Both the position numbers and the translations under genes were made by a program. This document shows, one piece after another, positions 1 through 64,000 of a DNA stretch of 64,000 bases (positions within the stretch are counted from its first letter, which is position 1; every line of letters begins with the position of its first letter). The notes under the pieces are model-generated. The model was not told the origin of the DNA and did no database searches. It saw only the letters and a list, made by a program, of their open reading frames with translations. Source of the DNA: Trypanosoma brucei (Eukaryota); the NCBI GenBank assembly GCA_000002445.1, contig CM000208.1, positions 3,936,001-4,000,000 on the forward strand, in the 5' to 3' direction.

Positions 1-559
1 ATCATCTGCCGTAGATTTTGGCAGAAGACATATATGGGTAAGAACAATGTGTGACTGAAAGTGCCTTTTTTCGCCTTAGTTTTATCAATTCGCTCCGTCA
101 GTTTTGCGTTATCGACAGCCCTGATGGTAATCACTGGTTTTTAGACATCATATTGCTTTTCCAGTGTAACAACGCGTAAATCGTATGGTATCACTATACT
201 TTTTCTCTTCATAGGAATTCTCTGATAGTTCATGTGTTCTTTTCTCATCCCTTTTTCTTCTATATTACATTGCGTTTTGATAAGTAGTATCTCCTTACGC
301 TATTGCGGTGAACAGCGCATTTGTGACATTTCCTCCGTCTTCTATGCTGCGCCTCTTACTGATTGAGGACTCGAAATTCTTTCGTATGATGCTCTCCTGT
401 TCATTTCTGCTCTTGAAACTGCTGATAATCCATTTCACTTTCCCCATTTTCTTTTATTAAAATTTCATAATCGCTCACATGAATTGTTTTTTAACCGACT
501 TATTTCACTGAACATTTTCATTGTTTCCATCGCATCCATTTTACCTGCACTAACGGTCT

Positions 560-632
560 CCAAAACTGTTATTATTATAATATTATTATATACACGCTAA
601 CAACACACTTCTATCATTATTATTATTATAAA
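560..632 (-). repeat. VSG-associated 70-bp repeat, minus orientation, partial/degenerate
   Basis: tataatattattatatacacgctaacaacac is the reverse complement of the 70-bp core ...GTGTTGTGAGTGTGTATATACGAATATTATA, flanked by TTA/TAA triplets. Confidence 0.6.
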
Positions 633-817
633 GTCCCTAATATTTGTTTTTATTATAAATTTACTTAATATCTATAATTAAAAAAACAAAACAAATTAGA
701 ATATCACACATTTTTATATCCTATCATTCTTCTGCTTAACAACGACATGCCACTTTAATTCCAAATTTTAGATTTTATAATCCTTAAATTTCATTAATTT
801 ATTATTATTTAAAACAG

Positions 818-833
818 TGGTAAAATATATCAA
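818..833 (-). promoter_or_regulatory. VSG 3'UTR 16-mer (TGATATATTTTACCAC, 1 mismatch to TGATATATTTTAACAC) downstream of the minus-strand VSG
   Basis: Reverse complement of gtggtaaaatatatca, about 90 bp beyond the VSG stop. Confidence 0.7.
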
Positions 834-920
834 ATCTTAGAAAATTTATTAATTATAGGAAATTCAATCCAAATAATAATATTTAATAACTTTCATCAAA
901 TTGCACAAGAATCCTTAGAA

Positions 921-2448
921 TCATTTAAATGCTACAAAACTCACAAATGCAATCATCAGGGAAATTTTCTTATTGACAAGAAAACTGGAATCTTTGCAAG
1001 TTTCGCCCTCCCATTTACAATCCGGTGATTTGCAGTCTTTGTCTCCTTTACCTGCACATTTATCCTCTTTTTTGTTCTCTCCTCTGGCTTTTGTCTGGGT
1101 TTCTTGTTTTTCTACTGCTGTCGTATTCAATTTGCAGTGGGGACCATCTTTGTCATCGCTGCCTTTCCATTCGCAGGTCGGCTTTGCTTGCTTTCATGCC
1201 GCTGCTGTTTGTATTGTTTCGCAGTTTTTCTGCGCCTTTTTAGCCTCTGAATTTTTGTCTCCGCTCGCTGTGTTGCTTGGGGTCGGGACACTGGGGATCA
1301 GCTTCGATAGCTTGGCGTGTGCTTCATCTAGATTTGTAAGTTTTGTCAATTTTTCTGTGGTGACTGTAGCTTGCTGATTGTATTCGCTACGACTCCTCAG
1401 TTGCATCGCTACTGCACTTAGCTTCGCGATCCGTTTAACTTTTTCATCCGTTAGTTTGCTGTCTGTTGCTGCAGTTGCTATTTTTTCGCAGGCGCCGCTG
1501 CTGTTGCCGTTGCAACCAGTGCTGTCATATGGTCCAATATAGGCGTCCGTGCCTTGAACATATATGGCTGCTTTAGTTGAATCTAGTGCCGCGTAGATCC
1601 GCGCTGCTGTTATTGGCTCGTTTTCGATTACCGGACAATTTATTCAGACGTTTTTCCAGTTGACCGTTGAAACTATGCCGCCCGCCTGCCATTTAGGTTG
1701 CGTCGTCGTGTCGGCGGCGCAGGGGTGGACAGAACTTTTGGCGTTCGCTACTCTGCACACTCACGCGAAAGTTGCTGATACAGTTAATGTGGGATTTCTC
1801 GCAGCGCCACAGCCGCACACCGTGCTGTAGCCTGCTTTTGCTCGTATGTAGAGCTTGCCGCTTTCGCCGGAGTCGTCATAATCGGCGGTGCCGCCATAGA
1901 GTGCTGTTAAAAGCTCACCTTTTATCTTGGTGTCGTCGGCTGGGGTCTGCTTGTTGACTTTTTCAAAGTTTGAGTAGATCTCGAATGCTGCTTCCGCGTA
2001 TGCTGCAACTGCTGTCCGGAGCTGTGCTTTTGTCGCTTCGGTAACGTATTGAAGTGCGAGGCGCTCTTTGAGTGTCCTTTCTTCGTTGTTTTCCTGCAGT
2101 GCCTTTTCTGCTTCGGTCCAGACTTGCCATTTGTCTTTCCACTCAACCGGAAAGTTTTCGGTTGGTTTGGCTTTTGGTTTTTTGGCGCCTCCTTCGCCTT
2201 CTGGTGTGAAAAGTCTCCGCCATGCTGGGTCCGCTAGCGACATGTTTAACTTGTATAGTTCTAGTGGCGGCTTCGGTGAGTCAGTCAGTTTGGGTTCGAA
2301 TATTAAGGTGCATCGCCTAGCCAGAGGGCCTGGCAAAGTAGCGAGCCGTACACGACGTTGTCGCCCTCACTTACGGCGGCTGCTTGTTTTGACAGCTTTT
2401 CAGCTGCTACGAAAAACGCTATAGCCAAGATCGCTACTTTTTGCATTT
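921..2448 (-). pseudogene. VSG pseudogene (A-type N-domain; fragmented by frameshifts)
   Basis: ATG at 2446-2448 gives signal peptide MQKVAILAIAFFVAAEK, then stop after about 45 aa. N-domain ORF 1761-2336 contains INMSLADPAWRRLF and ELLTALYGG. The middle piece is 1194-1406. C-terminal ORF 921-1130 carries CKSPDCKWEGETCKDSSFLVNKKISLMIAFVSFVAF (GPI signal). Confidence 0.8.
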
Positions 2449-4069
2449 AAGAGTTTCTGGTCTTGGTGTTTTATTTCTTTGGTTGTGGTTTAAAAATAAC
2501 CGATTGATAAGGGTTATAGGGGGAGTGTGTTGTTTTTGTTTACGGCTTGATGTCTTATCCTGCCTTGGTTACTTTCAAGCACTTTCTCGGAGTTAACTGA
2601 CTATTTTTGAGGTTGCCAGCTGTCTTGCCGAGTTTAGTTAGTATTTTCTTTATTATACAGCGACGTTCACTGCGTTTGTTGCTGAAATTTTTCAATTTTG
2701 GTACGGCCATGCCTTGCCGGTTTTTTCAGTTATTAGATTAAGCTGAGTCATTAGGGGGTAGCCATGAACAGGAATCACTTTCTAATTCTCTTTGTCACTC
2801 AGATTCTTAAATTCTGTTGCGATTCTTTTGGAGTCTTCTTTGTGTTCACTTATATCCGCTGCTTCTCGTTTTGTCGTTAAGGTTTGATTTGTTTTACGAT
2901 TTGTCTGAGTGCTTTTATATGGTTGTAAAAAAGCACGCAGTTTCTTATTATAAAACGCAATATTTATTTCAACCTATACCATTAAACATATTTATATAAA
3001 ATAGTTTTCATTTATGGATTCAAATCGGTTCCATATGTCGCTAACTCACATACTATACTTTGAGTTGAAATAAACAAGTTTATCCGTTTTTACCCGTGTT
3101 CACGATTGGCATATTATTCCTGCTCTGAATTCTCTCCAACCGTATTTCGGCGCCGCTTGCAGCTCGATAATTTGTAGTCAGCTTTCACTTTTTTTCGTCT
3201 GTGTAGACTTCTTTATTGTTACCGGTGAACAACTACCATTCTTTTTCCTAATATTTAGTGACTTGTCACTAATTGTAGGTTATATGGTACCGCTATACCA
3301 CAAAGGAAATATTAGAGATTCGCCACTACTTCTCTCTATTTAATAAAGCTCTTATATTAGTTCTTATACCCTCTCTTTAAAGCCCTTTCCGTGTTTAGTA
3401 TCTTCCTTTTCTCTCCACAGTATCCAAATACTTGTCTTACTATTGAAGTTCTCCCCAGATAATATTATATTATTTCCAACAAATTTTGTCAATTAGTATT
3501 ACATCTGAGAAGAAAAATTTGATATTAATTTTCACCTACATAATTCCCTTCTCTTTTTCCTTTTCCTTCCGCAACTTCTTAATCACAGTTTGCTATTAGA
3601 ATTCTCAATCACGTTAAAAATTATAGCCCCAATCAATTAAGCTGCTTCTGCGTTTATCTATTTTTGAATGAAATACGTAGCATCATTGGCTATTTTATGC
3701 CTTCCCCATGTGCTACTTTTTTTCTGTTATACCGTGTATTCTTTCATTTTGGTCCGTATTTTGTTTCATAATTTTTCTCCTCTGTTTTCCTTTCTAACAA
3801 TGACGGAGCTAATACAGTTTATTTGTACACTGCATTCTGTTTTTTTCTCACATACGTATTCATCACATTGCCGTGTATGATGATTCACACATCTTCTTTG
3901 TGCTTGAAACTAAGAAATTACACCTTCTCTATTTCTTCGTTTATATGCACTTCCTTTCATAATATTCCTAGTTCTCTCTAAATTCCCTTCTTAATCGCTC
4001 ACTAACTTTTATTGAACCTTGTCATTGCTTTAAGTGATTCTATCTCGTCAGTCTATTGTGTTATCATTA

Positions 4070-4145
4070 CCACTCTTATTATAATATTAAACTGTACACA
4101 CTCACAACACACTCCTGTCATAACAATAATAATAATTATTTTTTT
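4070..4145 (-). repeat. 70-bp repeat, minus orientation
   Basis: Reverse complement contains GAGTGTGTTGTGAGTGTGTACAG...AATATTAT with a TTA tract. It lies upstream (on the minus strand) of VSG 921-2448. Confidence 0.65.
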
Positions 4146-4400
4146 TAGTAGAATAACCATAAGTTGCTCCTAATATCAAAGTATATAAAAAACATACTAA
4201 ATACGAATACTAATCAATTTTTATATTTTTTACTCTACTAATTTACACATATGGGCCGCATTCATAAACATTTTGCTAGTATTTAATTTTTTTATTTTTA
4301 CTAATAATACATTTTCAATAAAAAAGTATTGGAGCCATCAAATTATAGCAAATTCTTACACAAAATAAGTTTCTTACTTCGAAAAATGGAGATAAAATCC

Positions 4401-5859
4401 TTAAAACAGCAAGGCCACATAAGCAGCATCTATCAGATCCAATTTCTTGTTGACTAGAATAGAGGAATCTTTGCACTTGTTATCTTCCCATTTGCAACCA
4501 TCTTTGCAGTCCTCTTGTTTTTTCTTTTCGGAGCACTTTTAGTCAGTTTTTTTTCTCCTGCAGCTCCATCTTCTGTTCCTGCTGCTTTGGGTGCTTGTTC
4601 TGCTGCTTTTTTGTATCTAATGAGCATCTTTTGTCTTTTTCAGCCGCGGTTTCGTCCCACTTGCATGGGTCTTTGCAGTCGTGTTTTGATTGGTGTTTGT
4701 TACAGTCTGGTTCCTTTTTTTTCGGATGTGCTGTCTGGTCGCCTTCTATTTTTTGAAGCTGAGGCTGGTCTCCTTTGGCCGCCTTAAGATATTCCTGTAT
4801 CGCAATGCTGCGAAGTTGCCTTATTTCTGTTAGGGCTGCTATGTTTTGTGCTTTTTGGACTTTTGCTGTTTTCAGTTTGTCTGCGGCTTCCTGTAGCTTG
4901 GTTAGCCATGGTATCGTCATCTCGCCTCCGCCGTTGGCTTTGTACTTGACGCAGCCAGGGTTGGCGGCGCCGTTGCAGGTAGCCGCGTTTTTCGTGCCGA
5001 GTATTAAATTTTTCGCTTGGCTGCTGCCGGACTTGTCCTTTAAGCCGGTTATGAATGCTCCTATCGTTGCCTGTATTGCTGCTGCGCTAACTTTGGTCTT
5101 TCCGGCTGTTGGGCAGCCATCGAGTAGTTGTGCTGCGCATGTGTGGGCCGAGTTCTGATTCGTGTAGACACATACGCTGGCGCCGGCTGCTCCAAGGCAT
5201 TCGTCGGCATTGTTGCTCCCGCTGGTTGAGCTGCACAGGCAGACCATATCCGAGATCAGCGACATGCCCGGTTTGGCAGCCGCTGCCCCGGGTGCTGAGC
5301 ATGCGTTGGCCCCCGTCGCCCCGAAGCTTTCGCCTGCCGTCTGCGATAGCGATTTGGTCGGGCCGTAGAGTGCTGTCAGCAGCGCTTCTTCCACTTCCGT
5401 TTTCTTTAATGGTTTGTAATCTTCGCGTCTTTCTAGAGCCATCTCCAGGGTTCTATTTATTACAACTGCCGCTGTCTGCCGGGCGTGGCTGTTGAGCGGC
5501 CGGGTGATTTTCAGACCGTGGGCCTCAAGCTTATTTCCTGCAATCTGTTCTTTTGCTGCATGCCAGGCCGCGCGGTGCTTAACCCAATTTGCTTCTGTGA
5601 TCTTGTTATTTGGATCCTCCTTAAAGTCCTGGTTGTAGAAGTCGTCGTCTGCTACTGTTATATTTAGTTCTGTGAGCAAAGTTATTTCCTGACTTATAGC
5701 TGCGCCTTCGGTGTCTTCTGGCGTTTTTGGCTCCCCTCTTGCGATGTTTACAATTGCGCACAGGGTATGGTAGGCTGGTACGGCTTCATTGGCAGTTCCG
5801 CTGGCTTTGTACGCTAGTCGGGCAATGATCGCCAGCATTACAACAATGCTTGACTCCAT
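4401..5859 (-). pseudogene. VSG (A-type), near-intact; C-terminal GPI-signal exon out of frame
   Basis: 438-aa ORF 4543-5859 has a signal peptide, NITVADDDF, EEALLTALYGP, MVCLCSS, GCVKYKANGGGEMTIPW and CKDPCKWDE. The downstream frame 4401-4540 encodes KDGCKWEDNKCKDSSILVNKKLDLIDAAYVALLF*. The frame breaks at an A8 homopolymer with a TAA near 4540-4557. Confidence 0.8.
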
Positions 5860-8685
5860 TTTTACTGTTTATTGGCTGTGTTTTCTTCTTAGTGTTGATA
5901 AGGTAGCTGATGAGTTTCAAGGCTTCTTGGGGGGAAACTATAGGGGTTTTAACAGCCGGTTACGATGCGATATAGCATTACTAATTGTGTCTAAGCTTCT
6001 CACTGCTGAAGTAAGTTACTTTCCGTTGCCCGCGTCCGCTGATCTGTTGTTAGCTCGTGTTTATGTGTTTGAATGCTGCTGTTTAGTGGATTTATTTATT
6101 GGACTTGCTGTTGGTTGTTGAAATTAACTAAAAGTTGCGTGTTCTGTTCTATTATACCCATGTTGCAGCAGTTAAAACCCATTGGAGGCTCGTCTTCATG
6201 TCGACACAAACAAGTGCCGTTATGAGCTGTGAGAGAGGCCTTAACCAGGTGCCTGTAAAGCTGGGTGATTTTTTGTTTGGTATCTCCGTGAGGCGGCGGT
6301 TGGCTCAGCTTCATTTGTGCTTTGGAGTTGATAACCCGCCGAGTAGCACAACTTTTTTTGCATTCGCGTTTAGGGAAGCGAGTTAGTTGAGTTAAGTTTC
6401 CGGCCTGCTGTTGTTGGTGTCTTTGGGCTGCCTGACTCCGCTGTTTGTAGTATAGCCAAGTAAAACGTGCATTGGCTTTGTCCTTGGACTAGCAAGTACG
6501 GCGGATTTTTGGTGCTTTGCTTGATGCTGGAGGAAGCTATAAGGGAGATTAAATGGTTGCTGGAAGTGGCGATTCCTTAATAATTTTTCTTGTTTAACAT
6601 AGGTTTGATTTTACTGTCGTATATCACTTCACTTCAAATCTTTTAAATATGCCATGTAAGCTCCTCCTCCTAACCAATACTTATTATATTCTAAACGGTA
6701 ACGAAAAACTTGATTTTATCTAATAAATTTTCCAATTCTTTTAGGTAAAGAGTTGCTAAGACTCTGTATCTGTACGCAACCTTAAGATGCAGCCGCTTTT
6801 TTTACTCCTCTACCTTTTCCGTTTTGTTTCATTATCCTGCATGCTGTTAAATTGGTTAAATATGCCGCCACTTTCTCGCCCTTGGCTTGCGTGTGTCGGA
6901 CTTTTTGTAAGATACTCACTTTCAGATGTTTTGAATGTCACTTATCAACTATATTCCTCGACTTTGAACGCTGCGTATTTATGATAGTCGTTTGAGTGAG
7001 AATACTGCATTATTAAAAGGTTGTTTGAAAGCATATTAGATATAGAGTGTCCAGAAAACTACCGTTTCTTCCTTAGGGTAATGTCAGTGCCATCTTTTGA
7101 CATTATTTTTTATCGATTATGATAAAAGACTCGTTAATAAAAAATATAATTTTAAACCTTAAATAATTGTGTTTTTTATACGTTAAACCTATGAAAATGT
7201 ATATTTACTATATAGCCACAGAACAATTAAGAAAATGATTAAACATTTTCAAGATAAATTATGGTTTTCAAATAGTTTATATTTTCAATTCTAGTCTTCG
7301 CCGCCTCTTTGCCTCTATAAAAAGATGAATTATTGACTCCCCACAGAATATTAAAAGAATTATATTTAATTAATTTCGTATTAGTAAAGATAAAAAACAG
7401 CAAAAAATATATGTAGGCATATACTTAAATTATCACACTAATTGGGTGAGTTTTGCATATTATAAACTTACGAAGAGATTCGGTTCACCATAGAAACTGA
7501 CGCTAACCACGGTATAGATTTTGCTTATCGACGTGCTTTCACTCTTAAATCTAATTTATATTGGTCTATATTTAAATAATATATCCCTTTCATCGATTGG
7601 TAACTCTGATCTTTTAAATGGAAATACTTTTTACTTCATCTTAAAATTTTAAGCTTATAACTCGGTAATACTTTCATTTTGTGAACACCTTCCATTTTAT
7701 CCTAGAGTAATAATATAAGTCTCCAACTTTTTAAAGGGCATGACTTTTCTTCCGCTTTTTTATATCGTTGATGTTTTCAGCTGCTTGTCCTTGTTATTTT
7801 CAATATTGGTGTAAATTGAATTTTCCTTACTTTATTTTCCGGATACCTAATGTGTTCAAGTAAGGTCTCATCATATCTTATTCTTGTGCTGATCTGGTGT
7901 CCTTTAACTACAGATAACTTATCACTCTCATACCAATGCCTAATTTGAGATACTATTACTGGGTTTTTGTATTTCATGGACATGTGGCAACATTTGAAGT
8001 GATATTTTAAGCGATTTATGTGTTTTTACTCTTTTTTACTGTTCAAAGTAATCTATTATTAGCTCACCTATTAAAATTCTCCTCCCCATAATATCATTCT
8101 GTTTACAACAAACGATAGTGTTTATTTCTACATCTTATGAGAAGAAACCAAAGTTGTCCCATACTCACAGTCACCTAATCCATTCTTCTTTTGGTTTCCC
8201 CTTAACAACTGTTTATTTGGGACCGGCATCTTATTACAATTCGTGGGGAAACTATTTTCTAAGCTGTTTCATCTGCACGTTTGTTTGTGAAATATAGAGT
8301 ATATTTTCTTCCTGCGCCATTCTCTCCACCGCTTGCCTCTTGCGTATCCAGTTGGTTCATTCACTATTGATTTCTTCTTGCCGTTCGATTGATTCTATCC
8401 TCGCCCTAACTTTGCGACTTCATCTGCGCTGTGCAGTTGAAACTTCCTTTCCCTCATTATCCTCTCCATTACACCTTTGTGTAAGATAATTTGTGTCGTC
8501 ATGCTTATATTTAAAATTTTGCATATGCCGTGCCTCTCTATGTTTCTGCGTTTCCTTTAATAATATTCTTCGTGCTGTTACACCCCTCTTGTACTCACCA
8601 TCTTGCCTTCTTACTTTCACTGCGTACTTGTCATTTTTTAAACTATTTCCATATTGGATTATCATTTAGACTTCAAACACTAAAT

Positions 8686-8725
8686 ATTATAATATTATTA
8701 TATATATACTCACACCATGGTCCTA
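8686..8725 (-). repeat. Partial 70-bp repeat in minus orientation, abutting plus-oriented repeats (inversion junction)
   Basis: tataatattattatatatatactcacacc is the reverse complement of GGTGTGAGTATATATATAATAATATTATA. Confidence 0.5.
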
Positions 8726-8739
8726 TCATTTTTATTATT

Positions 8740-8770
<31 letters not shown>

Positions 8771-8945
8771 CTATTATTATTATTATAGAATAGTGTTGTG
8801 AGTGTGTGTATATACTAATATTATAACAAGAGCAGTAACAATAGTAATAATAATGATAATAATAATAATGATAATAATAATAGGAGACTGTTGTGAGTGT
8901 GTATATACAAATATTATAATAAGAGCATTGTTTAAGAATAAATGG
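8726..8945 (+). repeat. 70-bp repeats, plus orientation (about 2-3 units)
   Basis: TTA/TAA tracts followed by GAATAGTGTTGTGAGTGTGTGTATATACTAATATTATAACAAGAGCAG and GGAGACTGTTGTGAGTGTGTATATACAAATATTATAATAAGAGCA. Confidence 0.8.
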
Positions 8946-9867
8946 ACGAGAATAAAAAAACCCTTAAAGCGATATTTTTGTGCAATGGCAACAAGAGGGG
9001 GTGTGAGAGTAAGCACGAACAATATTATTAAAGGAAAGAGAGAAAAATGTAGACAAAACATGGTTAGTTTTAATTAAAAAACAAATGAACTGAAAATGCA
9101 CAGGAGATGATGGAGTGGACAGAGATGGAGAGATTTAGTGCTATGTACATGGCTAATAAACACTTTACGTTATGTGCTATGATAGTGCTCTACACAGGAA
9201 AAAAACAAATCAACAGTATTCACAGCCCCACAAAAAGGCGAAGGAGGAACCACAGATTCTCCATATTTTACTCAAAAAATAATAACTACAACTAGAGAGA
9301 TTATAACAACTGTGTTTTTTATTCTGCTTATGAATCCTGATGTCAAGCGCTTAAACAAGAAAGTAAGCGTTCATAGTGTGAATGCAGATTTTCCGTTAAT
9401 ATAAGGACATTATTTTTTTTGAAATTTTCTTCGTGCCTTCGTGAGAGTTTCCCCCCACTGGCGCGGCCATCAGCCATCACTGTAGAGCCCTGAGATGCTA
9501 TCGATCTGTCGACTGTGGCAGAGTCTCCCTTTTTTATTAAGCCTAACACACCCTCTATAATTTTTGTTGTAACTCCGCATTTGAATGGAATACAGCAGAT
9601 CGGGCGAGAAGCCACCCACCCCGGACTCTCCAAAAGATGTCAATTAGCAATCCTTTTGTTTTGATTTTTGTTATTCGTTTATTATTCTCTCCCTCTCCCT
9701 CTCTTTCTGTTTCTGTTGCTTGTTGACTGCATACCCCTCTCTGTCTCTGAGGGTGTCTGGACTATTCCTGCGTCCGGTGCTTTTCCTGCTAGCTCCACTC
9801 TCGGAAATAAGGGGGGAAGTTGCAGAAGGGAGAGTGAGTTGTATGACTGTTACATTAGGTGAGGACT

Positions 9868-10800
9868 TCACCTGCGGCCGGCTCCGTTCAACCGCAATGA
9901 GAAATTGCGCCAGCCTTTTAGAGAAACATACATCTTGCACACACACACACCTTCTACCGCAAACCTGACACGTAACTCCTTCAAACCGGGACAGCTCATT
10001 AAGTGCAGCGACGTTTCTTCGCAGTCGCCGCGTTGGCTGGTAACAGCGCGCTCTACCTTCATACCGTTCATCTTCTTTTGATGTAGGGTGAGGCCAGTTT
10101 TGCTAGCACACTGCCTTCCGCATGTCTGGCACACCAACATGGATGCGTTTGTATGCGGGGAATCAGTGGCACACAATTTTGTGCTTTTGCTGCATTTAAG
10201 CTCGACTCCCTCACCTTTGTGGAAAGCCTTACAATGTCGGATGAGGGAGTCCCTGCAACTGAGCACTTTTTGGCACACACCACACTGCACCTCGCCCTTC
10301 CCCGGGACGTTAACATTTCCCTCACGGGCACGCTTACGAGGGAATTGCACCACCACCACGGTACCGTCCTCAGTCACTATGCTTTTATGTTTGAATTTCT
10401 TGTGTAGTGACAGGGAAGAGCGTGTACCGAAGCTCGCCTCACACAGGTCACATTGAAACGGCAGCTTCCGTGTATCCTGAGAGGCTGGCGCTGCTGGGGC
10501 TCTACCATCTCCTTGCAATGAGTTTTCGTTCTCTCGCCCCCTTTTCACGCGGCAACTACCGCTGCCTATGCCATGTATTGTTCTAAGGTGGTGTAATAGT
10601 CGGCCTGGCACTGCGAATTTGGAGGCACAGAGGGTACAATGAAGCACCTGCAGTCTCATCGGGACTCGTGTGCTCGATGGTAGAGGAACGATCGCCACCA
10701 CTGGAGAGGGTTCCGGGGGGATGTCCACTGCAGGTGTTGCATCGCCGTATTTGATCCTCCGGAGGGCATCAGCTCGCACAAACCCATGTTTGTTTACCAT
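9868..10800 (-). pseudogene. ingi C-terminal C2H2 zinc-finger domain segment
   Basis: 310-aa ORF with repeated C-x2-C...H-x3-5-H fingers: CTLCASKF...HHLRTIH, CDLCEASF...HKKFKH, CGVCQKVL...HCKAFH, CQTCGRQC...HQKKMNG. Confidence 0.7.
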
Positions 10801-10805
10801 GTGCG

Positions 10806-11405
10806 TTACAGCACTCGAGCGGCATTGGTATGTGGCATCACATTCCGTACATTTGGTCGGTTCGGAGGTTTTCTGAAGAGTGCATGTCGCAACAGGTGGG
10901 GTTGTTTGTATTGTATTGTTGGTCCTATCGCTGCATGTTTCTGGTTACACCATCGGCACTGTGAGGGCACACTCGGGTTGATCTTTCGCAACATCCATCC
11001 ATAGTGTCTTGAAGACCCAACCCGAAAGCGTGCCAGTGCCGTTTCTTCTTCCCTCGGCAGTTCTTCTTTATGTTTTGTTGGAAAGTGGTTGCCCGTGATA
11101 CCAAACCTATGAGTGTTCTCATGGACTTCTTCCGACCTAAGCACTCGCTTCGCATAAGCAATGATGTCGGGGATCCATGTGTCTCGCAACTGTGGTAAAT
11201 CTGCGGCCTTTTTGGCCATTTCATCACAAACCTCATTCCGTTTCACGCCACAATGGCCAAACACAAATTGCAGTCGGATACGCACCTTCCTTCTCTGAAC
11301 TTGAAGCAGAAGCCTCCATAGTCGTCTTAGAATTGGGTCCGTTACGGCTAGGGGGCCTGTCTGCAGTGCTTTTAACATTGACAGCGAGTCAGAGAAGATG
11401 GACAA
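10806..11405 (-). pseudogene. ingi RNase H domain segment (frame-shifted relative to the RT ORF)
   Basis: 199-aa ORF with RLQFVFGHCGVKRNEVCDEMAKKAA, an RNase H-like motif of ingi/L1Tc elements. Confidence 0.7.
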
Positions 11406-11600
11406 CCTGCTCGGTGTGCTTCTGTATGCCGGAAGCCATTTCAGCAGCCGTTGCAGTCCTATCTCTAATGCTACGCATTCCGCTCTGTAACTGCATTAGA
11501 GTTCCCCTGCTCCGGTTTTGGGTGCGCAAATCAGTGTATTGTTTCTATAGAGCAGGGCAGCTGCTCCGGACTCCTCACCGAGGGACACGGATCCATCAGT

Positions 11601-14600
11601 TCACAATTCGTAGTGCTCTCGTCGCGGTGGCTCCTTCCCCCTCCGTGAAAAATGCCGTGCAATCCACTTTTCGGAAGCCTCCCTTTTGACATCGTCAGGG
11701 TCATCAGCGCACACAGGCTTTATCTGCGTGTGAAATAGTCGTCGGCAGCTGTGGCGGAGCGTCGATGTCTCTAGTGGGTGCTCGCGTGGCTCAATGCGGA
11801 GGTGGGGATAGGACCGCATGATGCGGGAGTGTAGGGCTCTGACTGGGTGTTTGCTGTGATATACTTCCTCAGAACTGCGACGCAAACATCCGCCTCGTGA
11901 CTCACACATCAGCATGAATTTCATGATGCGCACAAGAGTGGTCGTCTTGAGTGGCAGGAGGTTTGCTTCCAGCAGAGAGTCCTCATTGCGCGTCCCATGC
12001 GGTATGCTAGCTATGATGCGACTGGCTTTGTGTTGCGCTGCTGCAAGGAGGTCGCGACTTCGTTCCGAAGCGTCCCAGTACCATACCTCAATGCCATACA
12101 TGGTGTGTGCCTGTGTGAGTGCTAGATAAAAAGCTCTCAGCACTTGTCGTCTTGGCCCCCATGTAGAAGCTGAGATGGTTGCTATCTGCAGTGGTCTGAA
12201 GTCCATCTTGCGTCTCGTTTCGGCCGTATGTGTTGCCATCCCCTGCAGACACTGGAATGTTACTCCTAGAAGCTTCGGTGTCCTGTCAGCTCCTATTCTT
12301 TCACCGTCCAGTTGTAATGTAAGGGGGTGGCGCTCTATACACCCGAAGAGTGTGCACTTTGTTTTCGCTACGTTGACAGACATGAAGTACTCTTTTGACC
12401 ACTGTAACACTACGTTGAGGCCGCATTGCAGTGTGTGGTTGATGACATCCCTCTCTGTGTGGCTCGCAAGTAGCGTTAGGTCGTCTGCAAAGAATCCGTG
12501 CTGCAGTAATGGCACTTCTGCAAGGCGTTGGCTCAACGAGTTCATGACAATAATGAACATGATTGGGCCAAGGACAGTTCCTTGTGGCACTCCTCGCTCA
12601 AATGTTCTGCTTCTGGAAAGCTTCTCCTTGAATCTCACTCTGCCAGTTCGGTTACTCAGAAATGATACGCACCACTTCACAATGTGGGGTGATACCTTCA
12701 TTCTGTGCATTTCCCTCGCAGTTTTGTCGTGGTCTACTGTATCGAATGCCTTCTCGTAGTCAACAAATACAGCACCCGTACGATATTGGTGCGTTGGACG
12801 GCAGAGGGCAGCGCGGACGTGCAGCAGTTGTTCGAGTGTTGAGCATCCGGGGCGAAAGCCTGATTGCTGCGGCGTCAGCTGGGACTCAACAGTGTCTCTA
12901 AGTCTCGCGGCAATTGTGTGCTCCATGACTTTGCAGAGACAGCTCGTGAGCGTCACAGGCCTGTAAGAATCGAGGTCCTCCGCCTTTTTTCCGGCCTTCA
13001 GGATGGGGATGATAACACCAGTCTTCCATGCAGGCGGGACGACTCCCGTTCGTAGGCTCTCATTGAATAGCCTCAGAACAACATTCAGCGCTGTTCTACC
13101 GAGATGTTGCAGTGCCTCGTTGTATAAGCAATCATGTCCGGCTGCGGATCCACTCGGTAGCAGTTTGATCAATCTCCGTAGTTCAGCCATCGTGATGGGA
13201 CTGAACTCACTCGCTATCGTCTTTATGGGTGCCGGTGGGTGTGAGTCGGGGTGCCTTCTTGCGCGGGACGAGTACAGTTTACTGAACCTCTCAGCTTGAC
13301 GGTAGTCCGTGATGGCCGCGTTATCTACAAGTACAGCCGGTGTTGTTAGTGGTCGTGGCGCATATATCTTCTTGACAATGTGCCAACTGCAGCGGTCTGA
13401 CACCGCAAGTCTGGAGCATAGCGTGCTCCATCTCTTCTTTGTGGTACGGTCCAGGATCTGCTTACGCGTGGCTACCAACTTTTCCCTTCGGTGGGAGGGT
13501 CCGCATCCAGCGATCTCTTCATCGAGTTTCGCGAGCTCAGGTGTCCAATGTGGTGGCGTTGCTCTGCAGCCACGGGGGACGGAGACCTTCGTCGCAATGC
13601 GGATGGCGGAGCTCAATTTCTGTTCCAGGGTGTTGACGTTCTTCTCTCTACCAATTTTCCTGCAGAGCTCGTCAACCTTGAGACGGAAATTCCTCCAGTC
13701 AGCTTTTAGCCATGCGTACATGGGCTTTCGAAGCCGCGGGCAACTCAGTGCATCTGTGTCGTCTCCAACGATAACGTCGAAAAATATGTGATGGTGATCG
13801 CTATCGGGAGAATACAGCGATGTCCACGTGTACACTGTGCAATTCCTTGACAGTGTCACATCAGGGGTGGACTCCCCGTGGTGGCGCGCGTACCTGGTGC
13901 ACTCACCAGTGTTGCAGACCAGAAACTGGTTGTCAATGCACCGCTGTGTGAGGGTTTCACCCTTGGTATTTGGTGGGCTCGCGCGATCCCATGCCAACGC
14001 GTGTGCGTTAGCGTCTGCACCGATGAGCTGGGCACCGTCAGTCGTCAGAAGCGTATCTAGGTCAGTTGCCGTGAAGGTGTGTTTTGGTGGGATGTATGCC
14101 GACGTGACAGTCAGCGCCGTTCCACGTGCAAGGTGAATTGTTGCATGCACTTGTTCAATGCGACCAACAAGGGCCATACCGGTCTCGACTGGTAGGTCCT
14201 CCCTCACTAGTATTGATACACCACCTCCTTTGCAGTTACAAGCTATTCCGTGATGTTGGTAGCCAGCAACGCTAAAGCAACCCGCCTCTCCAGGCGTCAT
14301 CCTTGTCTCGCTCAACAGACAAAAGGCGATCCGCTCATCAACAAGGGTTTTGTGGAGTGCTAATCTCTTTCCTTGAGATAGCCCGGCGCAGTTCCACTGC
14401 ATCCCGCACAACGACGGGCCGGGATTCTCTTCCACATCACCGGAAAGCAGCATCTTAGTGCGGATGATACTGCTGATGGCACGCTGGTACGTGCCCCGGG
14501 ACCGACAAATGAAGAACGGTGTCCCAACAAGACGCTGCTGATCCCTGTGCTGTATGATGCCGTAGCCGGAGCACAGCAGTGTTCCCCATGAAAGGAACGC

Positions 14601-14669
14601 TGCTGGCTCTTGGCTTCCCCCGATGATACGGGGTACTGGACCCTGGAACCACGTTGAGGTGGCCGGCAT
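11601..14669 (-). CDS. ingi ORF: N-terminal 2A peptide, AP endonuclease and reverse transcriptase polyprotein (intact 1022-aa frame)
   Basis: MLLSGDVEENPGP (2A consensus D[V/I]ExNPGP) at aa 72-84. The AP endonuclease/RT region contains the RT signature HGFFADDLTLLASH. Confidence 0.85.
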   Translation of the reverse strand: MPATSTWFQGPVPRIIGGSQEPAAFLSWGTLLCSGYGIIQHRDQQRLVGTPFFICRSRGTYQRAISSIIRTKMLLSGDVEENPGPSLCGMQWNCAGLSQGKRLALHKTLVDERIAFCLLSETRMTPGEAGCFSVAGYQHHGIACNCKGGGVSILVREDLPVETGMALVGRIEQVHATIHLARGTALTVTSAYIPPKHTFTATDLDTLLTTDGAQLIGADANAHALAWDRASPPNTKGETLTQRCIDNQFLVCNTGECTRYARHHGESTPDVTLSRNCTVYTWTSLYSPDSDHHHIFFDVIVGDDTDALSCPRLRKPMYAWLKADWRNFRLKVDELCRKIGREKNVNTLEQKLSSAIRIATKVSVPRGCRATPPHWTPELAKLDEEIAGCGPSHRREKLVATRKQILDRTTKKRWSTLCSRLAVSDRCSWHIVKKIYAPRPLTTPAVLVDNAAITDYRQAERFSKLYSSRARRHPDSHPPAPIKTIASEFSPITMAELRRLIKLLPSGSAAGHDCLYNEALQHLGRTALNVVLRLFNESLRTGVVPPAWKTGVIIPILKAGKKAEDLDSYRPVTLTSCLCKVMEHTIAARLRDTVESQLTPQQSGFRPGCSTLEQLLHVRAALCRPTHQYRTGAVFVDYEKAFDTVDHDKTAREMHRMKVSPHIVKWCVSFLSNRTGRVRFKEKLSRSRTFERGVPQGTVLGPIMFIIVMNSLSQRLAEVPLLQHGFFADDLTLLASHTERDVINHTLQCGLNVVLQWSKEYFMSVNVAKTKCTLFGCIERHPLTLQLDGERIGADRTPKLLGVTFQCLQGMATHTAETRRKMDFRPLQIATISASTWGPRRQVLRAFYLALTQAHTMYGIEVWYWDASERSRDLLAAAQHKASRIIASIPHGTRNEDSLLEANLLPLKTTTLVRIMKFMLMCESRGGCLRRSSEEVYHSKHPVRALHSRIMRSYPHLRIEPREHPLETSTLRHSCRRLFHTQIKPVCADDPDDVKREASEKWIARHFSRRGKEPPRREHYEL
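14418..14441 (-). other. 2A self-cleaving (ribosome-skipping) peptide DVEENPGP within ingi ORF
   Basis: Reverse complement of ggccgggattctcttccacatc encodes DVEENPGP, followed by S. Confidence 0.85.
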
Positions 14670-14949
14670 CGTCAGGGGGTACAGCAGAAAAACGCCGGCG
14701 GCGAAAGCAGCAAACTAATAGCCAACGCGACACAAGCAACAGCGTGGACAACAGCAAACGGCAATCTAAGAACTGCAATGGGAAAATTACGCGGCGGTTT
14801 TCCAAAAGGAACTGCACACAAAGCAACAGCGCAAGCGATCATCTCAGCAGAGACAAAATCCATTCCCTAATCCGAGTAGCAAGCAACATAGGATACCTAG
14901 GCTGGTACGCACAGACGGGATGCGACGGCAGCCCTGACAACGGATTGTG

Positions 14950-15543
14950 TGTAAGGTAAAATAGAGAAATCACAAACACGGTAGATAACTTCAAATAACT
15001 AACTTTTGCAGCCGACTTATACACCGCGGCAAGCCTAATAGAGAAAAGACAGGCAGCACTCAAAAAGGCTGAAGCAACAAAGGCTGCAATTGCGGCAGCA
15101 GTTGAATTAGCATACGGCGCCCACGGTGAAATAGCTGCTCTCACTGCACTAACGGCAGTGACACAACCCCCGGTAAAACAAAATGACATAAAAGACAGTG
15201 ACGCAGTTTTAAACAAGCAAAAAGAATGCGAAGGAATAACAAAAGCAGCTGACTGCAAAAACAATGGAAACTGCAAATGGGAAGGACCTGATGAAAAAGA
15301 CGGAAAACACTGCAAATTTAATATGACAAAGTAGAGCAACAAGAAACACATGCAGGAACTGGAGGGATACAGACAGGTAAAAAGTGTTCTGATCACACTA
15401 AAAAAGAGGCATGTGAGGCAGAGAATGTGGGACTAGCCCCGGGACAAAAGGCTAAATGTGGCTGGATTGAAGAAAAGTGCAAAAATTCTAGTTTTCTCGT
15501 CAATAAGAAATTGGCTGTTAGTATGGATGCCATCTTAATATAA
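14950..15543 (+). pseudogene. VSG 3' fragment (C-terminal domain + GPI signal), 5'-truncated at the ingi boundary
   Basis: Encodes ...ECEGITKAADCKNNGNCKWEGPDEKDGKHCKFNMTK*, then (after a frameshift) ...[54 protein letters not shown]. There is no N-terminal domain upstream before the ingi end. Confidence 0.75.
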
Positions 15544-15618
15544 GGAGAGTTTCAAGGATTTTCCCCCAACTTTTTGAAATTTATGAAATTTGCCATTTTG
15601 AGAGAATTTGCTAAATTT

Positions 15619-15634
15619 TGATATATTTTAACAC
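15619..15634 (+). promoter_or_regulatory. VSG 3'UTR 16-mer, perfect (TGATATATTTTAACAC)
   Basis: Exact match about 75 bp after the VSG stop. Confidence 0.85.
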
Positions 15635-15794
15635 CTTTTGATAAAATTTTTAAAATGTTGAAAAATATGAAATTTTGATAAAATGTATATGATTGTGGCA
15701 TGTGGGTATAAGGAAGTATCGTGATAATGTATAAAAATTAGTGCTATTATAATTTGATTTATTTCACTTATTTTACGGGAATCACTTAAGGTCA

Positions 15795-15900
15795 TAATAC
15801 TAAGAATAATAAGAATAATGATGAAATTAATAATGATAATGATAATAATGATAATTATTTGAGAATATTGTGAGTGTGGATATACGAATATTATAATAAA
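15795..15900 (+). repeat. 70-bp repeat(s)
   Basis: AATAATGATAATGATAATAATGATAATTATTTGAGAATATTGTGAGTGTGGATATACGAATATTATAATAAAC. Confidence 0.8.
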
Positions 15901-16538
15901 CATGCTGTGTAAAACTAAGTGGATAAGTAAATGAAAGCACATAAAACAATGTAAATGGGGTTTTGAGAGCAAGTAAGTGAGTCGAACTATGGAAGACACG
16001 GAACGAAAAAGAGTATTACGAATTTTATTACAAAAACACACAGAAAGAATGAAAGCAAATGATGTGAATTATGCGGAATTTTAAACCTATCGTCACGGTG
16101 GACGTGATGAAACGGAAGCAGAAATGGTGGAGACTGTGGTCTTTTATTTATGACAGCGGAAAAGTTCTTTATAAACGAAAAATTGTCAGTTTGTACATTT
16201 GAATTATAGTATTCGGAAAAAATATAAAGAAATAACTGTAGAAGGAAATGGCTAGCTTTTTCTGAACATATAATGACGCAGCATATGCCGTCGGCTGAAC
16301 AGCCATGAATTTCAACACCGAAAGAATAACAAAATGCAGAGACAATGGGTAAAAGAGAGTTCAGTATTTTTTAACACAATCTGCAACTTATGTTTTTCCA
16401 GAAAAATTGCCGACAACAAAGTTGTATTGCCTCATGAGTGAGGACATAACGCGAGATACCTGTAAAAACAAGCAGAACCCCTGAAAAAAAATGCCAATAA
16501 ACAACGCCTACCATAACCAACTTAAGTGTTAGCAAAAG

Positions 16539-17899
16539 ATGCGGAAAAGCAATCTGACAACATTATTTCGAGTGTTGTTATTAACCGGTGTCTATCCTAT
16601 AACAAATGTACACGCCACGAACGAACACAAAGGGTTAACGGTAGAAACGGCAGTAAAGGTCTGCCTTTTCAGCAACAGGATGAAGGAAACGGCAGGTTAT
16701 GTCGCAGATAAAACAAGAGAGTTTGTCAGCAACACAGACCGACTACGACAGCTAGCAAGTGACATAACAGCGGCGGCACACGGCGACAGCAGCCAATGGA
16801 CACCAGGAGCGAAGTTCACGGCACTTCTTGCAGCAAAGACAGCGACGGACCGGCAGACCGTTACGGAACAACTCACAACAGAAGCGACAAAAGCGGCGGC
16901 AACATACGGAATGTTAGCCGGGCGCATTGAAGAGTTTGTCCAAGTTTTTTATCAAGCGCACAGACAGCAAGGCACAAGGTGCTGGTACAAAACCGGCAGC
17001 GAACGGACAGCAGCCAACGTCCCATGCCTAGATGCCAATGACAAGCTCAAAAAGGCGGCATCACTAGAAAACAAGGCAAGGCCCGACCTAAATACGCCGT
17101 ACAAAGCGCTTGGAAACCTGCAGAGCGGCGGAGCCCACACCAGCGAAACTAACTGCAAACTTCAGAACGGAGCCGCTGACAAAAATGTATACCTTAACAG
17201 CCAAACCAACAATCCGCAAATTAAATGGGGAGGCGGACTCTTTACAACCCCCAACAGCGACCGCGTGATAGCAAGCACAGACTGGGGGCCCAATGGCAAA
17301 GCAGGTGTAACAGCGGGCACATAAAAGGAGTGCGAAAACAACATAGCAGCATTTGACAGAACCGCCGCAACTGTAGAAGCCGATACGCAAATGCAAATCA
17401 AACTGGAAGGTGACGAGACCCCAACACCCGACCCAAAAGATATAGCAAAGGACGAATTCCACAAAGATATCCCCAAAAATAAACTAACGATAACGGCGGC
17501 AGACCTCAAAACAGTGCATGCCAAACTACAGCGATTCATAAAAAGCCACAACAAGGAGGAAGAGAATCTGCGAGGAGCACAGCTGCAGTTTTTGCAACAG
17601 CAGCTGCAATTAAACAAAACGACATGCGAACTAGGGGCAAAACACACCCCGAAAGATTATTGTCAAGTCACTGATACAGAACCACCAAAGTGCAACGACA
17701 AGGAACAGGAAGAATGCAGCACCACTAAAGGTTTCGAATGGAAAAACGACACTTGCAAGATCATCGAAAAAAGACAAAAAGAGGTAGCAGAAAAAGCAGA
17801 CCAAGAAAAGGAGGGAAGGATGGACAAACAAACATCACAGGAAGCAATTCTTTTGTCATTAAAGCTTCCACTCTTTTTCTTGCATTTTTGCCTCTGTAA
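16539..17899 (+). pseudogene. VSG pseudogene (frameshifted)
   Basis: 261-aa N-domain ORF with a signal peptide and cysteine pattern, ending at 17324. The continuation 17391-17924 is in another frame and has a CxC-rich C-domain (CNDKEQEECSTTKGFEWKNDTCKI). The GPI-signal region ends at TAA 17897-17899. Confidence 0.75.
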
Positions 17900-17921
17900 A
17901 ACTCTTAGGAGCTTTTCTGTT

Positions 17922-17937
17922 TGATATATTTTAACAC
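17922..17937 (+). promoter_or_regulatory. VSG 3'UTR 16-mer, perfect
   Basis: TGATATATTTTAACAC. Confidence 0.85.
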
Positions 17938-18334
17938 GTAAAAGTTATCCTGAATAATAATGTGTGTTTCTGTAAAGTTTCTGACTCTAGCTGTTATTTT
18001 TTCCTGATGGAAGAAATTCTCTTTCTTTCATCTTTTTAAAAATTTTTAGGGTTAGGTTTTTTAACCATTTTTAATTTTATTTTTGCGTATTTTGGCGTTT
18101 TTATTGCCAATTTTTTAATTTTCGAAACTTACAATTTTAGAAAGTTTGCTATACTTTAATAAACATAGATATATTTTAAAACTTTGAAAAAAACATAAAT
18201 TGAAGAAATGAGAAAATTTTTAAAAATACGAAAATTTTATTAAAATATGTACAGTAGTTGCCTATAGGTGTAATGTATTATAATGATATTGTATTAACAA
18301 TGAATGTTATTCTAATACGGTTCATTTTTTATGG

Positions 18335-18412
18335 ATATTAGTTAGGATTATGATAGTAATGATAACAGTTATAATGATAATGATAGGAGAGAGTTGTGAG
18401 AGTGTATCATTT
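18335..18412 (+). repeat. 70-bp repeat (single degenerate unit)
   Basis: GATAATGATAGGAGAGAGTTGTGAGAGTGTATCATTTTTGTAACG, preceded by the TTTATGGATATTAGTTAGG boundary motif. Confidence 0.6.
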
Positions 18413-19188
18413 TTGTAACGATAGTGATTCAAATCCAGGACTAACAGGCGAATTGTAGGTGATAGAAACTGTTGAATCACACTTTAATGACACTCATAGT
18501 ATTTGGAAAGTTGTACCTACTGCTCTTTCAGAAAACACAGTAACAAAATCATATGCACCCAAAACTCAGCGAAGAAACTAGAAGTGTTGGAAGCGACTTT
18601 GGAGGATAGATTAATAGCGCCAAACCCGCTGTAATATGAAAAAACTAAAAATATGGGCACAGATAGCGGACAAAACAGCAATATTAGAGCAAAAAAGCCA
18701 GAACCTACTACAGACTCAACAATAGAATGTGTTTATGCGGATATAATGTGACTATAGTGTTGGCTGTCAAAACTGCTGGGATTTCCAGCAGAATTAGGCA
18801 ATGTCTATGATGTTTCAAGAAGATGACAGTAGAAAAGCATAGAGGGGAACGGCAAATGCAGCAGAGTTTATTTTGTGAATTTGTTTGTGGAAGCGTAAGA
18901 AGTTCCATGAAAACTAATAGCAGCAGACACCAAGGGCAGTTCAAGCAGGCGGAGGCATCACAGCACAGCACGGAGATCAAGCTTCCTGCATGAAAAAGCA
19001 ACACCCTCTTTTTTGCCTAAAAATCTTCAACAAAGCAGCCCAACGTTCGCTGTTGACCCCAGACACCAAACAGCATTGATGGGAAATTGCTAAACGACCA
19101 GGGAGCACAAAATCTTGGTGCAACCCCTTCTTTCTGATCAACAGGCAACCTTCTGTACATGTTCATTCAAAAAGAAAGAGCAGAAGAG

Positions 19189-20594
19189 ATGGACAAGCTC
19201 ATGTACCTAACGGCGGCAGCAGCCACAATAATGTTCCACGGAGCGAGCATTGGCGATGCAGCCGATGACCAATAGGCCGAAAACGCACAAGAGTTTGGAG
19301 CGCTCTGTAACTTAATTCGGCTAGCCTCTAAGGGCTTCGATAGTACAGAGATAAAAGTTGCAGACAAAGCAACGCAGCTAGAGGCCGACATACAGCGAGC
19401 GGAGATACTAGCTTACGACAACAAAACAGAGGTAGAAAAACGAGCAAAGGAAGGCACAGAAGGACTTAACAAAGGTGACAAGGCGCTGCCAAAAACTCCA
19501 GTGGGCATAGCAGCAGCAAAGAAAATAAACGAAACAGCGAAGGCGGCAGCAGCCTTGATATCGGCGCTGAAGGACAAGATCAAAAAGGTCGAAGCTGCCA
19601 CGGCCACGGCAAACAAACTCCTTTTCAAAGCAGTGTGGGGAAAAGAAGAAAAGCCGCCGGAGTTAAGCGCAGGTGCCACCTTGCTAGCAGAGGCCAACGT
19701 GCAAGCGATTTTCGGCGACGCGGCTTCAAGCGACAGGACAAAAAACTGCGGAGGCGCCAGGTTCACGCCGATGGCAGACACAAACGTCGGAAAAACGCTA
19801 ATTAACGACTTATTCTGTCTTTGCCTAGATGGAGTTGCCACTATGAAAAACTGCGGCACCAGCAACCATGGCACGGACACAGCAGCTGCCAACTTTCGCA
19901 CACCGCATACCACCATAAACAGCAAATGGGATACTTTGATGACGGAGTGTCCAGCACCACCAACGAAAGTCACAGCAGCAGCTCTACAGGCGGCGCTTAC
20001 AAGCCTCGTCTCGCTCATTGGAGAAAACAAACACAAAACCACGACCAGGACAGAAAACAACAAATACTTTCTCGGTTGGGCAGATACGACAGCTACAGGC
20101 TGCAGCGGCGCGACCAAACAGATTTGTGTAAACTATGCCCCATGGACAAAATCAGCAGCAAACACCGAAATCCGCTGGTAAACAGAAGTGCGGCAGGCAA
20201 TCGAAACAGCGCCAACAGCAGCAACCGAATCAGACATTACTGCCACCATCAACACGCTAACGACAATGAACCTAAGTGTTTGGCACCTATATGAAGCTGG
20301 TTTTTCAGCAAACACAAAAAAAGACAGTGAACCAACAAACGACAAATTAGCACCTGTAGCACAAGTAAATGCAAGAAGCACAAATTAAAGAAGACCTGTG
20401 AAGAAAAGGGTTGCATATGGGAAGGAAAAGGTGATACATATTGGGAGTGCAAACCTAAAGATGGGGAAGGACAGACAAATGAAGCAGGGACACAGGGAGC
20501 TGAAGCATATGGTAAAACCACAAACACCACAGGAAGCAATTCTTTTACCATTAATAAGGCCCCTCTTTTGCTTGCATTTTTTGTTCTAGCATAA
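19189..20594 (+). pseudogene. VSG pseudogene (in-frame stop at codon 30 plus frameshifts)
   Basis: MDKLMYLTAAAATIMFHGASIGDAADDQ* is followed by AQEFGALCNLIRLAS. ORF 19501-20181 has LFCLCLDG. The C-domain has CEEKGCIWEGKGDTYWECKPKDG and the GPI signal ...GSNSFTINKAPLLLAFFVL*. Confidence 0.8.
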
Positions 20595-20631
20595 TCTCCC
20601 TCTCAACTCTCCTTTCTACTTGATATATTTT

Positions 20632-20647
20632 AACACGTAAAAGTTCA
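20632..20647 (+). promoter_or_regulatory. VSG 3'UTR 16-mer, perfect
   Basis: TGATATATTTTAACAC. Confidence 0.85.
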
Positions 20648-20865
20648 CCGAAAAGTTATTAATATTTTTTTGTAAAAATTGTGAATGCGCGTGTGAATTT
20701 TTATACTAAATTAAAATTTATTCCTTTTCTCTTGTTAAGTTTTTAAATTTTTTGCTCTGGTTTTTTACAAGTGCTTAGGCATAGGATTTTTAAGCTTTGT
20801 TTTTCATTTAAAATTTATTTAAAATTTTTATGTTCTCAGTTTTATTTTTTGTTGTTGGGTACTAT

Positions 20866-21065
<200 letters not shown>

Positions 21066-23031
21066 TGATGCTAAAGACTAAATGCACGGTCAAGGATAGA
21101 AACACTTACACTCATTAAAAGGGGTTAATGAGAGTAAGTGAGTGAGATAGATCGGTGTATATTTTTATTAAAATAAATGAAAAGAAGATAATTTAGTATG
21201 GCGATCCAAAAAATAAACATGATGCTGGGCATAATGATACACAAGAAGAAGGATGGGACAACATGTGATACAAAATACAGTGTGTAGACCGATTGGGGTC
21301 GGTACGTTACAGCAGTGATAGCTGCAGGAGATGAAAAATAAGAAAAGAAAAAGCGGAATGAAAAGACGTGACACTTAGCAAGCTAATTCAAAGAATGCAG
21401 CAGGTAAATGGCACATAATTTCTCTAAACTTCCCTCTTTGACAAGTAATAACACAAGCAAACGATAAACGGCATAAAGCCAGCTAAAAATGCTTTTAACC
21501 TTACAAAAGGTGCAAAAACCAAAAGCACATTTAGAAAAAACAGCAAGTCGAAGAATGCACCAAACCTACATAAGAAAACAAGAAATAAAAAATATTTCAT
21601 CGTAATATAGTGTAGAAAGAATAAAAACTAATGGCGCTTTCGGAGAGACCAATTGTCGAAGTTATTCGATAAAAGAAAGCATTTCATTGTTTTATATGTT
21701 ACAAAGTGCAAACGCTTGCCAATATAAGGCAAATAGAAAACGTATAGTATTAGAATAGAGGTGACTTACAAGAGTGAAATTGATTTAATTTTATAAAATC
21801 GAAAATAAAAATTCCATCCATTTATACACAGTATTTCATTACCCTGAAAGTTTTATATATCGAGAAGTTTAAAATAAAGAAAGGTAGAGTGGAATGAAAC
21901 TGACAGTGGCGGAAAGATTGCACTTAGAGGTCACTATATAGAACTCAGAAGATACAGCTGCATGTGGTGTTGCATCTTGGGTGGCAAGGGCAGATGCACT
22001 TTAGCGTCCGCAAAGTCAGGCAGTAATGTCCAGCCCTGATGTAACACCAAGTTTACAAGTGGCAACATCCCGGTCAGCAAACCACAAGCTTCATCCATAC
22101 TGTTTTGCGAACAAAACGGATTAAAAAAGCAACCAGTAGCAGAGTTTGTGTATTGGAACACATTTCTGTGGGTGTTAATTTAAAAATAAGCCTGTGGTTG
22201 TCACTCTAGATCATCGACAAGCATGAGATATTAGGAGGAAATGGCGACAGAGAGGCGTAGAAAGACAATGGGAAAAAATTTTTGTGTTGCAACCTGAAAT
22301 GAGATAGGGAATAGAAAAGGAATTTTAAGAGGGGAAAACACAAGGAATATGAAAGAGAAGATATGGGACAGAACTCAATTCACTAGTCAAGCCTCAAATG
22401 TGTGGCCGAGACTGCCACACAACATGGCAATGTAATAACAGAATTGCAACCACCAACCAACAACAAGAAGCGAAAACTTATGCTGCATGCCCAGCTATTT
22501 CCGCCGCATATTTCACGGATCACTCAACAGCTGCTCCGCGCTAGCAATCTGTAGGCTGATGGAGACAACAACAAGGCGCAGAGACTTACTTTCCAACTAA
22601 AATACGCACTGCAGGATATATAACCAACAACCGTCGCAAGGCATCGTGACGTGACAGTGGAAGCAGGCTACACAACATACACAGAATCTAAGCAGCTTCC
22701 CCCCAAAGGTCAGAAGACCCTACCACTTATGTCTTCTGGCAGCGACAGCAAGAAAAAGTCGCTGCAGAGGGGTTATATAAAGCGGCTCAAAACACCGCAG
22801 CTTACAACACAAAATACTAAAGACCAGCACCACCATGTTCCTCAAAAGAGTATTTTTTTTGCAACACAGTGCAGGAAGCAGGAGAGAAAATGTGCTGGAA
22901 CAGGGAACTTGAAACACCAAGCAACACTGGATACGCAGCTTTTTTACTCCTTGCATTTTTCAAAATAAGTCCCAGTGTTGACAGACTAACCTAAGACACC
23001 CGTGTCCCTCAAAACAAACAGCTAAGCCGGC

Positions 23032-24572
23032 ATGCAGACCAAAAGCCAAATAAAGGTAACCATTTTTCTTCTCTGCGTAGTGGCGAACATCGGCCAAGCA
23101 GCGATAAGCGGCGGAGAAAGCGAGGAGGACTTTGCCACACTCTGTATGCTCATAAATATAGCAAAACGTACGATCACCATCCCAACGACAGAATCAGACG
23201 CCGACGCACTAGCCGCCAATATAGGTGCCATAAACATGTCGGTAGCGGAAGATGGACTGCAGGCCAGAGTAGACAAGGCCAAAAAAATAGATCAGCTAAC
23301 AGGAGAAGCGGCTTCAGCAGCCAAAGGACTGGAGGACAAGTGGGATTTTATACAAAAAGCAAAACAACAAATTGAAGGAAACAAAAAAGCAGAGTACGAG
23401 AGGTGGAAGCAAGCACAATTGGCAACTAAAGCAAGGCGACAGATTTCTATGGTCGCAGAAGAAGCGTACAAACTGCACCAAAAGCTAGTGGCCGCCCGAG
23501 CTAAACTAAATGCCGACAAAATCAACGCCAAGCTCAAGGAGGCCTTTTACGGGCCTAAAATGAGCGCAACTGAAGTCAAAACGAGCGCCGGCAGCAGAGA
23601 AGCAGCATGCGGGCCAACTAACGGCGAAGGCGTGGCAGACGCAGGCAGCTCGCTTGCGATGGACCTACTTTGTATCTGCGGCAAGCACGCCTCAGACGTA
23701 TCCGGCCATAAAGCCTGCGGTAAAGACTGGAGCGGCGGCGCAGTAGCGACCACAAATTGGGACCCGACAAGTAACGCAACGCCGATAATATCGGCCTTGC
23801 TCACAAAATGCCAGCTGCAAACAACGAAGGCAACACTTTCAACAGCGGAATTAAATGCAGCCATGAACAAGTTTTTAATGCGCATATCAGTCGCAAGGGG
23901 CACCAGCGGCGCAAAGAGGCGGATGCTAGGGACTCTAGACGGCACAGGTGCTGGAAAGTGCAGCGGACATCACGACAGCACCAACGGCCCTTGTGTTCAA
24001 TACAAGGAAGCCCACCTAACAGGGCCGGACATTTCGATCCCATGGTACGTCGCGCTAAAGGAAGCCCACGACAGCTGGGAAGCGGCAACGCAAACGAAAG
24101 GAGACATCAGAAGACTTGAAGCGCAGTTAAAAGCACTAAACCTAACGGCAAATAGTTTACATCTGGAGACGGAAACAGCTCACAAAAAAGAAGTCACAGT
24201 ATAAGCGGAAGCGGAAACTCTGACAAGTAAACAAAAAGAATGTGAAGCGATACAAGCAGCGGCTGACTGCAGAAAGAATGAAAACTGCAAGTGGGAAGGC
24301 TCTGATGACAAAGATGGTCCCCACTGCAAATTGAATACAACAGCAGTAGAACAACAAACAACACAAGCAGGAAAAGATGGAGCAACAAGCGGAGCAGACC
24401 CTAATTGTAAGCAACATGGGGATAAAACTAGTTGCGAAAAGCGCAATACTGCTGGCCTAAACCCTGTTTGTGGCTGGAAAAAGGCAAAGATAATGAGCCT
24501 GATCTAGAAAAAGAAATGTGCAGAAATGGTAGTTTTCTAGTCAATAAGAGATTGGCTCTTATGGCTGCATAG
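23032..24572 (+). pseudogene. VSG pseudogene (A-type; in-frame TAA at 24202-24204 and a C-terminal frameshift)
   Basis: 390-aa ORF with a signal peptide, DFATLCMLINIA, INMSVAEDG, LLCICGKHA and IPWYVALKE. It continues in frame past the stop with ECEAIQAAADCRKNENCKWEGSDDKDGPHCKLNTTAVEQQTTQAG, then a shifted ...CRNGSFLVNKRLALMAA*. Confidence 0.8.
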
Positions 24573-24837
24573 TTTGACAGTTATATATAATTTTAAGTAT
24601 GTATAAGCATATTTTCTCAATTTTATGGAATTTGTAAAATTGCTTAAATTTTATATATTTGAACGCCTTTGTAAAACTTTTGCAACTGGTTAAAAATTTT
24701 TAAAAGCTCAAAGATATAAAAACTTGAAATTTTTGTAAATTCTTCTTAATATATATCTATTGCTGCGGAGCTTTATGGTGATAGAATATGGAGAGTGTAT
24801 TCTGTTATAAGTATGTATATACTTACGTTTAATAAGA

Positions 24838-24925
24838 GCAACAACAATAATAATAGTAATAATGATAATAATAATAATAATAGAAGAGTGTTATGAGTGT
24901 GTGTATACGAATATTATAATAAGGG
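24838..24925 (+). repeat. 70-bp repeat
   Basis: AATAATAATAGTAATAATGATAATAATAATAATAATAGAAGAGTGTTATGAGTGTGTGTATACGAATATTATAATAAGGG. Confidence 0.8.
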
Positions 24926-25612
24926 TAGTGGTTGAAGGGCAATACACGGCCAAAATAGAGACACTTGCAAGTATAAAAAACGCAATGTTTGTAAGTGAGT
25001 AGGCGAACACTGTGGATTACATTGAACGAAGTGCAGAAATACAAAGACAGTTAGATATGGAATATGTGTGGGCTCAAACGAAACCACGAAGGTCAGCATC
25101 ATTATACATGTGGTGGTTGTGCCGAGGCCAATTTAGGAACAGGAAGACTCTAGTGTACAGACCAAATTTATATCGGCACGGGATACGCAACAACATTGGA
25201 TTTGGTGAGGAAGTTACACCACTGCGAAATTTAGGAAAGCAGATAGTCGGCATATTTACAGCACAAAGGCTTAAAATTTATAGTAAACGTGAGGACAACT
25301 AGTGTATCTGGCTATTTAATTTTTATCATAATGTACATAGGGGTTCATGTAGCGTCTAGCAGCAGTTGTCCTTGAATATAAATTAAAAAAACAAAAAAGG
25401 CAGGTCCTTGATGAGATATAATCTTAAAACACTGAGAACACACTGTTTGTCAGCTACATCATAAAAATATCAGAGCGCTGCATATATATATATATTTGTA
25501 AACATTACTTCATAACTAATCATATTTTCTGCACAACTGCCTTCTTCTATCAAAATATTCTATCATTTTATAAGAATTTTAAAGTCTTTCCTTAGTATAG
25601 AAGTATTGTCTT

Positions 25613-26715
25613 ATGAAATATATAGAAAGAATTCATGCAATAATAGGCTGTTTATCCTTTATTGTTATGGGGATTAATTTATTTACGTCACTATATAACT
25701 TGTTTTGTGAGGATTATCCTATTTCACTTGAAATAATAGAAAATGACTATATGAGATTTGTTACGCAGGATGTAAGGAGGATTTGGAAAAGCAAAGATTA
25801 TTTGGTTGTAGCTCTAATACCTTTAATAGATAATAACGAGATTTTAGAAGAAGGAATATTCAAAGAGAAACGTGTTGGAGTTATCCTGAAGTGGCAAGAA
25901 AGTCAAATAATTTTACAGGGAAGTTGCTTGTAGTATATGCTCTTTCACCTTACACAAATAACAATTGCAAACTCAGAGAAATTGCTGCAACAGAGGGTTA
26001 TGTAAATCAGGATATTATTATTTTACCCGTTTGCGATGTCGACCCTACAACAAATAAGAAAGTGGGAGAAGCTGGTAATTGGGGTTGGGAAGCAGAACTC
26101 ACGATGAGTAGAAAAACGTATCTGTGGTTCAAATTTTCAGTAGAGATATTCAAGAAAACTAATCCCTATATAATAAAAGCAGATAACGATATATTTATGA
26201 GAGTGCCATTGTATCTAAAATATCTAGAGCTGCTTCCAAGAGAAAAATTAAATATGGGGAGAGCAGTTGGATATTATAAAGATTTTAGTGATGAAATTAC
26301 ATGGCACACCATTGGTTATGCATCGACACTATCTAGGGATGTAGTTAAGAAAATTGTTGATTATGACCCTCTGAAAAAATTAGTAAAAGCACCAATTAAG
26401 TTCAGAAATTTTGAATCATATATGGATTTTAGAGCACTTAATGAAGATACTATGGTTGGAGAGGTAATAAGGAGTAAATTGAAATTTGAGGGTTTATTAA
26501 CTGTGGATATGCAGGACTGTCATTTTGTAATGCATGCGCAAACTCGGGGACCAACCGAGGCCAAAAGTAGTTGCAACATCATAGCATTTCATCATATCTT
26601 GCCTTACCAGTATCAACAGCTGCCCCTAACATCGAACACATCAATTTGTGCAGGCAAACGAAACCCAGTGTTACGCACCATAAACGATCAATGGGCAGAG
26701 TTCACTTGTCAATGA
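25613..26715 (+). pseudogene. Glycosyltransferase pseudogene copy 1 (trypanosome UDP-Gal/UDP-GlcNAc-dependent GT, GT31/GT67-like; frameshifted)
   Basis: Two overlapping ORFs in different frames (25613-25933 and 25891-26715). An N-terminal hydrophobic anchor suggests a type II membrane protein. YIIKADNDIFMRVPLYLKYLELL resembles the beta-3-glycosyltransferase LLKxDDDVFV (DxD) region. Confidence 0.6.
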
Positions 26716-27199
26716 CAGTTATTCCAAGCCAAAGCAAGCAACGAAAAACCGAGCAAATAAGGTGGGAACCGGCAAGTCTCCGCATGCAATGTAACTATGA
26801 CCTGGTAGGCACAACAAAAAAAGGAATAAAAAAGCATGCACCGCAATTCGGTATTTTCAAGAGACGGCAGCAAACTCAAGCCACAAAAGCTCCAACTCAA
26901 AGCTATTTCCCCGCACCGACCATAGCATGTAGGTGACAAATAAGAAACGACTATGTAAAAGGCAGTAAACAGAAACGACACAAGCTGCGTGATCCAGGAC
27001 CAAACAAGTGTTGTTTTTCTTTGCCGACGCGGTGGCTCGCTACTGGCTAGCAACTAAAAAACAAAGATAATCTAAACAAATTTTTTTCGTTTTCACACAG
27101 AGGTATAAACACCATGTCCACACACACGATAATCAAAACCAGCAGCCTGCAGCAATTCTCAAAACACTAGGTCGCCATTCAAGAGGAAATTTAGTTAAA

Positions 27200-28740
27200 A
27201 TGGTCAAACAACTCATGACAAGCGCCATCTTAGTGCTACTTGTAGCAACAAAAGGTGATGCAATAGTGGCAGCAGGTGACAATGCAGCAGCAGCAGGCGC
27301 CCTTTGTGAAGTTCTGGCATTAGGCGCCGGGCGGAGTTTGCTAACTCAACCTAAAGAAAACGCTGACACAGCGCACCACAGCCTCCTAGACTTGAACATG
27401 TCGCTTGCAGGTGAAAGTTGGAGGTCTGTCTTTGAGGAATCAGGCAAAAAGGGAACATATCCGGCAGCGAAGCCACAGCGCTACGACACCAACAAAGATT
27501 GGGATACAAAATGGAAGGAATGGTCGCAAACGGCTCAAAGGCTAAAGGACGCTGATGGCATACAGCAGAAACTCAAAGAACACAAACTCCATTCCAGAAC
27601 AGTCCAGCATTTGGCAGTAGCCAAGCAAGCGGTCCTACAGCTAGCCGATGAACAATCAAAACTTGCAGCGGAACTTCAAAGGATAAAGGACACAAAGAAA
27701 ATCCTAGCTAACGATCAGCTAAGAGAAAAGATAAATACAGCTCTCTATGGCGAAAACGTCGCCACAGAAAACACACTATCACCTAACAAGGTATTTGACG
27801 CAACAGCCGGCAGCGACAGGAAAGCCAACTGCGACGGCACAGCCAAAGACAACAAAGCGAAAACAGTGATGGCAGCGCTGGTGTGCGTATGCAGCGAGGA
27901 TTCATCCAGCGGCCTAGACCAAGCGTGAAACAAGCATCTAACCCTAAATCAGCAATGGACATCGAGCAGTCAACCAACAAACGATGTGATGCAAGAGCTA
28001 AGAAACCTCTGCCCGACAGCAAAGCCGACAACCATAACGGCAGCCAGACTGGCGAGCATAATAAGCAATGTTAAGACTCACTTCATCGCAAGCTCATCAG
28101 CAACGGTATTAGGAAAACTGGATACGGGAGCAGCCTGCAGTGGTTCTGCCAACAGCGGGCTCTGCTTAAAATACACGGACGTCCACCAAGTGGCAGCAAA
28201 CACGATAGACGACATCAGTTGGATAGCTGCTCTAAACCAGATAGTAAACGACATAAAAGACCACGAAGAGAGCGTAGCGGCAGTAGACAGCATCGGCCGC
28301 CAGCTAAGCGCAAACACTGAAAAAGCAGGAGCCTTTATCGCCAGCATAGAGCAGTACACGCAGGCACAAGCAGCAGTATCACCAACAACGAATCCCAACC
28401 CCGCACAGGCTCAGAAAAACGATCAAAATGCAAAAAATGCTTGCGCCCAACACAGGTCTAACACAAGCTGCACAGATGAAGGCTGCAAATGGGATGGGAC
28501 TGAAGAAACCAAAGGAAAGTGCAAACCTAAAGATGGGGAAGTACAGAAAACTCAAGGAACAGGAGAGGGAGCTGCAGAAACAAATGCCGAAGGCAAAAAG
28601 TGCTCCGAAAAGACAAAGCAAGAGGAATGAAAAGATGACTGCAAATGGGAAAATAATGCTTGCATAAATTCCAGTTTTCTTGTAAACAAACACTTCGCCC
28701 TCAGCATGGTTTCTGCTGCATTTGTGGCCTTGCTTTTTTA
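27200..28740 (+). pseudogene. VSG pseudogene (A-type; frameshifted)
   Basis: ORF 27200-27928 with a signal peptide, ALCEVLALG, LNMSLAGESW, REKINTALYGE and ALVCVCSED. ORF 27986-28630 carries the C-domain with CTDEGCKWDGTEETKGKCKPKDG. The last frame has [36 protein letters not shown]. Confidence 0.8.
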
Positions 28741-28791
28741 ATTAACCCCCCCTTTTATAAAAATTTTCCCCCTGCTAAAATTTTGCTACAC

Positions 28792-28807
28792 TGATATATT
28801 TTAACAC
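28792..28807 (+). promoter_or_regulatory. VSG 3'UTR 16-mer, perfect
   Basis: TGATATATTTTAACAC. Confidence 0.85.
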
Positions 28808-28943
28808 CTAAAACCAGCTGAGATTTTTTGTTTGTTGTTTGTAAAAATGGTGATTCTGTAAAAAATATTTTCTGGCAACTAAAATTTTTTTCTCTTTTTC
28901 CCGTTTTTTTTTGAGTTTTTGTAGGTAGGTAGGAGGGGGGTAG

Positions 28944-29078
28944 TTAGGTTAGTTGGGTTAGGGTTAGGGTTAGGGTTAGGGTTAGGGTTAGGGTTAGGGT
29001 TAGGGTTAGGGTTAGGGTATTGAGGGTTAAGGTGGTGAGGGTTAGGGTATTGAGGGTTAAGGTGGTGAGGGTTAGGGT
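28944..29078 (+). repeat. Interstitial telomeric repeat tract: about 11 perfect TTAGGG units, then two copies of a degenerate variant unit
   Basis: GGTTAGGGTTAGGG... from about 28955-29018, then GGGTATTGAGGGTTAAGGTGGTGAGGGTTAG twice. The G-rich strand reads 5'->3' on the plus strand, the polarity expected for a chromosome end lying to the right. Confidence 0.9.
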
Positions 29079-29536
29079 TTTTACTTTTTGGATCATTTTT
29101 TATTTCACTTCTTATTAATTTTTTATTTTTTTATAATTCGTTAATTTTTCATTGTAAGTGATGCAGAGGCCTTTTTTGATGCGCAATCTCAAACACATTC
29201 GTACAGTATTCATCTTGGTCTTCATTTTTTTCGCATGAAGCATCAACGTGGTTTATTACGCTTTTGCTTATTTTTCTCGTGTCAATTTTACCTCTGCGTT
29301 TTGCGCTGCGCGAGGCTTCAATTTTTTAAAACGCTAGCGCGTGGCAATTTCGCTAGGAGAAACGATTTGCTATTCAGGTGCCCTAAAAATTTTTTTATTA
29401 TTTGAAACTGGCATAATATGGAGTTTGGCAGCTAAAGCCAGCCGACATAGCAGCTTGGACAGGTCGTACCTTGGCACAGCAACCCAACAAATGCGAGCGG
29501 AGCTCTCAAACAAATAGCTGAAGCAGCAGAAGGACA

Positions 29537-30040
29537 ATGCAGGTGCATCTCCATGCCCTAACAGATCCGTCGGAAGTCGTCAAAAATCTTAACGAAGAGT
29601 CCCATAATCACTACGGACATAAATACACAGCAAAAAAAAACAATCCAACAATAGAAGAACAGAATAAATGCAAACTAAAAAACACAACTGCTGAAGAATA
29701 CGCAAACGAGGACTGCGAATATAATGCTGCCAAAAACACAAGAATGCAAACCTAAACCAGGAAGAGAAAACACAGCAGCAGGAACAAGAGAGACAATTAC
29801 CGTGGTAGATTAAAATAAACACCGATCCCAGAAAGCATGTGAAGCGGAAAACAAGGATGTCAAACCTAGTTACAAAAAAGTATGTAGATGAATTGACTGT
29901 GTTGATGGTACGGGAAAGCTTCTCAAGCCCGAGTGCCGCTATTCCAGCTCTCTCATCAATAAGAAATTGGCTCTGGGTATAGCTGCTGCTTTGACGGGTT
30001 TGGCTACACTCTATAATTATAAAATTATAGTACTTTAAGG
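29537..30040 (+). pseudogene. VSG C-terminal fragment (degenerate), lacking an N-domain
   Basis: Cysteine-rich C-domain-like ORF 29537-29755, then ...IDCVDGTGKLLKPECRYSSSLINKKLALGIAAALTGLATL (degenerate GPI signal). VSG-type 3'UTR follows. No 70-bp repeat or N-domain lies between it and the telomeric tract. Confidence 0.55.
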
Positions 30041-30284
30041 ATTTTTTAAATTTCATGAATTTTGTGAAACTCTTCTATGTTGAGAGGATTTGGTAAAATT
30101 TTATGAAATTTAACATATTATATCACTTTTTTAAAACCTTTGCGAAATATGAAAAATAATAAATTGTTTTCAAAAGAATACGTAATTTTTATACGAAAGC
30201 GACCTCTAGGAGCAAAGATGTAACAAAGTAAGGTAATGTGGTTTGAAAATGAGTGCTATTCTAATTTAGTTAATTTTTGTTTAT

Positions 30285-30380
30285 TCTTCTTCATTTTATA
30301 GATGTCAATGGAGACTATAATAAAGATGATAACAATAGGAGTGTATTGTGAGTGTGTCTTTACTAATATTATAGTAAGGT
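30285..30380 (+). repeat. 70-bp repeat (single unit)
   Basis: ATAAAGATGATAACAATAGGAGTGTATTGTGAGTGTGTCTTTACTAATATTATAGTAAGG. Confidence 0.7.
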
Positions 30381-31697
30381 TAGTGGTAGAAACTAAATAG
30401 ATGAAAAATATAGAAGGGCTTCAGACAATGACAATAGTGCAATGTGAGTGGGGCAGCGGATGAGTGAGAGAGCGCGGGGAATATTTTTATGAAAGGGAAT
30501 GCAGAAAGACAAAGGGAAAAAGATGGAATATGCGAAGTTTCAAACACATTAAAGGCAATGTACATCATTGCACACAAAAGAAGGGTACGGAGATCATTAA
30601 TGAAAAAAGTAAACCTTACAAAAGTAGTTGAGTTACTTTTTTATCAGAAACTGACAAGGAATGAAGCAACAAAAACAGCTGACTAAAGATCCAGTAAAGA
30701 CCGGCGATAAAAGAATAAGAACACGCTTATATGAAATGATGAAAGATCTATATTAAGTAAAGACAATCAATACTGATACTCCACAAATTTAAGACATGTA
30801 TAAAGGCCAGACATTAAGACATCTAAAGAAACGAATAATTAACATAAGAGTTGTGACTGATGCAAAAATAATGTATCGTATTAACAAGGTGGAAGCAGTA
30901 AGGAAAGCACTTTCTTTCTCCAAAATTCCAGGTCTTAAGGAAAAGTGAACCATATCCATACTACAATATCTAAAAAAGAAGCACAACACCATCTTTGTGA
31001 GAGATAAGCAACAGCGGTATCTGGTCATTCGGAGTCATGAGGATACATTGAAACTGCTAGATGGTAGAAGACATTTAAAAACACAAATATAAAATGTCTT
31101 GGGTATACCAAAATCTGCGGTATTTTAAAGAATGACAGAAAGAAAATTCTAGTCGTGTATGAAAGAACTATATAAATGAACACAGTATGATATAGGTTGA
31201 AATTAGCAAGAGACATTAGCAAAAAACAAAATTTACGTTAAACGTTTTTAGAATTTTTAACTCTTTCTACGGTAGAACTAACTTTTTCACAAGTTAAACA
31301 CGTAAAAAACGCTACCATTTAGTGTGGTAATTTACATATTTATGTATATCTTTATGCCAATTTTTTTAATTTGCGTTTTTTTCTTTTAACACATGCTTTT
31401 CGCTTGTTTGCCGTGGTTTTCTCATTTTATTTTGTGCTCTCAATGGCCTGACAGCGATATAGAGGCCGATCCTTTGTTGAAATTTTTTTTTACTGGAGTG
31501 GCGGAATTTAACGTCGCCACAGCATAGAAAGGAAGAACACCACGACCACATAACCAAATGTTGCTTTAAAACCTAAAGATCCAGACATATGACAACGATG
31601 TGAAGTCTACGAACTATTTCCTGTAACTGACATAGGGAAGCAACCAAATAAATCGCTGCAACGCTAAGACTAGTCGCATAACTGTTTCCTCACTTAC

Positions 31698-33320
31698 ATG
31701 ATTAAAGAAGACACAAGGATTCAACCAATTTATTCTATGCTAAAAGTTGCGGTATTTGTATTACCAGCGGCGGCTTCCAACACACCACGGCAGACAGCGG
31801 CAAATTCGCAAGCCGACGAAAACGCTCAAGAGTTCGCTCTGCTATGCGACACCTTTCACATAGAAACAACAGAGCCCAAACTACCGCCTGCATCAGACAC
31901 CGCGAGCACAATAGCAATTAACATAGGGGCCATAAACATGTCAATTGCAGCCAGCACTTTTAAAGCCGACATCGACCACACAAAGTATTTAAGTGAACTG
32001 CAAGACAAACCTGCCGTACCCAAAACAGGCGACGAAAAGGGCCGCTGGGAAAAATACTATACCTTCTGGAAAAAATGTAAGAATGCAATCGAAACACACC
32101 CCAACAAAGCCGATTAGGCAAAGTGGTCGACGAAAAAGATTAGAAAAGCCCAGCTCGAGAAATTACGTTTAAACGTCGAAAGGGCCTTTGAATTTTACAA
32201 AGCAACCCAGACAACACTAAAAATCGCCCAGGCAACAAACATTCAGACACTTTTAAATAACGCCGCCTTCGGAACGGGCAACACAGAAGCGACAACAAAC
32301 TATGGGCCAGGCAACCGCGCAGCCATTTGCTCGGGGACATCAACGAAGACTCAACTCAAGGCAGGGACCTCACTCAAACTAGACCTTCTTTGCCTTTGTG
32401 CCTATGACAACGGCGCCACCCCTAACGGAGCCAAGATATGCGGCCCCGACACGGCAGCGGCAGGGAGCAGCGCCAGCGATAACTGGGAAGGACACTCAAA
32501 GACGGAAGCAAACTGGACGCCGTTGAAAGCCGCGTGCAAATCAAGAAAAACTCCGGGCAGATTAAATCTGGCAACCGTAGAGGCAATCAGACTGAGACTG
32601 GCGGAACTACTGGGGCGCCAGACACCAGAAGAAGCCAAAGCTCATAAATATGTACTGGGCTCAATAAGAGGCGATGGAAGCGAGGGCTGCAAAGTAAATA
32701 AAGATAGAAATGGTGGCAGGTGCGTCAAGTACGCAGAGTCAGATCTGACCGACCCGGCAAAAGGAATAGAGTGGCTTAGAAATCTACGCGACGCAGCATT
32801 GGCCAAAGAAGCAGCGGTCGACGCCAAAAAGGAAATGACAGCCATTACCCGCAGTTTACAACTACTCAATGATTCCACCAACCTACTATTCGACGAGGAT
32901 GAGACAACACTAGCACCGGCGACAACACCAAACCCATCACCAACAGGCAGTAAAGCACAAGAGCAAAAGCAAAAAGAACAGTGCGAAGCGATAAAAGTGG
33001 CAACTCAGCGCAAAGGAAAGAAACCACTTTGCGAATGGAAAGGCAAAAATGACGAGGATGGAGAACACTGCAAATTGAATACGGCACACGCGTAGCACAA
33101 CAAACAACACAGGCAGGAACAGCTGGAGGAAATGGAGAAACAAAAAACAGATAAGTTTGGCCAAGCAAAAACTCCTGAAGAATGTGCTGCAGTGAAAGGT
33201 GAAATTCCGAAAAATAAAAAAGCCGCTTGTGGATGGATCGAAGGCAAATGTCAGAATTCAAGTTTCCTCGTTAATAAGAAATTGACTCTAATGGTTTCTG
33301 CATTTGTGAGTTTGGTATAA
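31698..33320 (+). pseudogene. VSG pseudogene (multiple frameshifts)
   Basis: N-terminal ORF with EFALLCDTFHIE and INIGAINMSIAAS. The middle ORF 32523-33095 has GRCVKYAESDLTDPAKGIEWLRNL and CEWKGKNDEDGEHCKLNTA. The terminal ORF 33132-33320 has [30 protein letters not shown]. Confidence 0.8.
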
Positions 33321-33407
33321 TTCAAGCATTTTAACGATTCTTATTCAATTTTGCGAAATTTATGAAAATTTGTTATTTTCAGATAATTTTCTAAACTTTG
33401 AAATATT

Positions 33408-33423
33408 GAATATATTTTAACGT
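33408..33423 (+). promoter_or_regulatory. VSG 3'UTR 16-mer, degenerate (TGAATATATTTTAACG)
   Basis: 3 mismatches to the consensus, about 90 bp after the stop. Confidence 0.5.
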
Positions 33424-33555
33424 TTTTTGATGAAAATTTGAAAATCAGTAGAAATCATTAAATATACGTATAAAAGTTGCTTGTGGGTGTAAATTAGTAT
33501 GGTAACAAGATATGGATAATGAGCACTTTCTCAACGCATTTCCACTTTTGTTTTT

Positions 33556-33905
<350 letters not shown>

Positions 33906-34692
33906 AATAGTAGTAGTAAGTAAGTGATCCGAATGACGAGTGCAAAGAGAGAGAAAACAAGGACTATTATTGAGGAAGGCGACGGTAGACAAAAAGAGCA
34001 AGAGGGATAAAAATAGAATGTTAGAATGTTAGAACAAAAACGTCACGATGGAAATCATCAGACACAAAGAACTGATATAAGCGGATGTATTCAGTACACA
34101 CATAAGGTTAAAGCTGCTTTTTTGCTGACCAGCAACATATAAGATGGATAAAAAAATTCCGACTGTAAGAACGCGTCGGACTAACCCAAAGTGTGGAATA
34201 GTATAGATCGATCATCGATCCACATATTTTACCTCAAGTGGGATAGATATTAGCGCATAAATGATAGTAGAGGCAGGTGTAGAAGCTGTTAAAAAATCAC
34301 CGATGATGGCAGTATCATGGAACTTCCCGATGGATGTGGTAGGTAAAATAGAAACTATTAAACTTCTCACTATATTTGAATAACACAGCGAGACTATCTA
34401 CTGAAATTACCATGTAAATGTCTAAAGAGGAATTCTATATTCAGCGACTGTGCCATATGTGACTGAAGTTATATTCTAGGCGACAAAATTGATACATGGT
34501 GGAATATAAGCTGTCATTATTTAGTGTGCAGCCTTAAACAGTTACATCATATCAACAAAAAGTCATTACTTATATTTGCAAACATTTTTACCCTACTATA
34601 CATCTTAGTTGCTCCCACTGACTTCTTTCCTTAATGTTTTATGTGATTTTCTAACTGATAATAAGCTCGCCTTAGTATGACAATAAAGTCTT

Positions 34693-35843
34693 ATGAAGTA
34701 TATAGAGAGCATTTACGCAATAATCGCTTTCTTTTCTTTTATTTTTATGGGGATTAATTTATTTGCGTCACTATATAACTTGTTTTGTGAGGATTATCCT
34801 ATTTCACTTGAAATAATAGAAAATGACTATATGAGATTTGTTACGCAGGATGTAAGGAGGATTTGGAAAAGCAAAGATTATTTGGTTGTAGCTCTAATAC
34901 CTTTAATAGATAATAACGAGATTTTAGAAGAAGGAATATTCAAAGAGAAACTTGTTGGAGTTATCCTGAAGTGGCAAGAAAGTCAAATAATTTTACAGGG
35001 AAGTTGCTTGTAGTATATGCACTTTCACCTCATACAAATAACAATTGCAAACTCAGAGAAATTGCTGCAACAGAGGGTTATGTAAATCAGGATATTATTA
35101 TTTTACCCGTTTGCGATGTCGACCCTACAACAAATAAGAAAGTGGGAGAAGCTGGTAATTGGGGTTGGGAAGCAGAACTCACGATGAGTAGAAAAACGTA
35201 TTTGTGGTTCAAATTTTCAGTAGAGATATTCAAGAAAACTAATCCCTATATAATAAAAGCAGATAACGATATATTTATGAGAGTGCCATTGTATCTAAAA
35301 TATCTAGAGCTGCTTTCAATAGAGAAGCTGAATATGGGGAGAGCATTGGGCGAACTTGACGAGTATATTGGCAAGCTGACGTGTTATTTTGTTGGCTACG
35401 CCAATACGCTTTAAAGAGATGTCGTGGAATCAATAGTTGTCTATTCAAATGTTTCCAAGCTATTATCCAGTAGAGTCAGTTTTCGAAACTTTGACAAATA
35501 CATAGATTATGCCGCATTGAACGAGGATATTATGGTTGGGGAAGTAATAAGGCACAAAATGAAACTTGAAGGTTTATTGACTGTGGGTATGCAAGATTGT
35601 CATTATGTGATGCATGTGAAAAGGCCACTAGACAGGTTTTTAGCAAGTAATCCTAACCTTATTGTTTTACACCGCATTTCAGAGGAGGAATACAAATGGT
35701 TAATGAAAATATTTGAGAATACAACGGCAGAACAAATATCTGGCCCAACACAAATAAGAATAACGCGATTCTGGCAGGAGTTCAGCTGCCGCCCGCTAAC
35801 GCACGCAACTGGACATGCAGCCACGAAATCGGCACAACCCTAA
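34693..35843 (+). pseudogene. Glycosyltransferase pseudogene copy 2 (paralogue of 25613-26715; frameshifted)
   Basis: Three ORFs in different frames (34693-35013, 34971-35414, 35424-35843). The block 34770-35330 is near-identical to copy 1; the flanks are diverged. The C-terminal segments align with copy 1: RNFDKYIDYAALNEDIMVGEVIRHK versus RNFESYMDFRALNEDTMVGEVIRSK. Confidence 0.6.
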
Positions 35844-35938
35844 CACGTTGCAGGCTGAGAAACTCAAAAACGGCAAGCTGTCACAACAAAACGGCGCTAA
35901 CCATTTGCAATATTTTTGAAGAACAACAATTAGTTGAC

Positions 35939-37495
35939 ATGTGGATGCACCCGACTCAGTTCGGAGCGATGGCATTGCTCTTGCTATCGCTAGCAACAAA
36001 ACGCGCAACAGCAACCCTCGCGGACGGCGTCAACAGACGAGAGCATGCTTCCCTTTGTGTTTTTGTATCGATGGCGGGGTCAACAGTGGAGGTACCGGAA
36101 GTACCCCAACTAAAATCCGAAGACTATAAATTAATTCAGGCACTCAACCTCAGCACAGCACCTGATGACTGGCAAAATATGTTTTACAAAGACGCCTCGA
36201 AACAGAAAACTCATTTAACACCAGCAGAAGCTGGGAAGGCAACAGCGGGATATGCCGACTACTGGGGGGACTGGCTGGAAGCCGCCAAAGAGGTCGCTGC
36301 AAAGCCTTTGCAAGGGAAACTGGCAACCCTGAAAGCGGCCGAGCTAACCGGCGTGCAGAAGCAGCTAGCGTCGATAAAAATGCAGCAAATCGCAGCACGC
36401 GCACTGGCACTCAAAACGGCATTCCCAAAACTCTCGAGCAGCGCGGCAGCTCTAACTTCGGAAAACGCACTAAACAAGATAAAAAAAGCAACTTTCGGGG
36501 GCGACAAACTAACAGCCAAAACGGCAACGCGCGCCGCAGCTTTCGGAGGGGACACGGGGTCAACGCCAAGGGCGACGGTGTGCGAAGCGGCGGAAGGCGA
36601 AAAAAAGGCGGCCACGGCGACGGCAGCGCTAGTATGCTTATGCTTAAAGAACACAGGCGGAGCAGACAACGGCCCAACAAACGGTGCTTGCACACCAAAA
36701 GGGACAGGAACCGAAGGATGGCAGTCAACAGCGAACAAGGCGCCGGACAGAGACATCAAAAACATGACGCAGACATGCCCATTACCAAGCACAGCCCCGG
36801 TACGAAGCAGCGACCTGAAAGCAGCGGTAGCAGCTCTAAACGGCCTCATACACTCCGACAACACCGACGGTTATCTAGGCGCACGACTAACCGGCGCCTG
36901 CAACGGCAGCTCAGGGAACGGCATAGGTGTCAAGTTCACCGGCTACAACGCAGCTGGCAGCACAGCATTCAGCAAGCTACCATGGGTAGGTGACCTACAG
37001 CAGCTAGCAAATGACCTGGAAGAAAGAGAAACCAAAAAAGCACTGGCCGACCACCTGAATTCTCTAATAAATCTCGAGGCAACGGCGGCAGAAGAGGCAA
37101 TAAAGTTGAGCGGCGCCGAAGCAAAGCTGAATGGACCGCTGCCGGCAGGGCTGCCCACCAAAGTGCCACCCATAACTACAGTAACATGCGAGGTGCACAA
37201 TAAGTCCAAAACAAAGTGCTTAGAAGCGCAGTGCAAATGGGGAGGCAAAAAGGATGATGACGGCCCATGCCAAGCTAGCGACAAACAAGTTTCAGAGCAG
37301 ACAAAGCAAGATGGAAGAGATACAACAACAGGTGGAGATGCCAAGAAAGAGGAGAAATGCGCAGAGAAAGAGTAAAAAGACTGCAAATCTCCGGATTGCA
37401 AATGGGAAGGAACAGAATGCAAAGATTTCAGTCTTCTTGTAAATAACAAAATTTCTATTATTGTTTCTGTTTCTGTGAGTTTGGTAGCATTTTAG
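35939..37495 (+). pseudogene. VSG (A-type), intact except for one in-frame TAA (37373-37375) before the last ~39 codons and GPI signal
   Basis: 478-aa ORF with a signal peptide (MALLLLSLATKRATA), ALVCLCLKNTGG, NGIGVKFTGYNAAGSTAFSKLPW and CEVHNKSKTKCLEAQCKWGGKKDDDGPC. It continues in the same frame after the stop: KDCKSPDCKWEGTECKDFSLLVNNKISIIVSVSVSLVAF*. Confidence 0.8.
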
Positions 37496-37689
37496 CATAT
37501 TGAGGATATTTGCTCAATTTTATGAAAACTTTCTATTTTAAGATAATTTGATATGTTTTAATACTTCTTAGTGAAAATGTACAAATTATTTAAAATCTGA
37601 ACTTTGGTGTGAAACTGCCTTATGGGTAATAATTGAAGTTTAATATGATATGAAAATTTTATTTTTTGCTTATTTTACTTTTTTGTTAA

Positions 37690-37772
37690 TTTTATGGATA
37701 ATTGTTAGATTAATAATAATAATAATGGAAGAGTGTTGTCAGTACCTATATACTAATATTATAAAATGAGCA
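37690..37772 (+). repeat. 70-bp repeat (single unit, degenerate)
   Basis: TTAATAATAATAATAATGGAAGAGTGTTGTCAGTACCTATATACTAATATTATAAAATGAGC. Confidence 0.65.
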
Positions 37773-39327
37773 ATGTAGCAGAGTGATTAGAGAGCAAAAA
37801 TTAAAGAACTTTAAACAATAACAAGTGTGTTTAACAAGAGTAAGTGTAGGTAGATTACTATGATAGATTGAGATTAAAAGAAATATTATGAAAAGAAGAA
37901 GAGAAAGTTAGAGGGGTATGTGGAAGATGTGCAACTTCAAACACAAAACATTACGCCGGGTATCATTATACACAAAGAGATGACGAAGTGGGTAATGAGA
38001 GAGATACAAAGTCCAGTGTGTAGAGGAGACAAAATCAATATACCACGAAAAAACGGTTATAGAGAGTGGAATGTGAAAAGGTGCGGCACGGCTTATATGC
38101 TCGAAATAACTCAACGAGTAATGTATAATTTAAATACAAGGCGCTATAATGAATGTAAATCAATCTGTAACAAATAATTAAAGTGATAAAGGCCATGAAA
38201 CTCATATAAAAGTACTTTTTGTGGTTCAAATTATCGAAGTAAGAAAGTATATCTAATCCAAACATCTGATGTTTGCACAACATTATGTGACAAAACCGCT
38301 CAATAGTAGTAAATTTAGAACTTTTAGCATCAAGCGAAAAAACAACTTAAAATAATAAAGAAATATAACCTCTATTGCACCACAATGTATATAAAATGGT
38401 GATATTTACTGGTATTAATAGGCCGAGTTTCATTTTCAGAGCTACTATATAAAAAAAGAAAATCATGTTTTATAGTCTTAAATATACAAAAGTGTTACAA
38501 GCAATCGTAAATGTATGATTTGGTGGATTTAAAACAAGCTAACTATACAACACTGGTGGATCCAATCTAGAAGTCAGAGCCCACCAAGCTCCAGATATTT
38601 CTCATAAGCATTCAATTCCATTAGAGGCTTTTGTATCTTTAAGTGACAAAGAATTCGGTAGGAGTGCAACTGTGTGGAGGCAAAAACATCGTTTGGATTG
38701 AAATCTAAAGGTGAAAAGTACACGAAAATAAAGCCAAAATTGGGAAAACAAACTACCTAAGGAAATAAAGTGGACTCCAGCTTATCGGTAGAGACTTTTT
38801 CACCAATAGAATCGCCATTAATTCATGAGCTTTTAAGAAAGCACAGAGAAGAAACTAGAAAGCAGAAAAGAGAATTTCACAACGACAGGAAAGCAGAAAC
38901 GGAAGCGTGTTTCATGTGAAAATGAGTTTACCTATACTGAAGTTTGCACTGTGCATTGCTTATCGTGCACTAGCGGTGTGCAAAATAATACCAGAAGTGG
39001 AAACATACGCATATACAGAAGCCGAATCAAAGATCTTGCGTACATTCGAAAGTAAGAATTAGCAGCGAACGGTACGAAAATAGTAAGGTAGCACAGCCAG
39101 CAATAATAGGAGCATTTTTTTGTTGAATTTTGCAGTGGCAGAAATGTAAAAAAATGCCATAACTGACTAGTAGGATTTGTTCTTAGGTGTGAAACAAGAC
39201 GTGCAAATCCGAAAAAAGCAGAATTCCAAAAATCGTTAACAACCGCTTTCCATCTTCTTACCACACCCTTAACAAACACAACCCACAACAGGGCGACAAA
39301 ACAGACAGAGAAGATAAACAAAACTAT

Positions 39328-40850
39328 ATGAATTATTTTTGTATAGGTGTTCTGATTGCTGTTGCTACAGCAGCAGTCAGGGCCGGAAATGTCCACAACG
39401 GCCAAAAAACCGAAGTTTTCGGAGCCTTATGCGAGCTAGCGCGCTTGTTACAAAACGCACCAGATGTTCCAGAGGCGCTCACAACCAAAACAGGAGACTA
39501 CAAGGAGATAATCAAGCGTAACATGAGCGTCGCAGACAGCTCATGGAAACAGTTATTCGCCGACAGCAAAACACCAGATCAATGGGCGACAGAAAGGCCA
39601 AAAAAAGGCGCAGCATAGGCAGACTGGGACAAAATGTGGGATGACTGGAGCGAAGCCATTAGGAGCCTCGAGGATACTCCTGGGAATACAAAAGCCACAG
39701 AAAAGCACTACTCTCAGCTATCACCCGCCCAACTTCAGCTCGCCAAGGCAGAACTGGCCCTGATATCCAACACAGCAGTCGAGTTAGCCACACTGGCACA
39801 GGCACAGGAACCATCGAGCAGACTGATAAAATCAACAGATATCGCAACGGAGATGAAAAAACTCTTTGTCGGAGACAAATCAGCGACGGTAACGGGCGCA
39901 ACGCGGGATCAGGTGTTCGGAGCCGGATCAGCTTCCATCAACTCACGAGAATCTGCCTGCACAACGACGCCGAACGGCAAAATTCAAACATTGCTGGCGG
40001 TAATGAGCTGTATATGCCAGGGAGAGCAAAGTGGCCAAATTGAAGACATTTGTTTCAATGGACAAACAGCCGCCAATGTTTGGGAAGACAATGGCGCGCC
40101 AAAAAACAACGCCGCAAAGGAAATAGCACAAAAATGCACCGCAGACGATCACAAACAGAAAACTACATACCGCACGATACGTCGAACACTAAACAACATC
40201 AACCGGCTCGTAACCACCAAATCCGGAAACACGTACCTCGGAGCATTCGAAACCAGCAGCGATGGTCAACAAGCCAACGGCAGATGCATAAAATGGCCGA
40301 ACCTCAAAACCCACGCCGTAGTAAAGGACGCCAGCACGCCGTGGATCAGCAGTGTTGCAGCGCTAGGAAGAGCATTACGCGGCAGAATCAAACACAATGA
40401 CAACATCAAATCAAAACAGGTAGCCCCCAAGAGACTAGCTGACCAATCCGCAGCATTGGAAAACGAGATAAATGTGGCGAGCAAACATCAGCGCTAACAA
40501 AGCAGCATACAACTCAAAGTGGCACATCAGGAAGCGTCTGCCTAGAGCACCGCAGCAACAAAACCCGTGGTGAAGCAGGCTGCAAATGGCATTAAGGGGC
40601 CGACAACAAGGATAAATGCTAACCAGATGAAAGTAAAGTAAAGACTTATACAAGTGCAGAAACAGGAGAACAAGCAGGTGCAGGGAAAGCATCTACAACA
40701 GAGAAATGCAAAGGAAATTGGAACCGAATGCGCCAAGGCCCCTGAATGCAAATGGGAGAATAATTTTTGAAAGGACTGCAGTTTTTTTCGTAAAAATAAG
40801 AAATTTTCTCTTTTTTCTGCAGCTTTTGTGAGTATGGTAGCATTTTAAGG
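39328..40850 (+). pseudogene. VSG pseudogene (in-frame TAG at 39616-39618; degenerate C-terminus with stops)
   Basis: Signal peptide MNYFCIGVLIAVATAA, then FGALCELARLLQ and NMSVADSSWKQLF. The same-frame continuation at 39634-40497 has MSCICQGE and GRCIKWPNLKTHAVVKDASTPWISS. The C-domain remnants EAGCKWH.. carry stops. Confidence 0.8.
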
Positions 40851-40912
40851 ATTATAAGGATTTTTGCTTATTTTCATGAAAATTTTAAAAATTTTCATTT
40901 TTGAGAGAATTT

Positions 40913-40928
40913 TACATATTTTAACACC
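40913..40928 (+). promoter_or_regulatory. VSG 3'UTR 16-mer variant (TTACATATTTTAACAC)
   Basis: 2 mismatches to the consensus. Confidence 0.6.
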
Positions 40929-41089
40929 TTTTGATAAAAATGTATAAATTTTTAAGAAACAAAAAATAATAATATATATATATATTTAGAATCTAAGTAA
41001 AATGTGTATGATATGATATGAGTATAAAGTAATATTGTGATAGGGTATTACAATTGGGTGGTATTCTAATTTTGTTTATTTTGTTTATT

Positions 41090-41173
41090 ATATGGATATT
41101 AAGAGAGATGTGGAGTAGTTTATGATAATGATACGAGAGGGTTGTGAGTATGTGTATACTAATACAATAAGAG
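41090..41173 (+). repeat. 70-bp repeat (single unit, degenerate)
   Basis: GATAATGATACGAGAGGGTTGTGAGTATGTGTATACTAATACAATAAGAG. Confidence 0.6.
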
Positions 41174-42643
41174 TTATTTGATGCCTAACTAGACTGCCAA
41201 AATAAAAGCACTTAATAGTAGAAAAGGAAAAAAGAGTGAGTTAGTGAGTATGAAAGAGTCAGATGAAATATGTGAAGTTTATACACAAGCGTTAAGATTG
41301 GAATAATCATACAGGATATGATGGAGGCGGACATCAGTTGGAACAGAGTTCCGTTTAGAGCCAAAATCTATTCGTTCGAACTAACACAAGGAAGAAACAA
41401 ATGGAGAAGACGGCCATGTGCATAATTTCTATTGTGCTGCCACAAAATCTTCGTTAGATGCATTATATCAATGGAAGGCATTGCCGTAGACAAACAAGAA
41501 CCCAAAACGGAAACCTCAGCTGATATATGGGTGCAAGTGGTCTAAAAGTGTGTCTCTCAGAAGAATCAAAAAAGTTAAAAGGAGAAGCGTGTAAAATAGA
41601 AACTGATGTGTCCATACAACCTCGAAAACAGTCACAAAATTAGCATCAAATTTACAAGTAGTAGTAACAAGCGGAAGAATAACCAAAACATCAAAAAAAC
41701 AATCATCAATGAAATAGCTATGCATCACAAGATGGTGTAGAAGCAGCGACTCTCAGTGGAACATTAAATCAGGCAAATACACAAAAGCAATAGGTGTAAA
41801 AGTTGTCGTTTTTTAGAGTGTATCTACGCAAAGGTGTGAAAAATACACATTAAATTGTAAAATTAGTAAAAAAAATAAATAAGTTGGCTTATTAGACTGT
41901 GGCAGCAAATACATCACGTACCAAAAATCACCCTAGGATACACAATTCTAGTGAATATTTAGTTCCAATTTGAAGATTTTCATTTTACAAAATTTTTTTA
42001 AAAAACAAGACCTGAAAGCAGCTAAATGGCGACGCTAACACATAGAGTGTGGAAATCAAAGCAAATGAGCCGTGCTTTAAAAATTGAAGCATTTTCTCCG
42101 TACTCGGACAAAGCACCGGAAAGATAGCAACCATGGAGATTGCAGAACACAGAAACTTTAGCACCTAGTGAAACAAGCACTTCGACGCAAACAATCGGAG
42201 AAAACCAACAACGGCAGAACAAACCTAACCGGTGCATCGGCAAATTTACTGATATTTGGCTGTTGCCCACTCAGAAGCTAGTATCAGACTTTACGTATGA
42301 TGAGCAAACTAATCATGGTCATTGATTGGTTTGCTAACAACTCAACAAAACTCGATGCAAAACACAACAACCACAGGTGCGAAGATAAAAAACTAGAGGT
42401 GTACAAGACAGTGACTATTCAATAGTTAAAACCACTTAAAAATTTAAAAAATACCAAAAATAATAATTTTATTATTTTTGTTTCAAAAGGGTACACACCT
42501 TCAGCGGAAACGAAAGCGAAGCCATAGCCGCTATAAAAGCCGCGACATCACAAAACCCAACCGTTACTGATCTCTATTTCCGTCTGTCCTACTTCAGGTT
42601 CAACAAAAGGCAACGCCGACTCCAGTAACCCCAGTAGCAGGGG

Positions 42644-43740
42644 ATGCCGATAACTCATGCCGTCTTTGCAATGGCCGCCGCCATAATAACGGGCAATCAA
42701 GGAGCAGAACCTGTCATTGGTACAGGCGCCAACCGGCGGGAGTTCGGTGCCATGTGCACTGTGCTACGGTGGACCTCAACGACATTCACTACCGAAGCAG
42801 CTGACTTGGACGACGACGGGATTTACAACAGCATAACTGAGATAAACTTGACCCTCGCGGAGCCATCGTGGAGCGCAACATTCCTTCAAGAAGGACAGAC
42901 AGACAAATGGCAGTTAACGCTACTACCTAAGCACGCATAAAATGCCGCTTTAAAAAAATGTGGGAACGCTGGGCACCAGCAGTCCAGAGAGTGGGGAAAG
43001 AAGCTGGCATACCACACAAGCTAAAAACGCTCAAAGCGGATGACTTCAAAGCCGACGAACTGCAAGCACGCAGGCGAACAGTAGGAAAAATAACAAGGAG
43101 GGCCACAACCTTGCACGAAAAACTAGGGGTTCAAAACAGAAAAGAAAGGAAGGTAACTCCGGATAAAATAAAGAACGGAATGTCCACGGCCTTTATAGGA
43201 AAAAAAGAGGGGAGGTTATGGGTGGACCTTGTAGAAGCCGAGGTGATCCTCACTGGAGGGAACACAAATGCCAACAGGGTCACCGGCTGCAAAAACACCA
43301 ACGTAGCCAATAACACAGGGAAAAATCTAGTGGCCGTAGCTCTTTGTGTATGTGCCAACAGGACAACGGGAAGTGCTGTGCAAGACACATGCTGGTCCGA
43401 AACGGCGGCGACTGTGGCATATCCGACAAGTGCGGGGAAAGTTCCAACGAAGATACAAGATCTAATCAAAATGTGTGGCGCCCAGAAACTAACAAAGCTG
43501 ACAGCAGCGGCCGTAGAGCAAGCACTAACCACAATAGCGTCGTCAGTTACAATCACGGCGACAGGCGCGTACATTGGAAAATTCCTTGCAACAGGTTGTA
43601 AAGGGGCACAAGACAGTAGTGTATGCTTCTGGTATAGCACGCTGAAACAACGACAAAAACAGATTTGAACGTAATACCGTGGTACAAAGAGCTTGCAGAC
43701 CTCGCCTCTGAACTCGCTTCAGATTAAGCTCTAGACTCAG
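42644..43740 (+). pseudogene. VSG fragment 1: complete N-terminal domain only (frameshifted), part of a compound VSG pseudogene
   Basis: Signal peptide + EFGAMCTVLRW and INLTLAEPSW. The second frame has VAVALCVCANRTT and ...VCFWYSTLKQRQKQI*NVIPWYKELADL (end of N-domain). No C-terminal domain follows. Confidence 0.7.
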
Positions 43741-43799
43741 CATATGACCCAATAGTAGCGGAATCAGCAGCGTTGAAGATCGAAGCACGAGTGAGTTCG

Positions 43800-45060
43800 A
43801 AGCAGTGAATTGCCATCAGAGACAACAAAAACCCTAGTAGCAGCAAAAAATAATGCAGCTATTGCAACAGCGGCAGCATCGACCAACCGGCAAACCTCAA
43901 CACAGACTGGAAAGAAAAATGATCGACGTGGACGGCTGCAGCTATGGTTGCCAACATCAAAGGGGCGGCAGACAAAATAAAGAAATATCACGTACTATAC
44001 GCAGCCGACGCGAGCCAACTACGAGAAACTAGTGTCGACGTCAGCCAAATGGCAGATGCAGCATTCGACGTCTACTCAGCGGCGGCAAACAAAGAAGAGA
44101 TCAAAACAGAAGAAGCCATGATAAAAGAGCTGAGAGAAGCACTAACAGGCAACGAACCCGTTGACAGCGCAAAGGCACTCACAAGCATGGCACAAACATA
44201 CGACGCTGCGTGTAACAGCGGAGCAACAGCAGCAGCGAAAACAACACTCGGTACTCTTTTCTGCTTCTGTGTAGTACCACACCTAAAAACCAAAAAAAAC
44301 ATGTATCGGGTGGTGCACCCATCTAACCTGGTCGGCCAGCAATGAACCACAGGTGGCCACTTACAACATACTACGAAAAATGCGCCTGCAAAGAACCACC
44401 AATACTATCACGAATCACAAACTCACGGCGGCGGTGGAGAACATCGAAAACAAGCTGACAGCCACTTCGACGACCGCCATGCTAGGCGAAGCGACGGCCA
44501 CATGTGACGCATCAAATACCGGTGCGTGCATAAAGTACCAAAACGCAGCGACCGGGGACGTTGTGGAATTTAACAAAATACCCTAGTTGGTAAAAATAAA
44601 AACGATAGCGCAGTGGCTACAACAAAGAGAGCAACGAAACGCAGCTAACAAGCTAGCAACGGAAGAACTCGAACGGCTAAAGAGACTAGTGTCTAAGATA
44701 GCAACTCACGCAAACAGACGGCCCAGCCCAGCCTATTCACATGCCCCAGCTAGCACAACAAACACAGCTAACCCCAAGCCGCAGCAAGAAAAATACTGCC
44801 CAACGATAACAAACCCGGATGAATGTAAACCAGACGCGGGATGCAAAAATAACTCTACAACTAACAAATGCGAAAAAAATCCAAAAAAATCGGTTGTGCA
44901 AGCAACCCAAGCAACAGAAGGGCCATCAACCGCAAGTGGGTGTGCAAAACACGGAACCGATAAAACCGCTTGTGAAAATGACAAAAATGTAAATTGGAAG
45001 GAAAAATGCAAAGATTCCGGTTTTTGTATATAAGAAATTGGTTAGGATGGCTGTTTCTTT
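43800..45060 (+). pseudogene. VSG fragment 2: 5'-truncated VSG (mid N-domain through C-domain and degenerate GPI signal)
   Basis: ORF 43944-44345 has ELREALTGNEPVD and LFCFCVV. ORF 44353-44586 has GACIKYQNAATGDVVEFNKIP(W). ORF 44587-45033 has the C-domain CPTITNPDECKPDAGCKNNSTTNKCEKN...CENDKNVNWKEKCKDSGF. This is a second IPW-containing N-domain end within 2.4 kb, so two genes are juxtaposed. Confidence 0.7.
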
Positions 45061-45149
45061 TGTAAGCTTGCTGTTTTACATTTTCTATAAATTCATGGTT
45101 TTTTAAGGATTCTTCCTTAATTTTTAAAATTAAGGGAATTTCACTGGTG

Positions 45150-48100
45150 ACGCCGAACACCTAATCATGGTGCCAGGGTCTATTACTACGTCCAAGAGTA
45201 AGCCAAATACAAGCATTATACACGATCCAACAGAATTGGAGCGGGAAACAGGTTTTCTGCTACCAGAAAAGGAGCAAGCAGAAGCATCAAACTCTGGGGT
45301 GAAGAAATATATTATACTGCTCCTCTGCGTGTGCAAGCGTGCTTTGCTACATGTGAAGCGAAACATGCTGCTTATTAACTGGACGTTGAGAAGAATACTC
45401 TTCCCATGATTCAAGGAGTCAAGTGGAACACTGGGGTGTAACCTCAAGTAAAACGACTTGCCTTGGAGAGGCGGCTTCAAGAGGATTATTTTGTCTTCTG
45501 CCTATTGCAGGATAGGAGCGTGGCCCCGGTGGAATCTACTGTGCTTAAAATAATGGATACCAGCATGTAGGTTTAGAAAAAACACCACATAGGGGTTGCG
45601 TTTTAATTTTAGTGAAAGATAGAGTGGGAGTAGAAGTGTGTCAGTTGGCAAACGAGTCCCAGAAATAGTGACAGCAATGCTACAATTTTTGGCTGATGTG
45701 AATTTTACAGTCACTTAAGTTTATTTTCCTAGAAAATCGATGGTTTCAAAAACATAGTTGGAACAATAAGCAGTAAAAAGCAGACCTCTGGTAGTAGGGG
45801 CAGATTTCAACTCACATCATGAGTTATGGAACCCAATGCAGAATAATAACAGCAAAGGGGAATGTATTGTGTATTTGTGTATCGAAAACGATACTAAGAT
45901 AGCAAACACAAGAAAAGAAACCCGTCGTCAGGCTGGAACGGCTGTATTGCCTTAAACAGACATCGCAATGAACAGACTGTGAGGTATTAAATTGGAAAAT
46001 TACACTGAGTCCTAAAAGCGACCATTTTTTGAATCACTTTTGATGTTCTGTTTGGTGATGGTACAGAGGCGATTGTATCTTCAAAACCTGCCAAGGCTTT
46101 ATACGTGTGGAATAAAGTGGGATGAAAAAACATCCGAAAAGTTATTGTTACGTTCTTTTCAACAAGACTAAAGAGAAAAATAAAGGATGCCGATGCACTA
46201 AATAAAGCCATCAGGAGAAGCATAAGACAAGCAGCCAAGAAAACCATAAGGAAGGTAAGGGTATAGAACCGCCTTTCTAGACGAAGGAATTGACAAAATA
46301 GGTAAGCAGACAATGAAGTGTCTGGACGAAAGCATGAGAGATGCACCGGGTATATGAAGAAGAAAAAAAGTGCTTGCAGACACGACCCTTTAGAGATGGA
46401 AGAAAAAGGTCTTCAAATTGAAAGTCACAAATCCTGTGAGCTGGAATATCGTTAAGTCCATTTACACTCCCCTTAGTTTTAGATTGCCAGTAATGGTAGT
46501 AGATGGACATCCATTTACTAAGTGCCAGCAGGCACACAAGCTTGCAACAATGTACATGGAGCGGTCAACAAAGACACTAGGAGCACCGAACATGCAAATT
46601 CCGATCGCCAGGAAAAGGACTTTCACACCAACTACAGAAGCCGAACTGGAAACTGCAGTAAAAGAGCTCTCCTCTGTAAATGCTTCGGAATACTACGAAA
46701 TTCATTGCGAAGAATTCAGACAGCGTGGAACGATTGGTCAAAGAGCTGTTGAGACTATTTAACTGCAGTGTGAAAAACAGTTAACTTCCGAAAAATGGAA
46801 ACCTTTTATAATTATTCCGCTGCTAAAGCATAATAAACTTGCGACAAAAATGGCATCATTCAAACCAGTGACACTACAACAAGCTGTAACAGAGAGATTA
46901 ACAGGAGAAAAAAGAAGCAGCAGTATTTATTTATCATGCTAGATTATTTGACTCTGTAGATCACCGATATAGAAACAAGGCACTACACGAATTCGGAATG
47001 AAGTTGCACCTGTTTGCCTGGATAGCGCGGCTTTTATAAATTAAGGACTGCACGAGTAAGAGTCGACAACACGAAGTCAGAAAAAATACAGCTAAAATGC
47101 GGCGTCCCCAACAGTTAGTGCTAGGCCTACTACTGTTTAATGTAGCAGTAGCCCATACTCGCTAAGTTCAATAATTAAAATGATTCCAGGATTGGCGTAT
47201 GGATTGTTTGCTGATTACCTCACAATAATGTGCTCATCCAAAATATTCGAGAGATCAGGAAAACAGTACAGATAGGACTTAATTGTACAGAAAAGTTGCC
47301 AGCGTTGCACTTCATGGAGATGCCAGTGATAAAGGGGAGTATACGCTATTTGTATCTAGGGACACAAACCGGATAAGACTAAAAGTTGGGGAAAGCTTTA
47401 AAGGAAAATAGAACTCCAAAGCAACTAGGATTGACAATACAGCCACATAACGGACGAAGTAAGCAAACATCCACACTTCCTACAAACAGCAGAAAACATG
47501 TGACTAATGAAGCTTATGGCAGTGGTCTCGCCAGAATGGAAACTAAGTAGGAAGACAATAAGAGCATTCTATTTATCTCTAGTTCAGTCGAACTTAGTTA
47601 TTGTATAGTGTCATGGTCGTTTAATGTATCGCCTTCGGAAAGGGAAAAGTTGAAAAAACAACATAAAATGCTGCTCACATTGTGGAAGTGATACCAAAAT
47701 CAGCAAACAGATTTAATGCTCTTTTAAATGTTAGTTTAAAGCCACTAAATAACGAATTAGCACATTGTAGAGCCATTGAATACTATCTGAGGGTTGAAAG
47801 TCAGGGGAGCAAAGTACGATAAAAAAGCGGCGAATAAAATGTTCCCACCAGAACATCCAATTCACATACAAAAGGAAAGTGTAATACATATATATGGCGA
47901 AACAGAAAAAACACGAAAACCACAAGATACAACTGTGCTTAAAATGGAAAAGTGAGTACATTTTAACATCAAGCCACCAGGGGCCTAAAAGATGACGCAT
48001 AAGACAAAGATAAGAAACTACAAACAATGAAGTAGGTAAAGTGTTTTAAAAACTATTACTATCAAGTATGGACAGATGAATAGGTAGTGTTAGATGTCTG

Positions 48101-50380
48101 CTCAGGTGCAGGAACGATAATGTCACACTCAATGGGAAAAATTAGGAAAGTACATATGGGTGCTGGATCGGTGGCATGCAGCTGTAGGGCGGAGAGTATA
48201 GCAATAGAGGCAGATCTCAAACGGCTCGTAAAGATATTGAGGACAATGAAAAAGCACAAAAACAAAAGTAGCTATATTCACAGACTCATTGTTGCTCTTA
48301 ATGAAGCTTAAAACTGAACATGGAGTAGTAACAGAATCGATACTGAAACGAATGTGAACATTAATTCTTCATATTGTGAGGCTAAGAGTAGCGGTCAACT
48401 TCCAGTTTGTATTCTCACACTGCAGGGTCCCAAGAAATGAAGCAGTTGACAAAGAAGCAGAGAAAGACGATAAAATGCTAAGGGCATATCCAGCATGGAT
48501 CACGGACATAGTCACATGTATAGAAAGGCAAATCCATCGAGAAGGGGACAATGAATTCTAAGAGGGAAAAACATTACAAACACACCACAGTGCTCCACTC
48601 AACCATATTAAACCTACTCATAACAAAGTTCAAAATGGACAGGATAGAGGAAATCATTACAAACGCAATTTATAACAGGCACCTTGAAACAATTCGGATG
48701 GCTACATCATGTGTTCACAAAAACAACAGAGTGGCCTGATTGTAGATAGCGTCGTGGTGACTATGTGGAACTGGATACAGCTGTTAATGGGAAAGCGAGA
48801 AGTACACAGAACGATAATACGGAAACACAGTCATCACAGGTATTGGTAAGACAAAATGAGCCCATAATATCCCCGTTGTGCAACGTGGTGCGTGCACGTC
48901 GTCAAACTAGAGTAGTTTGCCTGATAAAGAAACACGGTTCAGAAAAGGAAAGAGCACTGGAAATGACAAAGATTGCAAAATTGGCAGTTAAGGCATATAA
49001 AGGTAACTAAGACTGCCATGTTTGTGAAATGAATTTTGGGAGAAGTGGTTTACTAGTGGAGCACATGGTCACACATACAAGGAAATGATATCGCAGGTTG
49101 GGAATCAACAGAAAAGGAGCATAAAAGAAGAGGCAGATGAGGAAAAAGAAAAGCTAGGGTGTCGATGGTTCCATATGAAATATGTGTTGTATGGATGGTT
49201 AAAAAGGAATATGCTAACAAAACATCCTGAATAGCAGCAAACAGAAGACAAAAAATGAGAATCAACCTGCAGATCATAGCATGGATGATACAGAATAAGG
49301 AGGATAGAACTGGAGTGTCAAAGGTGTAAAATAATTCTAAAGAGTAAAACTTAACTGACCAGACACAAATGCATTCCAAAGTCAGACAATACTACAGGAG
49401 ACTTCAAAGAGAAAGAAAAGCCACTTAAAGAAAAATGCTCCATGTGTGGAAAGAAGTACCATTAGAGTTGACTTCTTTGTCATATGCGTGAAAAAAACAA
49501 GACACAATGAGTCTTTGAGTTCAAGGTAGCAAATAAAACATTCAAGAGCCAGGAAAGGATCCTTGTAAGATCATTTAGTGAGAAAAAAGGCATTTCAAGA
49601 GGCAGGGGAAACAATTGATTGGAAAAGACCGAGAAAAGGCCAAAAATATGGAGGCACACAGTACTAGAAGAAGGAATAAATTTTGTGTGTGCAAGGTGTG
49701 ATAGTGCATACAAGACACAACACTCACTGGTGTGGCACACACGAACCTACCATAAGGTGCCACAACTGTTAAAAGGAAGAAGAAAGATGAATTGGTAATA
49801 ATAACTCCTACAATGCAGGAAACGACCCAACGCCCGTACTGCCCAATGAGGTGCACACAGAAGCAGTACCGGACAAGGCATCTTCAAGAGAGACACGGTA
49901 AGCCGAAGAAGGAAGCAGTGTAAAACTTGCTGAAGGTCAAATGTGAGGAGTCACCAACCCATCCACTGGTGTGCCCGATATTACTTCCACTAAGGAAAAA
50001 AAGGTATAGAGAGCCTGAAGGAAAAGAAAATATATAACAGTGGCAGCTGGCCCAATTCCTAATGGGTATCTTTAAAATAAGTGGCCACAATGAACCCACT
50101 CTATCCTCTTACAAAAAAGGAAATACAATCAAGAAGTAAAAGGGAGAAGATCGCCAGAAAAGCTGAATATCCCATCCCCATCTTCCCAGCCGTTGGTATT
50201 ACAGACATTCCATAATATGGAGGGGACAAAACGCCATTTCGAAATTTTTTCCCTAGTAGAGACAAAAAAGGAACAGTATCAATGGAGGAAGCGAGGACTG
50301 ATTCATGGCTATTTAAACATCTTCCAAAGATATGCAGAGTATAGAAAGTAGCAGAGCAGCTAATGAAGCACATGTAGATT
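45150..50380 (+). mobile_element. DIRE (degenerate ingi-related element), plus strand
   Basis: Colinear degenerate homologues of the ingi ORF. ORF 46418-46762 (VSWNIVKSIYTPLSFRLPVMVVDG...) matches ingi CSWHIVKKIYAPRPLTTPAVLVDN... ORF 48376-48561 (LRVAVNFQFVFSHCRVPRNEAVDKEAEKDD) matches the ingi RNase H RIRLQFVFGHCGVKRNEVCDEMAKKAA. C2H2 fingers occur at 49011-49088 (DCHVCEMNF...HMVTH), about 49685-49760 (CARCDSAYKTQHSLVWHTRTYH) and about 49828-49890. It is riddled with stops. The boundaries are approximate. Confidence 0.7.
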
Positions 50381-50560
50381 AATTTCACAATGAAAAAGAA
50401 TAAGAAATTTTTTCTAATTTTTGCTGCCTATGTAAGATTATTATTTTTTTAAAATCAAGAACTTTAAAGTTTTAAAAGATTTTGCTCTTTTTTTTATTAA
50501 TTTACTATTCTAATATATTTAACTTTTATTGATGAAAATGTGAAAATTTGGTAAAAATTG
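50380..50560 (+). other. VSG 3'UTR-like remnant downstream of the DIRE
   Basis: CTAATATATTTAACTT (16-mer-like) followed by TTGATGAAAATGTGAAAATTTGG, the same motif found 3' of other VSGs here (54150-54180, 57640-57660). Confidence 0.5.
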
Positions 50561-50644
50561 TATTATATTGGACTATGGGTGTAAAGTAGTAGTATAATAG
50601 TGTATGAAAAGTGACTGGTACTCTAATTTATTCATCTTATTTAT

Positions 50645-50740
50645 TTTATAGATATTAATTATGGTTCGAATAGCAATGGTAACAGCAAGGTAGTGATAGG
50701 AGAGTGTTGTAAGTGTGTATATACTAATATTATACAAGTG
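50645..50740 (+). repeat. 70-bp repeat (single unit)
   Basis: GTGATAGGAGAGTGTTGTAAGTGTGTATATACTAATATTATACAAGTG, preceded by the TTTTATAGATATTAATTATGG boundary. Confidence 0.7.
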
Positions 50741-52486
50741 TTTATGGTAAATATCTGGTGGGAAAAAAAAGAAACAGTTAAACCTATGGGTGAGTAAAGG
50801 TAGGTAAGGGAGTATGAAAGAACGAAGAATATCATCAAAGAAAAGCATAACCACAAAGAGAGTAATGAAGAGGGAAGAACATGGTATATTCGCAGTTTTG
50901 TACACATATGATTATGGGCAGCATCATAGAAAAGGACATGATGAAGACGACAATGAGAAAAGGAGAAAGTGCAGTGTAAAGCCAAAATATTTCACTACGT
51001 TATTCATAGAAGCATTGACTGAAGATAAAAAGGAGGGGACATGTAGAGTCAAGCGGATTAATGTGTGAAAGTACAGCAGATGATAATGACACATCAAAAA
51101 AGAAAAGTAGGAGCCCATTTATGTGTTGTATTACTCAAAACTGAATATATGCGACGGCGGATATGATTGAATCTATAGCTTTTAATCTGATGGAGTATCT
51201 TAATGTCCAACAGTGAATAAACAGAACCTGGAGCTGTAAGAAGGAATTGGGTAAGTGTGGGATAATATTTAAGTCCTCTTTTTATCAAATATGATAATAA
51301 TAGCTACCATATGTGTAAAACAAAATAAAAATAGTCAGGCTAATTTTTAAACTAAGATTAACAATATATTAGTGTGTAAAGTAAATTAAAAATAAAAAAA
51401 CAGAAACTGCATTCAATAGAAGATGTGTGCTTGGCATACGATCTCTATGAAGTGGAAACAATCAGTTACAATATTCTACCAATTCGGTATTTGTACGCTT
51501 TCCAGACAATAAGAGCTTTTAAGGGAGTGTAATTTATGTAAAAGTAGAAGTTGATTCACAGCTGACGAAGCGTGTTAACGGAGATAAAAGGAAGAGGTAG
51601 CTACGTACAGAGCACAACTTTCAATTTTTTAACCGCAAACGTTATAGAGCAGAATATAAAGACCTGAAGGAAAAGGTCAACCAATTTGGCAGTAAGAAGA
51701 AGGATTGAAATTATATTTCGAGGGAAAGAGACAGTGGAAAATTGATAGATGACGTAGAGCAATGACGACCATAAATTTCACATTTTTAGACATAAATACA
51801 GAACAAGGCATATTGGATTTATAAAGTGGAAAATTGTCGTTTAACAGCGTGATTTTTATAACTTTCCACCGAAGACGAACAACTTTGTGTTACGTTGTAA
51901 ATCACATGGAATGTCAGGCAGCAAAAAGAGGTTTAACAAACCTAATCAAGAAATTAAAAGAGGAATGAACACCCAAAACATTTGTAAAAATATCTATAGA
52001 AACATTATTCCTTACAACGGAACGTCAGAAAATCAATATATGACTCTTGTGCGTTCGTGATAGCTGGAATAACATCAATAATTGGGCATTGAGAACAGAA
52101 GATGAAAAAAATGACCCTCAGTCCTAACCGATGATTACAATAATTATATACATGTCCAGATACCATCCCAACTCAACAAGATATTTGACTATACACATTC
52201 ATGGGGTTCTCTAGTTTGTACTGTTCGGCTGGACAAAACGATCAAACACAACAAACACACGCGCCAAAAGCCGCCAGCAGGGCAAGCGATATCCTTTCGT
52301 AGACAGCAGCAGACAGTGAAGGCAGCTTCTGTAGTTGTGCGTAAAAAAAAGCAAGAAACCTCACATGTAAATCATTTAAAACAAAGACCAAACCCTTTTA
52401 AATGTCCTGAACATCAAAAAAACCCGCAACTCTACGACTTACAAGTTTGTTCAATCAAAAGCAAAAGTACCAGTAAAAAACTTGCA

Positions 52487-54063
52487 ATGTGCGACAAATT
52501 TGTTGTTGTGCTACTACTAGCAAGTGGCAGCCTAGCTGACCCTACAACGATGGGCAACGACGCCACGACTTGGTGTCACGAGAGAGCCTACGTCAAGGTG
52601 ATGATTGAGACAATCGAAGACGAAAGAACAGAACGCACGGAGCGGATCAAAGAGGACACCAGGCTAGCGGCGATATTGAACCTACCGGCGGAACACGAAG
52701 CGGCAACTGGGCCGTCCAAAACACGCCAAATACTCTCTATCGCTGCGAAGCAGATGCTTGTAAAAAAGGGACAAAAGCTGGTCGATTTCTTGACAGCAAC
52801 ACAGTGGCCGTTAAAGTATCTTCGGGCGCGACTCAAACTATATGACAATGCAGAGGTAGTTGCGGCGGACAGCGTGCCAACGTTAGGCAACGGCCAGCAC
52901 AGCAGCAACGCCATGGACGCAAACCCCTGCTCATTACACCTAGCGATTAAACAGACAGGAGACAGCATCTGCAGCAGACCGACGCCAGCAGGAGCAACGA
53001 AAGCGGCAGTCAGAGCGAAGATCAACAAATTTACAAAAGCAAAAGCAGTCGACCGTCTCACAGTACCAGCACTTATAACAGGCGGAAAAGCAGAACTGAA
53101 AGCCGGCGACAGCAGCAAATCTTGGACCGGCGTGCAAAACATAGCCGGCTGCTGCAGCTGCACAACAGGCTGCGGCACACACGTCAAGATAACCAGCATA
53201 TCTCAAGCGACAGCAGCAACGAAGGACCGTGAAGCAGCAACTACGCTACCAACAACCGATACCGACTATCCTCAAGATGACGCCGCAGCCGCCAACCCAA
53301 CCCACCAAAACAAAGCCAAGCTGCTGGCAGTATACAAAAAGCTCAAAGAAGCGTTTGCAAACAAGCCACTGAAACTAACGGATATAACGTTAGCTCAAAT
53401 ATAGACACTAGCGAGGAAAGCCGGCGTCGACGCGGCATTATTAGACCCGATAGAAAAACTCGGCAAAGCAGGAACCGAAGCAAGTAACTCTAAACTAGAC
53501 GCAGAAATGGACAGGATTTACAACTCTGGCGCAGACTTCAAAACCAATTTCATTGATAATGCAAAAACTATCAAAATAAAGATCACTGTTGAGGCAGGAA
53601 GCGAACCCATGGAACTGCAGCAGATTGTAGCCAAATGTTAAAATTTCCAAAGCATTTGCATATCTGAAGAAACACCAGTTGAAAAAACAACTCGCTGAGA
53701 AATCCGCAGCGACTACAACGGCGACAAAATCAGCCTCTCAAACCTGTCAGACCAAAAACAAAAAGGCAGACTGCAAAGACGGCGATGGTTGTAAATGGAA
53801 CAGTACTGAGACAAACGAAGGGGATTTCTGCAAACCGAAAAAGGAAGAAGGATAAACAAACACAGAAACAGGAACAGGAGAAGGAGCAGCAGGGAAAGAG
53901 GAAAAGAAAGAAGAGAAATGCAAAGGGAAAGAGCAAAAACACTACAAAGATGGATGCAAATGGGATGGAAAATAATGCTTGCAAAGATTCCAGTATTCTT
54001 GTCGATAAGAGATTGGCTCTGATATCTGCTAACTTTATGTGTTTGGTAGCATTTTATTATTGA
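52487..54063 (+). pseudogene. VSG pseudogene (B-type-like N-domain; in-frame TAG at 53402-53404 plus C-terminal frameshifts)
   Basis: MCDKFVVVLLLASGSLA signal peptide and a cysteine-rich N-domain (CSLHLAIKQTGDSICS, GCCSCTTGCGTH). The C-domain has CQTKNKKADCKDGDGCKWNSTETNEGDFCKPKKEEG. The terminal ORF 53785-54063 has ...CKDSSILVDKRLALISANFMCLVAFYY*. Confidence 0.75.
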
Positions 54064-54289
54064 TATTTTTACTCAATTTTATTAAATTATATGTTTAGAG
54101 GAAATTTTCTAAATTTTTCTGAAATACGCTAAAAAATCATAAATTTTACCACATTTATGATGAAAATGTGAAAATGAGTAAAACGTTTTTTGATATTTTT
54201 GTGAAATATACATGGTTTTTACCTACACGTTCAACGTAGTATGGTAATAGTGTATGAAAATGTTTTTCTATTTGAATTTATTCATTTTG

Positions 54290-54370
54290 TCGATATTAGT
54301 TAATGTTATAATAGTAATAATGATGATACTAGTAGGTGAATGTTATGTGTGTGAATGTATTAATACTCTA
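54290..54370 (+). repeat. 70-bp repeat (single, highly degenerate unit)
   Basis: TCGATATTAGTTAATGTTATAATAGTAATAATGATGATACTAGTAGGTGAATGTTATGTGTGTGAATGTATTAATACT. Confidence 0.5.
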
Positions 54371-56127
54371 AGGCCAGCGTGCCTAAGTCTAACTGGACGG
54401 GAAAAAATAGAAGCACATAAAATTGACAGTATTGTTAAATGGAATTAAGTGAGTATATAAATTAATGGGATAAACTAAGAGGTGGAATACGCGCAGTTGA
54501 ATACGCAAATGCGACTGTTGGTATCATCATAAAAAAGGAAATGTTGGGTAGACAATTCTGAATACACTAAAGCTAGTGTGCAATCGAAGTAGAGTAGCTA
54601 AGTGTTTCGTGGTATCAATGCCGGGCACGATAAGGGAAATGAAATACACCATTCATAGACAGGATGTGCGACTGAGAACCTGAGAGGAAAATAATACATG
54701 AAGTGGATTAACCGATGGCACGCTGCATTTTACGCAAATATGGGTATATACTGCTGAAACTTTGATAAAAGCGACTCTCATTTTATGATAATACTGGAAA
54801 CTTATGGCTAGCTCTAGAGGAAAAACAGTAGCAAAAGGAGTAAGAAGGGATTTTTTATGAGTGTGGTAATATCGATGTCTTGTTCTCGTCATACATAGTA
54901 ATCATCTCTAACATTTGTTTGAAATAATGAAATATTCTCAATACCATATTTTTAAAGAAGTGACCACTTTGGAATTACTGCAGTCATAAAAATGAAAATA
55001 TAAAACGGAAATTGCTTAAAGTACCCCATTTGTCTGCCGTTGTAAGAGGTTTATGAAGTACTGAAAGTTTGTAATGACAGTCCTCCAATTCCGTATTGGT
55101 TTACTGGACAGATAATTTTTACTTTCAAGGGGCGAATAATAAACATAAGAGATGTCGCGGATGCGAAACTAACAAATCGCATCAACAAGAGAAAATCAGT
55201 AACTAATGAACTTTCTGCATTACAATTATACAGTGCAAAACGGCAGCTAACTGAAGAGCAACACAATCTCAACCAGAAGAAAGAAAACAATAGCGTCTAT
55301 CAAAAAAGAGACCGATACTTTTCTATTCCACTAGCGGCAGTCATGGATAAATTTTCACAACATATAACCCAATAAAAACCATAAAGGTAAAAATTTTAAT
55401 ATTTAGGAGGTTTATCAGAAATTTGGACAGACGAGAGGCCTTGAATGCAGGAGTATAGATGTAAATATAACAGATGGGAAGTGAAGTCAAAGACAGACTG
55501 AATTTTTATTAGTAGAGGTATATTGGTACTTTTAATAAAAAACAATATGTCACCTGTCATCGATTGGCTCAGCGGTAAAAAACGCATATTGAAATAGAAG
55601 TATAGAAGCAATATCACTTTCTACATTAATACTATGTAAATCCACATGAAGTTCATAAACTCTAACAATCTATGAATTATAGATAACTGCGAGAGTTTAC
55701 AAAGTCACAGCAAGCAAACTCTATGTGAGAAAGAAAACAGCAATAGAACTAACTTGAAATAAAGGGCATTTCCGTCAGTAATAGCTAAATTATACAGCTA
55801 ATATAGTTGAAAAATTTGTACTAAGAACATGATAATTAGTCGAAATATTTAAACAGTGATATGGCGTTTAAGTATGGAAAATTAAAGAAGTTTAATTTAC
55901 AGAGGACCGAGAGAGTAGAGAAAGAAAAAGGGAAATGCAAGGAAAAGTTGTTCCGGAGGTGAAAGGTTCGTATTTTTGAAAATAACTAGACGGCACCATG
56001 CTTATTAGACCTTAAAAATAAAATTTGCTGGAAATGTCATGTGCAAAGACTAAGACAAAACGTACTGTTCTCTGAATCCTCAACGTCATCGCGACAAGTT
56101 AAAGCAAGTAAAAGTCAGTGACGGAAG

Positions 56128-57566
56128 ATGGCTATACAATTAAGTACAGCCCGACTTCTGTTGTACATAGCCACTGTGCTCGTGCTCCAAACTGCAAGAA
56201 AAAGCGATGCTGCTAAAGAGGCCCTAAAATGGAATGAGCTCACAAAACTTTGCAAAATAGCAAATTTTTTAAGAAAAATACCAGCATATGCATTACAAAA
56301 AGCAAACGAACAAAATACAGCCTTACAAGCAGCGCTCAAAGCCAAGGTAGCGGCAGCGGCGGCGGCGGAAGCACAGACGGACGCCCACATCAGCATGGTG
56401 GCAGCAGCAACCGCAGCGGCAGCAGACAAATGCATAGAAGACGCAACTGAGCAAGCGTGGAACATCCAAGAAAAAGCGATAAAATCCGCAGCTTTAGGAG
56501 CACTTCAAGCTGGACGGATCAGCGAGCTCGTACATCTTCTAAATAGCATGTCAACTGGTGGAGGGAGCAACGGATACTGTCTAGCACAAGACGGCGACAA
56601 CGCACAGACGGACACGACAGTCGACGGAGTCGGCTGCGCGACTCTAAGCCCCGATTTAGCCGCTGCGCCACTCGCGTACAATGACGCAAAATTCACAGAC
56701 AAAGGCTTCAGTGAAGTTAAAGCCGGCACAGCTAAGCACAGCTCACCGACCAAATGCATTTTGCTACACAAAGCAGACACCGATAACCCAGCCGCAGGCG
56801 ATCTATTTCAGCGCAAGGGACCGCACCTATTAGGAGGCGGACTACTGTCAGTCACGGCGCACACAACAGCCATCGAAGCAACGATAACAGGCCTAGACAA
56901 CATAGCTACTGCAGGCAGAATCGCACAAGCCGAAACAGCCGCTCAGCACCTGTACAATGCTGTAGCAGACCTCAAAGCGGCGGTGCCGATTTCCTGCGGC
57001 TCATAGCACACCGGCGTTATAGAGGGCCTTGTAAACGATGGTTCAGTAGCAACACAACTAGCAAACATGATCAAAACAGCAAAGCCAGACCTGCGTGACG
57101 GAGAAGATGCCAAGCAGGCGGAGGCTATTCTCACGGCAATACCAGCAAAAGACAACAACAGAGGCAAAAACATTCGAGAAAAAATCCTAAAAACAAAAAT
57201 TTACATGGTAAAGAACGGTAACAGTGTAGAAACGGCAATATCCGACATAAGTTCAGCAGCTGAGAGAAGGACAGGATATCTTTTAGGACACAACAAAACA
57301 AGAATTCAGCTGGCAGAATTGTCCAAGCAGCTGACGGCTGCAAGACAAAAGAAAGAAAAAGCGGACACCCCCAAAACACAAGAAACAGACGAAACTTGCA
57401 AAAAAATGGACAGGAGCCGAGTGCAAAGAAGGCTGAAAATGGGACGGCGAAGGCGACAATGAAAAGTGCGTAAATTATCCGGATTGTACACAAAAAAGGA
57501 AGCAAATCAAGATACAAAATACCATGGCGAGTACTTCCGTTGTGACTAACGCACTATTTTGCTTTT
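56128..57566 (+). pseudogene. VSG pseudogene (in-frame TAG at 57004-57006 and a C-terminal frameshift)
   Basis: Signal peptide MAIQLSTARLLLYIATVLVLQTA and an alanine-rich N-domain. The same-frame continuation is 57067-57462. The C-domain has ETCKK..DCTQKRKQIKIQNTMASTSVVTNALFCF* (degenerate GPI signal). Confidence 0.75.
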
Positions 57567-57625
57567 AGGATGCAAAACTTAAGTGTTTTATCATGCTAAG
57601 GATTGTTACTCAATTTTATTAAATT

Positions 57626-57641
57626 TAATATATTATAACAC
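57626..57641 (+). promoter_or_regulatory. VSG 3'UTR 16-mer variant (TAATATATTATAACAC)
   Basis: 2 mismatches, followed by TTTTGATGAAAATGCGAAAACTG. Confidence 0.6.
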
Positions 57642-57779
57642 CTTTTGATGAAAATGCGAAAACTGATGATGAATCAATTAATATGGTATTTTCTACGATA
57701 ATTTTTTATGAGCGTAATGTTGTAGGATAACCGGGTGTTAAAACTTTATTATTCTGTCTATTTTATTGATATTAATAGT

Positions 57780-58312
<533 letters not shown>

Positions 58313-59772
58313 TAAGAATGGAGAAGACTTAATGCATGGACACAATACACAAATTTAAAAATATGGTAAGGTGTAATCAGATCACGTAGCTGAGAACGAA
58401 CGAGTAGAAACGAGCAGTAGTATTATTTTAAAGAGACATGCAGAGGCTGGTGAATCAAACGCGGGTTCCAGCGGCGAAAGTAACAATGATGAATATGCGA
58501 AAGAATAGGAAGGCTGAGACCGTGGAGAGAACGAACGCGACGGAAGAAACAAATGTAGTTATTGCGTTTTATGCAGCGACAGCGAAAGGAAATGCATGAC
58601 TAAAGTGCAAGGGAAAATAAGAGACAAAAGAACAAGAAAGCAGTATATTAATCAGTGAATTATCTCTATGAACTGAACAGAATCGATGCCAGCACAACAT
58701 TAACTCCGTATTGGTATACTAGGTGGTCACTAAGCCATTTAAAGAATTGAGTAATTAACATAATATTTTTCGCTGATACAAATCTAACGGAGCCTATTTA
58801 TAAAGCAAAAGAAGCAAAAAGACATTTTTGTACATCAATTCATGAAGCTTAGCCGCCATCTAAGCAACCCGATTGCAGATAATTGAGAGCAGAAGCTAAA
58901 CCGAATTGCATTCAATAAAAAACAACATCACAACTTGGCCATTTTAAGGAAAAATGCAGGCTGAGAATTAACGGAAGATAGTAGGGAGTAAGGGCTGTAA
59001 ATGATAGGTATTTTAAATAAAAAAATAGATTAACTTGCTTTGAATATATAAAGTAGAGATTCCTTAACTAAACTGAATACATTGCTACAAAAATTGTGGA
59101 AAAAACAACAGAATAGAACTTCCACCCTAAAAACATCTAAATAAAGACACCAAAAGCGATTCAACAACTATAATCGTCGAAATACAAAAAGCAGCCACAA
59201 GATGTCACAGGCAAAATCTCTACAGAACAGTTCGGTCATAGTGAAGAAGCGGCTACGCATAATAGATAATCCAGGTAGAAATTGCCTAACTGTCAGAAAA
59301 CAAAGCAAACATTGTTGATGACAAGAAAAAAATTAGAGAGACCAAACCGCACTAAAAGCGGGGCTCTAACATTAGCATGTTTATCTGTAACTGTTCCAGC
59401 AACCATTCTGAAAAAAGAAATTCAGGGAATGGCAAAACTGACTTTAAATGATTTTATAAAGTTGTTAGAAACATTTTTCTTGTAAGAAAATCTTGAGCCA
59501 ATACAAAAGACCTTAAGCATCAACAAGTTGTATGTCAAAACATCACAAACAACGCGACGCACCAGCAATGATAGCCGCCTCACCGGAACCGACAAACACG
59601 TGTACAGAAACAACGCGGCGCACGCACTATCGCTTGAGCCAATGACAGACCAACTGGAACCGCTGTGAAAAATGCGCAACGTCAACAGGATAGTTAGCCA
59701 ACTAACCTACCACCGAACAACGTCTAAAAAACCGTCCTTTACAACCCTCATCCTGAAGAAAAAGAAGAAGCA

Positions 59773-61260
59773 ATGCAGTGCCTAGCCACAGCAGTATTTT
59801 TTTTGCTAGCATTTCTTTACAGCACAGAGCAGGCTGTTGGCTCGAAAAAAGCTAATGCACAGTGCAAAAGCGCCTGCGGCTGTAAATCGCGACTGCTTAA
59901 GCGGTTAGACCTTTACACAAGCAAGTACGCCGACGGCATAAGCAATGAACGCAGAAATACCGAAGCCCACGCAAAACTCGTCGCGGCAGCGCTGGCAGCC
60001 CCACCTTCAATGAGGAAGAAGATCTTACCTTTACTAGTGGCAGCGGGCGATATCCTTGATACTTGTCGGGCTGATCTTGCAACAGCACGGCCCCTTGTGC
60101 AAACGGCAATGGCAAAAGTCACAGAAGCTGCCGGAGTCTACAATACACTGCAGAAGTTAGAAGACAACCTCGGCGAAGTAAAGATCGAATTTGGCGGCAG
60201 CGACCTCAACCTACCCGTAACCAAATTTACAACAAAATCTCTAGGCGCTCTAAAACAAGCAAGCTGCACTGGCCCGGATGGCGAACCGCAAGGACTCAAA
60301 CTAGCCTTCGAACACGAAGAAAACGAACCATAACCAGCAAAACTAATAACACACAGCCACATCGACCTGACCTGCAGGACGGGCGCAAGCCAAAACACGG
60401 CCTGCCACGGAAACGTAATCAACAACCAAGCTCACATAACAATAGGGCATAGCTTTAGCAAAGCGGCAAAAGACGAAAGCGAATAGTGGGCGGCGGCAGC
60501 CGCAAAGAAAAAAAAACCATACACAGCAACGAAGCCGATTTCCTCGGCGGCAACGCGACGGTGGCGCACGAAGCGCTCAAAGCAATACGGTCAGCAGGAG
60601 CCACGACGCCCTGCAGCTCGCTCATAACAGATTTCAATGCTGTTAGAAGCAACCCCAAATTCAAAATAATGGTAATCAAGGCATTGCTGAACAAGCCACA
60701 AGCGGAGAAGGAAAGTGACGCAACACCCGCCGAAGTAACTGAGGCGATTAACACTGCCTACGGTCGGGAAGGCGCCGACTACAAGACCAAAACATGGAAA
60801 GATATAGGTTCAACTCTAATTCCCAAGGCAGATCCGTCAGGGGAAAAAACAGACACAATCGACAAGCTCTCAAGCTTGCCACTATGGGCCGACGCAATAG
60901 CACGAATCCTCCTACAACAAACGACAAAGCAAGAGGAACAATCAATAAAAACCTCCAGCGACGAAACAACAAACAAAGAATGCGACAAACACACTGCTAA
61001 AACCGAAGGAGAGTGCAACAAACTCGGATGTGACTATGACGCCGAAAATAAAAAATGCAAACCTAAATCAGAAAAAGAAACCACAGCGGCAGGAAAAAAA
61101 GATAGAGCTGCGGGAGAAGCTGGATGTGCAAAGTATGGAACTGAGAAAACTAAATGCGAAGCTAACAAAAGCTGCAGATGGGAAACCGAAACTTTTAAAA
61201 ATTAAACTTTTCTTTAATAAAATTTGCTTTGATTTCTTCTACCTTTGTTAGTTTGGCGTA
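59773..61260 (+). pseudogene. VSG pseudogene (B-type; frameshifted)
   Basis: ORF 59773-60333 has the signal peptide MQCLATAVFFLLAFLYS and AQCKSACGCK. The middle frame is 60334-60485. ORF 60486-61205 has the C-domain ECDKHTAKTEGECNKLGCDYDAENKKCKPK...GCAKYGTEKTKCEANKSCRWE. A degenerate hydrophobic tail follows. Confidence 0.75.
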
Positions 61261-61479
61261 ATTCTAACATTTAAAGATATTGTTGCTCAATTCTCTAAAA
61301 TTTATAAAATTTTATGAAACTTTACACTCTTGTAGCGCTTTTGCGAAATGTGTAAATTTTAAAAATATAAAAATATAATATTTTTGTATGAAAATGACCT
61401 ATGGGAGAAAGTAATAGGGTTTCAGTGTCTGCAAAGTGGGTTATATTATGAAATTTAATAAATTTTTAATGGATACTAG

Positions 61480-61585
61480 TTAGCGTTATAATTGTAAGGC
61501 TGATGATAATAATAATAATGATAATAATAATAACAATAGAAGAGTGTTGTGACTGTTTGTATATACGAATATTATACTGAAAGTA
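61480..61585 (+). repeat. 70-bp repeat
   Basis: GATGATAATAATAATAATGATAATAATAATAACAATAGAAGAGTGTTGTGACTGTTTGTATATACGAATATTATACTGAAAG. Confidence 0.75.
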
Positions 61586-62867
61586 ATAGAAAAGGCTGAA
61601 AGGGCGCTATAATACAAGCACTTAAAACAATGGTAATTGTGTAATATGAGTAATTTGTAAGTAGAAAAGTGGCTATGAGAACGATTAAAGTAGATTTAAT
61701 ATGTGCAGTTTCAAATACACACATGATAATTTACACAATCATAAACAAGAAAATAATGGAAAGAAAAGTAAGGGAGAGAGTGCAGTGTACAGGCTAAATG
61801 GAGTTGCTGCGTTAACCGCAGAGAATCTAATAGAAGCAGAAAAAGGTACAGAAGGGGAAAATACTGGATTGGGTGACGGAACATGCGGCACCTCGTCGCG
61901 AAATAAGAGTGCTAAAGGAGCCATTTATGCCCAGTATTTCAACAAAAAGTAAATAGATACTACAGCGGAGATGGCGATGGAAACTGTGGTCTTCTTCCGA
62001 TGGAAGATCCTACTCTCCAGCTGTAAAAAAACACAACAAGCAGAGGAAGTAGAAAAAGAACGGAGGGGTTGGGTAAGCGTGAGGTAATTTCGTATAGGTC
62101 ACAATAAATAGAGTAATATTGTTCGACTCCTGTGTCCAAAAATATATTTCTATTTTGAGAAATATTTTAAAAATAGGACTGCTAATAGATTTCCATGAAT
62201 AGAAAAGGAAAAATAAAAACAACACCGAAACTGATTAAAACAACTTGTATATGAACACACGGATAATCTTTTTTAAATGAAGAGGGTCAATGGCGATACC
62301 ACTCCAATTCCGAATTGACATACTAACCAGAAATTAAGGGCTTTGACGGAACGAGAGATGCCTATAAAAGCGGTCGCTGACCGCATCATACGGTACAAAT
62401 TAGCGCAGTAAAAGCACCGAATAAGGAAGTATATGGACCCAGAGTACCAATTCTTAGACGGCATAGATCTAAAACTACGCATCTCTTTAAGGCATAAAAA
62501 CGATAAAAGCGAAACAGCAAAGAGCATAAGCGTTAGATTGTTATTTATTCGAGATGTATTAATGACAATTAATGTGTAGATAGAACAGATGATAAACTAT
62601 AAGATTCAAAATTTTAGCCATAAAAATATGCAGAGTATTTTTAAAAATTACAGGATTGGGTTGAGCCAGAAACAGATGTAATAGATGCAAAACGACCTGA
62701 ATTAAGAGCCAAAAATAAACTTAAAGAAAAATTTAATTTAACTCCTAATAAACATTGGTTTGTATGGTGGAACAACCCCTTTTATAGCTTAAAAATATAA
62801 AAAACAACCATTCATAATGATAACTTACATATCACAAATAGTTTAGTTGTTAGAAACATTGATAGAA

Positions 62868-64000
62868 TGAAGAAACAACGTTTGACACAAAGCGGTTTGA
62901 TATGGGGCAAATAACAGCTGATATTAAATGCTATAGTACTCCCAGAAAGTACGCCGGCTTTCGCTGCAGTAGCAGACGAAGGCAGCTCCACAGCCGGATT
63001 CGCCGTGCTCTGCAGGATCATAAACCTGGCCAAGCAAACTCCGCCGCCGCCGCATCTACCGGCGAGCATCGACGACGTAGAGGAAACGATGGCACTAGTA
63101 AACCTGACCCTCGCAGCACATGCAGCGGCCAAGGAGCTAGCAGCTGCGGCGGGCCCAACAGCTGCACTAAAAAGCGAAGGCGGCCAAATAAAGTTACACT
63201 GCGCCGCCACGGCTGCTGCGAAATGAAACGCGGCCGCAAGGAGGCTAAAAAGCCACAAAGCTTCCGTGGAACTCAGAGCTTTACTTGAAGCGGCAACAGA
63301 CCCTACTTTGGTGCATGCAATAAATACAACACTGCAGGACATGGTGCACAAATTAAGCGAAATAAAACAACAAGAAACTACAGCAAGAGCTGACACCGTG
63401 CCCAGCAAGCTAAGACAAGCTCTAGGAGCTCAACCAGACGGCACAACCTAAATCAAATTAACTGGTGCGACCGGAAACAGAGCTGGAAGCCGCTGGACTC
63501 CGAGCACCGATACAGCAGGCACGGCGGCAGGAAAAACTATAGCTGGCGACGTCGTTTGCACGTGCGCATCCGATAGCATCAACGACAACAACAAAGCGTT
63601 ATGGAGATAAAGCGCAAACGACCAACGTCGACTTCAGCACCGAAGCCGATACTAAATCTCAGTGGAAAACATTAGGCGACGCATGTAAAAACCAGCTATC
63701 TTCAGAGAAGCTAACAAGGACAGCGCTGAGGGCGTTTTTAGCAGCTTTTAACGTAGCAATCAACACAGGACAAGGCACCGACACCAAATTAGCCGGTGTC
63801 CTGGAATTGATACAAGGAGCAGGAAGCACCGGATGCGACGGAAGCAACGCTGGAACAGCCGGCAGCTGTATCTTCTACGGGAGATATCCGTCAACTAAAG
63901 CAGTTAAAACACCCGACTGGCTCGCCCCGCTGACAACCACGGCGGACGAACTAGAAGCACCGAAAAGAGCAGCCAAACACGCACACGCGACCTCAACACA
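62868..64000 (+). pseudogene. VSG pseudogene, 5' part (runs off the window end; stop in the signal-peptide region plus frameshifts)
   Basis: GFAVLCRIINLAKQ, VNLTLAAHAAAKELA, VVCTCASD and QWKTLGDACKNQ: N-domain motifs spread over three frames. Confidence 0.65.

Follow-up and report, generated by a model that had tools for sequence, protein, structure and literature searches.

In the 64-kb window of Trypanosoma brucei DNA that was analysed (the whole stretch of 64,000 nucleotides), an ingi non-LTR retrotransposon on the minus strand sits head-on against a broken VSG gene, with the 5' end of the element adjoining a 5'-truncated VSG on the plus strand. The features of the locus, from the 70-bp repeats on the left to the 3'UTR of the VSG on the right, are collected in Table 1.

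Table 1. Features of the ingi/VSG locus, in order of position in the window
Feature	Position	Strand	Details and basis
Imperfect palindrome of head-to-head 70-bp repeats and proximal flanks	8535-9053	none	Inverted-repeat search, blastn, repeat-core scan
Left (3') ingi flank: AT-rich non-coding spacer downstream of the 70-bp repeats	8931-9412	plus	34% GC; Pfam, tblastn, blastn
Exact 12-mer TTAATATAAGGA	9396-9407	plus	5 nt from the ingi tail; other copy at 15535-15546, at the VSG stop codon
ingi non-LTR retrotransposon, full length, now non-autonomous	9413-14677	minus	5265 bp, 52.6% GC
ingi A8 tail	9413-9420	minus	Sequence reading and 3'-end alignment
Disabled 3' third of the ingi ORF (RNase H, C2H2 zinc-finger region)	9692-11603	minus	tblastn with T. 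vivax P0002 and with P0023
Intact 1022-aa frame (2A-APE-RT)	11604-14669 (ORF 11601..14669)	minus	ORF list, Pfam
Pr77/HDV-like-ribozyme signature	14599-14677	minus	79 nt, starts CCCTGACG; alignment of 5' ends
5' flank: presumed original 12-nt target TTCTGCTGTACC (14678-14689) and upstream ingi4 signature	14678-14711	minus	Signature scoring
5'-truncated B-type VSG pseudogene	14678-15543	plus	Three-frame translation, Pfam, tblastn
VSG 3'UTR with conserved 16-mer TGATATATTTTAACAC (15619-15634)	15544-15650	plus	nhmmer VSG 3'-end profile

The termini of the ingi were fixed by alignment, as the original prediction had recommended, against five full-length copies from T. b. equiperdum (loci L001, L003, L004 and L005), to which the element is 95.4-96.5% identical end to end; its positions 1-5265 align with L001A, L003, L004A and L004B, and the alignment with L005 spans positions 1-5255, without the poly(A) tail. 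While the prediction had rightly recognized an ingi, it called the element, in a region given as 9410-15543, near full length, which the alignment corrects to an exactly full-length copy. The comparison copies were located through a VSG match (L001) and then through a cluster of T. b. equiperdum proteins; a protein search with the 1022-aa ingi open reading frame (ORF) had first returned T. congolense and T. vivax relatives only (39-42%), and exact-protein look-ups with that ORF, two intact VSGs of the window, two junction-spanning ORFs and the VSG protein P0007 found no identical record. The element can be assigned to Tbingi, within the ingi4 subclade of the ingi/L1Tc non-LTR retrotransposons, as a degenerate member rather than a different family. 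With Tbingi it shares a length of ~5.25 kb, collinearity with other ingis, the 79-nt Pr77 signature at the 5' end, an A-rich 3' tail, a GC content of ~52% and the layout of a single 2A-APE-RT-RNaseH-zinc-finger coding region; it differs in lacking a 12-bp target-site duplication (TSD), in having an ORF that two nonsense codons and two frameshifts interrupt, and in carrying two private substitutions within the P1 stem of Pr77. Its A tail is the shortest seen, at 8 nt versus 9-12 in the comparison copies. From the consensus of those copies it is separated by 117 substitutions (2.2%), and 74 private substitutions are spread over its whole length. Since the other full-length copies diverge by 1.2-2.6%, a range that takes in the present one, and since four disabling lesions are private to it, its earlier description as a relatively young copy is unsupported; the element is of average age.

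The 1022-aa frame is 95.7% identical to residues 1-1021 of P0023, an intact 1656-aa ingi protein of T. b. equiperdum, and the ORF list and Pfam agree with the earlier reading that it encodes intact 2A, APE and reverse transcriptase segments. The 2A peptide SGDVEENPGP occupies aa 76-85 (DVEENPGP at 14415-14438), an activity for Ingi 2A having been reported (PMC3708506); the APE domain (Exo_endo_phos_2, 1.5e-11) lies at about 13785-14402 and the reverse transcriptase (RVT_1, 6.9e-44) at about 12255-12983. Downstream, Pfam finds RNase_H and zf-C2H2_4 in out-of-frame segments, which upholds the break that had been placed before these domains and allows it to be replaced by four defined lesions, namely the nonsense changes TGG>TGA at 11601-03 and TCA>TAA at 11496-98 and the frameshifts +5 nt (ACAAT) at 10915-19 and +2 nt (GT) at 9949-50. 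None of the four occurs in any of the seven comparison copies. All domains are present and 1022 of about 1656 codons are open, the end of the disabled segment being approximate in that it assumes the same ORF end as in P0023; given the two nonsense codons and two frameshifts, 2A-APE-RT alone would still be translatable. At the other end, position +1 was set by the end of the alignment at 14677 and by the L1Tc Pr77 primer CCCTGGCTCAGCCGG (PMC4748587). The 79-bp ingi signature described in PMC2323293 is present there, with the CCCTGG start, and 77 of its 79 nt are the same as in the five other copies; the two private substitutions are G6>A at 14672 and G31>T at 14647. This is the only Pr77 in the 64-kb window. 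No match to the Pr77 core turned up in a metagenome scan, and an Rfam scan of the ingi returned no ribozyme family, only a sub-threshold chance match to a snoRNA.

The VSG remnant retains the last third of the N-terminal domain and the complete C-terminal domain (Trypan_glycop_C, 5.3e-23); it covers positions 225-351 of the 352 in the Pfam VSG_B profile and is 69% identical to residues 264-386 of P0007. Homology to VSG starts at the first base beyond the ingi 5' end (tblastn with P0007 from 14679) and not at 14950, as had been thought, while the proposed end at 15543 holds, the stop codon lying at 15541-15543. As 866 bp are left, about 0.7-0.8 kb is gone, ~45% of the gene or roughly 230 codons, rather than the 5' two-thirds that the ingi was said to have replaced. 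The loss of the N-terminal ~230 codons, two in-frame TAA codons (14957 and 14996) and two frame changes (about 14861 and about 15320-15332) leave the gene short of a full B-type VSG architecture; it is a pseudogene, whose only conceivable use would be to donate C-terminal segments. Its surroundings are those of a VSG array, with the conserved 16-mer of the 3'UTR downstream (15480-15646 aligns with the nhmmer VSG 3'-end profile, E = 4.8e-20), 70-bp repeats upstream and the ingi separating the repeats from the remnant.

The 70-bp repeats form a palindrome with paired arms at 8685-8787/8819-8921 (82%) and 8535-8576/9012-9053 (83%), and this structure marks a divergent strand switch of the VSG array. 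Plus-orientation repeat cores were located by a core scan at about 8796 and 8889, a plausible distance away, so the left flank is collinear with the VSG. The flank had been described as ordinary spacer devoid of VSG coding, and the second half of that statement is borne out by Pfam and by tblastn with P0007, neither of which detects VSG coding in 8931-9412; the first half is unproven, since blastn gave no match to the other spacers of the window or to six comparison loci. A VSG C-terminal remnant in this flank was rejected, as Pfam was empty, the nhmmer VSG 3'-end profile gave no match at E<=10 and a Smith-Waterman comparison recovered the 12-mer alone, at a score reached by 20 of 500 shuffles.

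At the junctions of the element, the 5' flank TTCTGCTGTACC runs directly into CCCTG and the A8 tail into TAATGTCCTTAT. These two 12-mers match at 4 of 12 positions, with no better register, and neither recurs anywhere in the 64-kb window; a search for a duplication of ~12 bp at the ingi ends thus bears out the original view that this is not a clean insertion with a TSD. A matching duplication accompanied by the VSG 5' half elsewhere would have indicated simple insertion, and the window holds neither, the missing 5' half being nowhere in its 64 kb by tblastn with P0007. Among the comparison copies, both ends can be seen in five, and three of these likewise have no TSD, a reminder that such ingis are common. 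The endonuclease signature of ingi4 is 5'-AxxxxxxxTxxxGTxGGxTxxx^xTxTxxTxxxxx-3' (PMC3820030), and the 5' flank matches it in register at G-22, G-19, G-18, T-11, T-9 and T-6, a score of 6/10 that includes the GG core and all three T positions of the TSD (background P(>=6) = 0.033-0.041), the comparison copies scoring 9, 8, 7, 6 and 3 of 10. The pattern RYNGG-N5-TT, moreover, occurs once in the 863-nt antisense VSG, at this very junction. The match is moderate evidence only that the flank carries an ingi4 target; being in register, it suggests a canonical insertion of which the 3' side was later lost. The 3' flank TAATGTCCTTAT agrees with one of the three signature T positions, which is uninformative, because the score is no higher for the partner TSD that is proven for L001A.

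On balance, the locus probably reflects a canonical antisense insertion of ingi into the VSG followed by loss through recombination with a second ingi or RIME, an order of events and a partner that we infer. Target-primed reverse transcription would have placed the element, antisense and at about codon 230, in a plus-strand B-type VSG that belonged to a subtelomeric array, the ingi endonuclease making the usual 12-nt staggered cut, of which the target and the upstream recognition signature may still stand at the 5' junction. A later loss would have taken away the 3' copy of the duplication along with VSG codons 1 to ~230 and some upstream spacer, most likely because the element recombined homologously with another ingi or RIME of like orientation, be it by unequal exchange, by deletion within a chromatid or by ectopic exchange from one subtelomere to another. 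The product would be one hybrid full-length ingi, with its 5' flank from one insertion and its 3' flank from another, that may afterwards have decayed by way of its two nonsense codons and two frameshifts. An element-linked recombination or deletion had already been suspected, and the absence of a TSD agrees with it, as do a VSG 5' half and flank 12-mers that do not recur in 64 kb.

Recombination of this kind has precedents. In T. b. equiperdum L001, the 5' flank of ingi A equals the 3' flank of the inverted ingi B (a perfect 12-mer, TTGTTGTTTCCA); this exchange of TSDs can be read as the trace left when two ingis recombined within a VSG array, and the pair serves as a positive control and as the direct analogue of the window locus. 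The three comparison copies that are without a TSD retain the ingi4 signature (9, 6 and 7 of 10), as exchange after insertion predicts. ingi and RIME are known to recombine and cause rearrangements (PMC2854126), and both the ingi/RIME rearrangements between T. b. brucei and T. b. gambiense (PMC2854126) and LINE-LINE ectopic recombination display the same mismatched flanks and loss of adjacent sequence. In contrast to these rearrangements, the partner and the reciprocal product are not visible at the window locus, the 64 kb containing no partner element, and recombination here is accordingly something that we infer rather than demonstrate. Nor was an internal breakpoint detected in the ingi by comparison with seven copies, and only seven, which took in nearest neighbours by 500-nt windows; shared minority variants show no switch of nearest relative, and the private substitutions are evenly spread.

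Two other loci are comparable. At L004B of T. b. equiperdum (GCA_003543875.1, CM010672.1), a full-length minus-strand ingi likewise abuts, by its 5' end, a 5'-truncated plus-strand VSG, has no TSD and retains the ingi4 signature (6/10); since the insertion lies at about VSG residue 155 and the flanks are different, L004B arose independently and is not orthologous to the window locus. A 1990 study by Smiley, Aline, Myler and Stuart (Mol Biochem Parasitol) reportedly describes a T. brucei VSG whose 5' flank contains a retroposon without insertional terminal repeats, also an ingi-type element next to a VSG and lacking target-site repeats; that element is said to lie upstream of an intact VSG, whereas the window ingi interrupts and truncates the coding region. 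VSGs of the arrays are mostly pseudogenes already, and ingi/RIME recombination is recognized as one way in which structural change arises. The ingi-truncated VSG is an ordinary retrotransposon-linked rearrangement of T. brucei antigen-gene arrays, and as such known biology; it adds one more documented example of ingi disrupting and rearranging silent VSG genes in the subtelomeres, and a well-resolved one, its termini being exact, its endonuclease signature retained and its decay mutations private.

Of the alternatives to insertion followed by ingi recombination, the one that survives best, though unlikely, is a single step: a nick or break at 9412/9413 would have primed synthesis of the ingi cDNA, the 5' end of which would then have been joined to position 14678, about 1-3 kb distant, and the target DNA in between would have been lost, either by target-site deletion during target-primed reverse transcription or by endonuclease-independent patching of a double-strand break. 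Such an event would of itself leave no TSD while making both junctions exact, at the poly(A) end and at the full-length 5' end, and both flanks are collinear and correctly oriented for one locus. It would, however, make the 5' junction an arbitrary break, and yet the GG core of ingi4 lies exactly 18-19 nt upstream, with T at -11, -9 and -6, and the sole RYNGG-N5-TT site of the antisense VSG falls at that point. Quite improbable is a canonical insertion followed by a deletion through end-joining or microhomology, with endpoints at the A tail and in the upstream spacer and with no second element involved. The short A8 tail, the A/T-rich character of both junctions and the retained 5' signature are all consistent with it, but an endpoint within a few bases of the ingi end would be needed, for which the prior is low, and recombination between elements, which is documented, gives the same precision automatically. 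An assembly artefact, in which two ingi copies were collapsed and the 5' flank of one joined to the 3' flank of the other, is more doubtful still. ingi copies are 5.3 kb long and 95-96% identical, and subtelomeric arrays are difficult to assemble (PMC2854126); against this, the 74 private substitutions over the full length and the four private indel or nonsense lesions give the element the look of one real copy, not of a consensus built from the reads of several, and ingis devoid of a TSD are common in an independent assembly too.

The direct repeat TTAATATAAGGA, found at two places only in about 195 kb, probably arose by chance. Were it a TSD, a 6.1-kb unit (the ingi with 857 nt of antisense VSG) would have been retrotransposed into the 3' end of an orphan VSG by way of a read-through transcript left untrimmed by a mutated 5' HDV-like ribozyme, creating the 12-nt duplication on insertion, and the expected empty site would read ...CCGTTAATATAAGGAGAGTTTCAAGG.... 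The confinement of the 12-mer to both sites, its length, which is that of an ingi TSD, the two private substitutions in the P1 stem and a profile alignment of the right VSG that is weakest exactly at the repeat all favour such a course. So does the reconstructed empty site, which fits the VSG 3'-end profile over the NKK codons and on through the UTR, at 37.6 bits versus 32.1 for the UTR alone and reaches further into the profile than any of 60 controls; the control scores nonetheless overlap its own (maximum 39.3), the left flank alone is not recognized as a VSG tail at E<=10, and the TAAGGA motif, which is common where VSG 3'UTRs begin, accounts for half of the 12-mer. Because 5 nt (TAATG) separate the ingi tail from the repeat and the endonuclease signature upstream of the outer repeat is poor (4/10 against a background mean of about 3, with the GG core absent), this composite retrotransposition is largely rejected, as very improbable. 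If it were true, it would amount to 5' transduction by ingi and to retrotransposon-driven movement of VSG coding segments around the archive, and it is only with a real duplication at the 12-nt repeat that the locus would raise a new question.

Alignment of positions 1-5265 of the window ingi, end to end, with five full-length copies (95.4-96.5 % identity) places its exact termini, which the original prediction had proposed to define by alignment, at 14677 (5') and 9413 (3'). The element begins with CCCTG, agreeing with the +1 position given in PMC4748587 for Pr77, the 79-nt 5' HDV-like-ribozyme signature of ingi, and the 3' end is the final base of an A8 tail; at 5265 bp and 52.6 % GC, the element is in line with the published 5.25 kb and 52.3 % (PMC2323293). 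The comparison copies, seven in total, come from Trypanosoma brucei equiperdum, with a VSG match leading to locus L001 and a protein cluster to loci L003-L006; a protein database search with the first query returned no T. brucei ingi protein among its matches. As predicted, there is a 1022-aa ORF, here on the minus strand, with a 2A motif, an APE endonuclease and a reverse transcriptase (RVT_1), the latter two recognized by Pfam, whereas RNase H and a C2H2 zinc finger fall in two downstream segments outside the open frame (Pfam). The activity of the Ingi 2A is established (PMC3708506). Over residues 1-1021 of P0023, an intact 1656-aa ingi protein, the frame shares 95.7 % identity. The remainder of the coding region is broken by four lesions, all private to the window ingi, being absent from every comparison copy. 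Also private are two Pr77 substitutions, G>A at 14672 (ingi position 6) and G>T at 14647 (position 31), which fall one on each strand of the ribozyme's CCCTGGC/GCCAGGG stem and are non-compensating in register, the other five copies having G at both positions. Divergence from the consensus of the other copies is 2.2 %, within the 1.2-2.6 % of the other full-length copies (1.3 % for the intact one), and thus, judged by its sequence, the element is a complete yet dead copy of ordinary age rather than the relatively young one first supposed.

Coordinates of the features in the window and in the T. b. equiperdum comparison loci
Feature	Position	Strand	Basis or remark
Imperfect palindrome, head-to-head 70-bp repeats and proximal flanks	8535-9053		Strand switch point
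Ingi ORF, 1022 aa, with SGDVEENPGP	11601..14669	minus	ORF list
Nonsense lesion TGG>TGA	11601-03		Removes the conserved W preceding the RNase H TDGS
Nonsense lesion TCA>TAA	11496-98		
5-nt insertion in ingi ORF	10915-19		
2-nt insertion in ingi ORF	9949-50		
VSG remnant, 866 bp	14678-15543	plus	Translation, Pfam, tblastn
L001 ingi A (QSBY01000014.1)	2129-7387	plus	Inverted pair with ingi B
L001 ingi B (QSBY01000014.1)	16324->20597	minus	Inverted pair with ingi A
L004B ingi (CM010672.1)	16902-22127, flank 22128-23087	minus	Full-length, antisense
L005 ingi, 1481-aa ORF, 3' end (QSBY01000016.1)	15190-15260		Ends ...GAAGAAAATT

In three-frame translation, VSG sequence continues right up to the ingi, and residue 263 of P0007, the nearest relative of the remnant (69 % identity over residues 264-386), maps by tblastn to 14679, which moves the start of the remnant from the predicted 14950 to 14678. 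The conceptual 287-aa translation covers VSG_B profile positions 225-351/352 and the full VSG C-terminal domain (Pfam), and is interrupted by two in-frame TAA codons (14957 and 14996) and two frame changes. About 230 codons, or 0.7-0.8 kb, are missing, i.e. roughly 45 % of the VSG and not the 5' two-thirds; no homologue of this part was found anywhere in the window. The left flank on the 3' side of the ingi (8931-9412, 34 % GC) has neither a VSG domain nor a P0007 match, consistent with the earlier view that it lacks VSG coding, and shows no similarity to other spacers in the window or the fetched loci. In the orientation of the element, the 5' flank ends ...GGCGTTTTTCTGCTGTACC before CCCTG, and the 3' flank is A8 followed by TAATGTCCTTATATTAACGG. 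These 12-mers are identical at 4/12 positions, and neither recurs beside an ingi end in the window, which has only one Pr77 copy. The mismatch and the lack of a VSG 5' half in the window uphold the prediction of a rearrangement instead of a clean insertion; a target-site duplication (TSD, 12 nt for ingi) with the VSG 5' half adjacent was looked for and not found.

The Tbingi/TbRIME target signature is 5'-AxxxxxxxTxxxGTxGGxTxxx^xTxTxxTxxxxx-3', in which the arrow is followed by the 12-nt target that becomes duplicated (PMC3820030). In register, the 5' flank of the window ingi agrees with it at 6/10 positions, among them the GG core and each of the three T positions of the TSD, a score reached at no more than 3-4 % of sites across the window or the antisense VSG; the five comparison copies score 9, 8, 7, 6 and 3, the score of 3 belonging to a copy whose TSD contains a 1-nt indel. 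The signature is kept in all three TSD-less copies (L001A, L004B and L005), as expected if insertion was canonical and the matching 3' duplication was lost afterwards; this pattern speaks against a junction at an arbitrary break. Since ingi and RIME recombine, causing rearrangements (PMC2854126; L001, below, is a further instance), and a precise full-length hybrid is the automatic outcome of recombination between elements, the favoured account, which is somewhat more probable than all others together, begins with canonical antisense insertion into a VSG. This copy would then have recombined homologously with another, directly oriented ingi or RIME, at the cost of the 3' duplication, the 5' half of the VSG and some of the spacer; with 70-bp repeats lying 0.67 to 2.3 kb from VSG starts across the window, the total loss would be about 0.85 to 2.5 kb. 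The putative hybrid gave no internal breakpoint signal in comparison with the seven other copies. Everything observed falls within known ingi-element and VSG-array biology.

The lack of a matching duplication might instead date from the insertion of the ingi itself, if this was accompanied by a deletion, which seems improbable. A simple end-joining deletion with one end at the A-tail is rather less probable, and misassembly across ingi copies is quite doubtful. Least probable of all is composite retrotransposition, with the exact 12-mer TTAATATAAGGA, a direct repeat enclosing both ingi and VSG remnant, as the outer duplication. The repeat has the length of an ingi TSD and lies at 9396-9407 and 15535-15546 (at the VSG stop codon) and nowhere else in ~195 kb (window plus six loci), and its rejoined sides can be aligned over more of a VSG 3'-end profile than is the case for all 60 controls. 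However, its left copy is separated from the ingi tail by 5 nt, the outer repeat is preceded by a poor endonuclease signature (4/10), the TAAGGA motif, frequent where VSG 3'UTRs begin, makes up half of the 12-mer, and the left flank by itself is not recognized as a VSG tail by Pfam or the VSG 3'-end nhmmer profile; a TSD of such origin is unlikely.

Among the comparison loci, L004B resembles the window as an independent case in which the 5' end of an antisense ingi adjoins a 5'-truncated VSG without a TSD. An intact ingi (1656-aa ORF) with a near-perfect TSD, TTCTCC(T)TCACA, is found 1.66 kb away in tail-to-tail arrangement. In L001, an identical 12-mer, TTGTTGTTTCCA, is found 5' of ingi A and 3' of the inverted ingi B, i.e. 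one TSD is divided between two copies, which indicates the footprint of an ingi-ingi exchange inverting the ~8.9-kb segment between them within a VSG array; this segment holds VSG fragments including P0011. The L005 ingi, which has apparently lost its 3' end or had it replaced, is without poly(A) tail and TSD.

The window itself is a subtelomeric VSG array of the Trypanosoma brucei type, with VSGs preceded by 70-bp repeat cores, ORFs containing VSG_A, VSG_B and VSG C-terminal domains (Pfam) and nine occurrences of the conserved VSG 3'UTR 16-mer TGATATATTTTAACAC. VSGs are on the minus strand left of ~6 kb and on the plus strand right of ~9 kb, and the divergent switch separating the minus-strand VSG at 4543-5859 from the plus-strand array coincides with the palindrome, which is built from one minus- and two plus-orientation 70-bp repeats with ~40 nt of homologous proximal flank per arm. 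The spacer at 15794-16500, between a 70-bp repeat and the ATG of the next VSG (16539), is 89.8 % identical to a spacer at positions 81-792 of L002, a locus on a T. b. equiperdum chromosome; thus, in contrast to the ingi left flank, some VSG upstream spacers are conserved between loci or strains. Two copies of the 3'UTR 16-mer stand 245 bp apart, at 17922-17937 and, with two mismatches, at 18167-18182, which suggests that the VSG ending near 17924 is immediately followed by an orphan VSG 3'-end fragment.

What the first reader, a model, noticed from the sequence alone, without database searches (positions are those of the whole stretch)
24838..30040. Expression-site-like cassette: 70-bp repeats, GT pseudogene, VSG, 16-mer, telomere repeats, then an orphan VSG 3' fragment
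The order of elements from 24838 to 29078 mirrors the distal end of a telomeric VSG expression site (70-bp repeats, a co-transposed-region-like gene, VSG, telomere). Immediately beyond the TTAGGG tract lies a VSG C-terminal/3'UTR fragment (29537-30040) with no 70-bp repeat and no N-domain. Together this looks like a breakpoint where a former telomeric cassette was joined to a truncated VSG, i.e. a recorded recombination scar.
Basis: inference. Interest (0 to 1): 0.6.

Follow-up and report, generated by a model that had tools for sequence, protein, structure and literature searches.

The report
Fossil telomere inside a VSG array
A short stretch of chromosome-end (telomere) repeats sits right after a silent trypanosome coat-protein gene in the middle of a gene array. 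It most likely marks an old chromosome end that was buried when more DNA was added beyond it, so it is a real but fairly ordinary trace of how these arrays are rebuilt.

Summary
- one 70-bp repeat unit
- a frameshifted glycosyltransferase pseudogene
- a full-length VSG pseudogene with two in-frame stops
- an exact 16-mer
- a telomere tract, followed by a VSG C-terminal fragment with no N-domain and no 70-bp repeat of its own

The telomere tract starts 180 nt after the VSG stop. It runs from degenerate TAGG repeats into (TTAGGG)10.7 and then two 30-bp variant units. It ends abruptly at 29079.

It is not a misassembly. A gap-free block of an independent T. equiperdum scaffold carries the same breakpoint.

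Two points change the interpretation. First, 70-bp repeat, then GT pseudogene, then VSG occurs a second time in the window without any telomere tract. The site also has no ESAGs and no long 70-bp array. So "telomeric VSG" is supported and "expression site" is not. Second, the spacer after the tract is not unique. Two other T. equiperdum VSG cassettes carry a 70%-identical copy at the same position, preceded by a decayed GGTTAGGG relic and followed by a VSG C-terminal fragment. The VSGs upstream of those copies are unrelated to this one.

The scar is therefore old and has been copied as a module.

Best reading: an internalised former chromosome end.

The parts
24838..24930 (+). Single 70-bp repeat unit (a TAA/TGA-rich run plus the conserved GT-rich core). 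It is the 5' boundary of the cassette.
   Evidence: The core at 24895-24923 matches the pattern with 0 mismatches; 7 such sites occur in the window against 0 expected.
25613..26715 (+). Glycosyltransferase (GT67-type) pseudogene with a frameshift between 25840 and 25858. A paralogue lies at 34693-35789.
   Evidence: One search gives 83.8% identity over 1054 bp to the second copy, which has its frame change at the matching position.
27200..28741 (+). Full-length VSG pseudogene (B-type N-domain plus C-terminal domain plus GPI signal). In-frame TGA codons lie at about 27926 and 28630.
28742..28807 (+). VSG 3'UTR ending in the exact 16-mer TGATATATTTTAACAC (28792-28807).
28808..28920 (+). T-rich flank between the 16-mer and the telomere tract.
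   Evidence: It is nearly identical in T. equiperdum scaffold L001.
28921..28954 (+). Degenerate telomere-like repeats (GTAGGTAGGTAGGAGGGGGGTAGTTAGGTTAGTT), forming the proximal transition zone.
28955..29018 (+). Perfect (TTAGGG) run of 10.7 copies, with the G-strand pointing away from the VSG.
   Evidence: (100% matches, score 128).
29019..29079 (+). Telomere-derived variant repeats. Two copies of the 30-bp unit GGTTAGGGTATTGAGGGTTAAGGTGGTGAG (29010-29069, the first overlapping the end of the perfect run) plus a partial third. The breakpoint reads ...GGGTTAGGG|TTTTTAC.
   Evidence: The identical junction occurs in L001.
29080..29382 (+). T-rich spacer plus conserved block, non-coding. It belongs to a repeated family found at the same position behind two other VSGs in T. 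equiperdum.
   Evidence: 70% identity, E 3e-21 and 1e-19; nhmmer E 1e-82; score 106 against 19.8 +/- 2.7 for shuffles. It is unique within the window. No Rfam, Pfam or HMMER hit.
29383..29641 (+). A-rich stretch of unassigned origin. Its composition resembles VSG sense strand, but no homology was detected.
29642..30005 (+). Orphan VSG C-terminal domain plus GPI-signal fragment, with stops and a frameshift.
   Evidence: (Trypan_glycop_C 3.5e-11).
30006..30155 (+). 3'UTR of the orphan fragment, with a degenerate 16-mer region.
   Evidence: 30056-30154 matches the 3'UTR at 15575-15672, 74%.
30300..30390 (+). 70-bp repeat of the next cassette. It marks the right-hand limit of the module.

Best explanation
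This is a fossil telomere, that is, an interstitial telomeric sequence, inside a Trypanosoma brucei-group subtelomeric VSG array.

Proposed history:
1. At some time a VSG sat at a chromosome end.
2. Its telomere was eroded or broken down to a stump of about 160 bp: degenerate repeats, about ten TTAGGG, and 30-bp variant repeats.
3. The end was repaired by acquiring array DNA distal to it, in the same head-to-tail orientation. The likeliest route is microhomology-primed copying (break-induced-replication-type 'telomere capture'). Simple joining is the alternative.
4. The acquired DNA began in a non-coding stretch about 560 bp upstream of the C-terminal part of another VSG. That explains the orphan fragment with no N-domain and no 70-bp repeat.

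The event is old. Since then, relic plus spacer plus C-terminal fragment has been duplicated as a module to other cassettes. The VSGs upstream of the copies have been exchanged by ordinary VSG gene conversion.

What is shown: the anatomy, the polarity, the breakpoint, its presence in a second genome, and the paralogous copies. What is inferred: that the tract was once a true end, and the repair route.

Today it is most likely inert. It could still bind telomere proteins, be fragile, or seed a new telomere after a distal break.
For: - Polarity and position are those of a telomere behind a telomere-directed VSG. The tract starts 180 nt (degenerate) or 214 nt (perfect) after the stop. Expression-site clones show 200-1590 nt.
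- The repeats go from degenerate to perfect on the proximal side, and the tract ends abruptly at ...GGGTTAGGG|TTTTTAC.
- 12 (TTAGGG)2 matches were found against 0.13 expected.
- The window carries VSG (pseudo)genes for 24 kb to the left and 35 kb to the right, so the tract is internal.
- The same junction lies in a gap-free block of an independent T. equiperdum OVI scaffold. Collinearity runs from 27464 to 30927. Identity is 96.6% in the spacer and 85.6% in the VSG N-domain region.
- Spacer homologues occur in T. equiperdum contig CZPT02001181.1 at two cassettes. Each abuts a decayed GGTTAGGG-containing relic about 190 nt after a 16-mer, and one is followed by a VSG C-terminal fragment, a 3'UTR and a 70-bp repeat.
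- At least one of the VSGs upstream of those copies is A-type, whereas this one is B-type.
- The same process, internalisation of failed telomeres by duplicative capture of subterminal sequence, has been shown experimentally in Pyricularia oryzae (PMC8381367).
Against: - No true T. brucei chromosome end could be fetched. The 28808-28954 flank therefore could not be compared with genuine telomere-adjacent sequence.
- No 'empty' allele was found, so copying-on versus insertion cannot be separated.
- The 30-bp variant units lie distal to the perfect hexamers. From memory of Weiden et al. 1991 (not verifiable here), the 29-bp telomere-derived repeats lie internal to the hexamers. The order here would then be unexpected, unless proximal telomere regions are interspersed.
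- A perfect 10.7-copy run beside flanks that differ by 3.4% from the T. equiperdum copy suggests later slippage or homogenisation rather than a frozen relic.
- Homology between the window and the T. equiperdum paralogues is significant only for the spacer. It is modest for the relic plus the first 95 nt of the spacer (3 of 300 shuffles reach the score) and absent for the pre-relic flank (36 of 300).
Confidence: 0.62

Rival explanations
1. Copy-in rather than add-on. A telomeric VSG cassette, from the 70-bp repeat to the telomere stump, was copied by one-ended gene conversion into an internal array gene. Homology was used at the 70-bp repeat on the left and a non-homologous or microhomology join on the right. 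The 5' part of a resident VSG was replaced and its C-terminal fragment was left behind. This is essentially the first reader's reading.
For: - The orphan fragment lacks exactly what such a replacement would remove, the 70-bp repeat and the N-domain.
- 70-bp repeats are the known 5' boundary of VSG conversion (established knowledge).
- The local anatomy is identical to that predicted by the best explanation.
Against: - About 560 bp (29080-29641) between the tract and the C-terminal domain shows no VSG homology. The right join is therefore not inside a recognisable VSG.
- The 70-bp, GT, VSG part recurs without a telomere tract at 33590-37700. The relic-spacer module also recurs behind unrelated VSGs without a GT. 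The left half and the right half of the supposed insert therefore behave as independent units.
Confidence: 0.2
2. The site was never a chromosome end. TTAGGG repeats were added by telomerase during repair of an internal double-strand break, or expanded by slippage from a short GGTTAGGG seed already present in a family of VSG 3' flanks.
For: - Short interstitial telomeric repeats inserted at break repair are documented in mammals (PMC7215372, listed).
- The paralogous T. equiperdum modules carry only GGTTAGGG plus degenerate units.
- The T. equiperdum orthologue has about 3 hexamers against 10.7 here, so the copy number is dynamic.
- The run is 100% perfect.
Against: - The tract has a structured proximal transition (TAGG-type repeats) and 30-bp telomere-derived variant units, not just pure hexamers.
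- It lies at the distance from a VSG stop, and in the orientation, expected for a telomeric VSG.
- The sequences on its two sides are of different kinds, a VSG 3' flank against spacer plus an orphan VSG 3' end. A simple insertion into continuous sequence does not predict that.
Confidence: 0.12
3. Assembly chimera: a telomeric contig was wrongly joined to an array contig.
For: Telomere tracts and VSG 3' ends are repeated sequences and are prone to misjoins. The window's own reads could not be inspected.
Against: An independent T. equiperdum assembly contains, in one gap-free block (L001 1934-2779), the pre-telomere flank, the tract, the identical breakpoint, the spacer and the start of the orphan fragment. 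Two further diverged copies of the relic-spacer junction exist.
Confidence: 0.03

Closest known systems
Telomere relics, meaning internalised former telomeres, in Pyricularia (Magnaporthe) oryzae subterminal regions (PMC8381367; PMC1635262)
   Same: - A short tract of canonical telomere repeats at a non-terminal, subterminal position.
- It is followed by sequence duplicated from other subterminal regions.
- There it is explained, and shown experimentally, by repair of failed telomeres through duplicative, often microhomology-mediated, capture.
- The relics are associated with segmental duplications and adaptive gene families.
   Different: - A different organism and a different gene family.
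- Here the relic sits in a fixed position behind a VSG 3' end and is part of a module that was itself propagated.
- No experiment in trypanosomes links telomere failure to internalisation.
Telomeric VSG loci of T. brucei: bloodstream and metacyclic expression sites, minichromosomal VSGs and array-terminal VSGs (PMC2567434; PMC12137147)
   Same: The order 70-bp repeat, VSG, 16-mer, about 200 nt, TTAGGG repeats. The G-strand runs away from the VSG. The VSG-to-telomere distance is at the low end of the 200-1590 nt reported.
   Different: - Not terminal: 35 kb of array follows.
- Only about 160 bp of telomere-like sequence.
- One 70-bp unit and no ESAGs or promoter seen in the searches run, so it is not an expression site.
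- The VSG is a pseudogene.
Ordinary subtelomeric array VSG cassettes and VSG 3' fragments of the silent archive
   Same: A single 70-bp repeat, mostly pseudogenes, a 16-mer in the 3'UTR, head-to-tail orientation, and C-terminal-only VSG fragments.
   Different: In the window the other cassettes run from the 3'UTR straight into the next 70-bp repeat. Only this one carries a telomere tract and the spacer family.
Short interstitial telomeric sequences inserted during double-strand-break repair in mammals (PMC7215372)
   Same: A short head-to-tail (TTAGGG)n run at an internal site.
   Different: Those are insertions into otherwise continuous sequence. Here the two flanks are of different kinds, and the tract has subtelomere-type degenerate and variant repeats.

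Membership tests
Interstitial telomeric sequence / telomere relic (internalised chromosome end) | Tandem canonical telomere repeats at a non-terminal position, beyond chance | tested here: met
   (TTAGGG)10.7 with 100% matches. 12 matches against 0.13 expected. VSG genes continue for 35 kb beyond it.
Interstitial telomeric sequence / telomere relic (internalised chromosome end) | Polarity and proximal flank as at a real end: the G-strand runs 5'->3' outward from a telomere-directed gene, with a degenerate transition zone | tested here: met
   The VSG and the G-strand are both on the + strand. Degenerate TAGG repeats (28921-28954) precede the perfect run. The distance from the stop is 180-214 nt, against 200-1590 nt in expression-site clones.
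Interstitial telomeric sequence / telomere relic (internalised chromosome end) | The proximal flank is homologous to sequence next to present-day telomeres | not testable with these tools
   No T. brucei chromosome-end sequence could be retrieved. Look-ups of TREU927 proteins failed.
Interstitial telomeric sequence / telomere relic (internalised chromosome end) | A real genomic junction, not an assembly artefact | tested here: met
   The identical breakpoint lies in a gap-free block of T. equiperdum scaffold CZPT02001133.1.
Bloodstream-form VSG expression site (distal part) | A tract of many 70-bp repeats upstream of the VSG (0.2-7.1 kb in sequenced sites) | tested here: not met
   There is one unit of about 93 bp.
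Bloodstream-form VSG expression site (distal part) | ESAGs and a promoter upstream; terminal position | tested here: not met
   The ORFs and similarity maps examined upstream show VSG pseudogenes and an ingi element and no ESAG; no dedicated ESAG or promoter search was run. The locus is internal.
Subtelomeric array VSG cassette | One or a few 70-bp repeats, a VSG (often a pseudogene) and a 3'UTR 16-mer, arranged head to tail with neighbours | tested here: met
GT67-type UDP-Gal/UDP-GlcNAc-dependent glycosyltransferase family of T. brucei | Sequence homology across the protein | tested here: met
   58-68% identity, E down to 5e-115, to five TREU927 proteins, three of them carrying PF01762. The conceptual translation itself had no Pfam hit at E 0.01.
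GT67-type UDP-Gal/UDP-GlcNAc-dependent glycosyltransferase family of T. brucei | An intact reading frame | tested here: not met
   There is a frameshift between 25840 and 25858, with the frame change at the matching position in the paralogue at 34693-35789.
Telomerase-inserted short ITS at an internal break | The flanks are contiguous in alleles or species that lack the tract | not testable with these tools
   No allele without the tract was available. The only orthologue (T. equiperdum) also has it.

The most novel reading that the evidence does not exclude
VSG arrays may grow, at least in part, by repeated 'telomere capture'. A terminal VSG's failing telomere is repaired by copying more array onto it, each time burying a telomere stump.

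On this reading the conserved relic-spacer module is not just debris. It would be a reused landing or healing site, and interstitial TTAGGG tracts would act as latent telomere seeds. A distal break could then turn an archived VSG back into a telomeric, activatable one. That would give two-way traffic between telomeres and the silent archive.
Probability: 0.12. Interest if true: 0.75.

Novelty: new member of a known kind. Interest (0 to 1): 0.42.

Why it matters
How the silent VSG archive is built and renewed is still open. In particular, it is unclear whether sequence ever flows from telomeres, where VSGs are expressed and mosaics are assembled, back into the internal arrays.

A telomere stump buried behind an array VSG is direct sequence evidence that at least some array positions were once chromosome ends. 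It is shared with T. equiperdum and has been propagated as a module.

Such relics can be counted genome-wide in long-read assemblies. That makes the question testable: how often, how recently, and next to which VSGs.

Internal TTAGGG tracts may also matter for function. They could act as binding sites for telomere proteins, as fragile sites, or as seeds for new telomeres. None of this was tested here.

In itself, an interstitial telomere repeat in a recombinogenic subtelomere is not surprising.

Tried and rejected
- Source of the window. Exact look-ups of four window ORFs in the protein collection and in the contig index found nothing. The strain stays unidentified. The nearest VSG relatives (83% to Lister 427, 72% to EATRO1125) suggest neither of those strains.
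- Fetching TREU927 loci through five proteins failed. Only two T. equiperdum contigs were reachable.
- Spacer and pre-CTD stretch, 29080-29641:
  - No Rfam family.
  - No Pfam domain in the three frames of the 29341-29760 part or in a composite translation.
  - No hit for its 58-aa ORF among 1.84 billion representatives.
  - No other copy in the window.
  - A 102-aa ORF in one T. equiperdum copy is broken in the other three copies, so a coding role was rejected.
- Idea that the mini-relics at 18046 and about 20775 are decayed copies of the same module. Their post-relic sequences are no more similar to the spacer than shuffled sequence, so this was rejected. The pre-relic flanks show only weak similarity (11 and 35 of 300 shuffles reach the score).
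- Head-to-head telomere fusion, or a minichromosome end read from the tip inwards. Rejected on polarity: the tract is G-rich on the strand of the VSG, and the orphan fragment is on the same strand.
- Double 16-mers in the T. equiperdum scaffolds as recombination footprints. Rejected, because they flank 10-N gaps and are unmerged contig overlaps.
- Literature. Ten full-text searches found no description of interstitial telomere repeats in T. brucei VSG arrays. Older key papers are not held (Weiden 1991; Marcello & Barry 2007; Cross 2014; Hall 2003; LaCount 2001). 'Not described' therefore means not found in this library only.

Full report
**What the window is.** The 64-kb window is a Trypanosoma brucei-group subtelomeric VSG array.
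- Similarity and Pfam searches map VSG genes or pseudogenes on the - strand at 927-5865.
- On the + strand they lie at 14732-15600, 16539-17900, 19195-20526, 23032-24573, 27200-28741, 31728-33323, 35939-37450, 39316-40845, 42650-45030, 56128-57003 and further on.
- An ingi-type retroelement (reverse transcriptase, endonuclease, RNase H, zinc finger) sits at about 9868-15400, at the strand switch.
- 70-bp repeat cores and 16-mers occur far more often than chance.
- The finding lies in the middle of this array, with 24 kb of array to the left and 35 kb to the right.

**Checking the observation.** Every element is there.
- One 70-bp repeat unit lies at 24838-24930. It is a single unit, not 'repeats'.
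- A glycosyltransferase pseudogene lies at 25613-26715. It is 58-68% identical to TREU927 'UDP-Gal or UDP-GlcNAc-dependent glycosyltransferase' proteins, and a frameshift at 25840-25858 splits it.
- A full-length VSG lies at 27200-28741, with VSG_B and Trypan_glycop_C domains, a GPI signal and two in-frame TGA codons. Its best relative is Lister 427 VSG-1184, at 83%.
- The exact 16-mer lies at 28792-28807.
- After a 113-nt T-rich flank comes the telomere tract. It has degenerate TAGG-type repeats (28921-28954), (TTAGGG)10.7 without a mismatch (28955-29018), and two copies plus a partial third of a 30-bp telomere-derived unit. It ends at ...GGGTTAGGG|TTTTTAC (29079). There are twelve (TTAGGG)2 matches against 0.13 expected.
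- Beyond the tract lie:
  - a T-rich stretch (AT skew about -0.35 to -0.4);
  - an A-rich stretch starting at about 29400;
  - a VSG C-terminal domain, recognisable only from 29642 to 30005 and carrying stops and a frameshift;
  - its 3'UTR, to about 30155;
  - the next 70-bp repeat, at 30300-30390.
- No 70-bp repeat and no N-domain signal lie between the tract and the fragment.

**Not a misassembly.** A relative of the VSG led to T. equiperdum OVI scaffold CZPT02001133.1 (L001, 3.7 kb).
- It is collinear with window 27464-30927.
- The scaffold has 10-N gaps flanked by unmerged overlaps.
- One gap-free block (1934-2779) contains the pre-telomere flank, TTAGGG x3, one 30-bp unit, the identical junction GGTGGTGAGGGTTAGGGTTTTTACTTTTTGGATCA, the whole spacer and the start of the orphan fragment.
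- Identity is 96.6% in the spacer, 90.4% in the orphan C-terminal domain and 85.6% in the VSG N-domain region.
- The junction therefore exists in a second genome and predates the separation of the two copies.

**Telomeric, but not expression-site-like.**
- The tract has the polarity of a chromosome end behind a telomere-directed VSG. Its distance from the VSG stop (180-214 nt) is at the low end of the 200-1590 nt measured in 17 expression-site clones (PMC2567434).
- That paper also reports 0.2-7.1 kb of 70-bp repeats. Here there is one unit.
- No ESAG turned up in the ORFs and similarity maps examined upstream, although no dedicated ESAG or promoter search was run.
- A second GT pseudogene lies at 34693-35789. 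It is 83.8% identical over 1054 bp and has its frame change at the matching position. It also lies between a 70-bp repeat (33590-33875) and a VSG (35939-37375), whose 3' flank runs normally into the next 70-bp repeat without telomere repeats.
- The GT is therefore a feature of a family of array cassettes. It is not a co-transposed-region equivalent and is not linked to the telomere tract.
- Telomere-adjacent VSGs also exist at metacyclic sites, on minichromosomes and at array ends (PMC12137147). 'Telomeric VSG' is what the data support.

**The spacer is a repeated element.**
- The spacer 29080-29641 is unique in the window. It has no Rfam, Pfam or remote protein match.
- It does match a second, unrelated T. 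equiperdum array contig (CZPT02001181.1, L002) at two places: 15532-15725 and 17930-18122. These are 70% identical, with E 1e-19 and 3e-21. nhmmer extends them to 15445-15731 and 17843-18129. The local alignment score is 106, against 19.8 +/- 2.7 for shuffles.
- Reading those loci shows the same order of parts:
  - VSG and 16-mer;
  - about 190 nt of T-rich flank;
  - a decayed telomere-like stretch, GAAGGTAGGAGGAAGGAGG...GGTTAGGGATGGTTATTCGGGTTCCGGTTATG, which directly abuts the spacer homology;
  - the spacer, then about 200 nt of non-homologous sequence;
  - in the complete copy, a frameshifted VSG C-terminal/GPI-signal fragment, a 3'UTR with a 16-mer, and a 70-bp repeat.
- The two L002 copies are 86.5% identical over 2.4 kb. 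The VSG upstream of one is annotated A-type, whereas the window's VSG is B-type. No GT is present there.
- The order telomere relic, spacer, C-terminal fragment therefore recurs at several places as a module. It is separable from the identity of the VSG in front of it and from the GT.
- Caveats:
  - Significant homology is limited to the spacer.
  - It is modest for the relic plus the first 95 nt of the spacer (3 of 300 shuffles reach the score).
  - The pre-relic flank and the A-rich stretch are not significantly similar.
  - Similarity between C-terminal domains is not specific to these copies.

**Mechanism.**
- Shown: a telomere-type tract in telomere orientation behind a VSG, an abrupt break to unrelated DNA in head-to-tail orientation, the junction shared between genomes, and older paralogous copies.
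- Inferred: a VSG-bearing chromosome end lost most of its telomere and was repaired by acquiring array sequence beyond the stump. The head-to-tail orientation fits copying from another array (break-induced-replication-type capture, probably primed by microhomology). It excludes a head-to-head end fusion.
- The acquired sequence happened to start about 560 bp upstream of a VSG C-terminal domain. That produced the orphan fragment.
- Later segmental duplication spread the module. Ordinary VSG conversion, bounded by the 70-bp repeat on one side and the 3' end on the other, changed the upstream genes.
- The same sequence of events has been demonstrated in Pyricularia oryzae, where failed telomeres are internalised by duplicative capture of subterminal sequence and leave 'telomere relics' (PMC8381367).
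- The perfect 10.7-copy run here, against about 3 copies in T. equiperdum, suggests that the tract length still changes by slippage.

**Rivals.**
1. One-ended conversion of a telomeric cassette into an internal gene predicts the same local picture. It cannot be excluded without an allele from before the event. It is weakened because the left part (70-bp, GT, VSG) and the right part (relic, spacer, fragment) occur independently elsewhere.
2. Telomerase insertion or slippage at a site that was never an end is weakened by the degenerate and variant repeats, by the VSG-relative position, and by the unlike flanks.
3. Assembly error is effectively excluded.

**Limits.**
- No genuine T. brucei chromosome end, and no TREU927 or Lister 427 array DNA, could be retrieved.
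- Two things are therefore untested: whether the proximal flank matches that of live telomeres, and how common these relics are.
- My recollection is that a 29-bp telomere-derived repeat lies internal to the hexamers in T. brucei (Weiden et al. 1991). I could not verify it. If it is right, the order seen here (hexamers, then 30-bp units) needs explaining.
- Ten full-text searches found no description of such tracts in VSG arrays, but several key older papers are not in the library.

**Verdict.** The expression-site label is not supported. The scar is an old, propagated module rather than a unique recent event. It is a new example of a known kind of feature: an interstitial telomere relic in a recombinogenic subtelomere. 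It has moderate interest as a countable marker of how VSG arrays are assembled.

Noticed in passing
window 33590-37700: A second cassette with the order 70-bp repeat, GT pseudogene (34693-35789), VSG (35939-37375, open for 478 aa). The GT copy is 83.8% identical to the one in the finding and changes frame at the matching position. This cassette has a normal array-type 3' flank and no telomere repeats.
   Followed up: yes
window 17922-18400: An exact TTAGGGTTAGG at 18046-18056, 109 nt after the 16-mer of the VSG pseudogene 16539-17900. It is followed by T-rich sequence, a 16-mer-like AGATATATTTTAAAAC (18167-18182) and a degenerate 70-bp repeat. This may be a second, nearly erased telomere relic with a leftover 3'UTR. 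A weaker look-alike (CTTAGGCATAGGA) lies at about 20775. The post-relic sequences are not significantly similar to the spacer of the finding.
   Followed up: partly
window 9868-15600: An ingi-type non-LTR retroelement lies on the - strand (ORFs with reverse transcriptase, endonuclease, RNase H and a C2H2 finger). It sits at the switch from - strand to + strand VSGs. Next to it is a VSG 3' portion (14732-15600) that appears truncated.
   Followed up: partly
window 57801-58274, 33649-33834, 20872-21020: Very long pure (TAA)n runs (158, 62 and 50 copies) in the triplet part of 70-bp repeats. Other cassettes have about 12 copies.
   Followed up: no
L002 12779-12791: CCCTAACCCTAACC (two telomere units, C-strand orientation) lies between cassettes of the T. 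equiperdum array contig, about 850 bp upstream of a VSG. About 0.0006 would be expected by chance in 19 kb.
   Followed up: no
L001 and L002 (T. equiperdum OVI scaffolds): Each 10-N gap is flanked by near-identical duplicated sequence, for example L002 7500-7680 against 7685-7860. These are unmerged contig overlaps. They create false 'double 16-mers' and a false duplication of the pre-telomere flank in L001.
   Followed up: yes
L002 17936-18244: A 102-codon open frame with a hydrophobic N-terminus and many cysteines runs through the spacer family in one T. equiperdum copy. It is interrupted in the other T. equiperdum copy, in the window (29178 onward) and in L001, so it is probably not a gene.
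   Followed up: yes
window 30400-33600: The cassette after the orphan fragment has about 1.3 kb between its 70-bp repeat and the VSG-like region (31728-33323). It also contains a 190-aa ORF (32523-33095) with no Pfam hit. Not examined further.
   Followed up: no

Follow-up and report, generated by a model that had tools for sequence, protein, structure and literature searches.

An interstitial telomeric tract in a Trypanosoma brucei VSG array, probably a telomere-flank relic spread by cassette duplication

Within a 64,000-nt stretch of Trypanosoma brucei DNA (assembly GCA_000002445.1, contig CM000208.1, positions 3,936,001 to 4,000,000; hereinafter the window), tandem copies of the organism's own telomere repeat, TTAGGG, form a non-random tract behind a VSG pseudogene. 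The tract belongs with the interstitial telomeric sequences that are subtelomeric and duplication-borne: derived from the flank of a telomere-adjacent VSG, it is not itself such a flank today. We consider it likely that it represents a relic of a telomere flank that was internalised and then spread by duplication within the arrays, the present locus probably never having been a chromosome end. Read in this way, the tract offers direct sequence evidence that chromosome-end DNA has moved into silent VSG arrays and then spread by cassette duplication. A limited literature search found no account of such TTAGGG tracts in the VSG arrays of T. brucei, and an earlier report may exist.

The comparison loci all come from assemblies of the T. 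equiperdum group and none from TREU927, Lister 427 or any other T. brucei assembly. They include the 3711-bp T. equiperdum OVI contig CZPT02001133.1 (L001), which was reached via a relative of the product of the pseudogene, a further T. equiperdum OVI locus (L002), the IVM-t1 chromosome CM010678.1 (L003), the T. b. equiperdum IVM-t1 contig QSBY01000012.1 (L005) and the T. equiperdum OVI contig CZPT02001992.1 (L007). The sample comprises about 25 VSG 3′ ends in 168 kb (the window and L001-L008), partly picked by homology, so that the frequency of the module described below is uncertain.

The tract and its place in the array

Telomere-type sequence amounts to about 160 bp in total and can be read directly (28921-29077) as a degenerate lead-in followed by a hexamer run and two variant units (Table 1). 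Rather than running to a chromosome end, the repeats give way at 29078 to T-rich non-telomeric DNA. The original prediction of about 11 perfect TTAGGG units caught a real tract and overcounted it slightly, as a regular-expression search finds 10 perfect units, the eleventh being a partial one; TRF reports GGGTTA x10.7 with a 100% match over 28955-29018. The duplicated degenerate variant unit that had been described alongside is indeed there, as two identical 30-bp copies. The 12-mer TTAGGGTTAGGG, allowing at most one mismatch, occurs 12 times against an expectation of 0.13, a count reached by 0 of 100 shuffles. The G-rich strand of the repeats coincides with the coding strand of the upstream VSG pseudogene; the tract is co-oriented with the gene and, as direct reading confirms, its G-rich strand points away from it.

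Table 1. Features of the VSG cassette, the tract and the downstream sequence in the window, with identity to the L001 copy
Feature	Position	Strand	Evidence or context	Identity with L001
70-bp-repeat copy, 5′ boundary of the VSG cassette	24830-24936	+	about 2.26 kb upstream of the ATG	
VSG pseudogene, b-type N-terminal domain and VSG C-terminal domain, GPI-signal tail	27200-28741	+	translation, Pfam	N-terminal domain 86.6%; C-terminal domain and UTR 93.0%
Conserved VSG 3′UTR 16-mer TGATATATTTTAACAC	28792-28807	+	exact match	
Telomere-type proximal 3′ flank, T-rich, ...GTGATTCTGTAAAAAATATTTTCTGGCAACTAAAATTTTTTTCTC...CGTTTTTTTTTGAG	28808-28920	+	homology to L005 and L001	94.2%
Degenerate G-rich lead-in GTAGGTAGGTAGGAGGGGGGTAGTTAGGTTAGTTGGG	28921-28957	+	aligns with L001 and with ...GGGGGCAGTTAGGTTAGTTAGGG of L005/L007	
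Ten perfect TTAGGG repeats	28958-29017	+	regular expression, exactly 10 as assembled; TRF	
Two identical 30-bp telomere-derived variant units TATTGAGGGTTAAGGTGGTGAGGGTTAGGG	29018-29047, 29048-29077	+	identical copies; one copy in L001	
Distal element, non-coding, about 320 bp, joined to the tract	29078-29400	+	shared with other VSG 3′ flanks elsewhere	96.6% (L001 2033-2354)
Frame-shifted VSG C-terminal fragment, GPI-signal-like tail …SSSLINKKLALGIAAALTGLATL	29401-30000	+	three-frame translation	93.0%
Region beyond the VSG fragment				87.9%
70-bp-repeat-like piece, start of the next cassette	30317-30391	+	BLAST of 30061-30900	

The VSG upstream of the tract shows matches to the Pfam domains VSG_B (E=8.7e-60) and Trypan_glycop_C (E=1.5e-22). 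The closest relatives of its product are T. brucei VSG-1184 (83%) and VSG 1125.4119 (72%); a homology search with the VSG C-terminal domain alone returned no match. Two in-frame TGA stops (27926-27928 and 28628-28630) interrupt the reading frame, which is therefore that of a pseudogene. From its stop to the first perfect hexamer there are 216 nt, in keeping with the predicted distance of about 200 bp, and the 16-mer that had been named along with the stop is present as an exact match. Across the window, this 16-mer has 9 matches with at most two mismatches as compared to 0.12 expected. The 70-bp-repeat copy at the 5′ boundary of the cassette is recognised by TRF (24830-24882) and by a core match with a single mismatch (24892-24922), and it shows an 80% match to the 70-bp-like piece that starts the next cassette. 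The BLAST search with 30061-30900, which identified the latter piece, aligned query positions 257-331 with 24862-24936, 8862-8923 and 33814-33875 at 80-84%. A plus-strand ORF lying between the 70-bp repeat and the pseudogene (25891-26715) has no Pfam match at E<=0.01.

On the other side of the tract comes the distal element, of which no second copy was found within the window, and then the frame-shifted VSG fragment, whose tail matches the C-terminal ends of other VSGs both in the window and in the comparison loci. Further plus-strand VSG domains, belonging to genes and pseudogenes, are found at 31698, 35939, 39634, 42958 and 56128, as anticipated by the statement that another 35 kb or so of array follows. 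Since the VSG array carries on past the tract, the latter is internal to the array. Sizeable plus-strand ORFs at 52316-53404, 59773-60333 and 60486-61205 have no Pfam match at E<=0.001. Toward the left of the window, a minus-strand ORF of 1022 aa (11601-14669) with reverse-transcriptase and endonuclease domains represents an ingi-type non-LTR retrotransposon. It is situated at a strand switch, with the VSGs to its left on the minus strand (such as 4543-5859 and a 16-mer at 817-832) and those to its right on the plus strand.

Kinship with telomere-adjacent VSG flanks

The telomeric ancestry of the tract is well supported by its sequence similarity to VSG flanks at which contigs of two assemblies end. 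In L005, the last VSG stop is 298 bp from the contig end, which reads ...GGGGGCAGTTAGGTTAGTTAGGG, then TTAGGG repeated about 4-5 times, and finally 2.2 copies of TTATCGGGTTCAGGTGTTTCGGGTTAGGG, a 29-bp unit that TRF recovers with a period of 29 and a 100% match. The VSG flank of L007 is as in L005, and that contig likewise stops inside a TTAGGG run. One VSG with its 3′ flank (L005 11588-11849; L007 3251-3443) ends two independent assemblies inside the repeats, and these ends can usefully serve for comparison when the proximal structure of telomere-adjacent VSG flanks is studied. Both are contig ends that may not be chromosome ends, as a long repeat, too, can make an assembler stop, and the repeat left at the end of L005 measures only about 90 bp; that two different assemblies stop at this repeat argues that it is long or terminal there.

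The proximal flank in the window aligns with L005 11643-11763 at 77% over 130 nt (E=5e-19; z=15.6-18.4 against block shuffles). The tracts of the two loci begin at an equal aligned position, each with a AGTTAGGTTAGTT(A)GGG lead-in, and the whole tract in the window scores z=25.7 against the terminal repeats of L005. The 30-bp unit of the window is a variant of the 29-bp unit of L005, from which it differs at several positions. Such 29-bp telomere-derived repeats were reportedly seen beside T. brucei telomeres by Blackburn and Challoner in 1984, and again, it is said, by Weiden and colleagues in 1991.

In 17 expression-site clones, the distance from the VSG to the telomere repeats was 200-1590 nt (Hertz-Fowler et al., PMC2567434), a range that includes the 216 nt observed here. 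The prediction that the locus has the geometry of a telomere-adjacent VSG thus holds, in the 16-mer, the spacing and the direction of the G-rich strand, and it is extended by the homology of the flank, lead-in, hexamers and 29/30-bp units to the contig-ending flanks of L005 and L007. What the window has in common with a telomere-adjacent T. brucei VSG 3′ flank is the succession of VSG, 16-mer, T-rich flank of about 150 nt, lead-in, (TTAGGG)n and 29/30-bp units. Unlike in such a flank, about 160 bp of telomere-type sequence is followed here by non-telomeric DNA and 35 kb of array, and the unit measures 30 rather than 29 bp.

Copies of the module and the origin of the tract

The closest copy, L001, is collinear with window positions 27464-30927 in a block of at least 3.4 kb, at 87-97% identity by segment (Table 1). 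This divergence appears greater than one would expect of strict orthologues among T. brucei-group genomes, and L001 may be a recent paralogue instead. Judging by the collinearity, the block made up of the VSG, the tract, the distal element and the VSG fragment travels as one unit.

More distant copies are found in L002 and L003. In L002, there are two tandem copies of the distal element (L002a/b), each about 340 nt past a 16-mer (at 15190 and 17585, respectively). These copies (15532-15725 and 17930-18122) match the distal element of the window at about 70% over 203 nt (E about 1e-19 to 1e-20; z=27-30), and a collinear 21/26 match begins about 20 nt after the junction between tract and distal element (z about 3.5). 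At the position of the tract, the L002 flanks display a decayed G-rich telomere-like stretch, GAAGGTAGGAGG...GAGGTTAGGGATGGTTATTCGGGTTCC, with z=5.4 against the terminal tract. The flank at L003:174 is arranged as in L002: its G-rich stretch, ...GTTAAGTTAGTTAGGAATGTTGGGTAG...GGTAGGGTTACCCGGTTAGGGTTA, has decayed, and a VSG C-terminal fragment comes after it. The middle part of this flank scores z=6.2 against the tract of the window. Direct homology between the distal element of the window and L003:174 was not detected (z=0.1), the two being linked transitively via L002 (z=9.7). The decayed G-rich stretches of L002b and L003:174 score z=4-6 against the terminal tract, and the lead-in, though decayed, is still recognisable in both. 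The module of L002 (15190-18700) is itself present as a tandem duplicate of 94.6% identity that flanks an intact a-type VSG (16101-17540). In the same locus, about 375 bp separate the distal element from a complete VSG downstream, and no 70-bp repeat intervenes.

A further flank, L003:10976 (10976-11420), combines a telomere-type proximal flank (z=10.6 against L005) with a distal element to which it is directly fused, the G-rich middle being missing together with about 150 bp beyond the repeats themselves. While this is the nearest thing to an "empty site" among these loci, it is most simply read as a derived deletion, because the relic is retained both in L002a/b, its sister copies, and in all those that are more distant. 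Across 27 16-mer-like sites in 156 kb (the window and L001-L006), only sites of this family exceed the 95th percentile of the background in telomere-likeness. Ordinary array flanks pass from the 16-mer straight into 70-bp repeats and have nothing telomere-like. The tract, with its degenerate and variant repeats, is carried in a duplicated subtelomeric block, of which L001 has a collinear copy and L002 and L003 have diverged copies of the module. As the junction of tract and distal element is common to diverged paralogues, it predates their divergence, and comparison of these copies indicates that the window locus most probably inherited its tract by cassette duplication.

One competitor to this reading is a strict form of the one originally proposed, namely that the tract is a fossil chromosome end at this very position, to whose right 35 kb were added by telomere capture, break-induced replication, fusion or healing. 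It accounts for a geometry and a sequence that are those of a telomere-adjacent VSG flank, and the truncated 3′ remnant of another VSG after the tract is as expected of a breakpoint. However, the junction is not peculiar to the locus but is shared with L001 (96.6%), with the diverged L002a/b (about 70%, z about 28) and, transitively, with L003, which makes it older than the window copy. Moreover, the only near-orthologous copy found of the position, that of T. equiperdum OVI in L001, is internal too and not a chromosome end. Local healing or fusion likewise finds no support: simple end fusion is unlikely as T. brucei is reported to lack NHEJ (PMC10813129), and a head-to-head fusion, in which (TTAGGG)n would abut (CCCTAA)n, is excluded because the entire 64,000-nt window is devoid of CCCTAA tandem repeats. 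Overall, we regard a locus-specific fossil end as unlikely.

Instead, we favor an internalised and duplicated telomere flank, for which we posit the following course. The source would be a genuine 3′ flank of a telomere-adjacent VSG of T. brucei, represented here by its first 160 bp or so. A telomeric VSG cassette carrying a short telomere stub was likely recombined or captured into the array by a pathway that we can only reconstruct indirectly, and its flank would thereby have been joined to internal array DNA, that is, to the distal element of about 320 bp and the 3′ remnant of another VSG. This might have happened by conversion or break-induced copying whose distal end was resolved outside the usual VSG 3′ homology or, equally, by a broken and shortened chromosome end capturing array sequence. 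The module would then have multiplied by VSG cassette duplication, and in most copies the telomeric part would have decayed by point mutation or been deleted. The window copy appears to have undergone recent expansion or homogenisation, because its hexamer run is perfect and its 30-bp unit exactly duplicated; replication slippage or unequal exchange could have brought this about, as could, possibly, conversion from a telomeric copy. We infer the telomere-to-interior direction, a single origin, the part played by slippage and the absence of a selected function from these comparisons, the polarity of the ancestral event resting on parsimony and on the 29-bp repeats that are said to mark chromosome ends.

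Function, other readings and parallels elsewhere

A second possibility is that the tract is a selected functional element, acting as a nucleation site for TRF/TIF2/RAP1 or base J that would contribute to the silencing or compartmentalisation of the array, or as a 3′ homology block or seed that mimics a telomere and would allow an internal VSG to act as a telomere-adjacent donor. Two observations could be taken in its favor: after breaks in a VSG without homologous templates, every activated VSG was directly telomere-adjacent (PMC12137147), so that adjacency to a telomere bears on the choice of donor, and the run is perfect in the window while it has decayed in the paralogues. Against it, premature stops at two points make the associated VSG a pseudogene, and the repeats are decayed or deleted in most copies of the module, which is a signature of neutrality. 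These two features suggest that the tract is neutral and without a selected function, and we consider its selection improbable. Fragility and the seeding of new telomeres, as originally suggested for such tracts, would be candidate properties. In itself, the tract is an expected by-product of subtelomeric recombination, and it sits behind a pseudogene.

By analogy with the telomere-adjacent donors, one may still speculate that a cassette ending in such a stub, with its telomere-type flank, about 60 bp of perfect TTAGGG and 29/30-bp repeats, could serve as a pseudo-telomeric donor, with break-induced replication starting from the 70-bp repeats and ending at the stub, thereby extending the early-activation privilege to internal VSGs. 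Replication could be finished at the stub by second-end capture with the residual telomere of the expression site or by the seeding of telomerase. Conversely, the relics would record the growth of the arrays by repeated capture of telomeric cassettes. We hold this idea to be improbable. The segments 28808-28920 and 29078-29400 provide uniquely mappable flanks, by means of which one can ask whether telomere proteins or base J bind within arrays and whether the tract has an effect on donor choice.

The tract might alternatively have been a short interstitial telomeric sequence of the vertebrate type, inserted during the repair of a double-strand break by telomerase or from reverse-transcribed telomeric RNA. 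This route is documented in primates, rodents and horse, and its products resemble the present tract in being internal, short and perfect TTAGGG runs with length or insertion polymorphism (PMC7215372). A relic-less flank in which the proximal and distal parts are contiguous also exists at L003:10976. However, the vertebrate sequences are pure repeats in continuous unique sequence, whereas the tract here is impure: the contig-terminal flank has the lead-in and the 29/30-bp variant units in common with it, and telomerase would not make these. L003:10976, by parsimony, is a deletion derivative, given the additional 150 bp that it lacks. Such an insertion is accordingly quite improbable as the source of the tract.

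An assembly chimera, in which a telomeric read or contig was mis-joined to the array at 28.9-29.1 kb, is suggested by the fact that telomere-like repeats are classic misjoin points and that the T. equiperdum OVI scaffold itself has an N-gap inside the tract (L001 1925-1934), with the proximal flank repeated on both sides of it. But past this gap L001 is unbroken: proximal flank, lead-in, (TTAGGG)3, one 30-bp unit and distal element follow each other without interruption, and the sequence continues for 1.7 kb in collinearity with the window; the junction is, furthermore, shared by diverged copies. Since L001, an independent assembly, has both tract junctions, an assembly artefact is rejected, and the misjoin named in the original prediction as the way in which it could fail is not borne out. 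We give the chimera next to no credence. That a microsatellite without telomeric ancestry grew in situ from a TTAGGG-like seed arisen by chance is scarcely credible either, for while the perfect units and the exact 30-bp duplication show slippage-type expansion and the window and L001 differ in length, it leaves the homology of the flank, lead-in and variant unit to the contig-terminal flank unexplained.

Microsatellite-type slippage, disfavored as the origin, is better seen as a secondary process that sets the length of a tract derived from a telomere flank. In the window, 10 hexamers and 2 variant units are counted as against 3 and 1 in L001, the N-gap of which makes its own count uncertain. 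As these copies have flanks that are 93-97% identical, the length of the tract is unstable. Thus, telomere stubs stay dynamic after they have become internal, differing in length between near-identical copies.

Telomere-like sequences with comparable settings are known from other eukaryotes. In S. cerevisiae, interstitial TG1-3 tracts occur where X meets Y′ or one tandem Y′ element meets the next, and they are bound by Rap1 and Tbf1, which have insulator or silencing effects there. As with the tract described here, their length ranges from tens of bp to about 100 bp, they separate tandemly duplicated subtelomeric units while pointing the same way as a telomere, and recombination among chromosome ends passes them on together with the unit. 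Unlike it, they form a regular boundary of every Y′, whereas in the VSG arrays the relic is present in some cassettes and mostly decayed. Human subtelomeres contain degenerate, head-to-tail and length-polymorphic (TTAGGG)n islands at the boundaries of duplicons, which are similar in that TTAGGG-like stretches bound subtelomeric blocks that have moved among chromosome ends. In that case, however, the islands separate large duplicons with many types of genes, while here one antigen-gene cassette, about 5 kb long, makes up the unit. In Plasmodium knowlesi, going by the passage of PMC9131526 that cites Pain et al. 2008, telomere-like repeats occur with internal SICAvar/pir islands, and the likeness is that of a variant-antigen family located away from chromosome ends together with telomere-like repeats. 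The repeats of that passage differ in being numerous, scattered in the chromosome cores and organised in complex families, whereas the tract that we describe is single and short, belongs to a subtelomeric array and is demonstrably homologous to a terminal flank.

Two other sites in the window were considered on the basis of by-eye alignment as members of the module, the flanks at 17922 and 20621. Shuffle tests removed 20621; they left 17922 with a weak relationship to the module (z 3-5) and nothing homologous to the distal element. In this latter flank, TTAGGGTTAGGT is found at 18046-18057, 124 nt past the VSG 16-mer at 17922-17937, and is followed by a second 3′UTR-like piece with a degenerate 16-mer (18167-18182) and then by 70-bp-repeat sequence. 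This motif may represent a second, nearly erased telomere relic. The window further contains nearly pure (ATA/TAA)n runs at 57801-58274, 33649-33834 and 20872-21020 (158, 62 and 50 copies, respectively) beside the cores of 70-bp repeats. These long runs are expanded TAA-rich parts of the 70-bp repeats and may be unstable.

Follow-up and report, generated by a model that had tools for sequence, protein, structure and literature searches.

About 80% of the VSG archive of Trypanosoma brucei consists of pseudogenes or fragments (PMC13233330, PMC3708902), and the members of this archive are usually described either as full-length pseudogenes or as isolated fragments (PMC13233330, PMC3708902). It has been known that VSG pseudogenes donate segments by segmental gene conversion and thereby feed the formation of mosaic VSGs (PMC3708902, PMC13233330). 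In the mosaic VSGs, segments of related donors are combined colinearly and without a change of length (Hall et al. 2013, PMC3708902); the frame stays open, the length is normal, and such mosaics are observed among the expressed VSGs (PMC3708902, PMC13233330). A 70-bp repeat is located "approximately 1.5 kb upstream" of the VSG (PMC4858185). As for the end-joining of T. brucei, microhomology-mediated joining is dominant and NHEJ was not detected (PMC2377438).

We examined a VSG locus at positions 42644-45076 of a 64,000-nucleotide stretch of DNA, the whole of which was analysed and is called the window here. We conclude with good confidence that it is a dead compound VSG pseudogene, in which codons 1-383 of one VSG (X) are followed, through what looks like an illegitimate join, by an unrelated VSG (Y) from about codon 82 onward. 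The locus falls into a familiar class, the VSG pseudogenes and fragments of the archive, with which it shares the silent cassette, the upstream 70-bp repeat, the type-B homology, the stops and frameshifts, and the truncated pieces. In contrast to the two described categories, two unrelated truncated VSGs are directly fused here and the N-domain is present twice; this compound form is a minor variant found in two genomes. The features of the cassette and its surroundings are as follows.

41122-41170, forward strand: degenerate 70-bp repeat, single copy, the upstream edge of the cassette, 1.47 kb 5' of the ATG.
42644-43790, forward strand: fragment X, comprising a signal peptide, a complete type-B N-terminal domain and about 25 linker residues (Pfam VSG_B, alignment to P0001).
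43791-43827, forward strand: junction interval of 37 bp between the end of X homology and the start of Y homology, assigned confidently to neither X nor Y.
43828-45076, forward strand: fragment Y, which covers another type-B VSG from about residue 82 to its end (Pfam VSG_B, protein and DNA alignment) and contains the remainder of the N-domain (to ~44640), the C-terminal domain at ~44640-45020 and a GPI-signal remnant at 45026-45076.
45077-45512, forward strand: 3' flank inherited with Y, colinear with the 3' flank of the Y paralogue, to position 11943 of L001.
45380-50000, forward strand: degenerate ingi-related retroelement (DIRE-like), identified by a colinear tblastx chain to the ingi at 9412-14678.

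The window belongs to a parasite of the Trypanosoma brucei group (Trypanozoon) and constitutes a silent subtelomeric array of VSG genes. Pfam detected A- and B-type VSG domains in ORFs along its whole length, 70-bp repeat tracts recur between the genes, and the VSG 3'-UTR 16-mer TGATATATTTTAACAC is present in nine copies within two mismatches, compared with 0.12 expected. The compound locus lies in the interior of the array, with other VSG cassettes and retroelements on its flanks, and the cassettes elsewhere in the array are spaced 2.7-4.5 kb. The repeat at its upstream edge (41122-41170) is 89% identical to 21009-21045 and 82% identical to 33823-33871 among the 70-bp tracts of the window, and 89% identical to the 70-bp repeat at 7519-7555 of L001, the T. 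equiperdum sequence that carries an unfused paralogue of Y. A VSG cassette of a silent array is recognized by a 70-bp repeat about 1-2 kb on the 5' side of the gene, and here the distance from repeat to ATG is 1.47 kb, which agrees with the reported value of ~1.5 kb (PMC4858185). The 3'-UTR 16-mer, the other mark of such genes, is absent from the compound locus, as no copy within five substitutions was found in 45001-45600 of the window or in 11201-12300 of L001.

Within 42644-45076 on the forward strand, two non-colinear type-B VSG pieces, X and then Y, are placed head to tail in one cassette. In a three-frame translation of 42400-45300, the elements named by the original prediction were recovered, far more clearly than chance would allow. 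Pfam VSG_B (PF13206) matched the first half from profile position 13 to 335 of 352 (E 1.5e-54, 186 bits) and the second half from 115 to 351 of 352 (E 7.5e-23, 81.8 bits), and both X and Y exceeded the gathering score of 25 bits that sets membership of this family. The N-domain profile is therefore crossed twice, in series, and the first match agrees with the complete, frameshifted N-domain proposed for this position by the original prediction. An in-house type-B profile, which was built from seven full-length VSGs and run on the six frames of the window, passed from 6 to 351 and then restarted from 109 to 481 at 42659-45027, whereas each of the other type-B loci showed a single colinear pass (e.g. 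4 to 468, 2 to 388 to 473, or 1 to 467 to 483). No other type-B VSG locus of the window showed two passes, and the original prediction's mention of "arrays of such joined fragments" was not borne out. As the join leaves X at codon ~383 and enters Y at codon ~82, the locus contains about 230-300 positions of the N-domain twice.

The length of the locus is also unusual. It measures 2433 bp, compared with ~1.3-1.5 kb for the other VSGs of the window, and the view that ~2.4 kb is too long for one VSG was thus correct. We then searched 1.84 billion representative proteins by phmmer, using the exact ORF at 42958-43668 of the window as the query. The VSG relatives among the 86 matches were 216-538 aa long, none of these matches being a VSG relative above 538 aa, and the best-matching stretch of the ORF was located at about residues 103-335 of the full-length VSG relatives. 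Two longer matches, P0013 (2161 aa) and P0052 (934 aa), were rejected as VSGs since they are unrelated tandem-repeat proteins. Colinearity of the whole locus with one unusually long VSG, the case named beforehand as contrary to a compound origin, was not seen; the profile makes two passes and the VSG relatives found by phmmer do not exceed 538 aa.

Since profile positions ~110/115 to 335/351 occur twice in the same orientation, we considered a partial internal tandem duplication of the N-domain of one VSG, after which the two copies diverged. However, X and Y show no significant similarity to each other in BLASTP (E 0.28), both have closer relatives elsewhere (50% identity for X, and 61-67% at the amino acid and 79.5% at the nucleotide level for Y), and the Y family is found unfused in four other sources, which makes such a duplication hardly credible. 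The same lack of similarity, together with the separate closest relatives and the two profile passes, bears out the proposal that the pseudogene was assembled from two different VSG fragments. The typing of the halves as A or B, which had been suggested as a check, assigned both of them to type B by Pfam VSG_B.

Fragment X starts with MPITHAVFAMAAA at 42644 and corresponds to residues 1-383 of P0001, an "atypical" VSG of 508 aa from TREU927, with 50% identity over three reading frames; its identity to P0011 and P0012 is 41-43%. The motif IPWYKELADL, which had been placed at ~43740, is present in X, and its position is 43674-43703, about 40 bp off, with X homology running on to 43790.

Fragment Y was aligned to residues 98-496 of Lister 427 VSG-501 (P0003, 61% identity) and residues 118-486 of EATRO1125 VSG 1125.4264 (P0002, 67% identity), and also to P0004 (EATRO1125 VSG 1125.2611) and P0005 (a T. 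equiperdum VSG, the gene of which lies in L001). The amino acid identity of these four relatives to Y is 61-67%, and BLAST matched 43884-45512 of the window to the P0005 gene and its 3' flank in L001 with 79.5% nucleotide identity. Y does not contain a signal peptide or the first ~80 residues, whereas P0002, P0003 and P0005 have their own; P0004 is an N-terminally truncated entry. The predicted LFCFCV motif was found at 44256-44273. The N-domain of Y ends with KIP*L, in which the Trp codon is TAG at 44584-44586, and thus the second IPW of the original prediction exists as an N-domain end but not as a Trp-containing motif. The cysteine-rich C-domain downstream of KIP*L aligns to the C-domains of P0002-P0007 and covers positions 340-481 of the in-house profile (E 1.2e-41); the C-domain claimed for this region stands by homology, although Pfam PF10659 (VSG C-terminal domain) gave no match to it even at E<=1. 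The claimed GPI signal is present as a remnant, VYKKLVRMAVSFVSLLF at 45026-45076, but it is not intact, being out of frame and followed by TAC in place of the stop codon. The P0005 gene resembles Y in the -1 frameshift before the GPI signal, in the lost stop and in the missing 16-mer. Since these defects are common to the unfused L001 paralogue, the Y lineage already had a defective 3' end.

The damage to the compound locus amounts to four in-frame stops, all of which are substitutions, and at least five frameshifts. The lesions, all on the forward strand, are as follows.

42938-42940, forward strand: TAA in X (GAA in P0001).
~42947-42950, forward strand: -1 frameshift in X, in a T run.
~43640-43650, forward strand: frameshift in X.
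43725-43727, forward strand: TAA in X.
~43870-43880, forward strand: frameshift in Y.
43920-43922, forward strand: TGA in Y (TGG in L001).
44292, forward strand: +1 frameshift in Y, in an A8 run.
44584-44586, forward strand: TAG for Trp in Y.
~45022, forward strand: -1 frameshift in Y, before the GPI signal.
45077-45079, forward strand: terminal stop of Y lost (TAC).

A functional VSG has one uninterrupted ORF of about 450-530 codons with a signal peptide, a single N-domain, a C-domain, a GPI signal and a stop codon; the longest ORF of the compound locus encodes 236 aa. Two of the frameshifts lie in homopolymer-type runs, namely T at ~42947 and A8 at 44292, and since the second of them occurs only in the window, it could have arisen by a sequencing error. 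It might be argued from these runs that the locus encodes a functional, long VSG-like protein with two N-domains and that all of its lesions are sequencing errors. However, the four stops are substitutions and all four are also present in the T. equiperdum copy described below, and together with the short ORF and the size limit of the phmmer VSG relatives they leave this explanation a practically negligible probability. The locus probably has no role as a gene, and it cannot encode a coat protein.

The best phmmer match, P0010, is a protein of 162 aa with 82% identity and the same frameshifted ending, ...STLKQRQKQI, and it is located on the T. equiperdum contig QSBY01000016.1 (L002) of assembly GCA_003543875.1. 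When we compared the two DNAs, 40234-44986 of the window aligned to 7053-11802 of L002 with 93.0% identity in one 4760-nt HSP that spans the junction; beyond it, the alignment extends across the downstream retroelement as far as 50451, with 82% identity. All 37 positions of the junction interval are identical, and L002 yields the same two-pass profile map. Seven lesions are common to both copies, namely the stops TAA 42938, TAA 43725, TGA 43920 and TAG 44584 and the frameshifts at 42947, 43640 and 43870. The +1 at 44292 occurs only in the window, and a -1 near 44881 only in L002.

These results bear on the question of whether the locus is an assembly chimera of two unrelated VSG pseudogenes, given that the VSG arrays of subtelomeres contain many repeats and are difficult to assemble. 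The same join is found in an independent T. equiperdum assembly, inside the long colinear alignment, and there is no repeat at the junction to mislead an assembler; an assembly artefact is therefore very unlikely. The shared lesions further indicate that the fused gene was dead before the two copies separated. The fusion is thus real and heritable, and function had already been lost in the ancestor from which the window and L002 copies derive. Here, we need to consider that the T. equiperdum copy, at 93% identity, could be a paralogous block duplicate instead of an ortholog, in which case the dating is weaker while the reality of the join is unaffected. The comparison is also of value for annotation, as the T. 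equiperdum record has only a 162-aa ORF at this locus.

We then examined the junction itself. The gap between the end of X (43790) and the start of Y is 38-94 bp, since Y starts at 43828 by DNA alignment (nucleotide 246, codon 82, of the L001 CDS) and at 43884 by BLAST, which is consistent with the original prediction of a second N-domain within 200 bp. The join is out of frame, with at most 37 unique bases between X and Y. The 37-mer has no other copy in the window or L001, and no repeat or filler source was found in these sequences. Judging from the alignment of ELPSETTKTL against TLADESWQKTL, Y probably starts from about 43810, and the interval could represent diverged Y sequence or filler. 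When residues 1-80 of Y and the C-domain of X were sought near the locus, only family-level matches to other VSGs were obtained. A simple insertion, in which one fragment enters a gene that is complete apart from it, was ruled out, because the 5' end of Y is missing and the C-domain of X is not nearby.

An out-of-register join of two VSGs without significant similarity points to an illegitimate event, and it was probably mediated by microhomology. We favor a ~3-kb deletion that joined two adjacent cassettes and would have removed the C-domain of X, the intergenic region and the first ~80 codons of Y; the reliance of T. brucei on microhomology, with no NHEJ detected (PMC2377438), is our reason for favoring a microhomology-mediated deletion. 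In a second scenario, a duplicative gene conversion was mis-resolved: a copy of X that began at the upstream 70-bp repeat entered the Y cassette, and its downstream end, instead of being resolved in the homologous 3' end, was joined illegitimately at Y codon ~82. VSG conversion normally has its 5' boundary at a 70-bp repeat (PMC4858185) such as the single one 1.47 kb upstream, the flank at 41170-42643 does not resemble the sequence upstream of the L001 paralogue of Y and thus travelled with X, the 3' flank belongs to Y, and the silent copies show signs of conversion in the patchy divergence between the window and L002. However, every one of these observations is equally expected from a simple deletion between neighbouring cassettes, and we regard the conversion scenario as possible but doubtful.

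The original prediction had also described the locus as a "mosaic or segmental recombination product". The locus does share with the mosaic VSGs the presence of sequence from more than one VSG, and its patchy divergence and the 3' replacement in L002 resemble segmental conversion. On the contrary, its join is out of register, X and Y show no significant similarity, the length is 2.4 kb, and the locus is silent and dead. When we tested for colinearity between related donors, it was not found, and therefore the compound locus is not a mosaic VSG in the accepted sense; with two VSGs of no significant similarity joined out of register and ~230-300 positions doubled, that description did not hold.

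Detailed comparison of the window with L002 revealed that the divergence after the deletion that we favor, or whichever event fused X and Y, was patchy. Most 60-nt windows show 92-100% identity, and the low-identity patches, with 63-83%, are located at 43234-43413, 44254-44373, 44614-44853 and 44914-45273. When we compared 44964-45263 three ways, the identities were 83-93% between the window and L001, 63-73% between the window and L002, and 62-70% between L002 and L001. The window therefore keeps the ancestral Y-type end, while the 3' end of the T. equiperdum copy has been replaced. The replaced patch in L002 is about 300 bp long and reads ...CGNGSFLVNKQLAPISFAFIGFVAF*, a canonical VSG end with an in-frame GPI signal and a stop codon, and this 3' end is 79-86% identical to other VSG 3' ends.

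Based on these identities, we suggest that the patchy divergence and the 3'-end replacement would be best explained by segmental conversion after the fusion, which would produce patches of this kind and would have exchanged the T. equiperdum 3' end for a canonical one. The replacement resembles the "3' donation" of expressed VSGs (PMC3708902), but it occurred in a silent pseudogene. The fusion might then serve as a natural marker for the idea that the pseudogenes of silent arrays receive segmental gene conversion and do not only donate, a proposal that we make tentatively and hold at slightly under an even chance. If it is true, comparison of marked loci across strains would give the lengths and rates of conversion tracts inside the archive, and the fusion is a possible landmark for the timing of recombination in silent arrays.

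The locus is one well-defined example of the decay and reshuffling of the VSG archive, in which an out-of-register fusion of two unrelated VSGs reached two Trypanozoon genomes, by inheritance or by block copying, and later changed in patches. It leaves the understanding of antigenic variation unchanged. At most, the compound locus may act as a passive store of N- and C-domain sequence for segmental gene conversion into an expressed VSG.

The DIRE-like element at 45380-50000 lies downstream of the compound pseudogene and ahead of the next 70-bp repeat (50535-50734), and it belongs to a 10.2-kb block that is common to the window and T. equiperdum, with 82% nucleotide identity to 11951-17420 of L002. 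The ingi retrotransposon at 9412-14678, which is 5.3 kb long, is 95.7% identical to a T. equiperdum ingi. Among the neighbouring genes, the intact VSG at 35939-37375 encodes 478 aa, and the closest relative found for it by homology search shows only 36% identity.

The aberrant 3' end of fragment Y, the second of the two type-B VSG fragments joined in the compound pseudogene, is common to the Y family across strains, as it occurs in the window (44975-45512), in the T. equiperdum contig L001 that carries an unfused paralogue (11366-11943), and in EATRO1125 VSG 1125.4264 and Lister 427 VSG-501. The window and L001 copies share a -1 shift before the GPI signal, loss of the stop codon by a TAA-to-TAC change, and absence of the 16-mer, a conserved VSG 3'-UTR element. 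VSG-501 and 1125.4264 contain an extra frameshift (A6 against A5 at ~44983), and the resulting C-terminus reads ...KKCKLEGKMQGF... The C-domain, too, seems to be one cysteine short. In T. equiperdum L002, the contig with the same fusion, the compound pseudogene has a canonical VSG C-terminus, a GPI signal and a stop in place of the defective Y-type 3' end (L002 ~11790-12110, corresponding to window 44964-45263). This replacement suggests conversion into a silent pseudogene.

The two features flanking the compound pseudogene were also compared with L002.

39349-40900: upstream neighbour VSG, counterpart L002 6369-7720
45380-50000, + strand: degenerate ingi-related (DIRE-like) element, with 82% identity to the corresponding stretch of L002

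The upstream neighbour shows an overall amino acid identity of only about 50% with its T. equiperdum counterpart, and the nucleotide identity rises to 93-98% from ~40234 on. Judged from this identity profile, there is a sharp recombination boundary near window 40234, within the end of the neighbour's N-domain, and this breakpoint is the start of the 10.2-kb block common to the window and L002. On the other side, the DIRE-like element occupies an unusually long gap of 7 kb between the compound pseudogene and the next VSG.

L001 contains another instance of VSG pieces lying side by side within one cassette, here separated by about 400 bp.

L001 1454-1663, + strand: short N-terminal VSG fragment (type-B profile positions 12-79)
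L001 2058-3389, + strand: full-length type-B VSG (profile 12-470)

Four further ORFs were found in the window.

25891-26715, + strand: 274-aa ORF between VSG cassettes
35939-37375, + strand: type-B VSG of 478 aa, seemingly intact, with VSG_B and Trypan_glycop_C domains
52316-53404, + strand: long ORF in VSG-cassette position, C-domain-like match just downstream (53670-53843)
59773-61205, + strand: long ORF in VSG-cassette position, C-domain-like match at 60915-61187 in the 3' portion of the locus

The nearest database relative of the intact VSG is only 36% identical, and therefore the repertoire of the source strain is missing from public protein sets. Neither long ORF gave a Pfam N-domain match, even at E<=1, and both may be divergent N-domains. 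The 274-aa ORF has no significant Pfam family, its sole match being a weak one to galactosyltransferase (E 0.021).

The VSG strand flips at an ingi retrotransposon, from - below 6 kb to + above 14.8 kb.

9412-14678, ORFs on - strand: near full-length ingi retrotransposon
14852-15504, + strand: C-terminal-only VSG fragment (profile 289-483)

The ingi is 95.7% identical to the L001 copy (12206-17459) and has a 1022-aa endonuclease/reverse-transcriptase ORF together with RNase H and zinc-finger ORFs. The C-terminal-only fragment starts ~170 bp past its end.

Follow-up and report, generated by a model that had tools for sequence, protein, structure and literature searches.

Retroposons of the DIRE, ingi, and RIME types are dispersed through the silent VSG arrays of Trypanosoma brucei, where they are a documented feature of the subtelomeres. 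One degenerate group, TbDIRE2, comprises eight copies that belong to the ingi6 subclade and are related to elements of T. congolense and T. vivax (PMC3820030). The target-site duplication of the ingi clade is reported to be strictly conserved at 12 bp, a lenient criterion of at most four mismatches being applied to vestigial duplications, and the ingi6 subclade has the upstream target signature TTTTxxxxxA^Axxxxxxxxxxx (PMC3820030). The VSG 3'UTR is itself marked by a 16-mer, TGATATATTTTAACAC, on which the abundance of VSG mRNA depends, as does m6A in its poly(A) tail (PMC5698767; bioRxiv 10.1101/2020.01.30.925776).

The locus described here lies in a 64,000-nucleotide stretch of T. brucei contig CM000208.1 (the window, to which all coordinates refer) and consists of a DIRE at the 3' end of a silent VSG pseudogene. 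Such an arrangement is an ordinary feature of the VSG arrays; a DIRE beside a VSG tail is already known in kind, and little changes beyond the annotation. The locus serves as a worked example in which the termini of a fossil retroposon are fixed to the base by means of live relatives in sister species.

Identity and Extent of the Element

On homology that runs from end to end, the sequence at 45142-50398 belongs to the trypanosomatid ingi/L1Tc clade of non-LTR retroposons, of which it is a full-length but dead member, that is, a DIRE; its last six bases are a poly(A) remnant (Table 1). An initial annotation had placed an ingi-like element between about 45150 and 50380, expected it to align to ingi or to DIREs over most of its length, and assigned to it colinear degenerate homologues of the ingi reverse transcriptase, RNase H, and C2H2 fingers. 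The element is real, and tblastn recovers these domains in the ingi order. The whole of it can be aligned, as protein with the ingi copy of the window and as nucleotide sequence with T. congolense and T. vivax elements, but its bounds have to be corrected to a start at 45142 and an end at 50392. An endonuclease, a 2A-like motif, and the Pr77 hallmark, absent from that annotation, are present as well.

Table 1. Features of the DIRE, its VSG flanks, and the ingi copy of the window
Feature	Position	Strand	Remarks
T. brucei ingi copy	14677-9413	-	potentially active T. brucei LINE
Composite VSG pseudogene	42958-45084	+	left of DIRE
Left flank, 57 nt of VSG 3'UTR	45085-45141	+	holds TAAGGATTCTT...AATTTTTAAAATT motif
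Degenerate ingi-clade retroposon (DIRE), full-length	45142-50392	+	5251 bp; both termini set by homology
Pr77/79-nt hallmark of L1Tc/ingi-clade elements (CACTGGTGACGCCGAACACCTAATCATGGTGCCAGGGTC...)	45142-45216	+	DIRE 5' end
2A-like motif remnant DVEKNTLP	45382-45405	+	ingi counterpart DVEENPGP
2A-like plus AP-endonuclease remnant	45382-46248	+	tblastn to ingi ORF residues 78-364
Reverse-transcriptase remnant	46361-47834	+	tblastn to ingi ORF residues 402-935 and P0001 residues 572-946
RNase H remnant	48250-48630	+	best-preserved part of DIRE
Four degenerate C2H2-type zinc-finger motifs	49014-49995	+	weak colinear tblastn to ingi zinc-finger ORF
Conserved family 3' terminus (...GATTAATTTCACAATG), then vestigial poly(A) AAAAAG	50367-50398	+	
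Right flank part 1, VSG GPI-signal remnant NKKFFLIFAAYVRLLFF	50399-50452	+	17 intact codons plus stop
Right flank part 2, spacer, degenerate 16-mer, and TGATGAAAATGTGAAAAT	50453-50560	+	
Next 70-bp repeat core	50700-50724	+	start of next VSG cassette; exact match to GAGAGTGTTGTRAGTGTGTATATAC

Both termini are defined by comparison with sister-species elements. The 5' end, CACTGGTGACGCC at 45142, parallels the T. congolense start CCCTGGTGACGCC; the 5' ends of these two elements can be aligned from the first base onward, and the terminal sequence C(C/A)CTGGTGACGCC is common to the DIRE and the elements of T. congolense and T. vivax. The hallmark of the DIRE matches the 5' end of the window ingi at 28 of 38 positions (z~7), with a score reached by none of 300 shuffles. 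An Rfam scan of 44900-50700, in which an HDV-like or L1Tc ribozyme was sought, matched no family. At the 3' end the last bases, ...CACAATG, extend to 50392 and precede the A-run. The segment 50367-50407 matches positions 1494-1534 of the T. vivax locus L003 at 78% (blastn). The T. vivax element ends in ...GATTAAAAGCACAATG followed by A20 and the T. congolense element in ...TAAATACACAATGAAAAG, so that CACAATG plus an A-run forms the 3' end in all three alike.

The lineage of the DIRE is that of the T. congolense and T. vivax ingi-type elements and not that of T. brucei ingi, to judge from nucleotide alignment: it aligns colinearly with the former at four loci, with 63-78% identity (blastn) over a range from 45121/45141 to 50407, whereas nucleotide similarity to the T. 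brucei ingi of the window is absent outside the 5' hallmark. Database searches point the same way. Their matches for the DIRE are T. vivax and T. congolense proteins only, with E values down to 3e-194 and 40-41% identity for the reverse transcriptases, and no T. brucei protein occurs among the homology-search results. Exact look-up of the proteins of three window ORFs gave no record, and no second T. brucei copy was recovered for comparison. Amino acid identity to the T. vivax protein P0001 is 37-57%, and a colinear tblastn chain with the window's own ingi ORFs has about 31%.

The domains are heavily decayed. A Pfam scan of stop-masked frame translations of the DIRE recovered the endonuclease alone (Exo_endo_phos_2, E 2.5e-7); the reverse transcriptase and RNase H were missed by the single-frame HMM because their remnants are too fragmented. 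The catalytic FADD of the reverse transcriptase has become FADY (47207-47218). The RNase H remnant retains 57% identity to P0001 residues 1035-1163 and 39% to the window ingi ORF that bears Pfam RNase_H, and toward the 3' end the segments 49013-49068, 49667-49746, and 49827-50022 find blastn matches in the 3' parts of their T. congolense and T. vivax counterparts. Stop codons number 94-97 per frame. The best alignment, 556 codons against P0001, holds 20 of them (about one per 28 codons), the P0001 tblastn HSPs are scattered across all three frames, and the longest ORF that overlaps the DIRE (119 aa) lies on the opposite strand. Judged by these lesions, the element has lost its coding capacity and is enzymatically inert.

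The Flanking VSG Tails

The VSG pseudogene to the left of the DIRE is assembled from two partial VSG_B N-terminal domain pieces (Pfam, 42958-43668 at E 1e-29 and 43944-44345 at E 7e-8) and a C-terminal domain, and it has few breaks over about 690 codons (ORFs of 236, 133, 77, and 148 aa). This tail carries its own GPI signal, encoded at ~45020-45084, which is frameshifted and has its stop codon mutated to TAC; the 57 nt of UTR that follow reach the first base of the DIRE and contain no 16-mer. The last bases of the flank, TTAAGGGAATTT, lie near the usual 16-mer start, with no 16-mer after them, and the left UTR probably stops where the 16-mer is expected. When compared with a VSG-tail profile built from eight intact VSG tails of the window, the sequence at 44985-45125 matches positions 17-145 (E 1e-10, 35.6 bits). 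In pairwise comparisons with other UTRs the left flank scores above 498-500 of 500 shuffles, and it also aligns to the stretch just 5' of the 16-mer in the VSG at 37549. A reading of its terminal 44 nt as a decayed end of coding sequence (KDSSFLVNKK) was rejected, the mean score being 17.8 against coding-sequence ends and 33.5 against UTRs. The only 16-mer-like element downstream of the left VSG is 5.37 kb away; this VSG appears to have been severed from any 16-mer, an element that VSG mRNA needs for its stability, with an orphan VSG tail lying 5.3 kb downstream.

The right tail opens at the NKK codons of a GPI signal; after the stop codon come a spacer, a 16-mer in degenerate form, TGATGAAAATGTGAAAAT, and the next 70-bp repeat. 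Its opening part is coding in character. The NKKFFLIFAAYVRLLFF region matches profile positions 65-105 (E 2.6e-5, with no shuffle above 0 bits), the GPI signal is 78% identical to 40792-40832 (blastn), and 12 of 16 residues agree with the VSG signal NKKLDLIDAAYVALLF at 4451(-) by hand count. The segment 50393-50460 scores 37 against the GPI-signal coding at 40780-40850 (shuffles 15.4+-2.7, 0/1000 reaching the score), and its score against the VSG tail at 4470-4395(-) is reached by one shuffle in 1000; against a UTR the match is not significant, 105 of 1000 shuffles doing as well.

The remainder of the right flank resembles the distal part of a VSG tail. An AT-rich spacer of 58 nt (50453-50510), which has no significant match among the other UTRs, is followed by the degenerate 16-mer TAATATATTTAACTT, with 12 of 16 positions matching and one gap, and by an exact TGATGAAAATGTGAAAAT. 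The latter motif occurs five times in the window at three or fewer mismatches (0.17 expected), the canonical 16-mer 11 times (1.3 expected); at three or fewer mismatches no canonical 16-mer is found in either flank. The segment 50512-50547 is 89% identical to 33409-33445 and 84% to 57626-57662 (blastn), and 50453-50560 takes up profile positions 168-223. The right flank as a whole is colinear with the complete VSG tail at 40.8 kb (GPI signal at 40792-40832, the 16-mer, then 40997-41102). The next 70-bp repeat core, a pattern found nine times in the window with none expected, lies about 150 nt past TGATGAAAATGTGAAAAT, the usual spacing for the array. As far as the motifs tell, neither flank is a functional VSG 3'UTR.

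In the initial annotation these flanks were the two halves of one VSG 3'UTR, set about 5.3 kb apart by the inserted DIRE. Much of that description is sound. VSG-type 3'UTR sequence does follow a degenerate GPI signal on the left, although it spans 45085-45141 and not ~45060-45150, and a 16-mer-like element (50511-50525) and TGATGAAAATGTGAAAAT (50530-50547) do precede the next 70-bp repeat (core at 50700-50724). The DIRE thus adjoins a VSG 3'UTR, but the flanks are not its halves. In VSG-tail profile coordinates the left flank covers 17-145 and the right flank 65-224, so that about 81 profile positions (65-145) occur on both sides of the DIRE and the overlap amounts to about 110 nt. Joined in silico at any plausible junction, the flanks did not resemble a contiguous VSG 3'UTR: they gave two separate profile matches and never one, and the right side opened with GPI-signal coding. 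The joined sequence would have about 155 nt ahead of the 16-mer, where intact UTRs of the window have roughly 55-95 nt (hand counts). It is the coding sequence on the right, the overlap, the two matches, and the over-long stretch before the 16-mer that defeat the reading of a single split UTR. By profile homology, the DIRE is flanked by two overlapping VSG gene tails.

Target Site

A 12-bp target-site duplication was sought at the ends of the DIRE; none is convincing, the best candidate matching at 8 of 12 positions (empirical P 0.08). The octamer AATTTCAC, found at 45137-45144 and again at 50381-50388, was considered as an 8-bp duplication and rejected, because its right copy lies inside the conserved family 3' terminus (TAAAAGCACAATG in T. 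vivax) and the last bases of its left copy, CAC (45142-45144), open the DIRE. In the T. congolense element of L002, an internally deleted copy used as a positive control, only 6 of 12 positions of the 12-bp duplication match. A target-site duplication is absent also from the near-intact ingi of the window (4/12, hand count), which suggests that recombination around retroposons is common here. Upstream, the left flank (ATTT-TTAAA-A^T...) agrees with four of the six specified positions of the ingi6 signature, a motif easily met by chance in an AT-rich UTR; the T. congolense flank of L001 agrees at all six. The left flank is also similar to the sequence that borders the T. congolense element, and these two likenesses would fit an original left junction.

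History of the Locus

The history that we consider probable begins with an old insertion of the DIRE into a VSG tail, after which recombination or gene conversion swapped one flank. Target-primed reverse transcription would in the distant past have placed the DIRE in the 3' end of a VSG gene. VSG arrays are constantly reshuffled by recombination, and this process would later have replaced one of the flanks, either through ectopic recombination between two DIRE copies or through a VSG-cassette conversion that ended at the DIRE. An exchange inside the DIRE presupposes that another VSG tail harbored a second copy, and one exactly at its end calls for a non-homologous or microhomology junction; neither has been observed.

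The newcomer is more likely to be the left flank, since the left VSG pseudogene is so little broken in comparison with the stop-ridden DIRE and since it is moreover made up of two VSG pieces. The argument concerns stop density in the coding part only, global identity to other VSG tails being much the same for both flanks (58-61%). Segments of VSG pseudogenes may be under some selection as donors for mosaic genes. A related argument, which took the greater decay of the right flank (16.5 versus 35.6 bits in the profile score) as a sign of greater age, was set aside as weak; the best paralog matches of the two flanks are similar (72-89%), which counts against it.

A single insertion with an abnormally long target-site duplication of about 110 nt, which would begin at the NKK codons and stop just short of the 16-mer, seems unlikely, even though a duplication by its very nature leaves overlapping flanks and one event would suffice. 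The first strand would have been nicked within the GPI-signal codons, at the canonical signature, and the second about 110 nt downstream, the left copy being homogenised later with other VSGs. The two segments are nearly equal in length (112 nt at 45030-45141 versus 110 nt at 50400-50509), and the right copy opens, directly after the poly(A) remnant, at AATAAGAAATTT, which in VSG tails is preceded by TTTT-N5-C/A in keeping with the signature (PMC3820030). A duplication of this size, however, departs from the strict 12 bp of the clade (PMC3820030). Moreover, the segments are 61% identical, which is not above the identity of either to unrelated VSG tails (56-61%), and their GPI peptides have only 7 of 16 residues in common (hand count).

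The match of the NKK codons, with the TTTT-N5 that precedes them, to the endonuclease target signature is also the ground for a more speculative proposal, to which we give little credence. VSG tails may have been a preferred landing site of this extinct lineage, and the flanks might then be explained either by the ~110-nt duplication or by the DIRE acting as a barrier to conversion tracts at its 5' end. If this were true, the limits of VSG recombination units would be marked by retroposon fossils and in part shaped by them.

It is quite improbable that a single insertion by target-primed reverse transcription entered one VSG 3'UTR just 5' of the 16-mer and that the right flank is the remainder of that UTR. 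The left UTR does halt near the 16-mer site, with the next 16-mer-like element on the right, and the left flank partly fits TTTTxxxxxA^A (PMC3820030) as well as resembling the T. congolense flank. Yet about 110 nt separate the DIRE from the 16-mer-like motif, and an open GPI-signal remnant of 17 codons takes up their first 54, with a highly significant likeness to VSG coding tails (0/1000 and 1/1000 shuffles) and none of significance to UTRs. The in-silico junction resembles the UTR of the VSG at 54137, with a score of 29 that 56 of 1000 shuffles reach, but the joined flanks produce two overlapping profile matches. Similarly, the 8/12 agreement between adjacent 12-mers falls within the four mismatches allowed to vestigial duplications (PMC3820030), but has an empirical P of 0.08.

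There is finally a slight chance that the DIRE inserted at or beside the junction of a pre-existing partial tandem duplication of VSG tails, in which one UTR was fused to another's GPI signal: VSG arrays are rich in fragmentary and composite pseudogenes (the left VSG being two pieces), and UTR and GPI coding share short stretches (AAGxxAATTT) that could mediate illegitimate joining, but the insertion point must coincide with the junction within a few bases and there is no significant 12-bp duplication.

On the favored history of insertion and subsequent flank exchange, the flanks of the DIRE record a later rearrangement of the array. The arrangement also bears on the left VSG pseudogene as a donor, which has no 16-mer and offers only about 120 nt of tail homology; if it served as one, a conversion tract would have to stop before the DIRE or carry 5.3 kb of junk into the recipient.

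Comparison with Known Systems

Both flanks are recognizable as VSG-tail sequence of the canonical kind, and on the right the 16-mer and TGATGAAAATGTGAAAAT keep their usual spacing from the GPI signal and the 70-bp repeat. They differ from a canonical VSG 3'UTR in that the left UTR is without a 16-mer and the right 16-mer is degenerate, with 12 of 16 positions and one gap. The T. brucei ingi of the window shares with the DIRE its clade, length (~5.25 kb), domain order, and 5' hallmark, but ingi keeps ORFs of 1022, 199, and 310 aa and the DIRE keeps none. With the ingi-type elements of T. congolense and T. vivax (P0001-P0006; L001-L004) the DIRE is colinear from first base to last and has termini in common; those elements have long ORFs and poly(A) runs of up to 20 nt, whereas the window copy is fossil and belongs to another species.

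The closest parallel is with the degenerate elements already described in T. brucei. Apart from a 12-bp duplication that is no longer recognizable and flanks that are two overlapping VSG tails, nothing essential separates the window copy from TbDIRE2. Like TbDIRE and TbDIRE2, it is about 5 kb long and combines a 5' Pr77 hallmark with colinear stop-saturated domains, AAAAAG being the probable remnant of an A-rich tail; like TbDIRE2, it has its closest live relatives in T. congolense and T. vivax. The partial fit of its upstream flank to TTTTxxxxxA^A may be a further likeness, or may be due to chance.

A decayed, full-length DIRE

The initial annotation placed a DIRE with degenerate, colinear ingi homologues within a VSG 3'UTR, and the element itself is borne out by a chain of tblastn matches, by the density of stop codons, and by alignment to relatives in T. 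vivax and T. congolense. With the ORFs of the window's own ingi as probes, the tblastn chain is colinear at ~25–50% identity. Each forward frame carries 97–99 stop codons in the region 45100–50420 and 94–97 in the delimited element, and the best protein alignment contains one stop per ~28 codons. Motifs have decayed, from DVEENPGP in ingi to DVEKNTLP and from FADD to FADY; in a stop-masked frame the endonuclease is the sole Pfam domain recovered, and an Rfam scan of the element gave no match. The 5' hallmark of the clade agrees with that of the window ingi at 28 of 38 positions (score reached by 0 of 300 shuffles), and outside it no nucleotide similarity to ingi was found.

Positions of the principal features in the window
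Feature	Position	Strand	Content or basis
Nearly intact T. brucei ingi	9413–14677	-	ORFs of 1022, 199 and 310 aa: RT + endonuclease, RNase H, zinc fingers
Interstitial telomere repeats	28955–29079		(GGGTTA)10, then degenerate copies
VSG pseudogene left of DIRE	42958–45033		Tandem pair of incomplete VSG_B N-terminal domains, Pfam positions 95–315 and 116–210
2A-like motif and AP endonuclease remnant	45382–46248	+	tblastn, ingi residues 78–364
RT remnant	46361–47834	+	tblastn, ingi residues 402–935
RNase H remnant	48268–48543	+	tblastn, ingi RNase H ORF
Four C2H2-like motifs	49014–49995	+	tblastn, ingi probes

In a large protein database, the conceptual translation of the DIRE matches retroposon proteins of T. 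vivax and T. congolense only (E 3e-194, 40–41% identity). Because loci of these species also align with it colinearly at the nucleotide level (63–78% identity, from 45121/45141 to 50407), the element is a DIRE of a lineage still alive in both. Extinct T. brucei copies of such elements, eight "TbDIRE2", have been assigned to the ingi6 subclade (PMC3820030). The proteins of T. vivax Y486 and T. congolense IL3000 are themselves 88% identical over 1106 aa without gaps, very high for these species; this could stem from horizontal transfer, from assemblies contaminating one another, or from slow change in an active lineage.

The DIRE begins with CACTGGTGACGCC at 45142, to be compared with CCCTGGTGACGCC in the T. 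congolense element (locus L001, 4869). At its 3' end, 50392, it closes with GATTAATTTCACAATG and then AAAAAG; among the relatives, GATTAAAAGCACAATG plus A20 closes the T. vivax element and TAAATACACAATGAAAAG that of T. congolense. Since both ends correspond to those of the relatives, the DIRE is full length, at 5251 bp.

The array and the flanking VSG tails

The window is a silent VSG array of the Trypanosoma brucei type. Pfam VSG_B domains are found in its ORFs; the canonical VSG 16-mer (TGATATATTTTAACAC) occurs 11 times at ≤3 mismatches (1.3 expected), and 70-bp-repeat cores 9 times (0 expected), accompanied by long TAA/ATA tracts. Pure tracts of up to 158 units lie beside repeat cores at 57801–58274, 33649–33834 and 20872–21020; such tracts are typical of 70-bp repeat regions, their length at 57.8 kb being unusual. 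As far as ~9 kb the VSGs are on the minus strand; from ~15 kb they are on the plus strand, and the minus-strand ingi sits at the switch, abutting a 5'-truncated plus-strand VSG tail that ends at 15634. About 150 nt upstream of the interstitial telomere repeats is a VSG tail with a perfect 16-mer at 28792, which looks like a once-telomeric VSG, now array-internal.

Eight intact VSG tails of the window yielded a profile of 234 positions, which takes in the end of the CDS, the GPI signal, the stop codon, the UTR, the 16-mer and lastly the downstream motif. The left flank (44985–45125) matches profile positions 17–145 (E 1e-10). Its last 57 nt (45085–45141) are UTR: they are significantly similar to other UTRs, align much better to these than to CDS ends, and in a gapped alignment reach the point where the 16-mer starts in the VSG at 37549. 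Within this UTR, at 45115–45135 and 6 nt upstream of the 5' end of the DIRE, the sequence CCTTAATTTTTAAAATTAAGG forms a near-palindrome of 21 nt; a weaker one (AATTTT...AAAATT) occupies the same place in other VSG UTRs of the window.

The right flank (50399–50561) matches profile positions 65–224 (E 8e-5). Its first 17 codons make up an intact frame, NKKFFLIFAAYVRLLFF*, of the length and register of GPI signals in other window VSGs (e.g. NKKFSLFSAAFVSMVAF); by manual count the peptide is identical to NKKLDLIDAAYVALLF at 12 of 16 positions. In DNA comparisons against the GPI-signal coding sequence of the VSG at 40.8 kb the start of the flank scores 37 (shuffles 15.4±2.7, 0/1000 reaching 37), and against the VSG tail at 4470–4395(-) it scores 25, reached by 1/1000 shuffles; a score of 25 against a UTR is not significant (105/1000). 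By blastn the entire tail of this VSG at 40.8 kb has a colinear counterpart in the flank, at nearly equal spacing and in the order GPI signal, 16-mer region, stretch leading to the 70-bp repeat.

History of the locus

From their places in the profile, the two flanks overlap over ~81 positions, and one simple insertion leaves them unexplained. Most likely, an ancient insertion of the DIRE into a VSG tail would have been followed by exchange of one flank. Bearing on this history, the left VSG pseudogene (ORFs of 236, 133, 77 and 148 aa) is far less disrupted than the DIRE, and with its two tandem partial domains it is a composite of two VSG fragments. The window ingi likewise has no target-site duplication, its flanking 12-mers agreeing at only 4 of 12 positions.

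Of the alternatives to flank exchange, the most plausible is that the overlap represents a target-site duplication of ~110 nt. The overlapping segments are 61% identical, but neither is closer to the other than to unrelated VSG tails, so the proposal gains no specific support. A duplication of 12 bp is reported for the ingi clade, and TTTTxxxxxA^Axxxxxxxxxxx as the subclade's upstream target signature (PMC3820030). Here the 12-mer that precedes the DIRE (TTAAGGGAATTT) and the one after the tail remnant at the best offset (ATAAGAAATTTT) agree at 8 of 12 positions (P 0.08, from an empirical null drawn from AT-rich sequence of the window). A repeat of AATTTCAC at both junctions was rejected as a target-site duplication, its right copy being internal to the element. 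Somewhat less plausibly, a tandem VSG tail may already have been in the target before insertion. Least plausible is the original proposal of one 3'UTR split in two: the DIRE does adjoin VSG 3'UTR sequence, but the right flank starts with GPI-signal coding sequence, and the joined flanks gave two separate profile matches, never one contiguous UTR, at each of three candidate junctions.

The 16-mer is required for high levels of VSG mRNA (PMC5698767; bioRxiv 10.1101/2020.01.30.925776). The left VSG lacks it and the downstream copy is degenerate; both tails are probably non-functional relics of the array. The DIRE is of a familiar type and lies where such elements are usually found, so interest in the locus is low, the overlap of its flanks being a minor oddity. 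The T. congolense relative of the DIRE (L001, 4869 onward) likewise lies just downstream of VSG_B-type genes (L001, 1456–4252), with a 5' flank that agrees fully with the TTTTxxxxxA^A signature and is similar to the left flank in the window (TTTTTCTTAAAATTAGGAACAGG against TTTTTAAAATTAAGGGAATTT).
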